In this document: in pieces, positions 1 through 64,000 of the stretch
Position numbering within the stretch: position 1 is the first letter of the stretch
How the letters are laid out: every line of letters starts with the position of its first letter
NCBI GenBank assembly: GCA_036172245.1
Contig: JAYWIR010000052.1
Coordinates: forward strand, 248,001 to 312,000
Length of the DNA: 64,000 bases
Source of the DNA: Raillietiella orientalis
Taxonomy: Eukaryota
Direction: 5' to 3'
Made by a program: the position numbers and the translations under genes
Notes under the pieces: model-generated
What the model was told of the DNA's origin: nothing
Seen by the model: the letters and a program-made list of their open reading frames with translations, nothing else
Database searches by the model: none

Positions 1-399
1 GCGGATCTTCTTCCTGCGGGCACAGCGCCGGTGTGTTCCTCTGACGCGGTGCCTTGCCCTGACATGCGTTCCCTGCAGTTTCCCTCGGTCGGTCCTTCCT
101 CATCCTTCCAGATGGAACCTCCAGCGCTCAGAGGCCGTGTTCCCTCAGGACACGTGGCGACGTCACGGGCACCTGCCTTCATCTGTTGCCACGACCGCTG
201 GAAGTGGTGATGTAGGCGAACTGGTCGACTCTGGCCGCCACACCGCTCGCTGTAGCGCTGTCTACCTTCAGGGCAAGCGACGGCAGCCGCCGACCGGCGA
301 GGTGGGAGTTTTCGTCCTGAGCCATCGCGGGAAGGACGAAACTCCTTGGAGGTCGGAGGACGCGCGCGAGCTGGCGGATGCTGCCACTCCGCATGCCCT

Positions 400-720
400 A
401 GAGACGAGGATTCCACTTCTCAGTGCTGCCCCCTGAAGAACTTGCGGCCCTTCCTCCCCCTCCCAGTGCCTGGGCACTTCTGCGTTCCCTCTGCCCTGGA
501 AACAGGCCCTGCTGCTCTTCTTCCACGGGAGATTCCAGTGCAACGAGCGCCTGCAACCTCGCTTCCGCAGGGGGTGCATCCCCGAACTGCCGTTCCTGGT
601 GCAGGTCGGTAGGGTCGTCGCCGCACCTGCTTTGGGACAGCGGTGCCCTCCGGGAACCGTGGTGGAGGAGGCTGGGCAGCAGCACTCCTGCGCCAGGAAG
701 ACACCGCCCGCGACCTGCTG
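400..720 (+). mobile_element. Degenerate LINE (L1/Tx1-like) ORF2 C-terminal zf-RVT fragment
   Basis: Frameshifted translation gives QALLLFFHGRFQCNERLQ followed by CRSWCRSVGSSPHLLWDSGALREPW. This matches the zf-RVT pattern and parallels the relics at 41.4-45.9 kb. Boundaries are approximate. Confidence 0.55.
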
Positions 721-3700
721 CGGCGGTTCTTCGCGCCGGGAGGACTCTCGACGGGCGCGGCGATCGGTGTATACGGAGCGAACTCAAAGAACCCCCCTGA
801 CCTGTTCCCCCAGAATTCCTCATGTTTTCTTTTTCTTTTTGTACTCTCTCCCCGCTCCCCCTTCCCTTTCCCTTTCCGGAATTCTGCATATCCCGACCTG
901 CGTGTCGGTGGACCCTCCCCCCTGAACCTCCTCCTTTCTTTTCGGTTGCGAACCAGCGTTCCTCACCCAACTGGTTTCTTTTTATAAGATGAACGTCCTC
1001 GGGTTGTGACCGGGTGGAAAAAAGCACAAACAAACCTCGATGCGGAGTTTATCGGGTTGGAATTTTTTGGTGGTGTACATCATCGAGAGTGTCACCACCG
1101 ACTCTCCTCCTTTCATTCTGGAACTCTGGAATGTGCTTGCACGACGCACGTCTTGCCGAACTCTCTACTTTCCATGCTGAGTGCATTTTTTTTTTTTTTC
1201 CGTGTGTGCGCAAGAACTGATTTGTTTGGAAACAACTCAGTTCTTGCGTGATTGCAATTCTATGCTGCTAGTAGATGGCATGCTGCACCCCCGATTGGGC
1301 AAGAAATACAAGAAAAAAAAAAAAAGAAAGAAAGAAAGAAGACAAAGGAACAAACGTTCCACGGCTTTTTCTTTTTTTTTTTTCCTTCGTTTCCGCTGCA
1401 CGTTTCTAATGGAATCGTCTCCCCCCTCCCCCCCAATCCTCCTGGAGTAGAGAGAGTAGAAATGTTCTCTCTCCCCCCAGAAAAACAATTCCGCGAATTC
1501 GCCCGGTCTGGACGACTTCTCGGGGGCTCGAACGACGGATCGCCGTGATCTTCCGCAGCCTCCCTCCCTCCCTCCTCTTTTCTCGCGCGGTCCACTGCCA
1601 GGCAAACAGAATCACCTCGGCGCGCGCACGGAAAACAAGGAGGAGGTTCCCGGATGGATGGAGAACCGCACGGCACGAGATTCGAAAGTCTGTTTCAAGT
1701 GGTGGGACCATTCGCTGATTGCTTTCCTTGCGGATCTTTACGATCATCAGGTGTCCTTGGCAGCCCAACTCCCACATTCCTCCGTAACGAGCGCTGCACA
1801 TTGTCTGCGAGGCACGGGCGGTGTTCTTTGGTGCTCGGCCCGATCTCCGGGACCAACGAAATGCTTTACTGCGGGTGAACGGATGTATCTAATTATAGAA
1901 GAATAGTTCGGCAGTGAAACTAGACGAACCGGAGATGCAATCCGACTTCCAAAACAAGAGAACGCGCGCGCGAGCGCACAATTTCCTTTTTTCTTCTCCT
2001 CCTCGGTTTACAGCTTCCAAGACGTGGATCCAGCGCGCCGAGGGGGCTGAGACCACGCCGCGAATTCCTCCTGCAGACAACAAAGGTAATCAAAGGAACT
2101 GCGGAAGAAGAAGAAGAAGAAGAAGAAATAATAAAATGCAACGAGGCGACCGCCGCACGCTTTGCGCCCGAAGTCCGAGCGTGCCGACCAGAAGGAATTC
2201 CTTCGAGGCAGAGCCATGAGTAATCTCCTTCCGTAACGACCGAGAACATGGACCGTCGCGCGGAGAAGCTTCCTCGCGTGCGCGTGCATGCAGGAGGAAA
2301 GGGGGGGGGGGGGATGAAAATGAAAGAAGAGCATTGTGCACTCTCGCGCGGATGACATTTCCTTCTCCTTTCTTGCCGGTGGGAATGCCCCCGGGTGCGC
2401 CGGGTCGTTTATTTATAAGTAAATAGGCATGCACGATATCTCTGTGGTTGGACCCGTGGTCCAACCACGTCGATTTCATCGCAAACCTGCCGCGTTACCG
2501 GGGTGCAGGCCGGGTGAGGTTCGCCGCGGCAGCAGAGGGGAGAGGGCAAAAGGAAAAGAAAAATAAGTAAGCAGAAATTAAGGGGTGGGTGGGGGTGCGG
2601 GAAGGGGACACGTCCTGCAGGGGGCGTTCCTCTGCATCCTTTGGAGGATGCCGGCAAGCTCCTGCGGCAATGCTGTCCCTCCAGGTGGGACCACCTCGTT
2701 GCCATCCTCGCGGAGCGGACGGCGAGGTGGATGGCGCATCCCCACCCCCCCTCGCTGCGTCCCCCTGTTGCGTGGCTCCCGGCAGCTGCAATCCCACGTA
2801 AACGCCGGTAGCGAATCCTCGAGTGCCTGGGAGAGGAGCCGGTGGGCGCGCGCGCGAGGGAAGAGCAGCAGCACCGCGGCACGAAAAAGAACGAGATGGC
2901 TGCACCCTGATGGCGTCTCGGCCCAATCGTGTACGGCATGGGGAGGGGGGGGGGGGGAACAAATCGCGACAGTAAAAAAAACAAAAATAAAAGCAAACGG
3001 AAAAGAAAAAGGAAAAAGGACCCATGTTCGCTGGAGCCATCCGCCGCCAGGCCCAAAAAGAGCATTCGCCGCTTCGAGCCGGGGCGATCACCGGGAACAA
3101 ACAGACTCCGGCTCTGTATCGATTCCTAGGAGGCGCGCACGCACTGGGATGCGGATGCGGAATGGATGCCTCCTGCAAGCACACGATTTAACTCACTTAT
3201 GCAGTAGCGGAATGCTTCGCCATTGCCAATCCTGCGAGGCTCTTCGCGACTCGCGCGGCCCTCGACCGGCTGCACGTGGATGTACCCTGCAGGATGTATT
3301 TACCGTACATTGCCGTTCCAGGACGAGGCGGATGCTCGCGAGCAGATTCTTTCTTTTTTAAAAGAGGAAAAAAAAAAAAAAAAATTCCTCTCCTCGACGA
3401 TGAGGAATCACCCACCTGACGTCACGTCGCACGGAGGAATTTCCTGCAACTTGATGATCAACTCCCGGAGATCGATATTCGAGCGCGCCGCATTCCTCCG
3501 CCAAGGTTCGCGGTTTTGTCGGCGGACCTACGAGCGAGGTGTCCGCATCGCCGGCCCCCCCGAGGCCGTGGAGGCAGGCGACCCCGGGCGGGGTGGCCGG
3601 TGGCTGGTGGTAGGGACCAGCTCGGAACTGCCGGAGAGAGCACCGACTGCGCCTCTTCCTCCGCGCGCGTCCCTCTCGCCGCGTCGGGAACGCGGAGAAC

Positions 3701-4779
3701 GGACGGTCGCCGCCTCTCCCGACCCTTTCGTAACGCAAAACCGAAGGGCCCAGACGCGAGGCGCGCGCGCTCTTCGAGGGGCCTTCGCGGAAACGCGCGC
3801 GGCCGGCCGCGAACTTCCGCTGCGTGCGTCCGCGTCGGTACGGAAGCTGAGCTTGGAGCTTCGAAGGTGAAGTCGCGCTGCGGGGACAGAGAGAGGTCCG
3901 CCGATGCGAACAGCGAAATTCATTCCCGGATGATCAATAAGCGCTAATTGCACGTCCCCCCCCTTCCTGTCCCCCTTTCTTCTTGACCCGGTTACCGTGA
4001 TGCCCGTCGAGTTCACGGACTGCCTGGCTATCGATTTCCACAGGCGCACGGGAAAACGAACCCTGAAGCGTCGTGCGCGTACCGCGCCACGCTCTCGGGG
4101 TCGCCGCCGCAGGCCCGGGCTATGGGCACCGCGAGACGAGCCCATTCTGCGTGCAGATTCTCATGCTGCGTTCTTGCATTTCCATGCTTCCGCCTGCACT
4201 CGTTAGGCGGCACCGAGGGTGCGCCATGGAAACCAGTCGTCATGCGAACGAACGACGGCTAATGATCGGAAATGAAAAGTTTCGGAAGGTTTATTTTTAG
4301 GCGTCCGCGCTCGCCCCGATCTTTTTGATTGGGCGAAACCGTGTGTGCCGGGCAACGGGTGCTGCGTTTCCTGGGAGTTTTCGTCCGAAGGCTTCCCCGC
4401 TCACCTGAAGGCGCTGCGCCGTTCTTTGGCAGGTGCCGAAGGGGAAAAGAGGAGGCTCCCTCCCTTCGGGAGAAAGCCGGACCGTCCGCCGCCGGCAGGA
4501 CGGCAACTTCCGAGCCACGCCGCACCGATGCGCGCTCGCGATCCTCAGGGATGGAAGAAGGGAGGGGAGAAGCCCGCCTTCAAGAGACGGCCTCCCCCCA
4601 GTCATGGAAGCGTCTCCCCTTCCACCCTTCAAAGTTCCTGCTGCCGCTCCCCGCCCTTTTCTTTTTTCACCCTTCTTCTAGCGGCCCTTCTTCCCCTCCC
4701 TATGGAGCGAGCTCCATCCAGTCGCGATGGGAAAGTCTTTGGATGTTTATCCTGTAGGCTCTGACAGGAATGGGAGCGC

Positions 4780-4980
4780 ACCACCACCACCACCAGCAAC
4801 AGCAGCGCTGTCAGCTTCACCACCAGCAGAAAGAGAAGCGCCGTCTCCAAAAGCATCACCACCAGCCGCTGGTGGTAGGGTTGGCGGTGCTTCTGCTGGT
4901 GGTGGTGAAGCTGACGGTGCTGTTGCTGGTGTTTGTGGTGATGGTGAAGCTGGCAGTGCTGGGGTGCTGGTGGTGGCGGT
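4780..4980. repeat. Imperfect inverted repeat (fold-back) built from CAC/CAG-rich units
   Basis: The left arm caccagcaacagcagcgctgtcagcttcaccaccagcagaa is nearly the reverse complement of the right arm ttctgctggtggtggtgaagctgacggtgctgttgctggtg. The centre is accagc-c-gctggt at about 4867. Confidence 0.8.
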
Positions 4981-5099
4981 GAGATCCCATCCCTGTCATC
5001 GCCTCTGGGGTGAACATCCAAAGACCCTCCGGCCGAATGCGCTCCATAGAGGGACGGGGGAAGACGCCAGTGATGGCGTCGCAAGTCTTCCCTGAGGAG

Positions 5100-5700
5100 A
5101 ACGCGGTCGCAGAAGCCGGACCGTTCTGACCTTCCAGGTGCGGTGCACCGGGGTGCGCTGGCGATCGTCGGGGATGAAAGACGAGCGGGGAGGAAGCCCG
5201 CCTTGGAGCGACAATGGCTCCTGAAGACAGACGCTCGCTCTTTCGGGGCGCCTCGTCAGCAGCTGCGGATGACGGTCAGCAGTCCAACGGAGCAGCCAAG
5301 GGACGCGCGCGCTCGGGAAGCGGTCCTTGCGACCTCGGCACCTGTCCCAAGGACCCTCCGGATGACCTCCCTGGAGAAACACGTGGCAGCAGGACGGAAG
5401 AGGTGCACGGGAGAAGTGTACGGGAAGAGGCGCTAGTGACTCCAGAATGTGGGGGGGCGAGTGGGAGGAAAGTCTGGGGCGATGCCCCAGCTACTGGAAG
5501 TGCCAGGAACGCCTCCACTTCGCCTGATCGCGAGAAGACCTCGGGCCACAGGTGAAGGCGATGTCCTTGGGCTGCTGGGTTGTCGTGCTGCCCGGAGCAC
5601 GACCAGACACGCAAGGAAAAAGAGGAAGGGGAAGAGAGCAGGCTACAGGATGAGTGGCAGCCGGATGGAGGGGCGTCTCCTAGGTGACGGCCAGGGAGCA
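5100..5700 (-). mobile_element. Possible further degenerate LINE zf-RVT fragment
   Basis: The minus-strand frame CCHVFLQGGHPEGPWDR resembles the H-x-F/L...W stretch of the other copies (PHLLWDSGALREPW, THLLAGGTALRPLW). Confidence 0.3.
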
Positions 5701-8700
5701 TTCGTTTGAGCTCACCTGCCCTTTGCCGACCGGGTGGCGGCGATGGCAGCGGGAAGTGGAAAAAGAGGAAGGAAGGAGGGGGGGGGGGATGGAATCTCTA
5801 GAGCTTCATGTGGGGTTCCCGGGCCCTCTCTTGAGGTAGGAGGGCACAGGGCAGCTTTCTTCTCCGCCGCTCTCTCTCCAGCGGTGCAGTCCCATCTGCA
5901 CGGGCGTGCAATGATGAGTCGGGAGGGCAGCGTGTGCCCCGTGGAGGTCCTGTCGTGAAGGAAGGCGTCCCGGGAACCGTCCCCACCACCACCACGCCTG
6001 GCCCTCCCGGTGGCCACGAGGGTCCGCGGACATGGAAGCGTCATCGTTGTCGTCGTCGTCAGCAGCAGCAGCAGTATGCGCAGGAGCACCGAGGCCTGCG
6101 CATCACGGTGCCAGGTGTGTGGCCAGGCGACCGGATCCCTCCAGGGTTGGAGACAAACGTCACGGAAGGGAGCATCGGATGCTAAGAAGGGAGGGCAAAA
6201 AAAAAAAATCTCGCTGTCCACTTAGGAATTTACCGAGACGAGGGTTGGTTTCCTACCCGGCGATGGCCAAGAATAAATTCCCTGATCCCTTGAGCAGGGA
6301 TTTTTTTTTGGGCCCTGCCTGCCAGCTCAGCGTGAGCGCTCTCTGCGTAGCCCGTGAGCCCGGGGCCGAGTCCCGTCGTCCGACGTGATTGACGCGGGCA
6401 TCCAGAGAGCACGCGGCGGTCGCCCGGGCGTTCCGCTCGCGAGGGAGGCAGCGATCGCCGACGCGCGCCCCGGCCCGGGCGTGCGTCGGCGATTATTGGT
6501 GCGGGCGTGATGACGTTTGACGGCGCGGAGACATCTTGCAATGGAGGTTACCACCCGGGTGCGCATATGCATAACGTGGTACGAGGACCCACTAACGGCC
6601 AACCTGCCGGGAGGACGCAGTCCGGCGTGACTCTCCCCGGCAGCGACCGGGGACGGGGAAAACACAAAAATAAAAAATAAGGAAAACAAAAAGAAGTTGG
6701 AGGGCCGGGAAGGGTTCACGGACCACTGGGAGGAGGGTCCATCCTTTGCAGGATGCCCACGAGGTCCTTCTCCATTGTACCCAGCTGGGGCCATCCAGTA
6801 GCTCTCACCACGAAGCGAACAGCGTAAGGGATGACGTCCCTCTCGTTAGGATCAACTTCTTCTTGCAATGGAGGAGCAGGACGACGACGGCTACCCGATT
6901 CGGGTGAGCCCCCCTCCCTCCCCTTCCCCTTTTTCCCGCCGCCGCCACCGAGGGGGTGAGTCCTCGATTGTCCATTACACGCGGGATCCGAAGGCACGCC
7001 GGGTGATCGGGGGAACGGGACGGGGATAATCGGGATTTCCGCCGATTCCCCGTCGTCCCTGAAATTAGCGTCGCGCTTTGCGTTTGCCACACGAGCGCCC
7101 GACTTACCTTTTTTTTCCGGTTTCCACGGGAGGAGAAGGGGGAGCCGTTTCGGGGGATCCCGTCTCCTGCCCGAACCTCGAGCAGGATAAGTTCATAGAA
7201 GCAAAGAGGATAAAAGATAAGTGGGGGGAGGGGGAGAGGGGGGAAGGAGGAAGGGGGAGGGCCAGTTAAGGTAGCAAACGGCCGGGGACTCGCGTGTGTG
7301 CATCCACGGTTCGCAAGCAAATAGGGAGAGTGGTCCGCCGATAGGCAGGAGATCTTCATCTTCAGGGAGATAATCCTCGGAAAATAACAGCGGATCCGGT
7401 GCGAAATTGAAAAATGCAAGAATGCATTCGGGGGGAGGGGGAGGGTATGCGTGTGTGGGGGGGGAGGGGGGAGTTGGATACCCCCTTCAAAGCCTTGGAC
7501 GACGGAGAAACGCAATCCTGGCGACTGCTTCAGATCAGAGAGGAGATTATCCGACGTGGATGAGAGAGACGGATGGAAACCGATCAGCTGCAAATAATCG
7601 ATCGCTCCCTCCCTCGAACGGGTTGCATCCGAAAGTTTTTCGGGAACGTCGTCGTCGTCGTCGTCACGAGAACGAAACCGCTTCTGCCGTTCCCCCCCGA
7701 CTGCTTCGTTCTTGCCGCGGACGCCCCGCAACGCTTCACCCTCCCATTGCTGGAGCAGGAAGACGCCGCGATTCCTTTCGGGACCAAGACCAGCGCGCGG
7801 ACCCAGAGCGCGGACGGGCGGATCTTCTCCCCCACTCCCCTCTCTCTTTGCCCCCTTTCCCCCCAACCGTGTCCAATCCTTCCTGTCTGCCGGAACGTCC
7901 GCGTAGCGCAAGAGGAACGCTTCTTCGGCGCGCGGTGGCTGGCTTTCCCCACGGCTTCCTCGAGTTCCCTTGCATCCCGCCTGTCACCGAGACGGACGAA
8001 AAATTCGCAAGGAACGGTGAGGGAAAGGGTTGGGTCCAGTGTTAAGTGCGAAAGACCGAAGACGGCTGCAGTCACCTTTTCGGACCGTGGTCCTCGGGAA
8101 CACAGCTAAGACGGGCATCGCTCCGGACGGTTCTTCCAGGCCTGGAAATGGACGCGTTTCGCCTGAGCTGGCGAGGGTGGGGTGGGGGCGGCGTCGAGGA
8201 CTCGTCGACCGCCCCCTCCCGGCGGAGCCGCCGCCACGCCCGGAAAAAAACAACGTGGAACGCGTCACTTGAAGTAGTGATGACCCCATCCCCCCAATGC
8301 AAGCGGAAAGTGGTCGAGTTTCGAAAGTGATGCAAACATTCAGTCCTCTGCCAGCCCATGGTACGAATGCAACACCGAATCACTGCTTTGGACCTTGGAA
8401 TCCATTAATCGTCGGTTCCTTAATGTTCAGGGGGGAAAAAAATTGATTTTTCCATCGCTATAAAAACCAGAATGGGAGCAATGTGAAATCTGAAAGTAAT
8501 TGCAAATGCCTGAATAAAATCAACGAATGAACCAACCGTAGTCTCTTGCAAACGCCTTTTTTTTTTTTTCCTTCTTTTTATTACCTCTAAGGAATGCTCT
8601 TTAGACACTTCAAAAATTCGAAAGCCATCGAGGGAAGAGAGTCCCGTTTGCATAACTTGGCACCACCTGTATCTGAAACTTTCGCTGGGAACAGGAAACA

Positions 8701-10499
8701 GTTCATTTGAAACACGACGCACTTCCCGCCAAAAGAGAAAAAGGAAAAAAAAAGGAGAATGGTCGATCTTCGAGGAGGGAGGCGGCTGAACTGCCGGATT
8801 CGCCTTTGCACGTACACCCAGCAGAGCCCATCCAAGGGTCGTTGAACACGGCGCGACATCGCCACGGACCGGCCGAGTCGCCCGAATTCGAGATGGCGAC
8901 CGGAATTCGGTCCGCGGGCGTGCGCAGCAAGCGACTCACTTGCCGGGCGCCGCTTCCTGGGAGCTCCTCGGCAGGGAAGAGCGGCGCCGAATTCGGGAAA
9001 ACTCCTGGAGGAGCTCCAGCCCCCGGCGGCCGCCGGGACGTCCTCCGGAAAGAGCCGATGCCCCGAGCCGAGGGGGAGTGCACGTTTCGAATCGCCCGAG
9101 GGCACAGCAGGCTGTTTGAACCGGTTGGAACAACCCCGCGCACAGCGTTCCGCATTCCGCGCGCGGACCCCGGACCACGATCCCGCCGCTCCCGTTTTCG
9201 ATGGGCCGGCGCAACCAACCCGCCGGGAAGCAACGGGAACGTCCCACGGGCGCGCGCAGGCCGGGAAGCCGAAGCGTGTCGCGCTCGTCAGGGGTCAGGC
9301 GCGCCCACGTTGCAGTAGGTGGGCACCGGGCAAGCGATCTGCGTGCCCTTCGTCCCTGCGCGCGCAGCAACGGGCTCCATTCCATTTGTTTATGATTTTT
9401 TTTTTCCTTCTTCTAACGGCGATGCTCGTTCTCCGACGCAGCCAACAACAACAAAAAAAAAGGCGTCCCTTTCCTCGTTTGGGAAGGTCTTGCGGTGAGC
9501 CCTTCCCTGATGCTGGCGAAGGAGGCGATTCGCTTCACCCTCAGCTGGGGGGGGGGAGGCGTCTTCTGCCGGGATGCCCCCTCCACCGGGCGCGCGCGTG
9601 CACTTGCGGGACTGGCGGCGAAAGAGGGAAACCTCGGCCTCTTCGGGGGGGGAGATGGACCGGTTCTTCTTCCCGTTGCTGCCCGCCGAGCTCCGGGGTC
9701 GCCCGGGCTGGTGGGGCGTCGAGGACGCGTCGGCCGCTCCCTCCCGCTGGCGGCGGCGCCGCCGCGCCAAGAAAAAAACGTGGCGCTCGACGCGTGTGCA
9801 CACGTCGGGGCGGCCCTCGAACGCCATAATTGGCGTGTCGCTCCGTTGCAAAGGACGCGAAAGAGGAAATCGTGACACCGTTGCTTACAGCAGAACTGAG
9901 CCTGCGCGGTCGGCTGCTCGGCATTTCCCTATTCCGCACGGATTCCTGTGCGCGTCGACGAAGCACTTGTCACCTGATCCATTCATTTCATGCTTACTTC
10001 TCACTGCTCTCTCTCTCTCTCTCTTTTTTTCTTTTAATGGCCGCACCGCGAACACGTTGGTGGGTTGGCACCGGTGCGTTCTTCCCCAGGGGGGAACACG
10101 CGACCGCTTCGGCAGCATCTCTGAACTGCCGGGATGGCTCGGGGGCGCTCGGCCTGGCCGCCCAAGTCTTTCCCCTCCCCCACTGCTTTTCCAAGCATCA
10201 CAGGAAGGAAAAAAAAAAAAAAAAAAAAGCAGAGAGAACGAACGAGACTCCCTTGAAGCCGGCGACGTTTCTTTTTTTCTTTTTTTTTTTTTAAGAGAGA
10301 GAGACAGAGGGGGGGGGGGGGAAATCCGCTCTACGATCGAAAGGACGCACTTTTCGAAGCATTTTCTTCTTCTACCCCCTCCCCCCCCCAACTTTTTTTT
10401 TCTTCTTCCCTTTCGATAGAGTTGGATTCCAGCACGCAGCGTGCGTGCGTGTGCGTGTGTGTGTGTAGTGCACCACTTCCGCGTCTCAGCCCCCCCCTC

Positions 10500-10570
10500 C
10501 CCCCGCCCGCGCGCGCGGGCGGGCGAGAGCCAATGGGCGGGATCCCCGTCCTGGGCGCCGCCATCTTGCG
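10500..10570 (+). promoter_or_regulatory. Candidate CpG-rich promoter of the plexin gene (GC boxes, CCAAT, YY1/Pho-type motif)
   Basis: GGGCGG at 10517 and 10535, CCAAT at 10530-10534 and CCGCCATCTTG at 10558-10568. A downstream donor-like GTAAGG at 11028 and an acceptor ttccag ending at 12434 would give a 5' UTR intron. Confidence 0.4.
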
Positions 10571-12517
10571 TGCTAGACTCGGTTCGATGAGATCACACGC
10601 GATAAAGAGGGCGGGCGCGAGCTTATGCGGGGCGGCCGCGGAGCGCCAGTGTTCTTCTGCCGCTGACGAGGTGGCGTCGGCCGGCGAGCGAGCCGAAGAA
10701 AAAGTGTGTCCGCGCCTGTGTGTGTGTGTGTGTCCGGGGCGCAGGCAGTGTGGTGTTGCTTCATCCGCTCGGCGTGTCCCGTGTTTCAGGAGGAGCAGGG
10801 GTTTTTTTTTTTTTTTTTGTGTTCCTCTCTCTCTCTCTCTCCCCCCCCCCTTTTTTTTTTCCTTTTTCCCCTCCCCCGCTGATGTGCTCCCGGGAGAAAG
10901 AAGAAAAGAACGCGCACACACACGCGCAGCAGCAGCAGCGGCAGCAGCAGCAGCAAGAAGAAGAAGAAGAAGAAAAGAACTGCTGCATCCCCTGAGAGCC
11001 GCCGCCATCCCTTCTGGGGACGCCTCCGTAAGGTACGATATTGAATTTCAGCTTTCCTCGAGTTGCCATCGGAGGGCTCACCGATCCTCAGCGAAAGAAT
11101 TCGAAAATCGCTTTCTGTATTGAGTTGCCTTCCTTTTTTCTTTTTTTTTTTTCTTTAAAAAAAACGAAAAGAGAGAGAGAGAGAGAGAAAAAAAAGGAAA
11201 GGCGGCTCGTGGTTGTGTTAGAGAGCGCGTGTGATCCGAGCTCGAGGTGAACGCGGACGTGAAGTGTGCCCGAGAAGGAAAATCTTCCCTCCGGCACGCC
11301 GTTTCGCTGTCGCTGGAAGGGAGGCTGCACGCAGGAGGGATGAGGAGGAGAAGGTTCGGGAGAACGTGAGCGTCCGCACCGGGGAGACGTTCCCGTCCGG
11401 AACGAGCCGATCACCATGGCTACCGTAGGCAGGCCTTTGCACCACCGTCAGCCCATTCTCCTCCCTGCCTCCCTCCTTCCCGGCGTCCGTCGCCGGTGGC
11501 ATCGTGTCGTCGTCATCGTCATCTTTTCCGAAACCCCCGCCGTCCCGGAGAAAAATCCTCGAACCCGCCCGCCAGCCGAGCGGCGAGCACCGGCGAGCAG
11601 CCATTCATGACATGCATGTAGTAGCATGAATGCGTTCGCGACGTGCATTTCGGATGACGTCACTGCCTTCTATTTGAGCCCCGCAGACGCAGACGTGCTG
11701 CAGAGTCGGCAGCGGCAAAGCCCGCGGCAGCGTCGTTTGGGAATCTCCAGGCAGAGCATCCGAGTGACACGAAGGAAGCCTTCCGGCGCAGCTCCTTTGC
11801 GGAAGCCTCATGGTGGTGTGCTGGTGGTGGTGGTGGTGGTGGTGGTGGTGGTGCTCTTTTGAATCGGTGACGAGCTGCGCGTGCGTGTGGACGCCACACC
11901 GCCGTGGACGTCGTCCTCGTCGTCGTCGTCGTCGTCGTGGTTCGTGTAAACTCCCCTAGCTGGTTCCGGCGTGTTCCGGGAGATCAGATGGCGCACACGG
12001 ATGCTGCGTACGTTCGACGGGCTCTCTTGCGGAGGGGAAAAAGAAAAAAAAGTCGCGCAAGATTTCCCCTCCCTCCGCTCTCTTTCCTGTCCGACCCCAA
12101 GTTGGACACTTTCGTTGCGGTTGTGTGTGCACGTCTTGGGGATGTTCCGTGTTGTTGAGGTCAGGAGCCGACCCCGCCCTGCAGACGGAGATCCCTTGCC
12201 GCCCGGTCCGAGTCTTCTTCGTTCGCATGGCTAATGAAAGGAAAAGCGCCCGTGGGCTGATTGATTTTTCTGTCGTCTCCTCCGTGGCAGTTCTCATTAA
12301 GCTTCGAATCCGAACGATGGTTGTCGTTTCATTACCCGGTTGCTGTATTGAAATTGTGTACTGTACATTCTCCGTCCGGAACGAATTCAAGGTTTCTTCA
12401 TTGACTTCCCCCCCCCCCACCCCTCTAATTCCAGTCAGAGAAGCATCTCCAAGCAACGCTGTTTCGTCTCTAAGGGATCCTCATCGCAAGTGTTCTGCTC
12501 CGTAATGGTTCATAAAT

Positions 12518-15500
12518 ATGATCGCCAGAAGAGAAGAATGGACATTGTTGTGTATCGTTGTCTTCGCGAAATCCTTTCTGTCTGGAGGTGCTGGACCGTC
12601 TTCCTCCAACCATATCGTCCGGGAGTTTTCCGACGAAGTCGGCACCGAGCAGTTCAACCACCTGGCCATCGACAACGTGACTGGCGACCTGTACATCGGC
12701 GCGGTCAACCGCATTTACCACCTGAATGCAGACCTGGAGTTGAGGACGACCGGAGTCACCGGCCCCAAGGAAGACAGCCCGGACTGCAGCTCCCCGTACA
12801 ACGCCAACTGCCTGCCGTCCGCCGTGCGGCAGTCCACTGACAACGTCAACAAAGTGCTGCTGATCGACAAAAGTCGAAACCGTTTGGTGGAGTGCGGGAG
12901 CGTCTCCCAGGGCACGTGCCGCCTGCGTCCTCTGGACAACGTAGCCCTGGAGCACCAAGCCACCAACGAGGTCGTGGTGGCCAACAACGCCACCGCGTCC
13001 ACCGTTGCCTTCTTGGCTCCCGGCCCCGCCCCGGAAGAGCCGCTGGTGATGTACATCGGAGTGACGTACACCGGCAACGACGCGTACCGGTCCAACGTGC
13101 CGGCGGTCGCCAGCCGTTCCCTGAACGAGGAGAACCTCTTCAAAGTGATCCGCATCTCCGTGACCACGGCCACGCGGATGCTGCTGAACTCGTACTCGCG
13201 CGGCCGGTACCCTATACGATACGTGTACGGCTTCAGCTCGCAGGGTTTCTCGTACTTCCTGACCAACCAGCTGCGCGACGACCACGCCAATTCGGACCTC
13301 ATCTCCAAGTTGGTGCGCGTCTGCCAGAAAGACTGGGACTACTACTCGTACACGGAGATCCCGCTGCAGTGCTCCGGACGCAACGGCACGTCGTACAACC
13401 TGGTGCGGGCCGCGTACCTCGGCCGCCCATCCCTGTCCCTTGCCCGCATCCTCAATGTGCAGGTGGACAGCGACGTGCTGTACGCCCTGTTCGCCACCAA
13501 CCGCTCCGGCGACGACGACCTCTTCCGCGCGGGGCGCCGTTCCGCGCTCTGCGTGTACTCCCTCAAGGCGGTGCGTGCCAAATTCACGGAAAACATTCGC
13601 CAGTGCTACGCAGGAAGAGGGCAGCGAGGACTGCCCTTCATCTCGCCCAGCATGAAGTGCACCGAGACGGTAAGCTTCCCGAGCGGGGGGGGGGGGAGGG
13701 CGAGTGCCTGAGAGGCAGGCAGGCAGGCAGGGTCTCCTCCTGCCCTGGAGACCCTGCCCGCCCTGCAGCCCGTCGGAAGTTCCGGCGCGCGCATCCCTGC
13801 GCCCCCGACTCATCCCGGATGGTGCGCGCGCCGCCGTCTCGTCGAGAGCAGGAAGGCGTCTCTGCCAGCTCCGTCGCGGCATTCCTCTCTCCGAAGGGGG
13901 GGACGAGGGGAACGGAAAGCGCGGCCAGCGGAGGTTTTCCTCCTCGGCGACCTCGCTTAATCCCGGGAGGGACGCCTTTCCGCAAAGGCGGGAACGGGGT
14001 GGTGTGCGTCTTTTCTGCTGGTCTCCGCGCCTGCGCCGTGTTGGCGCGGCGGGGCCCTGCAGCCGTACCTTGCTCGGCTCCTCCATTTTTAGGACGAGGG
14101 GAACGGTGGGAGGGGGGGGGGGGCTCTGCCTGCATCCCCGAGCGTTCGGCGGGTTCTCGGGAAGCCGGGAAACCGCCCCGTTCCAGCTTCCCCGGCGATG
14201 GTGATGGGAGACAAAAGAGTTTTCCCGCGGAAAGTTCGCTGCGGCGTACTCGACGTGCTGCGCGATAGGATAGCGCCGTCTTCTTTTCCGATGCCTTTCA
14301 GGCCGTCTTTTTTTCTTGCATCATTCCTCTTCCGGGATGATCATCCGCCGGCAGCAGGGGAGAACGCACGCGAGATTGGTCGCGTGGCTTTTCACTTTTG
14401 TTTCGGTGGCATACGTCGATTTCGACGGCCCCCCTTTTGCCGTGAACTGCACGCAGCAGCGGGCGGTGGCTTCGCGGCCTTTTTCTCGTCTTCTCGACGA
14501 CCATCAATGATGACCGTCGTCGCAACGGCAACGGTGGCGTTGCGACGACCAGCAGAGTCGCCCTGGCGACCCGCCGCTGGCGCGAGCGCAAGCGAGAGGC
14601 GCGGTGCGTTTTCGAATCGCATCCCGGCCGCGGGATGCTGCTGCTGCTGCTCCCCGCCTGCCTCGCAGCACTTCACTCCGCGCGGGCGCTCTGTGAAGTT
14701 TCCCTCTTGAAGGGCGCGCCATCCTTTTTTTCCGAACGCCCTTTTCGCCTTGAGGTTTGGGAACATCGCCGCCGCCTCTTGCCCGCGCGCTGCCACTCAA
14801 AGAGTGTCCGGCGGTCAGCATTCCGGCGCGAGCTGCTCTTTTTGCACGCGCACCTTTCGGGCGCTCATTTCAAACCTCGCGGTGTCTTTCTTTTTTTTTT
14901 TTTTCTTTTCCTCCTTTCGTTAGCCGTCCGTTTTGCATTTTCGCCGCCGGGGTTGACCATCGGCGAGGAAGGAAAGGAGTGTGGAAGGAAAAAGTGGAAC
15001 GGAAAAAAAAAAAAGATGGAGGAGCAGGAAACCGCTAAAATTTCGCGCCGGGTAAACGGAGACGGAGGTCCACGCGTTGGGTTCGCTCGTCTTCTTCCTC
15101 GCTTCGATCTCTGGAGGCCATTTCGGTCCGAGGGGAAGAAGACCTTACCCCGTGCCCGCGGACGTGGTCGAGTCGGATGGCAGGTAAAGTGGCCGTCGGC
15201 CATTCGTGAACTTCCATCCTGCTGGCGGATCGGGGATGGAGGATTCTTCCTGCTTTCCGGGATCCTCGCTGAGTCTATGAGCACCCAGGTTAGTCACCCT
15301 GATGTTGGTGGGGTGAGGGGGAGTGGCGGGGAAAACAAGGGACAGAATCGACGGAACCGGAAACGCGTCGAAGGCGTGCGTCGGTTTCCCCGTATTTCTC
15401 GGCAAAAAAGATGGAGCGGACGGGGGTGCTGCCTGCTTGAGGGCGTTTTCAAGCCGAATCTTCCTTCTTCCGCCGCACCCCCTTCCCCTCCGGGCTGGGC

Positions 15501-17239
15501 TGGGGTAGCTGGCTTTCCGCGCGTTCGGAATTCGGCGTGTCCTTCTTGACACGGTCCGACGTGTTCGCGTGTTCGGCGGAGCACAATGGCCCGCGTGCGA
15601 AAAAAGGATGGGATGGCTCGCGCATTCCGCTTGCAGCGTGCCCGTTCGAAACGTCGCTCCTGGAAACCCACGAGGCAGCCCGGAGACCGTGGCACCTCAC
15701 CTGCCACGCTCGATGACGTCATCGTTCCTTCCCGGAAAGCCGTTCGACTGATCCATCCCTGCGCGCGCGCTTGCCCCGTAGGCAGGGGTGGCTTCACTTG
15801 CCGACGTTGCTTCCGCGTGCAATCTGCTTTAGGGAACGGCATTTCCTGGGTCACTTCCGGTGTGACGACTTTCCTTCACTCCCTCCCCCTTCCTCCGTCC
15901 TCAAGTGCAAGGCTTCTTTCCGTGTGTTTGGCGTCGTTGCGCTTTGGGCTGCTGCTGCTGCTGCTGCTGGCGAGCTCTCCCCGTAAGGAACGTTGCATCA
16001 CGCAGAGCTGACCTCCTCGCCGTAATTGCAAATCCCATCGGCATCGAGGTGCCCCGAAGGCATGCACTTTCACGACTTTTTGGCGACGTTGTTCGTGAAA
16101 TTTCATCTCACGATCCACAGAGGAGGAGAAGGATTCTCCACGTCCGTCGTATGGAAAGCGGCCGTGTGCGTTTGGGGGTTGCTTCAGCACTTTGGAACGT
16201 GCGCGGTGGCTTCAGACGCGAGGCGCCCACCCTTTAGGCAGAAGAAATCCACCTCGGTGATTTCGTGCGCGTTGCATAATCGTTTCTTTTGCGGCCGGGG
16301 CGGACGGCCGAGCCTTTCCGGTTGTGTGCGCGGCGGATCTCCGCGTCTCCTTGGAAACCGGGCAGCGACCGCAGCACCCGGTTCGTTTCCCGGTCAGCCT
16401 TCCCGCCTCCTCTTCCTCCTCACCCTTTCTGGAATTGGGATCCTTTGGTCCCGTACGCACGCCAGCCTCCCATTCGTACTTGCGCACCCTTTCTCCCCCC
16501 CTTTCCCCCCCTTTCTTCCTTCTTGTCCTTCCAGTCGAACAACGATCCGGTTCGATTTTTCTCCCGTGTGCGCGCTTCATCGGCTTTCGAAGCGCCGTAT
16601 TTCAGCTGCGTTCAGTTTTCACTTTCCGTCCCTTCATCCCCCTGGCAAAAAAAAAAAAAAAAAAAAAAAAGGATCCGTAATGTATCCACCATTTTGGCAT
16701 CGGCTGCTGCGCTGTCTCTTTAACGAAGAATCTGCGGCTCTGCGTCGTATGGTACAGACGCGGATGCAACCACGCGAGTGCCCTCTCGCGTCGGTTAAGC
16801 GAACCGCCTTTCCACCGTCGGCCAGCGGCCCTCTTCCCAATGCGTGTGCTCTTTGAAGTGCCTCACCCGCGCGCGCGCGCACGCAAATTATCGTCTTAAA
16901 ACGGACACTCCCCCCCGCCCCCCTTCTTCTTCTTCCGCTCCCCTTCCTGGAATGCTCCTGCGCTTGCAGGTGCTCAAGGGCCGAGTCATTCCGCTCCGCA
17001 GGTCAGGCAGGACAGTTCTTTTCCGAGGAGCCGTGCGCTCCCACATTCGAGGATGATAAAAAGAATTCGGCGAGCCCACTTTGATTCCCCCCCCCCCTCC
17101 TCCGTCCAGACACACGCTGGGCCCCCTCTGCTATTTATCTGCTTTCGGTATGGTTGATTGGTTTTTTTCTTTTTCCTGCGTGTGTTTCTTCCTACGGTCA
17201 TGCGATGTAAATAACCACGTAGTCAAAATGTCCTCATTC

Positions 17240-17281
<42 letters not shown>

Positions 17282-20200
17282 TGCTGAGGCTTTTCGGAAT
17301 TTTTCTTTTTTTTTTTTCCCTCCTCCTCTGTGCGACTTCTTTTGCGCTTTCTCGCCCGCCGGCCGCCGCCGCCTCTTAGGTGCGCCTTCCGCAGTGGCGG
17401 TGGCGGTCGACGGAGGGACTTTTCCCGTTGGACTTCCGCAAGAAGATTCTGGAAGCGGGTGGACGGGGGGCCCCCGTGCCCGCGCGGAGGCGAGGTCGTT
17501 CTTGCGAACGCACGTGCTTCGTGGTGCCGGAAAAAGGCAACGGCCCAACGGTTCTTCGTGACTTATTTTTCGGACGCTTTCAATTATCGTCCGTAATTTG
17601 TTATCATTACAAAATGGAAGCTGCGTTTTCGTCATCTCGCGACTCCGTCGACGCGGACTTCCGATTGCCGTAATAAAGTGCGCAGTAAAGTCGTAAACAT
17701 CGGATCCGAAGTGTCGATCCCTCGGAGCAGCATCCGGAGATCGGATGATGCTTCGGAATCCACCGAACTGGGCCTGGCTGCAGACGTGTCAGGAATGCAA
17801 GGAATTTCTTTCTCCGGAACTTGAAAATTCGGTTTTTTTTTTTTTTTTTCTGTGTCTGTGTGTGTGTGTGTGTTGTTTTTTCTTTTTTCTTCTCCCCTCC
17901 CCCCTTCTTCCTCCTCCTCCTCTGCTGCTGCTGCTGCCGCCCTGGTTCGTCGTTACGAAGCTTATTGATTATCTCAGCGCCATCATCCTTTCGGAGGGAT
18001 GGGTGCGCCCCAATAGCTTTATAAATTCGCGAGCGCAGCATCCGGGGGGGGGGGGGGGAAGGGATCTTTGATCCCGAGCGTGTCGGAGTGGCATAACGCG
18101 TTTGCCTCATTCGTCTTGAAGGCCGAAGAATGCAGCCGGCGAGGATTTCTCACCCCTCCTCCGGTACATGGCAGCGTCGGATGTCACGGCAGATCAATGG
18201 GTTTGCGAACATCTTGAGGGATGCCGAGGCGCGTACTCGGAATTCCTTCTGCACGTTTCCTTCGGCGGGTCTTCCGAGCGAATACCGGAACGCCGGCGCT
18301 TCCCCCGGGTTCCCTGAACCACTGCATCCCCCTCTTCCCCCTCCTCCTGCTGTGCCGTTGCCCCGCGGAAGCTTCACTTTGTCCCGAATCGGGAACCTCC
18401 GCGTTTGCCTATGCATCGTCGGAGATGCCCGTCCTCCCCCCCCCCCTCCGCGCCCCGGGCGTACCCGGGTGTAAACCCCCCGCGTTCCGGACCCGAAAAG
18501 AGCTCGCGTCACGTTCCTCTTCCGGGATGGGGAACGCCCGCGCCTACGGTCATGCGGGGGCAAAGGGTGAAGGAGCCTTCGCCGGCCTTCCGTTCCCGGG
18601 GACGAGTCCTCCGTCGGCCAGAGGGACGTTTCCCGGGAACCGCTCGGTTGCTGGGCGGTGTCGCCACCCTGGGAGTCGGCGTGGGCGCTGCTTCCTTCGG
18701 TCGCCGGCTGTACTGCTGCAGCCTGCTATCGGGAGGGAACGGGGAGGGAGCCTTGGAAACGCTCCCAAACGATAAAGCGTTTTTATCATTTTCCAAACGT
18801 CGCTTCCGAGGGGGAGTGTGGGGGGGGGGGGAAATCGTTGGCCCTCCTCGCTCGCCCAATCAGAAAGCGTTCGTCCGTTGCGCGTTTTAAAAATCATCTG
18901 TCAGCAATGATCGTCACTGACGTTTTTGCTATCCTTGAACCCGGAGTGGTTTGCTTGTTTTCTTTTTTTTTTTTTTCTGCTTTTGCATTCATTCTTCCCG
19001 GTGAGAGAAGGGAGGGGGGAAGGGGGGGGGGGGGGAAGAAAGAGGAGCTTTCGGAAAACCCTTTCGCAGGCCGTGGATGCGTCTTGGAGCCGAAGTTCGT
19101 TTTCCCGGAGAATCAAAAGCGTGTACGAGGAGTAGAAACGATCTTACATAAGACGTACGTGTTATTGGTACGTGCGAGTTCGGGCGCATTGACTCCTCCC
19201 TGAGATGGGAGAGGCATAATTAGATCGTATTAAAGGGAAATCGCTCTTCGATTATTTTCTCCGATATTGGACGACCCGAAGGAAAAGGAGAAGAGCAATG
19301 ACAAGAGCGGAATCGCTGTTGAATTCTGAACGCGGAACGGCGTCTCCAAGGAAACTCTCGGATTAAAGGATCGCGGCTGCATTTTGATTTCGGCAATAAT
19401 TTATTCTCTATTAGCATTTTCCTGACAAAGCAGATGGGTAGTTAATATGAGCTTGCGACTTGGTGGGGAGGAGGTGTGGGGCGGGATGGGGGGGGGGGGG
19501 ACGAAATAAAATAAAACCTCGTCCGTGACGTAACAGGCGGAACGGTGAACTTCCCCCATCAGGAAGTTTGGGGAATTTCAATGTGAGAAAAGTCTTCAAA
19601 AAGGAGGCTTTCGGAGTCTTTCACCCGGCTGTGCGCCAGAACCCCCCGCCCTGTGCCCGTTGGCGCCCGAACCGGGCCGTCCCGATGCGCGTGGGTGGGT
19701 GTTTTGCGGAGGATGTCCCAACCGATGCCTCGCTGGCGGGGCGCTGGGCGTAGCTCGCGCGCGTCGAAAACTGGCGAGGACTCGGATGCTCCTCCGGAAG
19801 CTGTGCTCGAGCAGAGAGCAGCGCGCACCCCATTCCCGGAAGCGCTGCTTCCCGTCGGCGCCGTGCGATCCCTCGTCCCTCCCGCTCGCCGAAAACAGCA
19901 GCTACGCTTCGTGTCGTGCGTCCAGGGGGCGGGGGGGGGGGGAGGGCATTTGCGTGAACTTCGGGGTATGGATGAAAAAAAGGCAAGGCCTCGCCCCCAC
20001 CTCACCCCCCTTTTTTCCTTCTTCTTCCAGAAAATTCAAATCAATGATTCGTTTTGCGGGATGGAAGTCAACACTCCATTCGGAGGAGAGATCCCCGTGC
20101 ATTCGGTGGCCGTTCTGGAATGGAATGCTTTGCTGACGTCGATCGCCGTCACGTCGATATCGCAGTACAACGTCGCCTTCCTCGGAACAGACGATGGCTA

Positions 20201-23200
20201 CCTTAAGAAAGTGGTCATCGAATCCAACGATGCGGGGCAGGAATATGCCAACCTGCTGATCGACGAAGGCTCCCCGGTCAACGCAGATATGCTTTTCGAC
20301 CTTCCCCAGAAGCACATATACGTCATGACGACAAAAAAGGTATGTGTGTGACCCCGCGCAAGCGTTCTCATGTGGTTGCGAACCGCTCCCCCATAGATCA
20401 GCAAGGTCAAAGTTGAGGATTGTTCCATTCACAAGACGTGCAGCAGTTGTCTCGGAACTCTGGATCCGTACTGCGGATGGTGCTCTCTTCAGAACAGGTT
20501 GGGGGGGGGGGGGAGGGGGGAAACAACCCCAAAACGCCACGTTTCGCATTCGGGCTTGCAGGTGTACCTTGTTGGAAGTGTGCCACAACACGTTGGAGGA
20601 CCCCCTGTCTTGGGTTTCGTACAAGACCCAGCGTTGTCCGAACATTACGTCCATCAAGCCGGAAAGCCTGCAGTACACCACGGCGCGAACGGTGAGCAGG
20701 CCGTTCCGGTTGGGCAGGCCCTCACAGGGTGCGTGTGTGTGTGTGCGCGTGCGGCCCGTAGCTGGAGATGGGAGTGGACAATCTCCCCAACAAGCTGAGC
20801 GGGCAGTTCCAGTGCATCTTCAGCAATCCCGGCGCCAGCTCGCTCACCACGGATGCGCGGCGGTTCGAAAGCTCTCCCTCCAGCAGCAGCATATCCTGCC
20901 CCACCCCGCGCACGGATCTGCTGCCCGCCATGCAACCCGGCCAACGTGCGTAGCCGAAACGTCAGTGCTGTTCCCCACCATCTCATCTCCGTCCCGCAGA
21001 CCACTTCACCACGGTGCTGTCCATCCGCATCAAAGATGGTAACGACCTGGTGGCCACCAACTTCACCTTTTTCGACTGCAACACCTACGCGTCGTGCACG
21101 CAGTGCGTCAACAGCCCGTTCCCGTGCATTTGGTGCGTGGAGGACCACCGGTGCAACCACGGCACCACGGAGAACTGCCGCAACGAATTGTACATCAACG
21201 GCATCAACGTGAGCCCCGCGCGCGCATTTATCGGCCGGCAGCTGTCGGAATGTTCCAGAACGATCGCCCGAGCCTGCGTAGCGGACCGCTGTTCTGCCCC
21301 AGGATCGAGCAGCAGAGGCGGGAGGATTCGAACGAGCTGCTGGTGGCCGCGGGCTCGCACAGGAACATCAGCGTCCACGTGGACAGCATCGGCAACATCA
21401 AGGTAGGACGCTCACGGCCCACGCACCTTTTATCAAAGGAGTAGCAGCAGCTTAGTCAGATGAGATTTGTGTGTCAGTTCAACATCGAGGGCCGGGTGCG
21501 GCAGGTCAAGGCGCTGCTGCTGGAGAGCGACATATACTGCCAGGAGGTGGAGTTCAGCTACAGCTCCCCGGCGCCGAACGTCACCGCATCCTTCGCCGTG
21601 ATCTGGGACGGCTCCAAGCCGCTCGACAACCCGCACAACATCCACATTGTGGTGTACCGCTGCCAGCAGATGGCGGACAGCTGCGGCCTGTGCCTGGCCC
21701 TTCCCGCCAAGTACGGCTGCGGCTGGTGCCAGTCCTCGTCCCTGTGCAAAGTGAAGGAACAGTGCGAGCAAGGGATGTGGCTCAACCAGTCCCAGATCTG
21801 CCCCAATCCGGAAATCATCGGATTTGAACCCAAGTCCGGACCCTGGGAAGGGGGAACCAACGTGACCATCTACGGGATCAACCTGGGCAAAACCTTCCAA
21901 GACATCTACGGGGGCATCCTGGTTGCTGCCATTTCGTGCTCCCCCTTCGAGGAAACCTACGTCCAGACCCAGCAAGTGACTTGCAAGCTAAACAGTCCGG
22001 GAGAGCCGATTAGCAGAAAGGGACCAGTGGTAGTAAAAATAGGGGACTATCGTGGGGAATCCAGAGAAAGCTTCACTTTCGTAAATCCGATTCTGGAGTC
22101 TGTCCATCCTGCCTTCGGACCGCAGTCGGGAGGAACCAAAGTGACCATCAGAGGAAGGTTCATGGACGCCGGGAATTTCGTGTCGGCCTCCATCCACACT
22201 CAGAAGTTCAACGACCATCTTCCCTGCGAAATCGTCAGGTGAGTGCTCAGCGCGCGCCCTCTCCCCCCCCCCCCATGTACTTCGTACCGGGAAAATACCG
22301 TACCGTAGCCGAAGCCGGTCCGAGGCGCAGTGCATAACCTCCGCCTCCCCCCACCTGGATTTGGGCAAACTGCACATGCAGTTCGATAACGGGCCGCGTT
22401 CTCTGAACCGCACGCTCTTCGAATACAAAGTGGATCCTGTAATCTCCGAGCTGGAATCGGGCCCGGCGGGGCAACCCAGGGTCCCGAAAGGTATTCCTGC
22501 AGGAGGCATCAAGATAGCCGTCACGGGGTTCCACTTTTTGACGGTCCAGGACCCGCGCATCTACGTGCAGTATCACAACAGGACCTTCGAGAACGTGAGT
22601 ACTCGCCCGGGGCGCGCGAGGCTCATCACCCGTCCTGGCAGCCGTGCCAAGTCATAGACGACTCCAGGATGACCTGCTTGTCCCCTGCGATCGACGTGCA
22701 CCCGGACGAGTTCCTGGATGCCGACAACCCTCCCAGCTTGGACTACGGGTTCCTTCTGGACGCGGTGCCCAGCGTCCGCAACTTGAAGTCCAAGGGAGGC
22801 ATGCTGGGTTTCCTGCTGTATCCCAATCCCGTGTTTGACGTGTTCGACAACATCAAGCATTACAAGAGCGATTACCTGACCATCAACGGTCACAACCTGG
22901 ACCGCGCCACGCAGGAGTCGGACGTCACTGTGCGCATCGGCACTCAGTTTTGCAACGTCACTTCGCTGTCCCGTTCGCAGCTGACGTGCCGCCCTCCCGC
23001 AAAGCAGCCCCCTGCGTCGGCGGCGGGCGGGAAGGAAAACTACAATCACCTGCCGGAAGTACAGGTCAGCCCCGGGCGCTTGCCGTGCAGCAGCGGCGGC
23101 ACAGTTTCATTCGTCAGGTCATCGTAGGTGGGAACCTCACGTACCACATCGGCAAGCTGAGCTACAACAACCCCGGGATAGCGGAGAGCCTCCTTCCCAG

Positions 23201-25285
23201 ATCCGCCATCATAGGAGTCATCGCCAGCGGCGCCGTGTTGATCCTGATGGTCATTTTCATCCTGATTGCCTACAAGCGCAAATCCAAGGAAAGCTCCCGC
23301 GTCGTCAAAAACATGAAGGAACAGATGGACGTGTTGGAGCTGAGGGTCGCTGCGGAATGCAAAGAAGGTTGGCCTCCCCCGTCCCGTCCGCCCTCGAGGT
23401 TCTACTTTCGCCCTCCCCCCCCCCCCGTTTTCTTGTTCTTCCAGCGTTTGCGGAGCTTCAGACGGAGATGACCGACCTGACCGGCGACCTGACTTCGGAC
23501 GGGATCCCCTACCTGGATTACAGATCGTACACGATCAAGATCCTGTTCCCGAACATCGAGAACCACCCGGTGCTGCAGCCGGAGTGGCACGAAACCTCCC
23601 TGCACGAGAAGGGCCTCTGCTGCTTCAACCAGCTGCTTCTCAACAAGACCTTCTTGCTTATCTTTATCCGGACTTTGGAAGGCAACCGCTACTTCTGCAT
23701 GCGCGACCGCGTGAACGTCGCTTCCCTGATAATGGTCGCGCTGCAGGGACGTCTGGAGTATTGCACAGACATCCTGAAGACGTTGCTGTCGGAGCTGATC
23801 GAGCGGTACAACGACGGGCGCAACCACCCGAAGCTGCTGCTCCGCAGGACGGAGTACGTCGCGGAGAAGATGCTCTCGGCGTGGTTCGCCTTCATGCTGC
23901 ACAACTTTGTGCGCGGCTGCGCGGGCGAGCCGCTGTACGTGTTGTACCGCGCGATCAAGCAGCAGGTGGAAAAGGGGCCGGTGGACGCCGTCACCGGCGA
24001 GGCCCGTTACTCCCTGAGCGAGGAGAAGCTGGTCCGCCAGTCGGTCAGCTTCGAACGGTTGACCATATACGTATCCATGTCCAAGCAAACACTGTGCGCG
24101 AGCAGAGTCGAACCCCAAAGTGAGGCTGTGGACTCTCCGGTGCGCGTGCTCGACTGTGATACGATTTCTCAGGTGAAAGAGAAAGCGCTCGATGTGATTT
24201 ACCGAAGTACTCCTTTCTCCCAACGCCCGTCGATAGAGGAATTGGATCTTGAGTGGCGTCGGAACGCCTACGACAGACTCGTGCTCTACGACGAGGACAA
24301 TACGTCGAAGGTGGAGGACGGCATGCGCCGCCTCAACACGCTGTCGCACTACAGCGTGCCCGACAACGCCAGCTTCACCCTCATGCCCAAGTCCCACCTG
24401 CAGCAGACGCCCGCGCCGTTCGCCTTCGCGCTGGACCGGACGCTGGATCGCACCCCGCGCTACGAGTCGCTCACCTTCCGCAGTGGGACCCCCCCCCAGT
24501 CCCGCACGATCTCGCCGGTGCACACCGACAACTGCAGCCTGCTCACCTGGCACCTGGTGCGCCACCACGACCAGGACGGGCAGCAGCGCAACGGCGAGCG
24601 CGGCAAGAAGATGATGTCGGAGATCTACCTGACCCGCCTGCTGACCACGAAGCTGCCCCTGCAGAAGTTCGTGGACGACCTGTTCGAGACGATCTTCAGC
24701 ACGACGCACCGCGTGAGCGCCCTCCCCCTGGCCATCAAGTACATGTTCGACTTCCTGGACGACCAGGCGCTGCAGCACGGCATCACCGACTACGAGATCG
24801 TCCACACCTGGAAGTCGAACGCCCTGCCCCTGCGCTTCTGGGTGAACCTCATCAAAAACCCCAACTTCGTGTTCGACATCCACAAGTCGAACATCGTGGA
24901 CGCCTGCCTGTCGGTCATAGCCCAGACCTTCATGGACTCGTGCTCCACGTCGGACCACCGCCTGGGCAAGGACTCCCCCAGCTGCAAGCTCCTCTATGCC
25001 AAAGACATACCCAAGTACCGGGAGTGGGTGGAACGCTACTACCGTGATATCAGTGCCATGCCCTCCATCTCCGACCAGGACATGAACGCCATGCTGGCCG
25101 AGGAGTCGCGCGCGCACGCCAACGACTTCAACTCGAGCGCCGCCATCCTGGAGCTGTACAAATACGCGTGCCGCTACAACGAGCAGATCCAGCTGGCGCT
25201 GGACGAGGACGAGTTCGCCCGCGTCAAGAAACTGCCCACCAAGCTGGAGCTCGTCCACAGTTACATGGGCGCGCCAGTAGTGTGA
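12518..25285 (+). CDS. PlexA: Plexin, class A (semaphorin receptor), about 1940 aa; signal peptide, Sema, PSI and IPT domains, TM helix, split GAP/RBD cytoplasmic region
   Basis: Exons: 12518-13669, 20031-20339, 20397-20497, 20562-20691, 20762-20945, 21000-21208, 21259-21402, 21445-22238, 22309-22594, 22642-23064, 23118-23367, 23445-25285. All introns are GT-AG and frame-consistent (5823 nt). Motifs include [97 protein letters not shown] and KLLYAKDIP. Confidence 0.97.
17242..17278. repeat. (GA)n microsatellite in plexin intron 1, one of many SSRs and homopolymers in 1-30 kb
   Basis: Perfect AG dinucleotide run. Confidence 0.95.
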
Positions 25286-25436
25286 AAAAAGTGTTCCGAA
25301 ATCTAGTCGTCTCTCCTTTTTTTTTCCCTTTCTCTTTTTTTGGTTTTGTTTTTTTTTTTGCAGGGATTACTACTACTACTACTACTGCAACACATTCCCC
25401 TGGACGGCGGCGGCGGCGGTCGGTGTGTCCCCCGCC

Positions 25437-25448
25437 AATAAAAATAAA
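25437..25448 (+). terminator. Tandem AATAAA polyadenylation signals of the plexin gene
   Basis: aataaaaataaa lies about 150 nt after the stop codon and is followed by a T-rich tract. Confidence 0.6.
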
Positions 25449-25642
25449 AAGTTTCCTTCCCTTTTTTTTCTTCTTCTTCTTTTGTGAATGCTCTCCGATT
25501 TCGAAGCTGGAAATATCCTAGCTCATTTATTTTCCATAATTGACCCCGGACATAACATAAAGGAAAAAAAAAAAAGAAGGGGGGTGGGGGGGTGGATGAA
25601 GAAGAAGAATGAGAAAGAGATGTATATATGGTGCGTTCCTTC

Positions 25643-27871
25643 CTAGGGAGCCGTTCTGTCTTCTGGGATGCTCATCGCAGAGCTTTGCTGCGCGGGCGAG
25701 TGCGTGTGCTCGGACTCCTTCAGCGCTTCGTCGAAGCTGGAGGCGGAGGCCGACCGGGACGTCCCCATGGATGTCTGGAAGGCACGGTGACCGCACCGCC
25801 GCCGCCACCACCACCAGTTTTCCCCTCTCCCTCCTCCCCACCCGTACCTTGACGGTGTTCACGGCACTCTCGAGCTTTTCCTCGAAGGACTTGAAGGCAA
25901 CTGTGTTTTTCAAATCACCAAACTTCGCACTGAGGGACGAGCCGAGGCCGCCGAGAACGGACTGCGTTTTCTCTGCGGTTGTTTTCAAAGCCCCACTCGT
26001 CTTCTGGTATCTGGCACGGGGGGGAGGGGAGAGAGGAGAGAAAAAAAAAAAAGGCAAATAGCATTCCGCCACACATGATCAAATGCAAGAACTACACACA
26101 CACACACACACACACGCACAACACAACACAACACAGAGACCAAAAAATATATGTATATATATATGTATATATGTATATATATATATTTCTGAAAACACTT
26201 ACAGGTCTTTTGCAACGTCCATCTGTTTTCTCGGGATTGCTCCGCTTATTCCCTTGAAATCAAAAACAATGAAGCAGAGAAAAGGAGAAGGCGAAAATCG
26301 ATTACTTCTGTCGCGCAACTCGCAACATCCGGAATTCGAATTTGGGCAGCCCACTGGTACAGTGTGCGTGGGGGGGGGGAGCACGAGGGCAGGGAGGAAA
26401 ACGGGAAAAGGGGGGACGAGGAAAAAGGAAGCGGGAGGGAGGGGGGGCGCTGAAAGCGAGGTGATTTTGCACGGGTGGCCCCATGGATGCACGGATGATC
26501 ATCCTGGGAAGCGAATCCAGATTTCATCTGCACCGCATCCGTTTTTTTTTTTTTTTTTTTCCTTTTTTTTCCCCCTCTCTTCCTCTGCCCCCCCCCCCCC
26601 CTTTCTCCCAGATGTGTGTGTGTGTGTGTGTGTGTGTGCGCGACCGACGGAACCCCACTCTCTCCCCCTCCTCGCCCCTCTCTTCCCGTATCCGAAGGGC
26701 AGATCGATAGAGAACGCTCCGGACGCGGGGACGGTGGGGGGGAAAGGCTGCCCGGAGAGCGCGGGAGCACCGGCGGCGGACCAACGCACCCAAAGTCCAT
26801 CCGCTCCCGCCGCAAGCGGAATCTCCCAAAGTCCGCACGAACGTGAAATTCGCCTTCCATGGCGACCGGGGTGCGCGCCACAGCGCACCCCGGTCGCCGC
26901 ACACTTTTCGCTTCTTCCTCTCCTCACGGCGTGTCGAGCAGCCTCCTCCATCCGAGGACCCGAATCAGCAGCATCCACGCCCGCGCGGGGAGACGGACGT
27001 CCGCTCAGCGTGCAGAAACGCTCCCACGGAACTCACCAACGAAAAAATTGGGGCGTTTCCCCTCTTTGAAGCACTCGTGCAACCAACCAACTTGTTCGAG
27101 CCACCACCTTAGGGCTTGTTTGGGGGAAGCCGCCGTCACCGGGGAAAGACGGGATGGGTGCCTATCTTTCTCTCTCACCCCCCTCCACGGATGAGGGACC
27201 GCGGGTCGGAGGGTCCCAAACACGCCGTGCTCCCTTCGACGCCGACGACCTTCCCGGTGGATTCGACTGCACTTAACCCCTCCCCCCCACCCCGACTGCT
27301 GAACCTGACTTTTACGAAAACTGCGAAAGTGGCGTGCATGAACACATCACGAAGGGCCGGCCCGCCGGATGTGCGCGCGAGTACGACACCACCGGGGGGC
27401 ACGCAAGGATCCCGGAAGCAGTGCACGCGCGCAGACCTGCGGGAAAAGCGGCACGGGGCGGAAGCATTCCGTTCCTTCTTGTCCACCTCGGGGCATGGGC
27501 ACCGAAGCAACGTGCGGTCGGTTGGCCACTCCCACGTCCACCATCCGCTTCCTCCCTGGGAAGAATTCCTCCGCTGCTCTCCCATACGCTTTCGGCGTGG
27601 AAGAACCTCCCCCACCCGCTGGCGCCATGAAAGTTGGATCGCACGTAACGAGACGGAGTGCCCTTCGATTTGCAAACGCCCTCTTTCACACGGACGATGC
27701 GCTTTCCTCATCTCGGGCGCATCGGACGAAGAGGTAGCAGCATCCCGGACTCGACCCCCTCCAGGCGGATTGGTCGGCCCCTCTCTCATCCGCTGCAAGA
27801 ACCTCCACCCTACTCTTTGTTCACTTCCTTCTTTTAAGCTGCAAGAATTTCTCTCTCTTTTCTTTTTCTTT

Positions 27872-27910
<39 letters not shown>

Positions 27911-30900
27911 GCGCCCACGCATGTTGTCGAAAAAGGGGAAAACGAAGAACTGATTTGCGCAAAGCTTAATATGATGCAAGTGGGCGCCTGTACAATCTGC
28001 AAGTGGTTGCAGCAGCACAGCAGCTCGCGAAAACTGGCCGGCGGTTACGCGGACACAGCGTGGCATCACGAATCAACTTTGGAAGCAAAGCAGAAGAGGG
28101 AAATGCTGTACAAAGTGCGTACATACACGAATGCAAAGAACCCACGGCACACTCGGCAGCAGCCCGCAGGCATTCGCTTTCGAAACGGTGCCCACACCAA
28201 ACTTCCCCGGACGGAAAAGGATTCACGTAATCGCAGGGCGACTCCACGGAACGAATGGAGCCCGCGATCCGCCGGTCCTAACGAATCGGAGGGGGAGGGG
28301 AGGGGGGGGGGGCGTTGTACGCAACCGACTCGTAAGTGTACCTATCGATCATCCCGGAAAACCGTCTCCCGAGGATGGCGAGCGAAAGAGCCCGGAAGGG
28401 GCTCCGGCGTCGACGACACGTCTGTGCGCGCCGAGAACGCGCGAGGCCCCGCGGCACCTTGGAGGGTGGTGGCGGGAGACCCGGAGACCCCGGCAGCGGT
28501 CAGCACGGACCCGGTCGTGGGAGCAACCGCCGGCGCAGCATCCGAGTGCCGCAGCACGATCCGCGCGGACCACGCGGCAAAGACGGCGGCGGCGGCGGCG
28601 GCGGGACACTTCGGGCGCGCGCGGAAGCTGCGGAATCGCGCGATCCTCGTCGTCACCGCAAAGGAAGGGGGGAAGGGGGGGGGGGGGTTCCGAGTTCCTG
28701 GCAGCAGTCCTGCCGGAGTCGCTGCCTCCCCCGCGCCACGCGGACTTGCCAAAGTTGGCATCGGCGGTGCAGAGAGTGCCCGCGGCCTTGCCAGAAACCT
28801 CGACCGCTCGCCTGCTGCCTCATCTCACTGCCGCTGCCTCGCGCAATTTATAAATTAAAAACGGTGGAAGACCACAGCAACAGTTTACGACGTGCAAAAA
28901 AAAAAAAAAAAAAAAACACCCAACGGCGGGGGCGGCAAACGCGTACTGCTGCTGAGCACGCGGATGGAAAAGTTCGGCTGTTGGGGGGGAACCGCAGCTG
29001 GCAAAGGAATGCCCGAAGCTTCAGAGCTCCGTTCCACGGGGACGCACGAACCCTTTTACGACGTGAGGGATGTGGAAAACGGGGCAGCCTCGCGTGCACA
29101 CCGAAAACATACGGTGTCGGTGCACGCATTTCGAGCAGAGGCCCCACCGCCAACTCGATCCGCTCGCATGCGATCCCCTAAGCTGCACGGTAGTGTTCCC
29201 CTCCTTTCCTTCGAGAGGAAGGGAGGGAGGGAGGGAGGGAAGGGGGGGGAAGGGTGTCGTAAAAGCTTCCATCGGCTCCTCTTCGTCGACTGCGGAAGCA
29301 GCGACGGTCGCAAAAGCACGGCATCGAAACCCATCAATCAGCTCGTCCGCGATCCGCCGGCCTTAACAACGGGGGCAGTGGCCGTTGCCAAGTGCGACCC
29401 GTCTTGATCGACATGCACACCGCCGACTCGAGAGGTTTGCTCACTGCGGGCCGACGTCCACACACCCCCCGGCAGCGACACCGTCTTCGGAAACCGACGG
29501 CACCATCCCTCCCCACTGATTGATCCTACGTTTCGGCTGTCACCGTGGGAACCGCGCTCTCCCGGTCGACGCGATGCCACGCTGCTGCTCTCTCCACTTA
29601 TGCCCTCCATCCGCTTTCGTGTTTCACGGTGTTCCGGAGAATGCAGTAATTACCGACACTCGCAACACGGCACGTTGACGGACGCTGCCAACTGACAACG
29701 CCTCCCCCCGTTAACAGATGCGAACCGACGTGCGAAGACACTTTTACACGCTTTGGGGGAGGGAGGGAGGGAGGGGGGCCTCTCGAACGGAGTGTCGATA
29801 TCAGTCAGGGCTGAGATAATCTCTGCTGCCACGGTAACGAACTGCCACTTACGCCCGACCGGATCGCACCAAATGATTAATTTAAATTGTGAAACGGACG
29901 ACGCTGCAAAACACCGCATCGAAGGAATCGATTTGTGAGTGCTCCAAAAATTCCCATCCACTTTACAGGTTGGCTTCAAAATGAGTTTTCCTTTCTTTTT
30001 CTTTTTTTTTTTTTGCGCTCATTTCGATGACTTACGTACAAATGACTCGCCCTCAACACTTTCATCGAAATAACCCCAACCAACCCTAACAAGCAGTTGG
30101 GTATATGCGGACGCAAGCGGCTCGCCACAGAATCTCCACGTAAATTCCTAATGAGAATCCAAAAACTCGACGTGAGGATCGTCTTCGCAGGCGATTCGGG
30201 ATTTGAATTGCTTTCCAAAGTTGAAATCATCACAAATTTTGCCAACTGACGCGCTCTCATCGACGAAGTCATCAAAGCAACACTATCTGATAGGGAAGCC
30301 ATCTGAAGCACATCAACGCGTCGAAGCGATGCTGCACAATCTCTGTGCACATTTGGAGCATCATTTTGCTCAAAGCGTGCAATCACTTTGGGAAACGACG
30401 TCAGAGATCTTCCTCATCTTGGAGGAAGAGCCATATTTCACAGGAATTCATGGCGTGCCTTTGGAACACCATGGAGTTCTGGACTCCCATCCGTGGCTGT
30501 TACTTCCAAGAGCCTCTCCTCCTCCTCCTTGATTCATACGTTGATGAGACCGTTACAATGGCAGAGGATCACCCACAAATCCCACGCCACACAGATGCAG
30601 CTACTGCCAAGCCCACTGGTTCTTTGCCTTCGATGCAAAACCATCAAATCAATCCCTTTCTGCTTTCGCCTGGATACTTCTTTCTCCGCAAAGTGTATAC
30701 GAATCACAGTACAAGGTTGTACAACTCGCTATACTCTCCACAAACACTTTGAAAGTCGCGCGCTTCACATCACTCGCAACAGAAGCCATCTGATCGCAAG
30801 CAAGCCTGGATTCAAATCTGTCAAATTAAAAGTTTGCTCCTTCGCTTAGAATTCAACTACTTTATTCAGCCCAAAGAAACTGTTTTGTTAAAACGGAGGC

Positions 30901-32236
30901 CATTCTGTCTACTCAATGTTCACACATCACATTCATCTCAGTAATTTATCTTCCCTGTGAACCTTTGCGCACCCAAAAACTCATCCGTGCATACATACAA
31001 CAGGCAGCTCTAATGATTTGTTACTCAACAGAAACTTTCACGACAAAAATAAGTTTACGACGTGATCCTTGCACTACATTTCTAAATTTTCGAAATTAAT
31101 GTGAATCATATTTAGACTCTTTGCGGAATGCTTACACATTTACCAACCTAAGCAATGGCCCATATGAGAACTGGATGTTCTTACATTAATAATTTCATTT
31201 CATTTCATTTTCGTCACGCAACCCATCTGAACTGGACGAGTTTTAATGAAGCGAAACGTAGGCGCACTCTTTTTCTATGTATCCCCAAATGAGCAGCAAG
31301 ATGCCAAGACTCATTAATGAAAAGGTAATTATGATTCTATCACAACGAATGGCTTTATTCTTTTTTCTCTGACAACTCTGCTTCTGAATTTTAAAAGGCC
31401 TATTTTACTTGAAAAAAGTAGAATCAAAAAAATAGCAAAATGGCAAAGGAAAGGCTCCTATTCAAAAATAAAATGCTTAATGATTCATTCCAATGAATGT
31501 AAAAGATAAATACACATAAGCATTCAGAAACTGACCAAAAATCACTGCAATTAGCATAATGCTCAACAAAAAGCAAAAAGCCCATAAGATGGCACAGGCA
31601 CAGGGAAGATTCAGCTATGAAAAGAAACCAGCAGGATATTTTTGATCTAAGAGTGTACTTCACTGAAAATGAAAGCACTACGAAGAAATAAAGTGAGGGA
31701 TTCCAAAAAGTAAATCACAAATAAACGTAATCCTCAACCACATTGACTGAACAAACAAAACTCACATGCTAGAACTGCTCACTGCTTCCCCAAGCTCATG
31801 CATTTTGTCCCCTACTTCTCGGCATCTGTAACAGATTCTACATGCAATATTTGACAAATAACAACTTACACCTGAGAATCCTTTACATTTTGAATTCCTT
31901 GGTAAACATCATCATGCAATTCTTTCCACACTGTAATACCTAGTTTTTTCTTCAATTCCTGGGCCTCCTTCAATTTGGCATTCAATACTTGACGAAGGGT
32001 AGCAATCTCATTCTCAAGCTTTCACCTTTTATCAGTCTCTTGCTGATTCCAAGTCACAATACCTCAGCTAATTCATGCTGCCATGTTTCTCTCATAAGGC
32101 TGCCATTCAATCCGCTGTCAGATGGAGTCACTGAATGACTACTTTCCTGCCTTGGGATGTTGCTTTGGAAAGATCTTCCTAATGGCAACTCATCTAAGGG
32201 ACTTTTTTTCTCTGAATTAGGGATATCAGTCATCAT
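25643..32236 (-). CDS. TPD52: Tumor protein D52 family protein, about 205 aa
   Basis: Exons: 32236-32063, 32018-31870, 26010-25848, 25774-25643 (618 nt, GT-AG, in frame). Coiled coil ELAELENEIATLRQVLNAKLKEAQELKKKLGITVW plus the motifs YQKTS and FKSFEEK. AATAAA on the minus strand at 25526-25531. Confidence 0.93.
30420..30720 (+). mobile_element. pogo/Tigger-like (DDE_1) transposase relic inside the long TPD52 intron
   Basis: Frameshifted translation FMACLWNTMEFWTPIRGCYFQEPLLLLLDSY ... IPRHT / QLLPSPLVLCLRCKTIKS resembles the DDE_1 motifs LL(I/V)LD and P..TT..LQPLD...F..(F/L)K. Confidence 0.45.
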
Positions 32237-35200
32237 TTGTCATGGATGTAAAGAGGACATTTGCTAAAGAGGGAGAACAGGAAAAAATAATAATAATTTA
32301 CACTTGTTATCTTGTGTCCTTATTTTACTCAAAGCTTCATTGGTCAAAACCTACCACAGATCAGCAAACAGCACTACTCAGGTATCATTAATACCAAAGA
32401 AACATACCAATCATAAAATGCATACCGAAACAAATTATGCATTGCCTTATGCAATAATCATTAGCTTACATTCGATTTCATCATTGCTTTCTACATTCAA
32501 ATTCAAACTTGAAAATCACATCAAAACACACTTGTAAATAGTATCCGACATAAGATTATGTTGTCAGATGTCTTGATCCCCTCATATGCAGCTGTGGACT
32601 AAACTGCCTCTAATTTAGTTCAAACTGGTACCAAATTCTAATTTAAATCCTATTCATACAATGTACCAATAGTGATATTTCATACAATCCGTTAACTCAT
32701 AAAAAACGTGATTTCTCCCTCACAATGTCTCTCCAACTTTCATATTCTCGTTTAACAGACACTGTTGAGTTTTTATTTAAATAAGGAGGTGCACACAGAA
32801 TACGGTCTTAAAGCACGTCGTTCAAGCTGATGTAGAATGGGTATAATTTAAGTTATGCTAAATACAGTTGACTGAACAGGTATATGGCCACATCAACGGC
32901 CTGACTGAATATATCATGTACATGCACAGGAACTTTCGGTTTACTCGATGGCCAACACATCAAGGAAGGCATCCATACCATACCAGCAATGTAACAGATA
33001 CAACTCTGTGAAAAAAATACTCTTCCACTATGATAAGTGCTTTCTCCCCAATGCACTGATGAAGTAGTACGGGCAATTTGCCGACATATAATGCAAAATA
33101 CACGCGCCTCAACAGAACCATACATATCAATCAGAAGAATCGGTTGTCCGTCAAGGCGACCTACACCTATCAGCTAGCATACACTAACCCAAAAAAACTG
33201 CGATAAATATGGGTTCCTTCATTGAACCCTAACCTTTACAAAATCCTCCATGCTGGTTTACAAAAAACAAACAAAAGAAAAAAACCTCAGCAACTACCGA
33301 AAATCATCTTCGGAACGGAGTGTACGGTGAGTTTGAGGCTAAAACTCAATTCCCAACTTGGCAACCACAATAAAAACACACACACACACACACACACACA
33401 CAAATGGCTTACTTAAAAACAACACGGGGGCGGCTTAGGTAGCACAACTGCTTACTTTCCCGTACAAGAAATGAGCGTCGCTTTTCAATGGGGAAATTGA
33501 AAATTTGGGAACATTCACGGCCCACCACCAGCAGTGCCTCCACGCAGCCACATTTCCACGAGTTTTCGAACGCAACTACGCAGTTGACGGCGGCACACGT
33601 GTTGCCGTGTGTGCCAAACGACTTTTGCACACGTCCAGGAATATTTACGTTATCCCGGACCGAGGAGTTTTCTGATCCCTCTCAGGTCGTTAGGCAGGAA
33701 AGGGCCTTCGGTCCGTGGAAACCACGCGAAACGCGGTCCAAGTGGTCGCCGAGCGGCCGCCAACGACTCCCTTTTTCTGTGACATTCACGCGCGGCGTAA
33801 ACAAAACCGAGATTTCCAGGGAGCAGCCAAACGTTACGCGCGCGCGTGCCTTTCTTTTTTCCTTTTCCTCTCCTTTTTTTTTTTTTTTTGGAATCAACCT
33901 GATGGAGGGAACCGACGACACGTTTTCGCTTCTTCGATCGGATGACGTGACAAGACTGGTTCGGAGACGTGACCTCTGCCCTTTTCCTCCTCCTCCGCGA
34001 TCCGCAAACTCTTACTTTCGATCTGGGAACCCTGCGAGTCGGGGTGACCTTCCGCTCTTCCCTCGATCTGCCGAAGTGCCAAGGGGGGAACTGCTTCCAA
34101 AATGGCACGTCCCCAGCGGGTACAAAGTTCACATCTTCCGAGGAGAGCACAACCGACGTTCTCGAAAAAAAAAAACAGCAGTCCGCGGCGAATTTCGAAT
34201 GCGTACGGGGAAAAACGGTTCCCGCACGACCCGCGTTTTCCGGAATGGTGTCCGCCGTGCAACGCTTCAGCACAATTACGAAAACAACGTGTGTTTCTTT
34301 GCACGCCCCGAGGTTGTGCTCTTCCTCTCCGTGAATCACGATGACGAAATCTCGTTTTATCGTCAACCCTCGATGTCTACAAGCGTCTGGGATTGCATCG
34401 CGCCTTTTATTGACTTTACTGAAATCAGCCGTCCTCGAGATCCTCTTCATAGATACAGAAGCCAAACTGAAATCCGGACGGATTTCTCCCACCCTAAATT
34501 TATAATCATTCCTTTACAGGTGTTCTGATGGGATGTTACGTTCCCTCAGAACATAATTAAGTACCCGTTTCCCGTTCTGATGGAACTGGCAATCAGATGA
34601 TTCAATACTTATTCAAGGAGAAATAAGACGAAGCGCTTCGGTAATCCGAAAATGTATTTCCATTTTTTCTGATCCTACTCAAACGAATTTCCTGCTTTGT
34701 GCCCATTAGGGGAGGGGGGGAGGGCATTTTCTAGGAAACGATGGACCCTTCTCCAAGGAACGGAAAACTGAACTGGGACTTCCCAGTTCTCATCAGTTTG
34801 TCGCCTTTAATTCGAGAAGAGCAATTTAAGCTTTCTGTTGAGCTCGATTGCAGCATCAGGTTGATCTGCAACCGTCAATGAAGTCTGCAAGCGTGTTAAA
34901 AATCGAATGCTGATGACACATCATCAACCACTCATGACGTATACTAGATATGTGACGCATCAATGCGAATGGTGGTTCCAAGAACGTAATTTCAATGGAA
35001 AAGGGCCTTTGCTACAAATAGCATGTTTGTTAGTATTACTGTCAGAGATCAACTGGTGCAGAGTAATAAATCCTTATCCCATCCCTGACCAACGCTCTCG
35101 AAGTCCGCATCACGTGCTCGTTCTCAACCCTTTGTTTTCTACCAATGGACGTTTCTTGGTCCCTGACTTCAACCTGCGGCAAGTAACGCTGCTATCGCTA

Positions 35201-37269
35201 GGAGTAGGCTGATCCCACTGTGTCCGGTCTACCCTTCACTTCACCTATTTCTCGATGAAAAATCAATCGAGAGTATCGGCAGCCCTAATTTCATTCACCT
35301 GAATCCTCAAATTTCTTTCCAGCATTACTCCTCTCGTTCATCAGGTGAATCACAATCCTAAGGGAAGGAATAATCCTACTCCATGGCTAGTTGCCTCCAC
35401 CATTAATGAATCATCACGAACGTTCATAATCTTAGAAAACTCCTCTATTCACCATTTGCTTATCACCTTTCAACATCATCCCTATCGGAGTCTATTCAGA
35501 GGTATCAGCTGTACCAACTCCCGTCAGCACTTTCATTCGATTCGATCCATCATAGCATGCTCCTCAGTCTCTTCATTTAGCGCAAATAACCTCCACCACA
35601 TTAGACTCGAAAAAAACCAAAAAAAAATGAAAAAAAACCTTGCTTAACGACTTCATCAAGTGGACTTACTTAGTTACTTAGAGCGTGCACGCCCCTAGGA
35701 TTCAAACTGTACCACCTTGTATAATTTGTAAAGGAAGTTACCAAATACCAAATTGAAAATCTTATGGGGGCCACGAGAGATAAAAACAATTCCATATGCA
35801 TACTAAGAATATCAGTACAATCATCTTGAAATTTGAGCAAGCATTCTAACAGCTTGTCGAAGATTCATCACCCGATTAGACCAGTTTCGACCCCATCTCC
35901 CCGTTAACAGTGGCGACCTTCATAGTCAACCCTCACAGAATGTGCATTCTTTTCCAATGCGATCATTTTCACCGCCATCTGCTTTCTCGTTCTCTATTAT
36001 ATCCTGCCCCGGATCAGAAAAGTCTCGCGTCAACCGTCTTGGAGTTAACAACTTCACTTCTTCTGGAATTCACATCTTGCTGTCGACCGTAACCAACGGC
36101 CTTTCTTCACATCCACGTCTCGACAGCGACTGCAACGGAAGGGAGAGAGCCATCACCTCTTATCGTCAAATCCACCACGAGCCAAGGATTCTGATCGGAT
36201 GAATATTCATACTTTGGAAATCTCAAATTTTATTCTTATGAATTCTGGGAGAACTTCAGTCAAAGTCCATCCACCGTAGGCAACCACCACCCAGCCATTC
36301 TTCTCGGGACTATAGGGCCCACAAGCAGGGCATTACCAGACGTCTTCCGCGTACGATAAAAAAAAAAAAAAAAAAAATCTTCCCTCCATTGGAGTAAAGA
36401 TTCACGCAATTCAGGAAGGACTTGTTGAACAATCCATCCCTCAGATGAACGAAGAATTTACTTTGGACAAGAAGCCTGCCGGATTAATCCCAGATTTATA
36501 CACCTACATCATCCAATCGATCCCAAAGTATTCATTCGAACCCAAGGGCAGATGGCATTCTATGTAAAAGCATCAAAAACCTGTCAACGTTTAATTCTAG
36601 CATTATTCTAAAATTCAATCCCAATTCCTCTGTTATTTAGTCTTTTTACCTACTTATACTCATTCTTCTACCATCACACCCATCCATTTTTAGCAAAACC
36701 ATCCTAATAAATCCCATCATCCCTCGATTTGACCCCCTCACTCGCACTCTTCCCCCTTCCACTTCCCATCACCATAACCATTACTTTCGTCATCTCATCC
36801 CCTTTATGACGTCAGACCAAAAGAAATCCATACACGTTTGTGCGTATGTGTTTCATTTATAATCTATAAGTATGCTGGAAAAGAAAATGTGTTCACAGGA
36901 ACGGGTACTCGCGTTTGTGAAAGAATTCACGAGATCATCCTGACAGCCCTTCCTGAGTGCCTAAATCATCTAATGATGTTGAGACTAAAACTAACTAGTT
37001 TTCAAGTTAAATACATAGTTTATTTTCCCACGGAACCAATACAAGGAATCACACGGGAGAGCAATGAGAAGTCGCATCACCAGAAGCAAATGCAAACTTA
37101 AAATCTAAAGGTTTTCTGTTAATTGGTACGAAAATCACAATAAATCTGATGACCATTCTCATGACATGGAGTCTTTTTTTTTTTTTTTTTCTTGCATTTA
37201 CCGAAAATGACACATGCACCTAACTCGCCTAATGGATTTGATGGACCCAGTAATGCGTTTCGAAATACC

Positions 37270-37900
37270 GTATTTAAATCTTTGATTGCAGACTCCACAT
37301 TGCTGAGGTATCAGGAAGAATGGTTCAATCAGAAACTGGCTGCTATGATCTACAACAAATCATATCCCAAACAAGAGTTCAAATCGTTTCTCAAATACCT
37401 AGGTCGCAATCATAATTAAAACTACCAATCTCAGAAGCGTGAGAACTGTATTTGGCGTAAATTGCCCTGGCAATACTCTTTTGCATGCGTCGTTCCCTGA
37501 ATTACCAGACCAAGTCGATGAAAATGCACCTCTGTTCACGACTCCTTGAAATGCGACTGCTAAAGGTCTGGCAGTTTGGGAATGTGTGATAAGTCCTTTC
37601 AGCCAGCCTTAACGTCCGTTTCAGAAGGGAAGAAGACCATCGAGGTTTCGTCGGGGATTTTCGGAGCTAAGTGCAGACCCAAACCTCCACAGGCACAACA
37701 GGGTAAAGCATACATTCACGCCCTGAGAAAATATGCACGGAGTGAATTTTGCTCCGAATCTGGCAACAGTGCACGTGGGAGCTCGAAAGAATTTCCTCAG
37801 GCCTACGTGTGAGTCGCCGCCATTGTTCTTGAATTTTTCGAAATCGATTCGTCGACGTCCATTCCATTGACAGTTGGTGCCGAGGGGATTTTTACTGCTT
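37270..37900 (+). pseudogene. Possible endogenous phenuivirus-like nucleocapsid relic
   Basis: The broken frames RYQEEWFNQKLAAMI and IALAILFCMRRSLNYQTKSMKMHLCSRLLEMRLLKVWQF loosely resemble phlebovirus N (YQGFD...IVLALTRGNK..MMMKMS). Similarity is weak and judged by eye. Confidence 0.3.
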
Positions 37901-40059
37901 CCCATGTTTTCGAATGCTTCCTTTCAATACTTGTCGATCAGTCTCGTTCCGTCATTGCTTTCCCCCCCCCAAAAAAAATCAGGGTCTCTGGATACTGAGC
38001 ATCTGGATTAACATGCTTCCAAAGAGACTGTTGCTCTGTGTAGTTTATCCTCTTTGTTTGTAATAATTATAATAATGGAAAAGTATGGTGAGCAGCTATA
38101 TTGTCCGTGAGAAGCAGCGGACATTCCCAATTTGCATCATCGTAGGGCACTTCATTGGGTTGTGCTGCTTAGGTGTCTCTGTGTAGCTGTGCAAACGCCT
38201 CTTTTATTCGATATGCGTTTTGGACTCGGTTGTTTTATCAACGGTTATCTTAGCTCTGCAATTCCTCCTTAATTTTAGTCAACCCTTTTTACTTATTGCC
38301 CATCTAGGCACTTTGGTGTTTTGACGGTGATCCACTTTTGCGATTTGGGGGCTTCGTTTTGTGTGGCCTTTGGTGAAATCGTGACAGATGATGCAAAAGA
38401 TCGAAAAATGGGTCCAAGTTGACACATCTGATAAAAAAACAAGCATAAAGCATCCCGGCGTTCTACTCTCTTCTTAGTCCGTATTCAGGTGGATTGCATT
38501 CTTATTTGCAAATCTCTGATGCGGGGGGGAAAAAAAAATCACGGAAGGGAAATTCCAAGTTTTGCTGTCTCAGTAAGGCGAGTGGAGAGTGATTACCCGG
38601 AACGGGGGCAGTCTTACCCACGACGACAATTCCACTTCGTACCCTAAGGCTATCGGGAAAAGTTTGCAGTGGCTTGAGTACCCATGCACTGGTCAAGAGA
38701 GGTCGCGTCCTGGAGACGTGTCCGCCGATTTCCACGAGACCGATTTCCAACCCAAACCGTTTCCATAAGAAACGAACTCTTTCAAAAGGCAACGTCTTTG
38801 TGGTTCCACTGTTTGGCGGCAGTCTGCTGCCTCTTTGCTTCACATGTTGGAGATGCCCTCCCTTCCTTTCAGAAGGGACAAGCGGAAGCCTACGTGGAAA
38901 TGAGAGGATGATGGAAAACCCCACGTCCCTTACGCAAAGAATTTCACACTAAAAAAGCAGTAGGGGTCACCCGAGCATGTTCTTGAAAAGAACCGAGAGC
39001 TTATGAGGAAACGAAAATAATGACCCACTCTATTTGACAAAGGGGTAAATCCTTTCTGGGGTCTCCAGCTCTTGGGCTGAAGGCAATTATGGAAATCAGC
39101 AGCACATGGCTGTTGTAATGAAATACGCGGATCACTTTTGCTGTTGTTAAATTTTTGCTGCATTGCGTATTTAAGTTTTCAGAGAAGAAAACCAAGAAAC
39201 AATTTACTTTGACAGTCGGTCGGTGAAAATTGTGCTATTGCTATTTCGCAGCATCGTTTTCCATGCGATTGGTTTCTTATTCGGCTGATGCTTCGGTCAG
39301 CAAGTGGGCGCGCTCGAACCAAGAAAATCGATCCCTCCGCTCCCACGGCAATGAGGGCGGCCGCACCCTCGCCCACAGTGCAGCCGCTCCCACTCTACCC
39401 CAACGCGATCTTCGCAGAGGTCTGTGGGCCCGCGGACGGCACCGAGGAGCGTGGGTGGTACCTCCTCACGGGAACGGTCACCCTATTTCGTCGAGCAGCG
39501 GGAAAGGCGGAGGACGGAGGCCAAAGTGGTGCGCGCCGAAGGAGGGAAAACGGCAAGCGCCACCTCTTCTACACCGTGCCGGCGGCGCGTTTCCTCCGAG
39601 ACCAACGCCAGCCGGCGGGGGAAGTAGAATTTAGCATTCAAACTTTTTGACATCAAAGTGAGAAGAATTCTCTCTCTACTCACGGTGAAAGCTCATAGAC
39701 AAACGAAACGTGAACGAAATTTTTTTTTTTTTTTTAAAAAAAAAAGGGCGAACTGCTCGGTCTGAAAGAGCCTTCAAAGTTTCTTTACGGAGACATTTTT
39801 TTTTTCCCCCTTCTGAAGAAAATTCTAGCAGTACGAAGGTACTTATGTGAGTGTGATGAGTTCGAGCTGGTTCGATTGAACTCAAATGATTTCAGTGACG
39901 ATCACGCCGCCGCCATTTAAAAACTTTGAATTTTTATGGAAAAGTCTGCATTGTAAGCCCATCTCCTTTTCTAGTGAATGGTTTCACCGATTCCATCTGA
40001 GCGCACAGACGTCCAAACTGATCTCATAAGCGGAATGTTCTGTTACACAGCTATTGCAC

Positions 40060-40700
40060 GTGGATGCGGCCTATACGCATATACCTCCACGCAGCCAATA
40101 TACGTACACAGGGAATGTCCAAGATTGCATCTCTGATGGCTTTCTCACTGAGCGCACGTGTCAGTACACTCAGATGCATACCTGCGGTTGCAGCCAGACA
40201 GCACGACCTGCCTTCCTCCAGCACGCCTGCCTGAGAGGCACCACCGCGAGCGGTTTTGCAAAGCAAAGTACAGCCGCAAGGTGCCCGCGGTGAGGAAGCA
40301 AAGAAACTTCCAAGTTGAGGACAGCAGCGAAGCAGGCGGCCGTACAATGCTTTCGTATCTGAGGTCACGTCGGCCGCAGTCACCCGCTACGTGGTGAGGC
40401 TGTTGCAGCCACCTCTCGGACTCAAGGCCAGTGGTAGAGAACGGGGAGCGGAAGAGAGAGAGGGTACGATGCCAGAGGCTGAGTAGGTTCAGGAGCCAAA
40501 GTACGGATTTGGAGGTGCTCGGGAACAGGGACGCACGGCCCCGTGATGAAAACCGGAAGTCGGAGGAGGAGGGGTTAAGATAAGAAGACGCACTGCGCCG
40601 GCCGATGCATTCCGATTGCAAATCTCTTATCGAATTCCCAACCGGATCGTGCAGGCGTCGCTTTCCATCCCTGTATACACTACCTAGGGTATACATGCAT
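40060..40700 (-). mobile_element. Highly decayed RLE-type non-LTR retrotransposon C-terminal relic
   Basis: SDFRFSSRGRASLFP resembles D(W/F)RF...AR..LLP. LPVLYHW resembles LPHVLNHC and WLQQPHHV resembles RHN. The fragments lie in shifted frames. Confidence 0.35.
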
Positions 40701-41409
40701 GTGGAGGATTCTAAGCGTAGTTAAATCGACGACGGTGCTCATTCGAATAGCAGAGAAATCATCCCCATAATTGCCTCATGGGAAATTTGCACGCATTCAT
40801 GCATTCGTCCAGCTGCATATTGGAGGTCACATTGGAGACTTTCTTTTTTTGTTGTTAAAAAAGAGAAAAGACTGCACCTGGCAGTTACGGGAAAACCACG
40901 GGAATAAGGCGAACCGTGGCAAAACCAGAAAGCCAACTTTCGTCACCCCATGCGGACGGCGTTGCCATGGAAAACGTTGAAAGGAGCAAGTCGGCCGCCG
41001 CTGCTTCCAGCCTCCGGCAGTGGCCGCGGCCAAGCCACGATAGGGCAACAGGCGCGTAGGGCGCTCACGGTGCCCTCCCCCACACGAACCACTCGTTCGG
41101 CAGGCAGACGCATCCTCTCTCGGGGAAAAAAAAAAAAAAAAACATGAAACAGAAGAACGAGGTGCTCAGGAAAAAACCTTGAAGACACAAAACCACAAAA
41201 GAACAACATGCGGTACTCGAAACGAAAGCAAATCACAAAACTCGAAAAATAAAAGGAAAATCAGAAACTGCAAAAACCAACATAAAATACGAAGAACCAG
41301 TAAACGGCCTACGAAGGCAAAGCTCAAACGAGAAGGAAACACGCAGGTGGCCGAACCACAGTACGCGCAAGAAGTGCGGGAGCTCTCTGTGGCGAAAAAA
41401 AAAAAACAT

Positions 41410-42490
41410 GGCTCCGTACAGGTTTCGCACCCAGCAAGGTGGATTTCCAAAGGAACCACGCGCTCCCGGGGAAGACAGCTAAGCTGTTGGCCCGCTCTGA
41501 AAGGGACCTACTCTGGAAAGGCAAAAAGCCACTCGTGGGGACGAAGTTCCTGCGGCGGCCGCACCAGGAGGGTGGCACCCGCATGCGGTCCGACTCCAAC
41601 ACATGCGGCAGATGCACACGCACGTTGGAACCTGCCGTGAACCTGCCTGCAGAGCCTACGCGAGGTGGCCCTGCGCAGCCGATGGTCTCACATCCGCGCT
41701 GTCCGGATCACCGGGACAGCGGACAGAGGTGGACCCCACGTGGCAGAGAAAACGGTATCTGGTGCAAGAAGCGAGGCGGAAGATGGTAAGGAACTCTGGG
41801 AGAGGGGGTCGACTGCGGCCATCCCACTCCCCGTGAACGTTCCCGCAGCCCACGAGCGAATGGTGTCAGAAACGGCCAAGACTCACCCTAGGAGCACGCG
41901 AACGGTTCGTGACCAGTGGGAGCCCCCACGAACTGCGACTACGGATCGACGCTGCAATCCCAAGTGCTCTTGCGCGCTGGGGATACCTGCTCGGTATTCC
42001 ATCAGGAGACCTGAAGTGGCCCCCGATGCTCGTGGACAGCAGTGCCCTCACCCCTGAAGTGGCAGGGGTCGGGTCGGCATTTCTGCTGTTGCTCTGGGGT
42101 CTTCCCTGCAACGCCTGCCGACATCACTGGACCCGGGCGGGGGGGGGGGGCAGGGAGGAGGCCTGACTGTCGCAGGTGCGGGCAACCAGAGTCCCTCCCG
42201 CACCTCCTTCTGGAACGGTGCCGTTCTCACGTCCCTGTAAAAACGTTCCGGGACGACCCTGCGGACCCCGGCTGGCAACCCCAGGGACGTTTCCAAGCTC
42301 CTCTGCGTGGGGGAGAGGCCCCGCCGCCAGACGCAGCATTAGCTGTTCTAAGCGCGGGATTGTGACGGCCTGGAGAGATGCTGAAGCAGTAGCGAACGAA
42401 AACGACGTCATGGAGGGTTCACTTCCGCTTTCTGCGGATGACAGCCAGCCAGATCGCCCCACTTTGGTGACATGCAGACGGACCTAGCCG
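41410..42490 (+). mobile_element. L1/Tx1-clade LINE ORF2 relic (RT thumb to zf-RVT)
   Basis: RDLLWKGKKPLVGTKFLRRPHQEGG matches the FLW.GK.P.V...L..P...GG thumb motif. VDPTWQRKRYLV and PDCRRCGQPESLPHLLLE follow. Multiple frameshifts. Confidence 0.75.
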
Positions 42491-43063
42491 GCATGCTGGA
42501 GAGCATGCAGAAGACTTCAGTGAATAGCGATCCCTTCCCGGCCCTCCATTTGTGTGTGTGTGTTTGTATTTCTTTCATCAATTTTTATTTTATTCTGCAT
42601 TTTGTTTTCTCCTTTTCTTCCGCTGCCGGGGTGAACCTCATCGGTCTGTGAACGAACCGGCAACCCAGCAGGTCCCCTTCTTAATGTGACAGTGGCAGGA
42701 CCACGCGTGTTCTACCACAACGTTGTGGGTTTATTGCTTCTTTTAACACTTTGAGTGCTATGGACGCACGCATGTGTTCGGCGAACACTATCGGTATGGA
42801 GTATGGACCCATATACACGATTGGCAAATGTTTTCACCTTGTACACGCGGCAAAAGTTGATGCTATCCATGTTTGAGATGGACGCATACACTTGCGTTGT
42901 TGTGATCTCCTTAGCAACCACAGTAAACAAAATTCTATTTATATCGGCTAATTATTGTCTGCTACTCAGGGAGGTGCCTCTCTGAAAAAACGAGAATAGC
43001 ATAATAACTTTTGTGACGACAGAGAGAGATAGGAGCGATCCGTGGTTCTCCTGGACGTGAGAC

Positions 43064-44430
43064 GTGACAGGTCGCGTGGACCCGTCCCATTTGGTGGATG
43101 TTGCCACCAAATGGGACCAGTGGCCTTATGCAGCGCACAGAGTCTACTCGCAGCTGCTCAACAATTCTAGAGGCCTGATGTGTGCCCTAATAGGCACACA
43201 AGGACAGTGGGGAAGAATCGATCCCACTTGGAAGCGCAAGCAGGCACTGGTGAACGCCCACCATCTCATAATAGTGCCTAGAAGTAAAGAAGTTTGGAGA
43301 GACGAACTGGTGAAGATCGTCCTATGCTCCCTGTACGTCCCTTGGGACATCAGAAAGTGGATGTTCAACAGGCCAAGGATGACCATCAAGGACTGCGAGC
43401 AGTTAGCAACCAGTGGCGACCGCCAAAGGATGCGACTGTTCCACCTCACTAGGAAGATGATGGGGAGATTTACCCACGCATATCGAATCTCTGGACAAAT
43501 CAGGAATCCAACTGCTAGCGCCTCATCACCAGAGAAAACATCCGAGAAGCAGTGAAGGAGAATTCAGAGGAGGACGACGCTTTGTGTACGACCGCCAGCC
43601 GCTACGGATGCCACGAGGTGAACCTGCTGGTGCTTGGAACCACAGTCTGAACGAGAGATTTACCACCCGACAATCAAGAAGACCTCCTGATGTTTTATCT
43701 CGGAGTCATCCTGAGAGGCACGAGGACGAGACACTGGTCAGGCAACGCGAGAGACGAGATGTGCAAGGTCTGTGGCGCCAGGGAAACCCAACTCCACGTG
43801 CTCACCTACCCGACGCTGCGCCGGGACTGGGCCAAGCTGAAGGAGGTGACAGGCCTGCAGAGGATGGACAAGATGAAGATCCTGGAAGGGATGTTTGAAA
43901 GGAACCGCAATTTTCCCCGATACAACCCAAATGTCCTCATCACCATCTCTCTGTTTATCACGAGCATCGTGGCGAGAAAGACAAAGGTGGGGATCGGAAT
44001 AAACAGCACACCAGCTGTAGAAATGCTGGAAGATTTAGTGAAAAGGGAAATTGGGATCAGAAGCTGTGGACATATTTCTACTTGGACGTACTATTGCATC
44101 TTGCGAAGGATTCAGGAACATAGTCCAGTGAGTGAATTCCCCACGCAAACTCAGTGACTGGATGCCCGCAGACTAACCTTCAAAGTGAAAACCGTGACAT
44201 TGACTAACGCATGTATGAATGGAAGTTGAAAATAAATTCACCCAACCACAAGTCGGACTGGAGAAAACCGAGAATAGAGTAATATTATAGCTGTGTCATA
44301 TATAATTTGTTATATTGTGCCACACCCAAAGGAATTGTTGATTTTACTGGAATTATAAATATAATTTTTAAATAATAACATGTATTTGGGAAAATGAAAA
44401 TATTTTATTTAATGTGGTGTAAATAAACAA
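43064..44430 (+). mobile_element. 5'-truncated LINE relic of the same family (best preserved copy) with AT-rich 3' UTR
   Basis: IDPTWKRKQALV is homologous to the 41.7-kb copy. LLMFYLGVILRGTRTRHW..CKVCGARETQLHVLT..LRRDW is the zf-RVT. Stop at 44157, AATAAA near 44230 and 44422. Confidence 0.75.
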
Positions 44431-44449
44431 TCGCAATAGCAACTTTAAT

Positions 44450-45200
44450 CAGCGCTTTATGAAGTCAGTCGGTACCTCTGATAGAGCACGTGGTACGCCA
44501 GAAAGCATTCCGTCCAACTGCGGCTCGCGTGCCGTCAACACGGAACGTTTCAATCTGATGAGCTCCACACCCAAGGGCGTGACCGGGTAGCAGACGAACT
44601 TGCAATGCCATAGTCGCATTGCAAGCACCAGCTGCAAGTGTGGACGACCCACAAGTCCTGCGGACTGCGGCGGGACCAAAGGTCGCAGTGGACGCGACTC
44701 AAAAACTCCCGAGGACTGGACGCACGCACCGGGGGTCGTACCGCCGCTACCGAAGCGATGGAATCAGCTCGGGTTTGGACACGCCACATTGAACCCGCAG
44801 GCTATTGGGACCACCTCCAGAGATCCAGATCTGCCTCCTGGTACTTTGTCCCGGAGGGATCCTGCGTGGCGCGAGTCTCGAGCATTGGGCAGGCGACCAC
44901 GAACCACGCGGGACTGCCCCGCATGCGGAAGCGCGGGAGGTCGGCTCCACGCGTTCACCTGCAGAGCCCTCTTCCCGGGCCGGAGAGTGGTCAGGCCACT
45001 CGAGAGCCAGAACCGAACCTGTCCGCGGACCCTTCCGAGGAGGAGGCGCCGTCCCCCCCGCACGACCCCGCGTTGAGGACCGCTGGTCTGGTCCTTCTTC
45101 GAGAGAAGTCTCCTCGTCAGGGATGCGCAGGGATCAGAGCAAGCACGTGAGATGCCGACGGGCCTTCCCAGACGAGGGATGGGCGCGAGAGGCTGCGGCA
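44450..45200 (+). mobile_element. Degenerate GC-rich copy of the same LINE 3' end
   Basis: LLVLCPGGILRGASLEHW / DCPACGSAGGRLHAFTC / EMPTGLPRRGMGARGCG align with LLMFYLGVILRGTRTRHW / CKVCGARETQLHVLT / EMLEDLVKREIGIRSCG. Confidence 0.7.
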
Positions 45201-45499
45201 GGGAGTGCCGGACCGGACCGAATATCCCGCGCTCCGAAGGGGATTCAGGAAGGCTAGCGCTCGGTGCTGGAGCTGGACGCCAAAGACACAGAGGTACGCG
45301 GTCAACGGTCCCTTCTCCTCCCCTCCCCCCCAAACCAGTGCCTCTCCCTCGTTTCCACCCTCCCGCACTTGCATGCGGAAACCGAATCCTCATCCGAAGG
45401 AGATGACTTGAGGAGGTTCGAGCCTGCAGCGAACATTCTCACATCGCTGCATGGTTACGGTTTTGTTTGATCGATCGGCGAGTTGTTTTTTTTCCCTTT

Positions 45500-45850
45500 C
45501 CCTTGCCTGGGCGAAATCGATTCACCCCACCCCGAGTCGCACTGGGGGTGTCACAACAGGATTTTTCCACAGGAAACTGGGAATTCCAGCCCCTGTGGGG
45601 TCGCTACTGGACTGATGTTGACGGAAATCCCTTTGGGGCTCTTCCGTTTCCGATGCTGCTTTTCTTCTGGGTTTTTTTTCCTCCGGGTATTCTTTTTTTT
45701 ATGGGGGGGGAAGGGTGCCTATACTGTCGCAGGTGCGCGGAATCAGAATCCCCCCTCACGCACCTGCTTGCGGGCGGTACCGCACTCCGGCCCCTATGGG
45801 GACGTTTCAGGGCTACCTTGCGGACCCCGTCCGGCACCGAAGACTGACTG
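45500..45850 (+). mobile_element. Short LINE zf-RVT relic
   Basis: MLLFFW...YCRRCAESESPLTHLLAGGTALRPLWGRFR. Confidence 0.6.
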
Positions 45851-45944
45851 CTTAAGGGTCGTTTTCCACCTTGCGGGAAGGCCACAAAGCTCTCCTCCGA
45901 ACACTGTCCACTGTCCACCGCATCCGAGGGTGCGTGACCCCCCC

Positions 45945-46380
45945 AGGTTAGGGGGTCACCCCCGAGGGATCACTCTACGAATCCAGGAAGGACTGCGGAG
46001 GAAGAGGTCCATTCCACTCGCGCTTGGGAGCGGGAACCCTGAAGGGAGCCCTCCGCCTTGGTTGCCTCCGGAGGAATCCCCCGGGTCGTGGGGTCTCTCT
46101 TGTTTCTTCTCCCAAGGGAACCCGGAAAAGGATCCGCTCTGGAATTTTCTTATCCGGAGGGATCTCCCGAAAAGGGTTTGCTCCCCTCCTCCTCTGAAGG
46201 GAACCTCTCAAGAGGCGCTTCCCATTTTCCCTGAAGGGCTCACCCCGGAGGGAGCAGCGCGCTTCTGGCACCTCCTTCCTAGGGGATATCGACCGGCTTC
46301 CTCTTCTCCACCAGAGGAAAACCCCGGGGGTCCCCTTGATGTCCTGGAAGGACCCCGAAGGGTCGACTTCCGATCCCGGC
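45945..46380 (+). repeat. Hairpin-dense dispersed repeat, copy 1
   Basis: Shares the core ctacgaatccaggaagg...cgcttggg...ccctgaaggg...tggttgcctccggaggaatccc with the reverse complements of 46900-47050 and 60010-60320. Confidence 0.75.
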
Positions 46381-46554
46381 CGGTAGACGGAGGCATCTGG
46401 GAGTTTCCGGCTTCCACCAGAGCCGCCGATCCCGAGTGCTCGACCTCATGGACTTTTGAGCTGGAGCGTGGTACTGGGTATTCCGCAGGAAGACATGCAG
46501 TGGTCCCCTGTGCTCATGAACGCCCGCACCCTCCCCTTAAAGTGGCAGGAATCG

Positions 46555-46750
46555 TTTATTTTTTTATAAATACATGCCCCGGCATGACCGAGTGTCATTC
46601 AGTGCCACGGCACCCAAACCAGCGTCATCTTGCGGGGGGGACTCGAACTCACCGCTCGCCCCCTGCTCTCGTCGTCGTCGTCGCTACTTCTTCCCCGGGC
46701 GGGATTCGAACCCGCGACTCCAGGCGCGCGGCGCCTGGAGTCGCGGGTCG
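46555..46750 (-). mobile_element. tRNA-like/SINE-like fragment with A-rich tail
   Basis: The minus strand has a T-arm/B-box gcggg-TTCGAAT-cccgc and ends in atgccggggcatgtatttataaaaaaataaa. A related tail occurs at 61099-61149. There is no clear A box or full cloverleaf. Confidence 0.4.
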
Positions 46751-46899
46751 CGGAGGCCGCAGCCGCGGACCGAATTTGGAAAATCCGGCCCACGCTGGCG
46801 GCCCCATGTGACTTTCCAAAAGATCGAAGCGATTATTTTCCGTGCCGTCGGCTGCAAGGTGTGCACCACCCACGGAGCATCGCCTCCCTCATTCTCCCA

Positions 46900-47245
46900 T
46901 CTTCCTTCGTAGAGAACCGGGAACCCCTGGAGGGTTCCCTTCGGAGACGACTAGGGCGATAAAGATCCCCTACCAAGCGTAAGGAAGGAGGAAACCCCTT
47001 TCTCCGAAGTCCTTCCTGGATTCATAGGGTGGTCCCTATGGGGTCATCTCTCAACTTGAAGAGTCACACATGCACCCTTGATAGGCGGCGACAGCGTCGA
47101 AGAGCTTCATGACCTCCTCCCCCCTCAAGGAGGCGAGCAGTCCTTCAATAATCCTTGGGAACCAAAAAACGGAAAACCCGGTAGAAAAAAGGGAGAAAAT
47201 CTGGAACGAAGCAGAGAAAACGGGAGAACTCCAAAGGGATTTCCA
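46900..47245 (-). repeat. Hairpin-dense dispersed repeat, copy 2
   Basis: Colinear with 60180-60512 (ttcccttcggagac, ccaagcgt, ccttcctggattcataggg, accaaaa...gaaaacc, aa(a/g)ggatttcca). Confidence 0.75.
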
Positions 47246-47910
47246 CTGCGGAGACCCACGGGACTGACCACCGAGCCTGCCTGGAGGTCGAACGACAGGT
47301 TGGACGCCCGGCTGCTCGCCAGTGCCGGCAAGAAGAAGACGAGGGGGGGAGGGTGCTTCTCGTGAAGAACGTGATCTCTCGCACCGTCCTTCCAACATCT
47401 TTCCCGGGGACCGATCGCTTCGTGGGATGTCCTGGCCCGGAGGCATCCACCTTTTTCCGATGAACCCGGGCACGGGCCACACAAAGGGAGGCACCGGTGA
47501 GGCGGAAGCCGCGCAGCCGCTCCTGAGCGCAGCAAAGCCGCACCTAAAGACATTGCCGTCGTCGTGGGCGACCTCGGTCCGTTGGGAGACATCAACCATT
47601 TCCAAGACGTCCGAGGAAGGACGGCATATCGGCCCGAGGAGTTCGGACGGCTGTGGTAAGAGCGAGCCACAATCGACCATGTCCTCTGCGGTAAAGAAAT
47701 CGAGAACCGCATCCGGGGATGAAACGACCGTGCTCAGACCAGACCCTTTGATGCCATTAGCCCTAAAGACCACGAATCCTCTGAAGAAGAGAGGCACAGG
47801 GGCAGCGCTCGTCTGCATGCCCACCCAGTCGAGACGCTTCGCTGTGACCAACGTCTTATCGAGACAGTTCTGCGAGATACGACGGTTTGCAGAGTGCACG
47901 ACTAGGACAG
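47236..47910 (+). mobile_element. Degenerate apurinic-type (APE/EEP) endonuclease domain of a LINE ORF2
   Basis: Ordered motifs across frameshifts: ISTAETH (cf. LQETH), TRGGGC (cf. GGGVA), IAVVVGDLG (cf. GDFN), RATIDHVLC (cf. RIDY) and SDQ (cf. SDH). Confidence 0.6.
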
Positions 47911-48469
47911 GCAGAAGCACACCGCCCACGTGTTATGCAACAGTATATTTCAGATGCAGGAAGTCGAGATAGGAAGCGTACCGGGAGCTGTACATCCCCA
48001 AGATTCCTCCCTCTCGAAGCACTGGAACCCGTACGAGAGGCGGTACGTCTTTCAAAACGTCAAACGGAGTAGTCGGCGTGCTGGAAAGGGAGACCATGGA
48101 AATGGCATCCCAACCTAGGATGAAGTTCCCTCAGGGTTCTTCAAAGGACCGGGAGTAGTCCATCTGTGCGATTGGGTTCCAAGGTCTTCTTTTTCTGTAG
48201 CATCTTCATCAACCGAGCTCCGAAGGAGTCTGCAGATGACAGACTGGGACGTCCTGTGCCTCTCTTCTTGCCTACTAAAAAGAGATATTGGCATCAGACG
48301 GTGCGGAAGATTTACAGCGTGGACCATCCGTTGGAACCTCCAAAACATACAAGAAGAGTCTCTCCCTGTACAATATTCAATGTGAACTGTAGTGTGAGTG
48401 TAGCAGAGTGCGTTTATTAACAATGAGTGCTTAAAATGATGTTCAAACTTTGTGGCAGCTTTAGTTTAA

Positions 48470-49620
48470 ATCAAGAAACTCAGTCCAGCGGTCCTCGGTA
48501 TGGGGAAGACTGGAAAACATGCAACATTGCCCAAGTCCCTATTTTCATTATCTGTTACAGATTCTCCCTTAACGGAAACTCCATGTAAATTTTTTAAAGC
48601 TCATTCCTCCAAGCATCTATATTGGTCTGCTCTAACTTCCTCCTTTCGAAGGAAGAGAGAAGATTGCCCATGAAACGTTCGGCAAGCACATTTGTTATCT
48701 TATTGCAAGCTTCTCTTTGTTGGTGAAAAAATTAAGGTCTGTGTTTGTTGTTTTGGCTTTCTGGATACCTCTGTTGATTGATTGGCTTGAGATGCTGCAG
48801 TTGATGATACTGATGAATAATTGGGAGGCATCTCCATAATCTGCATCTTTATGCTAACTACAATACGTGTTCTATATTCTGACATTTTAAATTTAAAATG
48901 ACTTAGAGTAGAATTTTGTGGCTGACTGTAACAAAATTGGAAATGGTTGAATAGAATCAAAGTCTTCTGTCTGATAAGAGATATTGTGAAATTATGAATA
49001 CAAAAGATGCTGCAAGGTCACTGGCATTTGCTAATAGATGAACCAGAACGCACAATCAAATATTTCCTTGAGGTTTGTCACAGTTCTTTGGTTCATGAAT
49101 TTCATCACAAATGTAGTATTTGTTGGTCAAGACTATCAATTTCATGTCATTGGATTTAAACATCAGAGTGTACTGCATAGCTGCCTGAGAGAATAACAAT
49201 GTACCTTTATTCAGACTGCATCTGGTCAATTCCTTCATCCAATGTCGTATCGGAATTTTCCAAACATTTCAGCTTGCTGTGTATCTCATTGTAAGCTTCT
49301 GTACAATTCCAGGAACAATTCGGCTTATTTTTTAGCTCTTGCATGTACTAAGATGGTGTACGTAGGTTATGCCTACCATACGCATAACTACGTTAGAACT
49401 TTTTGCAAACATGAAAATTGCATTCCAGTTGCAGTCGCCCAAAGTGAAGAAATCCTGAGTACTCTTCTGGTCTGACTGACCGAAGTACCAACGAACATTT
49501 CGTGAATGTCTCGCCCTCGCCAGAATTCAAAAGGTTTCGTGGATTGAAACTTTTATGAAGCAGGACTCCCAACACCCAACTTTCCCACCAAATATTGCTG
49601 GAGTCTTGCTTTTCCAACTT
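48470..49620 (-). pseudogene. Probable endogenous viral element: bunyavirus (phenui-like) L-protein N-terminal cap-snatching endonuclease region
   Basis: Composite of shifted frames: DIHEMFVGTSV / SDQK..DFF / NLRTPS*Y / LFLELY...GKFRY / YIVILSGSYAVHSDV*IQ*HEIDSL. This follows the H..D..PD..E..K.Y order and the downstream VIVV...V.(T/S)NL.L...EVDEL stretch of phenuivirus L. Many stops, no introns. Confidence 0.45.
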
Positions 49621-50874
49621 AATTGAATCAAGCTCTGATTACCACTCTAACTGACCACCTTGATTCAAACTGACACCACGAATAAACCAAGATTGCGTCC
49701 TTGGTAACAATCTATTGAATTGAATCCCCTTTGTAACAGTTGGAAAAATCCACTTTCCACAGTATGATCAGTATTTTACTTGTCTTCACTCGTTTGGACT
49801 TCCATTTGTCGTTACTGTGCTTCCTCAAAGTCCTTTGTGGATCATTGAGCATCGATCTCAGAGGAGGCTAAAATAATCGAGAGTTGCAATACCTCTCTGA
49901 TAAAACCATCTGCATTCACATTATTTAAAACACGAGATTAGATGTCTGTCGTCAGGGCCATAATTGCGATATTTTTGTGACGACTCCACTCGAGGTGAAA
50001 TTTCTCTCATCCTTGAATGATGTTCCGCGGTCAGAAAGCTTTTTTTTGTATTTTTTTTTTTTTACATACAACTTGTTCTTGACAGCTTCCATAACATTGA
50101 AGATGATTAGATGTAAACGTTGTTGCGATCCAAATGATTATAATGTTCAAATGGCTGGCTTATTGAGGCCTCTTGTTCAAATGAAGATTTTCGGCACCGC
50201 CTTTGAATGAGAAGCCCCAATCTGTTCTAGGGTTACTGAATGTAGATGCAAACGGATCGTCCAACATGCATTCGGTGAATCCGGAGCAAGATATGTAAAG
50301 ATAATTTTTAAAGAATGACATGGTACAGATATCGTACCCAGAAGGATGACAGTACCTTACAAAGAGAGTACGCTGTACAGCTCGTAGGCACGATCTTACT
50401 CCATTGTAAACCATCCCGTCAATCAGAGCACTACTGAAGAAACCATCCCCCTCACACATCCGCTTATGGCATTTTGTATTCACTAAGCTTTCGAATGGCG
50501 TTGGAATTTTTCTACAGTGAACCATTCTCAAGATTCTGATCTCCAAGTCTTGCTGGATCACCCTCGGATGTCTTGATCGAAGCTTCTCGAAAATTTCGAA
50601 GCTTTCCGGAACACATGGGCAATCATGTTGACTTTCCGTTTTGATTACGCGGGGCTCAAAGTTCCCTCTAATTCAAGAAATCTTAGAATCACGGCGATTT
50701 TCGACGGCAACGCAATCGAGTCTTCCGATGCATTCGGTAGGTTTCCGTAATCGTACGGAAAATACCCCAACTCAGGTGGGAACAGTGAGTCGGACGGAAT
50801 GGGTGGTCCTCGTCCCCCTGCGTTTGTTGTTTTGGGGCACAGGGAGTGCAAATCGCACGCTGCACCCACAAGAG

Positions 50875-52091
50875 ATGCCTCGCCCTGGGTACACGATTGT
50901 GGTGATGTCTGGAAAAGGAGGAGTGGGCAAATCGACAGTTGCTGTTCATTTGGCCCTGAATTTCAAAAGGATGGGAAAGACTGTTGGCATTTTAGATGTT
51001 GATCTCTGTGGGCCGTCAGTACCGAGAATGCTAGGATTGACCGAGCGACAGATTCACCAATCCCCTGAAGGGAAAGTAGCAATTTTGTTTTTACACCATG
51101 GTATCGTATCCAAATATTTTTTAAATGGTCATGTATTTCAAACGCTTATTGAGTGCACATACCGTGCTTTTATTTTATTTGTCTGCGGTAAATGAATGTC
51201 ATGTTTGGATCTCAGGTGGGTACCTGTGTATGCTGATACGGAGAAAACTTTGCAAGTTGTATCCATTCATTATTTGATGGAAAATAAAGATGAAGCTGTT
51301 GTTTGGAGAGGACCCAAAAAAACAGGTAATTAGGCAGACTGGTGTACAAATAAACTCTTGTAAGAGTTTCTATGTTGATGTTACTACATTAATATACCGG
51401 AATTCACTATTTCATTGTATTTATATGGAATTTTGTAGCTATGATCAAGCAATTTTTGGTGGATATTTGTTGGGGAAGCCTTGATTACTTGATAATTGAC
51501 ACTCCTCCGGGAACCTCAGATGAACATATATCAGTTGTTGAGCAGCTACGGTAAACTTGTCTTTCATATAATTGAGTAGCAGAATATCCATCTTTTAACA
51601 GTAAATTCTTAGACTGTAGATTCTTGAACAAAAGTGCAAGTAGTACATGTTCTTCATACATGAAATTTTCACAATAGTTTGCAGAAACAGTGTGATGGTG
51701 CCATAATTGTAACCACACCACAAGCAGTATCTGTTGATGATGCCCGTAGGGAAGTAGCATTTTGCAAGAAAGCAAAAGTCCCAATATTGGGGATTATTGA
51801 GAATATGAGTGGATACTGCTGTCCACACTGCCATGTATGTTGTCCAGAAGACATTTTTATTAACATAGTGTTCAGAATTGCTCTAACATATTCAGTTCTG
51901 GTGGTGGTGAAGAATTAGCTCAGATCACCAATGTTCCATTTTTGGGAAAAATTCCAGTGAATCCTTTGCATTACCAGACAGAAATTGCATCTGCGGTTCA
52001 AGATGGTCTGGAAATTGCTGCTATTGCACACAAACTGCTTGATATAACAGATACCTCCAAAAATCAATCTAATGCTCAATCAGTGAAATAA
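50875..52091 (+). CDS. NUBP2: Cytosolic Fe-S cluster assembly factor NUBP2/Cfd1 (Mrp/NBP35 P-loop NTPase), about 263 aa
   Basis: Exons: 50875-51071, 51216-51325, 51439-51550, 51678-51834, 51876-52091. Motifs [36 protein letters not shown] and [11 protein letters not shown]. It lacks the N-terminal Cys cluster of NUBP1. The intron 1 donor is non-canonical (see findings). Confidence 0.93.
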
Positions 52092-53020
52092 AATCAACTG
52101 AAATTTATGATCTGTATGAACTTATTCACTGGCAATTCTCAATAAACTATGTTCATTTAAGTTGACTTTTTATTTATTACAGGTGCTTAAGGCTTGTTCC
52201 GATTGGCATGCCTGAGTTTGAGAGGAGCAGTTCTCTAACAACAGTATAATTCTGTAATGAATTTCAACATTACGAACATTTTAGTGATCGCGATTTTTCA
52301 AATGTCCATTTGTTTTCCTTTTTCCTTAATATTGACTTATTTGCACATAATTTTTCAAAACATTCATCAAATAATGAGCGCAGCTTTTGTCTCAATCAGC
52401 ATTGTCTTTAAACGGGACTATCTTTATTATGTCAACAATAAAGCAAATGATCTAAGGCTTTTTTAATTAGATTCATGCAGTTAAATGCAAATGCTGCAAA
52501 ATCACCCAGATTGCTCACGTGATATTTATAAGATATTCATTTGGGGAAAACTCTTGTTTAAATTTAGGTGCATCACTTAATTTACAGGTTAAATTAGTTA
52601 TTTCAATACACACCTTTTCTAATAAAACCAAGGCATATATTGGATTTGATTCAAAGTCCCTATGATAGCATTTTATCCTGTGTACTTCAATAATGAACTT
52701 TTCACAAGTTGAAGTTCATGTTACGTGCCTGCTTTGCTGAATGGTCTTTTTGTGCAACCAAAGTTCCTAGCTACAAGATAGAAATTTCAAATTTGCAGTT
52801 TACGGTAACAGATAAATAAACTACTTGCTGGTGGTTAAAGCATAAATACAAAACCTTAACCAATAAAATAACACATGCAAAATGGCTTTCGAAATACCAT
52901 TCCCTAACACTATGCTTCCCCTTCTGATGCTTCACTCATTTTTATAATGACATTACATAAACTGCTTCCTGACAATTCCACCAATGGCCAAGCGTTTATT
53001 CACACATCCTTGTAAGATTT

Positions 53021-53053
53021 ATTGAAGGCAGAGGCAGAGCCTCTGCCTTCAAT
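53021..53053. repeat. Perfect 15-bp inverted repeat with 3-nt loop
   Basis: attgaaggcagaggc-aga-gcctctgccttcaat. Confidence 0.9.
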
Positions 53054-55935
53054 TGAATTTAAATAAGTAAGGGAGAAAATAATCACCAATGTGGCCTCTG
53101 AGCTTTAGAGAAGATTTGAAAAATTTAAGATTTTTGTTTCAAGATCTGCATTTTTTGGAGTGATGGGTGCACTGCTTGAATTTCGTTATAATGCTATGGT
53201 TAATTTTATTTGGTTTTTGCCGATTTTGCTATCTTGTCTTTCGGAATCTGTTACGTTTGTTTATTAATCACCAAAACAATTTTCATTGCTGAATGATCCA
53301 ATTACGTAAAACAGTACGCACAATTGAGAAATTCCTTTGGTTTGAAGATAAATACAAACACAAATGATAATGACGCCTTTTATAAGGCTTACTTTTTGTT
53401 TTTTGCATTCTGGGATGCAAGGATAGAAGCACTTTTCCCGTGTGAGCGCACAAACGAAAGTTCGTCAGCAAATCGAATTTTGTACCAAATGTACAGGAAG
53501 GAGTGCCACATCCCTAAGATATAGGAAAGAGGAAATTTTCCCTATAAAATGTGCAATGTGGTTGTAAGAATTGCTTTATGCACATAAGAATGGTAAAAAT
53601 AAGACTCTAATTCCAGGTTATTTCGACATAAAGCAGCAAAGGGTAGACATCGCCAAGGAACTGAAATGTGAAAGCCAAGACTTCATCCTGTGCATCCATT
53701 ATGCAAAATATCACCAGGATTACTTGTATAACCATCCAGTACATCCATCCAGAGAGTCAATTCTAATCCGGCTTAGCAGGAACTCACCAAATTAAGCTTG
53801 GAATTGCTGTTGAGCAGGTGATCAGTGTACATGGGGTTTCATTCAGTGTGCTCAATCAGCTAGCCTTACTGATAGAGATTCTAAACTTTCTTGAAAGCTT
53901 CAATAGTCACTTCCACCTGACACTGTACATTGATATCACAACTCTACCTTACAGAAAACTGTTTCTGGTTTCTGTAAAACCAGCAGCCATACTCATGCTG
54001 TCTCATGCATGCAATATTGACTACCGAAAATTTATAATAGTCTGGTATGGAGTGTTGTATTTTCCCGAGCTTTTAAGTGAGTTTTTAAAAAAATTGCATT
54101 TACTGGATCAGATATTTGCAACTTTAGTGAGATATTTACACTTTCAGACCACCATATAATTTTTAGTCCTGACGATTTTAAACACTTGGGAGTTTGACGT
54201 CAATGGAAATAAACTAGCATGGCACAAAAAGGTTTACACTAATCGATTCAAGTCATCGACGAAAATTCTTTTTTTACGTTTTGAAAAAAGGTGTCGATTT
54301 ATGAGATATAAATATCTCCAGTTTGATCTTCAATCAGAGAATTGTAACTTAGTTAAATGAATGTTAGGAACATATCTATAATATATCTTGTCGCATCTAC
54401 CTTTCCCCAGCCCAATGAGAACCGGAATAGTTAGTTCAAAGTGCAATCTACAAACAGAAAAGGGGAACAAAACAAACCCCTATAGCATTTTTTTTAAGTC
54501 TCGTTTCCTCGTTCTGGGGTTACTTATGGAGTTTTTCTTTTCCTGGAGAGCACGTCTTCTATTTCCCATATCTGTTTAACGATCCATACCTGAGGATCCG
54601 TCTATATTGCTTCCCTTCTCTTCTGCATATCTCTTCGCGAGAAAACTCAGAAGTGTGCTATCTGATAATTCCCCCTTGAGACGCTCAACAGTGCTCTGGT
54701 TCTGAAAATGTGTTTTTTTTTTCCCTTCAGAAAGTTAGCTGTGCTCTTCCGCTTCGAGAGAGAGAAGGTTCCCTTACTGCTTGGAAGATTCGACAGGTTG
54801 TGTTCTGTAGGGAGAACGAGAGGTTCCTACGTTTGATTGAAAGCAGACTGAGAATTGGGAACACGTGTCCACGCTGAGTCAGCTCGAACAGAGAAGCCAA
54901 AGGCAGACTCGATGTAGCACAGAAGAAAACGACCCGTGTCGAACTTCAATCGAGACAAGCCACTAGTAACTATGCCTGATATGCACTGGGCAAGAATCCG
55001 ATACATCCAAGACGCTAGGCAACAGCACAGTAAAATCGAAAAGGAAACCGCAAGAAATCAGTCCCTTTTCAGATTGCTGAAAGGCCAAAGGCAGATGAAG
55101 TAGACGATTCTCCACAGAAACTGGATTTGTTGTAAAAGTCAACACTTTCCGGTGTCATTCAAGTTTGAGCTGAATGTATACAGATATTGCCTTCCATCTC
55201 CCAAGGTGCTGATGTATCAATATATTCGCATTATATGAACGCACTCAAATGCTCATGTAGGTAACCCAAGTTTGTCTTAGCATAAGGTGCCTGAAATAAT
55301 TCTGAGGCAAAATATGTAACTGCTGAAATTTGGAGGCATTCGAAATTATCCTGCCTAGGGACCCTTGAGCAACAGAAAAAACCTGAAAACTTGGATATCA
55401 TTTAAATTTATTAAACTACTGGCAACAAAAGATTGCTTTCCCGATAACACTTGCTATGCATTGTTCTCGAAGATTTGTGTCTCTCCCATGATTTCACCAT
55501 ACTTCATACTTCATGATCCAATTGCCATGAACTTTTATAGCAAACATAAGCAAAAGGCAAGACATGAGAATTCCGATGATATTCAGTAATTTATTGTCTC
55601 TTCCGAACATACTGCTCCGATAACTGCTCAATCTAAAACGAGAACAATCACTAGTGATGATGGGAACTAAATGTTTAAGATGCATCCTTCAACTAAAAAA
55701 TGGGGTGTTTGATTTCCTTTTCTATTCTTATGCAATAAATAAATTGATTGTGCTCAAGTTTTTCATTTTATCAGGAGAAAAGTGCCATAATTCTTTTGTT
55801 TTTTTTTTACCACGTTAGCAAATGAACTGGTTCAAGTTTATGACAGAAATGAACAGTGAAACAAAAACATAAACTTCTAATACATGAATGTGCACTGGAT
55901 ATGGATACATACTTCATGCTTATGATCTGAAGGAC

Positions 55936-57720
55936 TCAGGATGGTTCCGTGGCTTCACTTTCTTTATCCTGCAATTCCTTTTCCTATGGATGAATTCAAG
56001 TTAATAATAACTACACTTCCACAAAAACTTTACCTGAGACAAAAATTCAGCTAAGCTTCTCCCCTGACACACAGAAGCAACATAAAGCAAATCTGAAGGT
56101 ACTCCATACTGACTGTGTTCAGTGGGTTGTATCCCTGAATTCTCCCGTAAACAGCGGAAAGTAGGAACTTCTTGAAAGCCTTCATTTAACTCTTCCCAGG
56201 AAAATAGCAAGGAATCAGTCCAGAGTTCCCAAGGGTTAAAATCAACTAAGTATAATCGTCCACGTTCCTCACAAATGTCAAAAGTGTCTACAGCAAAGTT
56301 AAAAGTCAATCACCGCTGGCATAACTACATTACAATGACTGCAGGGAAATTTCTGTACGATGTTTTCTTCAAAAAACTGAGATATTCTTCTAATAATGCG
56401 TGTTTCTTCTTGAATCAGATATGGGTAGAATGCTCGGACATGCCTTTGAGTGATACCTGCTCAAATAAAAGTAGTTACATGTTATGACTTACCTATAAGA
56501 CATTTATCTTTCACAAAACATCGGAACTCAGTTGATGGGCAAACATCCATCCATTTCTTCAGTACCATGATGTATTGCACTTGCAAGTTATCTCCTCCTA
56601 CACAATGCTACAAAGCAAATTGCAAATTTTCTACAGAACACCAGGCAAATTCAATGAATTCATGTTATCCCTGCATAAAGGAAAGACAAAGTAATACCCA
56701 GGGAACAACTCTTGTCATTAATTTACATGAAATCATAAACTATGGAGATGGAAATTTTGTTTCTAACAAGAATGTTGATGCATACATTCATACTGTTCTT
56801 TGGCAATACCTTCAGGTACTAGTGATATCAAACAGAAAAAGAAACAGAAACAGTGCCTAATTATGAAAACTGGAAAGAACACAAAACATCAAACTCAATC
56901 ACTGAAAGCCATACTATATTTAAACAAATGTAACCATCTGTGTTAACATTCCACATCACAATTACAATGGGGAAAGGTTTCAATCCTACCTCAAATGGGT
57001 TCTGCAGGTCTTTCAGTACAAATTGTGAACTCTTTAATAAGAGAAATATATCGTCTGCTGAAGTGCACTTAAGGGAACGATTGTGTGCAACCCAAGTAGC
57101 ATCCTAAAGAATGGAGTAAAACCTTGTATTAATGCAACAAAATCATTTTAAATAACAGGGTATTAGTTAAAGTTCGATGTGGATTCTACTAGTGTATTAC
57201 CTTTGGGGAACTCCAGTTGAGTTTAGGAAAACAGCAATTGCCCAATTCCACGATTACATCGGCGATTCTCTCGGAAATACTCTTCAGGGAACTCTTCTAG
57301 CGATGAAAAAAACTTGCAAACACAATTTCGAAACGTGTGTTCGGTCAATGATTTTAAAATAAATACCGTAATCGGATGTGCAAATACAGTATCAATGGAA
57401 TCATGAGAATGACTTCCTTGTTTGGTTTTGTTAATTTAAGATATTTACATAGTTGATTATAGGATCAAGGGTTTACGTACCACATCATCAGTGGTTGGCC
57501 AGTTTCCATTAATGATATCAGAAGGCAGCAACAGAGGTCCATCATCACGTAGGTAGTCGTACACGGTTTCTGTGATGGGTATTGATGTTCTTTAAAACCA
57601 ACGTGTAATCATGCACGGTCATTATTTTACATACCCAGGGATGGTTACATTCTTGAACAGGAAAAACCAAGAATCAAACGAACACCTCAAAACATCTTCA
57701 CTGTTTGGGGTGTACACCAT
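55936..57720 (-). CDS. CDC123: Cell division cycle protein 123 homolog (D123, eIF2 assembly factor), about 314 aa
   Basis: Exons: 57720-57635, 57589-57481, 57296-57201, 57103-56990, 56607-56493, 56456-56334, 56287-56034, 55983-55936 (945 nt, GT-AG). Motifs CSFDSW, FPKLNWSSPKDATW, IFLLLKSS, EFRCFVK, ITQR and VDFNPW..TDSLLFSWEEL. Confidence 0.95.
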
Positions 57721-59250
57721 TTCAGTCACTAACAGCAGAAAGCTTCATAGGATGCATCAAAATTTTGAAAAAGCAGTATGCTCAACTGATCACTTCCAAT
57801 TCCCAAATTAGCGTACAAGGTAATACAGCTAAACCATAATTACCACGTTTTCATACTGGGAAGGAGTTTCACTAAAACATTTCCAAAGCGCAACGTATGC
57901 CGGTGTTCAATTTCAGTTAAGTTGACGGAGGCAAACAAGCAAAAAGTCGTTTGCGTGCGACATGGGGCATAGTAATCTCCCTCGCTACGCAACTCCTAAA
58001 AAAACACGAATCGCGAACGATTGTGTCCTTTAGAATCCTCAAATGGTTGCTTTTTTGTGATGTTGCTCTGTGGACACGGTCTTGCAGCTGAATGACCCAA
58101 GCTGCGATTTTCGGACGTTGATACAATCAGGATGTATGCTGAGACCACTGCAAGAGCATTCCTGCTACTTGTTTCCACGCGTTTTCGATATTTTGCAGAA
58201 AAGAATTATGGGAAGCAGAAAAATGAATACACGTCATCAGGAGTGCCTTTGACAACATACCTAATCTCATTCTGCAATTCTCGTTTTTCATTGTTTATAG
58301 ACGAGAAAAATGTCGAGAAAAATTAGTATCAATAGTGAATCGACGTAGTACAAATATATATAATGTTGGTATAGCTCTCATTAGCCATTCACTTTCGAGC
58401 AAAACATTTATAATGAATAGGCGCGGCATTTTTCGCGGTAAAATCAGATAGCTATAAATGGGAGTTTCCTTATAAGGAAAGTAATAAAATGCTCACATAT
58501 AGTTTACCAACTCAGCTGGATCTGTGGTTAAAAATACTGGCTGATTAATAATGAACCCAATAAATCATTATCAACATTAAACACAAATATGCATTCAGAC
58601 AGTAAACTATCTCTAAAAACTGTGAATCAGAATGAATTGCTGGAACTATGAAGTTCCATCTGAATAATCAAATCCTGAATGAGAATGAAACTATTTTTAT
58701 TCTTTTCCAACGTATGCCTTCCTCCTCACAGGAGCGAGTGGAATTCTTTGAAAACACAGAGTATAAACACACAAAGGAAATGCACGATTCGCTAGGGATT
58801 TGCATTTCACAAGAGACTTTTAAAGCAATGTTTTTTTCTTAAGAGCAACAACAATGAAGACTGTCTAAAATTTTGCATGCGAATTATGCATGTCAATTAA
58901 ACAGTCTGCATGGTTTTAGTGCCTTTGATGAAAGCTCGCAAGGAAAAAGCAAACTATGGCTATCTTTTATTGACCCTAGTGGACTAGAGTCCAAGTCTCG
59001 AGTTACGTTCTATTCTGTAGGTCAGCATAACCCAAGAGGACTTCCTCAAGTTTCAATCCCATGTCCTGGTACTGTTAGTTTATTTTAAGCCTAAGGGACT
59101 CGTAGATTTTTTCATTTTGTTTGATTTTCTTCTGGAGGCGATGTGTGTGCACTTCAGGAGATGAGCTTAACAGTAAATAATAACCGACGAAGTGCTGTTT
59201 TTAGAGGAATACATAGAGTGCTTCCCTGATTGCACGACTTCCCATCGCAG

Positions 59251-59358
59251 TAAATCGCATGAGAGAAAATTTGTTCAGAGTGTTGAAGGAAAAGGAAACT
59301 TGAGAGCCCTTAAGGAAAGGTGTTGGTGCTAATCTCGAAGATAGAGATTAATGAAAAT
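59251..59358 (+). repeat. 108-bp direct repeat, left copy (putative target-site duplication)
   Basis: Identical to 60529-60636 except for 3 substitutions. Confidence 0.95.
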
Positions 59359-60528
59359 AGAAAATTTATTGAGCATTTGGGTTATTACAATAACTATTGC
59401 TGGAATGGCTCTGGAGAATCTTTTACGAATGATGTTTCCTCCATGTTCTTCACGGTTCCTCGGTGCTCTCTTCCGGGGTTAGAGCATGGTCCAGATCGTC
59501 TGGTTGGGCTGCATTTTTCCTTCTTACATGTGTTGCATAGATGCTACTTGAGAAGCGGATGCAGGTGGCCATCATCCGCTGTCGTAGCCTTATCAGCTTC
59601 TTCGGAATTCCTAGGTATTCTAGAACGTTGTCGTTTTCGGGATCCCATGCTCCAGGTGGACCGACAAGGATCGCCTGCACTTTGGTTATTTTCCCAGTGT
59701 TCTGAGTTGCATGGCGACATCATGGTATCTGGCCTCCTTTATTTTCCTAGACGTGGTGGACGCCTCCTTTCCGTTTTCAAATGGGCAGGAGATGTCCAGC
59801 ACACCTATTCGATCGTTTTCTTCTAAAACCAGGTTTGCTTTTAGGGTGGAGTTGGTTCCTGGCACTCTGCGATTACTTGACACCAGAGTCCACTTGGCTT
59901 CATCGATTGCGGCCTTCTTGATAATTTCCAAGATAGCATCATGGCGCTGCATCGTCAGAGGAGTGTGCTTTTTACATCGCCTCTTCACAGAGTGCAAGGA
60001 AGCAAACGAGAGCGATTCCCCTGCGGGAAGCTACAACGCCCCTTCTGAAATTCGGAAGCGTCCTTTCGGGGTTCTCTTCAGAGCAGGAAGCAGGAGCGGT
60101 TCCCTTGCGGGTTCCCTAAGGAGAAGATGAAATGGAGAGGACCACCCCCCTTCCGGGGTGCTCCCTCTGGAGAGAATGAGGAAGGGGATTCCCTTCGGAG
60201 ACAACCAGGGTAGGAGATGCGATCCCCTTGAAGGGAGATCCCTCCCCAAGCGTGAGAGGAACGGACTTCGAGCCTTCCTGGATTCATAGGGCGGAATCCC
60301 CCTTCCGGGGTGCCCCCTATCTTGAAGAATAACACGCACCCTCCGCGTGTGGCGTGGAGCAGTGTTAAAGAGCCATGTGCGCCGCGAAGCACACGACCGG
60401 TTCTTGAGGTACTTAGCGTACCAAAACAAAGAAAACCTGCAAATGAATTCCTGCAAAAAATGCTGGAAGGGAAAAAACAGCGAAGACAGAAAAGAACCCA
60501 AAAGGATTTCCATCAATTGAAATCACAA
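59359..60528 (-). mobile_element. RT-less non-LTR retroelement with a NeSL/Utopia-like restriction-like endonuclease (RLE) C-terminus
   Basis: QRHDAIL...LKANLVL...VLDISCPFEN...KEARY, then after a frameshift AILVGPPGAWDPEND...IRFSSSIYATH. AATAAA on the minus strand at about 59365-59370 abuts the repeat. The 5' part (60010-60515) is hairpin repeat copy 3. Confidence 0.85.
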
Positions 60529-60636
60529 TAAATCGCATGAGAGAAAATTTGTTCAGCGTGTTGAAGGAAAAGGAAACTTGAGAGCCCTTAAGGAAAGATA
60601 TTGGTGCTAATCTCGAAGATAGAGATTAATGAAAAT
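60529..60636 (+). repeat. 108-bp direct repeat, right copy
   Basis: Matches 59251-59358. Confidence 0.95.
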
Positions 60637-62632
60637 CAAGAGAGGTATGATTCTCATCCTTCACTGATACCCGCTGGGCAACTAGTTTATAATCCCCATC
60701 GGTACATTTCCGCTGCAGAACTCCAGGAAAGAATGCATTTTTTCCATCTGTAAAAGTCCGTTTTCAGTGAGAAGAAAGAGATGCTGACTGTTAGCTCAAT
60801 AATTGCAGGTGAAGGAATGCAACCACAAGGTTCTTTAAAAAAACTAAAAAAAAATACGATAGCCAGTTGTTTTTTGACTTGACTCTTGATTGCCAAACCT
60901 CGTGATATACAGGATATAGAGAACCGATCCTCGCGCAAAGTGATCCCTTCCCCGCCCTCCCTACCTCTAGATATTTCTCCCTTCCCCACGTTACACTTTT
61001 TCTTTTTGTTTGGTCTATTCCTTCCCCAGCGCGTTGGATGGTCAGTCTGTGCACTGGCAACCAGCAAGTTGCAGTGACACGAGAAAATGTTATTGTACTT
61101 TTATTTTTTATGAATAAATGCCCCGGCATATCCGGGTTAAAACCAAACCTCGTGGCGTTCGCTTAGGTTGATGCTAGCAGCACAGAACGGCAGCCCTACC
61201 TTTGTGTTTTAGATGATGTTTGTGAATAAGGACACTCAGTGGTGCAGATCTCTGGTTGTAAAGGTGACCACCCTATACGGAATCAGCGAATTATCGGATA
61301 GAAGAGAAGCTGGAAGTCTCCAGAAGCGATTGGTGTTGAATTTCTGTGTGCACTTTCATCGGTTATTTGTTTAACATTAGTCTTTTGTTTTTTTTTTCTC
61401 TCTTTCAGAACTGAATTCAAAGATGCAGGTTTATCCAACAGCTCTGTCGGGAACTGTGATATGTCTGGATCGTGTTCGGAGGGTGAATTTGTTGGAAGCA
61501 CAGCCCCACCTCCAGCAAACCAAAGGATGCAAAAAATCTCTTTCACGGGAGAATTCTATGAACGATTGACTATCTTTTGCATCTCCAAATTTAGAAGTTT
61601 TCTGACATGCCGTGGTTCTGACTCGTGCCTTCAAAGAATTCTATTTTCCCTTCCACGCCCATTAAAATCGTTGGCCATAGCCTCGCAGCAAGTCTTGTAG
61701 CTTTTTCCACATTACTTCCGCACTTTTTGTCTCCTAGTAGCAGATAGTTTTCCCAAGGATGGGTGAACAGACGATGTGTAGTGCTCACCGCACAGAAAAT
61801 GCGCTCGCATCGAGTACGTATATTCATATTTCAAGACTTCATGAAGCTGTCCGCATTGTATTTTTAGTGTATCTTCAGTAATTGAAAGCGATTCTGTGGT
61901 AGAAAGATCATATTCTGCTACTTTTTTTGATTTATTAAAAATGAGCGATTAAAATGGTTTCTTCCTAAAAGAAGTGCAAACCTCAATAATGACATGTTTA
62001 GGGTTTTTCTTACAAAATGTAATTTGTATTCTTATGAATGTCCGTTTCTTCAGCTTCCAATTCTTATATGAAAGAATTAAATTCTTTTATTGTCGGTATA
62101 TGGATAAAGTTAACAGCTATCCAAATTGACTGCTGTGTTTACGGAATACAAGACTAAGAGAAAACAACACTGCATTTACATTGAATGCCGAAAAATAAAT
62201 AAATAATTGGAAAAGGTTTAGATCCAAAAAAAAATTTTTTCACTGATAATGGAGATGTCATTGCGACTTTGATTGGTACTCTGTGAAATTCTGCTTAATG
62301 TAGGTATGAATATACTAAAATTATCATATTAAAGCACCTCTCTGTGCAGTTTAAGTGAGAATACTCATGTTATTATTGAATAAGAATTCTTTAAGATTAT
62401 CAATTCTGGTCAATCTCTTTGACTTGTGTTCGACTTTCAACGGATTTATCTATAATAATAACAATCAGACATCAGCAATACCCGTGAATGAAAGTCGAGT
62501 TTTCAAGTGTTCAGAAAGCAGGTTTTTAAAAATTTCTTTTGGATTTGGCACTTCTGGAATGCTAAACGTGTCTTAGAGTAAGCGGTGTCTTGACTGTAAA
62601 AGTGGCACTATTTTATTGTGAATCTTACAATT

Positions 62633-64000
62633 ATGTTAATTGAAGACAAAGCTTCAAAGGATGTAATCGAATCTCACCTTAAGAAACTGCGGAACAAGCA
62701 GGGCAATAAGGTTTCTAGATTCAACTGTATTTTTGTTATTTTAAGATACGTTTTCTCACAAACGTGGTAACGTGCATGTGATGAATCTGTACGTCACCAA
62801 AAAATCTTAGTTACTATTATTAATATTAAGTATCGCTAACTGTAGGCATGCATTGAATTTCTGTGATCCAGTGATTTGGACTTAGAGTGTGTATGTTTAG
62901 GTTTGCTTTGATTGTGATTCAAAGAATCCAACCTGGGCCAGTATCACTTACGGGGTCTTCATCTGCATCGACTGCTCGGCAGTCCATCGTAATTTAGGCG
63001 TTCACATTTCCTTTGTGCGTTCTTCACAGCTAGATACGAATTGGACATGGTTGCAGTTGTGGCAAATGCAGCTGGGAGGAAATGCAAATGCAGTTAGTTT
63101 AATGAAATTGTGTAGAGTAATTTGATTGCCTGCATAGTTAGCATTTTTCCAACAACATGGATGCGATATGGCAGATTCTCAGATAAAGTATCAGAGCAGA
63201 CCAGCACAACTGTACAGAGAAAGATTACGAAATCAAGCTGTACAAGCCTTCAAGCTGCATGGTTCTCAGGTTATTTTCATTTCTGTTCATCAGTAAACTG
63301 TCATTTTCTCACAGTTCCATCTTTCCAGTGAGAAGGAGACTAGTTCTCCTGTGGTGACGGAAACCAATTTTTTTGACCAGCACACCAATGATAATTCAGA
63401 CATGTACGTGCCAGAAATGGCGAAGGTAATTTTGGGATTTACAATTGATTTTTGTAAGAATGATTGATTTTTTTCATTTGGGGCACAGCTACACTCAAGT
63501 GTGACAGATCCTGAATTCAGTGCTGCCCAATTAGCAGGAGAACCTTCTGCTACTTTCCAGTCTTCAGAGAGTACAAAACCTAGAACCAATGTATCTAATC
63601 GTAAAATGCTAGGCAAAAAAGTATCAAATGATGTACAAGACTCACTAACAAATACTGATATCAATCTTAGATTGCCTCCAGGCCTTCAGCATTGGGTCAG
63701 CGTGTGCAAGCAAATTTCGATACTTTAGAAAAAGAAGCTGCACTTGCTGACCAAGTTAGGATTGAGAAAGGAATTTCAGAAGTGCCTAAGAAAAGGGATT
63801 CAAACAGACTTGCTTATGCCGATCCGGCTGTTGCTTCCTCAGATTCCCAGCATGCTGAACAGATTGAAAGATTGGGAATGGGGATTGGCATTCATGGGTA
63901 TTTTCAGTGTCCTCATGTATGATTTTGATGTCAATTTTGGGTTTAGTGGAATTGGCCATTCTGCACAGAGCAGCATGCAGATTATTGAACAGGAGGGACT
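62633..64000 (+). CDS. ARFGAP2: ADP-ribosylation factor GTPase-activating protein 2/3 (Glo3-type), truncated at the 3' end by the window
   Basis: Exons: 62633-62710, 62901-63092, 63138-63269, 63315-63425, 63489-63620, 63671-63897, 63947 onward. Zinc finger [45 protein letters not shown] and the subfamily motif ERLGMG...GHS....MQIIEQE. Confidence 0.94.

Follow-up and report, generated by a model that had tools for sequence, protein, structure and literature searches.

The locus poses the question of what the hairpin-dense module is that occurs three times in the window, the 64-kb stretch of DNA that was analysed. An earlier note had taken it for a structured RNA, either belonging to the 5' end of a retroelement or captured from an RNA virus or satellite. 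We favour, with a probability of roughly 0.55, a reading in which the module is the 5'-terminal non-coding leader (a 5' UTR-like head) of a non-LTR retroelement family in an arthropod-like genome.

Copies of the module and their common 5' end

The homology of the three stretches, here called copies A, B and C, was confirmed by pairwise nhmmer comparison (E 2.8e-20 for A-C, 1.4e-17 for A-B and 3.6e-17 for B-C). The boundaries drawn for them earlier did not hold: the copies reach further 5', to a common terminus GGAAATCC located at 45623 in A (+), 47244 in B (-) and 60511 in C (-). The longer shared start, at the same three positions, is GGAAATCCYTTTGG. In C the terminus is preceded at the junction by 10 added bases (60512-60521). 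When a profile of the three copies was run against the whole window, it matched only A, B, C and one fragment, 41955-42071 (E 3.1e-06). All three copies are dead fragments, and two of them are old and decayed. The features are collected in Table 1.

Table 1. Coordinates of the module copies and of associated features in the window
Feature	Position	Strand	Basis or remark
Copy A, module	45623..46400	+	5' end GGAAATCC; nhmmer homology
Segment found in A only	about 45690-45836	+	inside copy A
Hairpin-dense part of A	45945-46380	+	partly duplicated internally relative to C
Downstream part of copy A	46401..46552	+	homology to 41955-42071
Copy B, module, first ~360 nt only	46883..47244	-	inverted relative to A; nhmmer homology
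Region downstream of B (on B's strand)	46553..46882	-	direct reading of sequence
Copy C, module	60030..60521	-	GGAAATCC at 60511; nhmmer homology
Putative decayed C-terminal remnant of an RLE-type (R2-like) non-LTR ORF	59453..60030	-	weak R2 match, motif reading
Stop codon of element C with its short 3' UTR	59359..59452	-	without poly(A) tail
Left target-site duplication of C, 115 bp	59244..59358		direct-repeat comparison
Right target-site duplication of C, 115 bp	60522..60636		direct-repeat comparison
Fragmentary relative	41955..42295	+	homology to parts of A

The internal duplication in A is based on a second diagonal between C 276-459 and A 46155-46330 (E 3.7e-06). The end of the downstream part of A is probably the 3' terminus of an A-type element, because the homology to the second locus stops there too. 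In the fragmentary relative, the sequence resembling the 3' end of A (41955-42071) is followed by one resembling the 5'-proximal segment of A (42143-42295), and this tail-to-head arrangement suggests that head and A-type tail are one unit. The region downstream of B contains two tRNA T-arm-like motifs, an A-rich end and a 39-nt palindrome at 46710-46748 (92%); tRNA calling found no tRNA in it. A composite element may have its body and tail here. The leader was seen to adjoin three different downstream sequences, an arrangement that is also consistent with capture by template jumping.

Copy C as a single insertion

Copy C belongs to a complete insertion of 1,163 bp (59359-60521, minus strand) bounded by direct repeats, which are identical at 110 of 115 positions (5 mismatches, 96%) and whose homology ends exactly at both borders of the element. 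The duplicated target is AT-rich, non-rDNA sequence. The 5' half of the insertion is the module and its 3' half a decayed coding C-terminus, consisting of P0005 (60030-59689), a frameshift and then P0006 (59719-59453). The presence of the module and an endonuclease-like C-terminus in one repeat-bounded insertion points to C being a short, internally deleted, non-autonomous retroelement. The common terminus in three insertions, together with the single repeat-bounded insertion of C, supports the earlier placing of the module at the 5' end of a retroelement.

That each copy adjoins a retroelement fragment was borne out, weakly, for C: P0005 aligned collinearly to residues 947-1050 (of 1121) in the endonuclease part of the solved R2 protein 9nl2_A at a non-significant E of 0.63, two ribosomal eL37 chains scoring slightly better in the same search (E 0.35 and 0.46). 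It was not borne out for A and B, alongside which no reverse transcriptase (RT) or endonuclease similarity was detected, neither by Pfam among 110 ORF translations nor by tblastx of the 3' half of C against the window (no E better than 0.01). No RVT family was found among those translations either around the copies or elsewhere; an RT would not be expected in internally deleted copies. The C-terminal remnant carries the motifs RHD...K(AN)LVL...LDISCPFEN...K..Y and ILVGPPGAWDPEN..LGI, which we take to be the pattern of restriction-like endonuclease (RLE) domains, presumably in the order Cys/His, then PD-(D/E)xK-like. Its nearest Atlas clusters were animal hypothetical proteins (0.94, 0.91 and 0.90), which gives a lead only, and among clusters annotated with a Pfam family the nearest one shows zf-RVT in 24% of its members. 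P0006 gave no match in any search, word-based protein searches with the remnant returned no relative, and its AlphaFold model was poor (pLDDT 53.5) and yielded no match in a fold search. From this weak similarity the 3' half of C may be assigned to the R2-like, RLE-bearing elements.

The RLE-bearing clades of non-LTR elements include R2, R4, R9, NeSL, HERO and CRE. The insertion resembles them in the putative order of Cys/His and PD-(D/E)xK-like motifs, in the weak collinear R2 match and in the lack of a poly(A) tail; it differs from them in that the similarity is non-significant, no copy has an RT, and no known multicopy RNA gene served as the target. The long target duplication of C recalls rotifer R9, which reportedly has an unusually long duplication of its target site, of 126 bp.

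If leader and endonuclease remnant are taken as parts of one element, the parent of C would be an R2-superfamily-like element, and a single insertion event would have joined the leader directly to the last ~190 codons (the restriction-like endonuclease end) and the 3' UTR. C would then be a short, internally deleted, non-autonomous derivative of the SIDE kind. R2 SIDEs are described as short internally deleted elements (Eickbush and Eickbush 2012, PMC3414825). C is SIDE-like in having the 5' terminus common with A and B, a 3' ORF remnant and a UTR between direct repeats. As in R2 SIDEs, the 5' and 3' ends of an RLE-type non-LTR element appear conjoined with loss of the ORF, the whole was inserted as a single piece, and the 5' junction shows variation (the 10 extra bases). 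In contrast to R2 SIDEs, C lies outside 28S rDNA: its flanks are AT-rich, and at gathering score no rRNA family matched anywhere in the 64-kb window. Searches of its 5' end revealed no HDV-like ribozyme, its 5' part is made of ~500 nt of monomer repeats instead of a ~200-nt ribozyme, and it has a 115-bp target duplication.

Mini-palindromes and tests of an RNA fold

Every hairpin named in the earlier note is present, and hairpin density was above chance in A, B and C. Summed over the three copies, 61 3-bp palindromes with a 4-nt spacer were observed against 24.5±4.8 expected, the excess being sharply peaked at this spacer. For 3-bp stems with 4-5-nt loops, observed and shuffled counts were 42 and 22.7 (A), 27 and 13.0 (B) and 29 and 14.5 (C), and the observed counts were reached by 0-1 of 300 trinucleotide-preserving shuffles. 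The excess is specific to the module: the ratio over the whole window was 1.08, and module chunks ranked 3rd and 4th of 159. Stems containing G·U were in no excess on either strand, so the excess is confined to Watson-Crick stems. The claim that purine-rich loops lie on the equivalent strand stood for A (19 against 7.3 on the sense strand) and C (16 against 4.9) and failed for B, where 5 were found against 4.0 and 15 loops were pyrimidine-rich.

Such an excess could mean that the module, at the 5' end of the retroelement transcript, functions as a structured RNA: a row of tetraloop mini-hairpins to which the element's protein binds, in the manner of the R2 5' RNA, an IRES-like leader, or an atypical self-cleaving ribozyme that sets the common 5' end. 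We consider this reading doubtful. It would account for the genuine, module-confined excess of mini-hairpins with 4-nt loops, for the purine-rich loops of A and C and for the uniform G-starting 5' end of three insertions, and parallels are on record: atypical R2 ribozymes with a long J1/2 and no P4 exist (PMC3774820), and the 5' RNA structure of R2 has been described as orchestrating protein function (PMC2346776). At a few sites, moreover, the stem is retained with all four loop bases changed (CCC-CCGA/CATA/GGAA-GGG at 45959/47043/60309). The same comparison across copies nevertheless showed that most mini-hairpins are not retained, 52 of 65 cases with a changed stem being broken, and the retention of pairs (45%) equalled that of the slid control (45%).

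The folding energies likewise argue against a conserved fold. The hairpin-dense parts were no more stable than dinucleotide shuffles (z -0.11 and +0.26), and the stability of the whole module was alike on both strands, the antisense being equal or better (z -2.89 against -2.52 for the sense strand). The RNAalifold covariation term was near zero (+0.14 sense, -0.2 antisense, with the little power that three sequences give), and compensatory pairs were commoner on the antisense strand (12/59 against 8/57; pair count 13 against 8). Covariation was thus no better than in the slid controls or the antisense, though with just three copies, of which two are old and decayed, these tests are weak. Shuffle-like folding energies together with a lack of covariation are what the earlier note had named as speaking against a structured RNA. 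Rfam gave no match at gathering score in the whole window; relaxing the cutoff to E 10 added nothing but sub-threshold matches to unrelated families, with no HDV-type and no ribozyme or IRES match of note.

HDV-like ribozymes have been described at the 5' ends of LINEs such as R2 and L1Tc (PMC3774820, PMC3185411). The module shares with them the extreme 5' position in a non-LTR element and the uniform G-start, and the first ~125 nt of C allow an HDV-like nested topology to be drawn. It differs in giving no covariance-model match, and no nested double pseudoknot kept in the three copies was found. With self-built descriptors of the fold, the strict version matched only at non-homologous places; the loose, anchored version matched C alone of the three copies, and out of 200 shuffles per copy it also matched 47 (A), 79 (B) and 77 (C), or 24-40%. 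Taking into account that the mini-palindromes are genuine but a conserved functional RNA fold is unsupported, the three copies are most likely ordinary transposon debris.

Further alternatives and the internal monomers

The module might also not be part of a LINE at all. It could be a separate abundant RNA or repeat that was added by RT template jumping to varied retrotransposition intermediates: in C to a truncated RLE-LINE, in B to a tRNA-like element with an A tail and in A to some further sequence. One 5' head joined at three different module positions to unrelated downstream sequences, always on the 5' side and always reaching the same terminus, is what such a process could leave behind, and the R2 reverse transcriptase has been reported to jump to U12 snRNA and tRNA during target-primed reverse transcription (PMC3414825). 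However, end-to-end jumps should begin at a single 3' end of the acceptor RNA, and the observed junctions differ from one another; the module has no Rfam family, internal tandem monomers are unusual in cellular small RNAs, and the tail-to-head fragment suggests that head and A-type tail belong together. We regard this origin as unlikely.

Less probable again is that the leader represents a retroelement 5' RNA of a new kind, in which tetraloop mini-hairpins stand in a tandem array whose sequence turns over as its density is kept. Were this true, the array could be a multivalent platform for the element's own protein, an atypical ribozyme with a long J1/2 could lie hidden in it and create the uniform G-starting 5' end, and the element's lineage would be R2-like and have departed from rDNA.

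It is very improbable that the module is the N-terminal Pro/Gly/Glu-rich part of the element's ORF, with the apparent hairpins arising from adjacent CCN and GGN codons. One sense frame is indeed open throughout A (446 codons), and in C a sense frame stays open over 163 codons; a single TAG separates it from the endonuclease remnant, with which it is in frame. Against this, substitutions showed no codon periodicity (48/46/41, 27/27/26, 44/51/46 and 24/28/23), indel lengths did not follow multiples of three, and each frame of B is interrupted by 3-4 stops. The ORF of A extends upstream of the element's 5' terminus by 152 nt, crosses the 3' end of A into the region of B and has no Pfam family; a search of 1.84 billion representative proteins gave only two matches at E 0.001, both to repeat proteins, which aligned in 7 and 21 stretches. 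The idea of a structured RNA virus or satellite of narna- or ourmia-like type having been captured, for which nothing beyond hairpin density spoke, is effectively refuted, since 113 ORF translations contained no RdRp or other viral Pfam domain, the ORF of A has no real relative among those proteins, IMG/VR gave nothing but two chance pattern matches, and C has the features typical of a LINE derivative inserted by target-primed reverse transcription.

If the module is a 5'-terminal non-coding leader, its hairpin-dense stretch would be a degenerate tandem array of ~76-nt monomers. Each monomer would carry boxes in which G-runs alternate with C-runs (approximately AGGGnnCnCCCCGGAAGGGG and TCTCCGAAGGGAACCC), and from such boxes many Watson-Crick mini-palindromes spaced by 4 nt would arise. 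They would then be a property of the repeated DNA word and not of a conserved RNA fold.

LINE 5' UTRs usually serve as an internal promoter or regulatory region, and the monomers of L1 measure about 200 bp. By analogy with the mouse L1 arrays, the monomer array may have been such a region. The monomers of the mouse L1 5' UTR are reported to act as an internal promoter (PMC9022269). Common to both are tandem units that occupy the 5' end in a LINE and lie upstream of its coding sequence; the units here differ in being ~76 nt long and only ~57% alike, and they occur in an arthropod-like host and in the RLE class, as against APE in L1. The excess of 4-nt-spaced palindromes is a feature that a promoter model alone does not predict.

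In C, 60325-60015 comprises about four degenerate ~76-nt units with a mean identity of 57%. TRF found no array in the sequence, so the repeat is degenerate. Outside a 21-nt core the periodicity of the monomers is weak; the core itself occurs three times in C, at spacings of 77 and 75 nt, its first and third occurrences being 95% identical.

Homology and extent of the module

The hairpin-dense module is present in three copies, and their homology, proposed in the earlier note, was borne out by pairwise nhmmer comparisons (E 1e-17 to 1e-20). All three begin with GGAAATCCYTTTGG, and all reach further in the 5' direction than reported before. When the copies were aligned, mean column identity was about 60%; copy A carries an additional segment and a partial internal duplication. 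A profile built from the three copies found a single further match in the window, a fragment (E 3.1e-06) also seen by BLAST. Homologues outside the window were sought by scanning for one conserved pattern, which yielded 33 metagenome, 2 viral and 35 prokaryote loci. In all 70, BLAST/nhmmer similarity was restricted to the pattern, and the one marginal nhmmer match (E 0.00056) was situated at the pattern site.

Positions of the module copies and of other features in the window
Feature	Position	Strand	Remark
Copy A, 5' start	45623	+	
Copy A, additional segment	~45690-45836		
Copy A, end of downstream part	46552		
Copy B, 5' start	47244	-	
Copy C, 5' start	60511	-	
Fragment matching the three-copy profile	41955-42071		
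Stretches in tail-to-head order	41955-42295	+	
T-arm-like motifs downstream of B	46620-46760	-	two motifs
Near-perfect palindrome downstream of B	46710-46748	-	39 nt
A-rich end	near 46553-46575	-	
Direct repeat flanking copy C	59244-59358 and 60522-60636		115 nt; 110/115 identical
Copy C insert, part 1		-	10 junction bases
Copy C insert, part 2: module	60511 to ~60030	-	
Copy C insert, part 3: P0005	60030-59689	-	open; same frame, one TAG after module
Copy C insert, part 4: P0006	59719-59453	-	beyond frameshift
Copy C insert, part 5		-	stop and ~91 nt without poly(A) tail
kB-like decamers in modules	46159-46408, 60184-60242		GGGGATTCCC at 60184
Stop-free frame through copy A	45471-46811	+	446 codons
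Strongly folding stretch	43000-43350		perfect 14-bp stem with 6-nt loop near 43084-43117; 8-bp stem
Plexin frame	22985-25285	+	766 codons, uninterrupted

It had been claimed that each copy abuts a retroelement fragment. This does not hold for A and B, as no recognisable retroelement coding sequence was found beside either of them, and the search for their target duplications returned only chance matches of 9-10 nt away from the borders. The downstream part of copy A stops at the same point where its homology to the profile-matched fragment stops. That fragment, which resembles the 3' end of copy A's element, lies some 70 nt ahead of a stretch resembling A's 5'-proximal segment, and this tail-to-head order suggests tandem elements. 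The sequence downstream of copy B, read on B's own strand, has two motifs resembling a tRNA T-arm, a palindrome and then an A-rich end. ARAGORN called no tRNA there; the sequence is possibly the remnant of a tRNA-derived SINE.

Anatomy of copy C

In copy C the module and a 3' half lie in one 1,163-bp insert, and the flanking 115-nt repeats stop exactly at both of its edges. As the target duplication is 96% identical, copy C is young. A target-site duplication of 115 bp is unusually long for a LINE, and is reminiscent of the rotifer R9 element; four of the five mismatches between the repeats are of the G/A type.

P0005, the open reading frame translation that follows the module, is collinear with residues 947-1050, the endonuclease end, of a solved R2 protein of 1,121 residues, with an E value of only 0.63 and with two eL37 chains scoring marginally better. 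It contains, in this order, a His/Cys motif, RH[DN], K-x-x-L-[VI], [VL]D[IV]-x-x-x-FE, K..Y and VG..G.WDP.N...LGI, an order that we take to be that of the restriction-like endonuclease (RLE) domains of R2-type elements. The Atlas clusters closest to P0005 were animal hypothetical proteins (0.94-0.90), and in the closest Pfam-bearing cluster 24% of the members have zf-RVT. A word-based protein search found no relatives of P0005 or of P0006, the translation beyond the frameshift. The predicted fold of P0005 had a pLDDT of 53.5, and Foldseek returned no PDB structure at E 0.001; P0006 had no match in the PDB and no Atlas neighbour above 0.82.

Copy C reads as derived from an RLE-type element by internal deletion, being short and non-autonomous, and we regard the RLE affiliation as likely. 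It resembles the short internally deleted elements (SIDEs) described for R2 (PMC3414825). A canonical R2 it is not: Rfam found no rRNA in the window, and the target is AT-rich.

Mini-palindromes, monomers and RNA folding

The hairpins named in the earlier note were all found in the sequence. Stems of 3 bp with loops of 4-5 nt were about twice as frequent as in shuffles preserving mono- to tetranucleotide content; with k=3 shuffles the counts were 42 vs 22.7 (A), 27 vs 13.0 (B) and 29 vs 14.5 (C), values equalled in only 0-1 of 300 shuffles. The excess was highest for palindromes with a 4-nt spacer (61 vs 24.5 ± 4.8 expected, summed over the three copies); lesser peaks stood at 2, 8, 10 and 12 nt, and palindromes were fewer than expected at 7, 9 and 11 nt. 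The excess is specific to the module: the window-wide ratio was 1.08, and the chunks containing C and A ranked third and fourth of 159. Stems containing G·U pairs showed no excess on either strand, which makes the palindrome excess a Watson-Crick, DNA-symmetric property. The reported prevalence of purine-rich loops on the sense strand was found in copies A and C; in copy B they were not enriched.

The palindromes lie in a degenerate tandem array. Copy C repeats a 21-nt core at spacings of 77 and 75 nt, the first and third cores being 95% identical, and its four units of about 76 nt have a mean identity of 57% when aligned. With a profile of the unit, both A and B yielded more units (E 1e-5 to 1e-4), matches that are not independent of the orthology of the copies; TRF detected no tandem array in the modules. 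Within each unit are boxes in which G- and C-runs alternate, and each run can therefore pair with either neighbour. The word CCNGAAGGG occurs nine times in the window, and five of these occurrences lie on the sense strand of A and C; the palindrome excess thus goes along with the repeated word. The kB-like decamer GGGRNYYYCC had 25 matches in the window vs 15.4 expected, eight of them inside the modules, where the G-run/C-run boxes probably account for them. Some words may also be read as ETS- and EBF-like.

The earlier note had proposed that the module is a structured RNA, possibly a retroelement 5' RNA. The whole module folded somewhat better than its shuffles in copies C (z -2.52 sense, -2.89 antisense) and B (z -2.21), but this modest excess is strand-symmetric and may come partly from shuffling a compositionally heterogeneous sequence. 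The hairpin-dense parts folded no better than dinucleotide shuffles (z -0.11 for C, +0.26 for A; separate runs agreed). On the three copies, RNAalifold energies and covariation terms were -39.3 kcal/mol and +0.14 (sense strand) and -40.8 kcal/mol and -0.2 (antisense strand); double changes were also more numerous on the antisense strand (13 vs 8; score 0.418 vs 0.345). When local folds were projected across copies, 162 of 360 changed pairs (45%) remained canonical, vs 45% for slid partners. Tetraloop mini-hairpins could be compared between copies without gaps in 86 cases: 21 stems were identical, 13 had changed yet still paired and 52 were broken. These structure tests rest on three copies, two of them old, and are accordingly weak. 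Rfam found no family in the window at gathering score, and with permissive filters gave sub-threshold matches to unrelated families only. A strict HDV-like descriptor matched at non-homologous places only; a looser version tied to the 5' end fitted copy C alone among the copies, and fitted shuffles as well (of 200 each, 47 for A, 79 for B and 77 for C). A functional RNA structure is an unlikely account of the module.

Folding far stronger than that of the module was observed in a separate stretch (z -5.03 on the plus strand, with 0 of 100 shuffles, and -4.9 on the minus strand). A seed-based inverted-repeat tool and Rfam returned nothing for it; it is possibly a foldback or MITE-like repeat.

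Reading of the module and its setting

On the best reading, the module is a non-coding leader, composed of short monomers, at the 5' end of a family of non-LTR retroelements. Its role would most likely be transcriptional, if LINE 5' UTRs and the monomer-built promoters of mouse L1 (PMC9022269) are a guide. It is improbable that the module is a separate RNA captured by template jumping. A coding function was rejected, although one sense frame is open throughout A and another throughout C: codon periodicity is absent from the substitutions that separate the copies (48/46/41, 27/27/26, 44/51/46, 24/28/23), indel lengths are not multiples of three, every frame of B is interrupted by stops, the frame of A opens 152 nt upstream of the element and continues beyond its end, there is no Pfam match, and an exhaustive comparison with 1.84 billion proteins returned two repeat-protein artefacts only. 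The suggestion of a captured RNA virus fails on the same Pfam and protein searches. The frame through copy A spans the borders of two elements and has no real homologue among the proteins searched; it is open by chance, stops being scarce in this sequence.

As found, the copies are dead remains of a retrotransposon head and nothing out of the ordinary. Transposon specialists may find two points of modest interest: a SIDE-like derivative of an R2-like (RLE) element that lies outside rDNA and has a target duplication of 115 bp, and a 5' leader of short monomers in which mini-palindromes are 2.5-fold in excess in a spacer-specific way. Were the leader an internal promoter, it would exemplify monomeric LINE promoters outside mammals; were it a structured RNA, it would be relevant to the way in which RLE elements no longer residing in rDNA form and use their 5' ends.

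The window is eukaryotic. In a GC-rich (~60%) block, a frame with the RasGAP and RBD domains of the plexin cytoplasmic region (E 1.2e-186), whose closest relatives are arthropod plexin A proteins (64-69% identity), suggests an intron-poor plexin A gene. By these identities the host is an arthropod-like animal that lacks close annotated relatives among the proteins compared. The composition is a sharp mosaic, with A and B in a GC-rich island and C in AT-rich DNA (GC 35-47% at 30-40 kb and at 48-64 kb, 54-59% at 40-48 kb and 56-63% at 1-30 kb).

Follow-up and report, generated by a model that had tools for sequence, protein, structure and literature searches.

Splice donors with GA or GG account for about 12% of 297 and 10% of 623 introns in the copepod Eurytemora affinis (Robertson 2017, PMC5714493). 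These donors always follow an exon-end AG and almost always carry A at +3; they are found in recently gained introns, are absent from Tigriopus, and the genes that harbor them are very long (19-123 kb) (PMC5714493). In the animal comparison given by Frey and Pucker 2020 (PMC7072748), E. affinis and Oikopleura dioica appear as outliers with the same flanks, whereas GA-AG introns are of low frequency elsewhere.

In human, the totals of Parada et al. 2014, as quoted in PMC5714493, comprise 14 GA donors among 222,263 introns. That study (PMC4176328) validated a GA-AG intron of ITPR1 and discusses the dependence of non-canonical sites on nearby canonical ones; the GA sites of FGFR1-3 are described as relying on a canonical GT located 6 nt upstream (PMC7072748; PMC4176328). 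In four of five plants, approximately 0.01% of the annotated introns are GA-AG according to PMC10668435, a source which also describes intron 12 of SYMRK in Trema orientalis, where a single-base change to GA resulted in a fully functional donor. Among six +2T>A variants in the human minigene series of Llinares-Burguet et al. 2025 (PMC12805630), one gave full-length transcript (12%) and the other five gave none, so a GA donor is often non-functional even in a strong context.

The intron considered here is the first one of a NUBP2 gene in a 64-kb window, which is the whole stretch of DNA analyzed. Judged from the DNA letters, it is probably a real, sporadic U2-type (major-spliceosome) GA-AG intron with a normal AG acceptor, a reading that we rate somewhat above an even chance.

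The NUBP2 gene and the borders of its first intron

From its predicted protein, the gene in question (Table 1) is NUBP2/Cfd1, a member of the Mrp/NBP35 family of iron-sulfur cluster assembly, which we take to be an essential-type housekeeping gene. With intron 1 placed at 51072-51215 and three GT-AG introns removed as well, the model codes for 263 aa and has no internal stop. The five exons, all of them open, match the Pfam profile PF10609 (NUBPL/Mrp-type P-loop NTPase) collinearly, at profile positions 5-61, 65-96, 99-134, 135-183 and 185-217; exon 1 has an E-value of 1.8e-24, with protein residues 7-63 on positions 5-61, only 6 residues standing N-terminal to the domain and no Cys-rich N-terminal extension. 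The GKGGVGKS P-loop and, toward the C terminus, the CPHC motif are intact. In the protein search with exon 1, named animal and fungal NUBP2/Cfd1 proteins among the best matches showed 60-67% identity, while unnamed or fragmentary ones reached 71%, the highest value found. The closest solved chains to the read-through translation of exon 1 are the archaeal Mrp-type proteins 3kb1 and 2ph1 and the Chaetomium Cfd1 (6g2g). In the homolog alignment, the exon 3/4 junction falls in a variable loop, where the model is longer than most homologs by one residue, and the product of the intron 4 junction is equal to them in length. Compared with the NUBP2/Cfd1 family (PF10609; structure 6g2g), all family features are present and the protein is ordinary, the additional loop residue being its sole oddity. 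Two AATAAA hexamers (52087-52092 and 52141-52146) lie around the stop codon, which is weak evidence, the motif being common in AT-rich DNA.

Table 1. Positions of genes, exons, introns and splice sites in the window (scores from the local donor matrix; the slash marks the exon-intron border)
Feature	Position	Strand	Remarks
NUBP2/Cfd1 gene	50875-52091	+	five exons; gene model, 263 aa
NUBP2 exon 1	50875..51071	+	ATG, P-loop GKGGVGKS, HQSPE, then first two bases of Gly codon
NUBP2 intron 1	51072..51215	+	144 nt, phase 2, GA...AG, GC 0.33
Donor dinucleotide GA, non-canonical	51072..51073	+	context agg/GAAAGTAG
GT, candidate decoy or helper	51076..51077	+	aaa/GTAGCA; 4 nt 3' of GA, out of phase, score -0.68
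GT, nearest in-phase canonical donor	51087..51088	+	ttt/GTTTTT; score -3.65, below all 16 local donors
Acceptor AG of intron 1	51214..51215	+	context TTTGGATCTCAG/gtg
NUBP2 exon 2	51216..51325	+	last base of Gly codon, then WVPVY...RGPKKT; Pfam and homolog alignment
NUBP2 intron 2	51326..51438	+	GT-AG, 113 nt
NUBP2 exon 3	51439..51550	+	AMIKQF...EQLR; Pfam and homolog alignment
NUBP2 intron 3	51551..51677	+	GT-AG, 127 nt
NUBP2 exon 4	51678..51834	+	contains TTPQAVS; Pfam and homolog alignment
NUBP2 intron 4	51835..51875	+	GT-AG, 41 nt
NUBP2 exon 5	51876..52091	+	stop codon TAA 52089-52091; Pfam
Plexin-A	~12.6-25.3 kb	+	Sema, PSI, TIG and cytoplasmic RasGAP domains; 11 introns mapped
TPD52-like exon	25530-26078	-	Pfam
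CDC123/D123	57720-55936	-	314 aa, 7 introns
ArfGAP2/3-like gene	from 62633, runs off window	+	6 introns mapped

At the donor side, exon 1 ends with ...CAC CAA TCC CCT GAA GG at 51071 and the sequence over 51064-51081 continues into GAAAGTAGCA. The acceptor side (51207-51231) is GGATCTCAG/GTGGGTACCTGTGTAT, and after 51215 it reads G TGG GTA CCT GTG TAT. The original prediction held that the conserved peptide HQSPEG-WVPVY needs a phase-2 junction and that its donor, GAAAGT, is GTAAGT with A at +2; joining 51071 to 51216 does yield the peptide in frame, and the letters at 51072-51073 do read GA. The predicted cDNA across this junction is CCTGAAGGGTGGGTACC, and the GA-AG product lacking an extra codon would read GAAGGGTGG. 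Reading the exon 1 frame onward, a stop is met inside the intron at 51193-51195, and thus retention of intron 1 would truncate NUBP2. Since G51071, G51072, G51215 and G51216 are all G, the borders can be shifted by one base either way with an identical mRNA, giving GG..CA (51071-51214) or AA..GG (51073-51216); of the three versions, only GA..AG has a normal acceptor.

The junction was compared with homologs in two ways. In the PF10609 profile, exon 1 ends at position 63 (E65) and the Trp of exon 2 occupies position 65, so that just one residue, the split Gly, fits between them. The second comparison used 64 protein-search matches of 240-320 aa, aligned with the gene models of both donors (GA 51072 and GT 51087). 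Nothing stands between the aligned Gly and the Trp column in 61 of the 64, and the exceptions are two proteins with one more residue (P0045 and P0120) and one from Mortierella alpina (P0012) with 40 more, starting G-Y-V. A five-residue insertion between Gly and Trp was found in none of the 64. Moreover, all donor positions from 50990 to 51195 were combined with all acceptor positions from 51100 to 51299, irrespective of dinucleotides, and the 6989 pairs that were in frame and stop-free over the whole coding sequence were scored by an HMM of the 64 homologs. With 409.7 bits, the mRNA of 51072-51215 and its two one-base-shifted equivalents came first. Only 36 of the 6989 pairs had GT or GC with AG, and the best of them, 51087-51215, took rank 78 with 401.7 bits, 8 bits under GA-AG. 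By these alignments, the conserved HQSPEG-WVPVY is predicted to form only with intron 1 at 51072-51215, GA...AG.

Use of the GT at 51087 with the AG at 51215, resulting in a NUBP2 with five extra residues, has to be considered here, as it is the sole GT-AG pair that stays near the homologs and would be the choice of a gene predictor limited to GT-AG. As predicted, this GT is in phase and adds five residues (G becoming GKVAIL), and it is a weak donor, scoring under all 16 true local donors (Table 1). The lack of such an insertion in the homolog set and the lower HMM score both stand against it, as does the PDB alignment to the read-through translation (Cfd1/Mrp-type chains), which ends at G66, and we regard the use of this site as very unlikely. 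The other nearby GT, at 51076, is out of phase as had been stated: it lies in phase 0, and splicing from it to the AG at 51214-51215 would change the frame and run into a stop. Other non-canonical borders are conceivable, one of them being this GT with a GG acceptor (51076-51216, one additional Lys). Its donor context is average (-0.68) and two of the 64 homologs do have one extra residue at this point, while the same-mRNA alternatives GG..CA and AA..GG would be indistinguishable from GA..AG in cDNA. All these versions, however, need a non-AG acceptor, of which there is none in the 28 introns mapped, whereas GA..AG departs from the rule only once; together they are very improbable.

Two database proteins bear on the age of the intron position. 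The M. alpina protein (a public record) and P0037, both of fungal type, read G-Y... directly after the same Gly, the former with the 40-residue in-frame insertion and the latter with a divergent tail. This fits an unspliced phase-2 intron starting with GTAT at the same position and suggests that the two public records are mis-annotated, retaining intron sequence. On this comparison of protein sequences, the position of intron 1 looks old and shared with fungi, and not newly gained.

Genes, introns and base composition of the window

The 28 introns mapped in plexin-A, CDC123, ArfGAP and NUBP2 comprise 27 with GT-AG and one with GA-AG, and non-AG acceptors were absent among them. The survey covers these four genes; the introns of TPD52 were excluded, its upstream exons not having been located by Pfam. 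The statement made earlier that the other mapped introns are GT-AG thus extends to 27 of 27 in the enlarged survey, and the single GA-AG of the survey does not establish GA donors as common in this genome. A broader reading would make the host, an arthropod with compact genes, a further lineage, beside E. affinis and O. dioica, that accepts G-only donors, with GA and GG at percent level genome-wide, independent of an exon-end AG and present also in old conserved housekeeping introns. Since only one of the 28 introns has such a donor and the window was flagged for exactly the GA feature, this has a slim chance of being correct.

Intron lengths are 36-77 nt in 22 of the 28 cases, and the genes are compact overall (intron lengths of 36-382 nt, apart from a single 6.4-kb intron). 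Ultra-short introns include one of 36 nt in CDC123 (56492-56457, minus strand) and the 41-nt intron 4 of NUBP2 (51835-51875, plus strand), followed by two of 45 nt in plexin (21403-21447) and ArfGAP (63093-63137), both on the plus strand. Three short in-frame plexin introns had been aligned through by tblastn; they were exposed by internal stops and resolved as GT-AG. The 45-nt plexin intron ends in a tandem acceptor, TAGCAGCAG, at 21438-21450, where exon starts at 21445, 21448 and 21451 are in frame and all open, making alternative acceptors of the NAGNAG type possible at this site. The long intron, GC-rich and located at 13670-20030 (plus strand), splits the Sema domain of plexin and contains long ORFs on both strands with zero Pfam matches, while the remaining plexin introns have 45-77 nt. 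Homopolymers of 12-13 G or C bases are present in plexin introns (20500-20512, 13690-13701 and 22270-22281), and a run of 31 A is located at 27879-27909; the assembly contains no N at the former and spans the latter without N. The TPD52-family exon on the minus strand lies tail-to-tail with the plexin stop codon (25283-25285, plus strand), about 250 bp apart.

The base composition is a mosaic at the 10-kb scale: GC is ~0.60 over 1-30 kb, 0.35-0.48 over 30-40 kb, 0.50-0.61 over 40-48 kb and 0.33-0.47 over 48-64 kb, with sharp transitions near 30.0, 40 and 48.0 kb. GC3 is 0.83-0.86 and intron GC 0.56-0.72 in plexin, compared to 0.34-0.39 and 0.28-0.39, respectively, in NUBP2, CDC123 and ArfGAP. 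GC-biased gene conversion and a recombination hotspot are possible causes. AATAAA occurs 81 times on the two strands against 32.7 expected from shuffles, probably as a by-product of the AT-rich blocks. Five long ORFs of 170-446 aa had no Pfam match: 33443-34525 and 45471-46808 on the plus strand, and 47054-47932, 6808-7983 and 50163-50672 on the minus strand. The last one lies upstream of NUBP2 and had low, uninformative Atlas scores. These ORFs may be uncharacterized genes or, particularly where GC is high, chance ORFs. Neither the Rfam nor the tRNA scan of the 64-kb window gave a match, and a scan for bacterial-type promoters and terminators, irrelevant to a eukaryote, stayed at chance level.

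The best 120 matches of the plexin cytoplasmic domain were arthropods wherever named, at 64-69% identity, and spanned insects, a springtail, chelicerates, crustaceans and a millipede. None of the protein searches turned up a close relative (best identity of 71% for exon 1 and 69% for the plexin cytoplasmic domain), and in a metagenome scan with the exon-1 peptide, 79 of the 80 loci kept were uninterrupted prokaryote-type Mrp genes and the remaining one a short fragment, again with no close relative. By these protein matches, the window comes from an arthropod lineage without close representation in the protein collection, and not from an annotated Eurytemora.

Strength and probable origin of the GA donor

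The textbook donor consensus is CAG/GTAAGTAT. With +1 and +2 set aside, six of its nine positions agree in the GA site agg/GAAAGTAG, which is U2-like; apart from +2, every informative position (A-3, G-1, G+1, A+3, A+4, G+5, T+6 and A+7) fits a donor consensus. Scored against the same consensus, the 27 GT donors comprise one with seven matches, six with 6 and twenty with 2-5. The AT-rich genes supplied 16 GT donors for a local donor matrix with +1 and +2 omitted, the 16 themselves being scored by leave-one-out. The flanks of the GA site reached 5.48 bits, a value exceeded by only one of the 16 GT donors (range from -1.9 to 6.5) and attained by 0.48% of the 2062 GA dinucleotides on both strands of the 48-64 kb interval. 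Apart from +2, the GA site is therefore among the strongest donors of the window, and it is more than a chance occurrence, as its rare flank strength is found exactly where homology wants the junction. Such flanks would be expected of a tolerated GA, and they would be a modest coincidence for an error or a null mutation striking a random donor. This argument, drawn from a sample of 16-27 local donors, was weighed as an approximately four- to tenfold shift and not as proof.

Among the surrounding GT dinucleotides, the one at 51153 scored -8.42, and none is present within the 22 nt upstream of the GA donor (51050-51071). A dependence of the FGFR type was ruled out by the missing canonical GT 6 nt upstream; the nearest GT, 4 nt downstream, could serve as a decoy or helper site. 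In U12-type introns, the donor is (A/G)TATCCTT, and a branch site resembling TCCTTAAC lies close to the 3' end. Processing of intron 1 by the minor spliceosome was rejected, as the donor reads GAAAGTAGC and a TCCTTAAC-like motif is absent from the last 45 nt.

If the intron is a real GA-AG one, its donor most likely derives from a consensus GTAAGT through the replacement of one base, T by A at +2, the intron position itself being old, and the pairing of U1, and later of U6, to the donor flanks would offset the +2 mismatch. Productive NUBP2 mRNA would then be made, possibly less efficiently, and the GT four bases downstream may sometimes be used out of frame, the resulting transcripts being lost to nonsense-mediated decay. 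A point against it is that an erroneous base call or a defective allele would likewise leave a site differing from a perfect GTAAGT by one base.

Were the A a mistake of the assembly or of base calling, 51073 would truly be T and the intron an ordinary GT-AG one with the donor GG/GTAAGT, so that one substitution restores a textbook site. However, the roughly 8 kb of coding sequence in the four genes (32 exons or exon parts) is free of frameshifts and internal stops, a sign that the local error rate is low, and a T>A substitution is atypical of homopolymer-type errors. The published GA-AG frequencies, as far as given in PMC5714493 and PMC10668435, are roughly 1 in 3,000 to 1 in 17,000 introns (0.006-0.03%), and in comparison with them, the chance of a rare error falling exactly on +2 is small. 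An erroneous base is thus quite unlikely.

Alternatively, the A might be real but belong to a defective or weak allele, a recent GT>GA mutation, probably heterozygous in the animal or pool, with GTAAGT as the population allele and with the splicing of intron 1 mostly blocked. The single-base distance to a perfect donor and the uniform GT-AG borders of the 27 other introns agree with it. On the other hand, the remainder of NUBP2 is intact, the gene is presumably of the essential type, and the affected donor is one of the window's strongest, which is expected of a tolerated GA and not of a random strike. The human minigenes bear on the same point in the opposite direction, as normal splicing was abolished in five of the six +2T>A cases presented in PMC12805630. 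We consider a defective allele unlikely. The weights given to all these readings are judgements and not measurements, formed from the published GA-AG frequencies, the apparently low substitution error rate and the donor strength.

Comparison with known GA donors

If real, this would be a constitutive GA-AG intron in an essential-type arthropod housekeeping gene, beyond the one copepod in which GA donors are common. It would be of mild interest for splice-site evolution, the kind of intron being already known, and would offer a natural test of the flanking complementarity needed for a +2A donor in a genome with ultra-short introns. For annotation, predictors and RNA-seq mappers limited to GT/GC-AG would truncate NUBP2 or add five spurious residues. 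A single unverified GA-AG case leaves the knowledge of splicing unchanged.

The original interpretation stood only in part. Its gene identity and exon borders, as well as the required GA...AG junction, are supported by the collinearity with the profile, the 64 homologs and the exhaustive junction scan. The parallel drawn with E. affinis is not supported, given the 27 GT-AG introns out of 28, an exon end of GG instead of AG and an intron position that looks old. What intron 1 shares with the GA donors of E. affinis and O. dioica, as described in PMC5714493 and in the donor survey of PMC7072748, is the GA itself, A at +3 (GAA at 51072-51074), an AG acceptor and a junction needed for the full-length protein; in the case of E. 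affinis, both hosts are arthropods. In those two species, however, the exon-end AG is near-obligate, as far as covered by the same sources, whereas exon 1 of NUBP2 ends with ...GAAGG and has G at -2. The frequencies differ as well, with about 10-12% of introns in the sampled genes of E. affinis against one in 28 in the window, and the GA introns of E. affinis are lineage-specific, new and located in very long genes, in contrast to the apparently old position and the compact genes here.

The leaky human variant ATM c.6347+2T>A resembles the predicted state of intron 1, with GT turned into GA inside a consensus donor (CAG/GTAAG) and some correct mRNA still produced, but it is, in the minigene results of PMC12805630, a disease-gene variant with 12% full-length transcript and not a fixed gene structure. 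The likeness to the sporadic GA-AG introns of human ITPR1 and FGFR1-3 and of Trema SYMRK comprises a lone GA donor in an otherwise GT-AG gene, an AG acceptor, U2-like bases at the other donor positions and a junction needed for the full-length protein. Similar to the SYMRK intron, the NUBP2 donor is most simply explained by one base change from a canonical donor, although the ancestor was GC in Trema according to the SYMRK account in PMC10668435 and would be GT here. The FGFR sites have their canonical GT 6 nt upstream, while the GT next to the NUBP2 donor is 4 nt downstream, and the NUBP2 junction is predicted from DNA. Overall, in its predicted structure, intron 1 of NUBP2 sits better with the sporadic U2-type GA-AG introns than with those of E. 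affinis.
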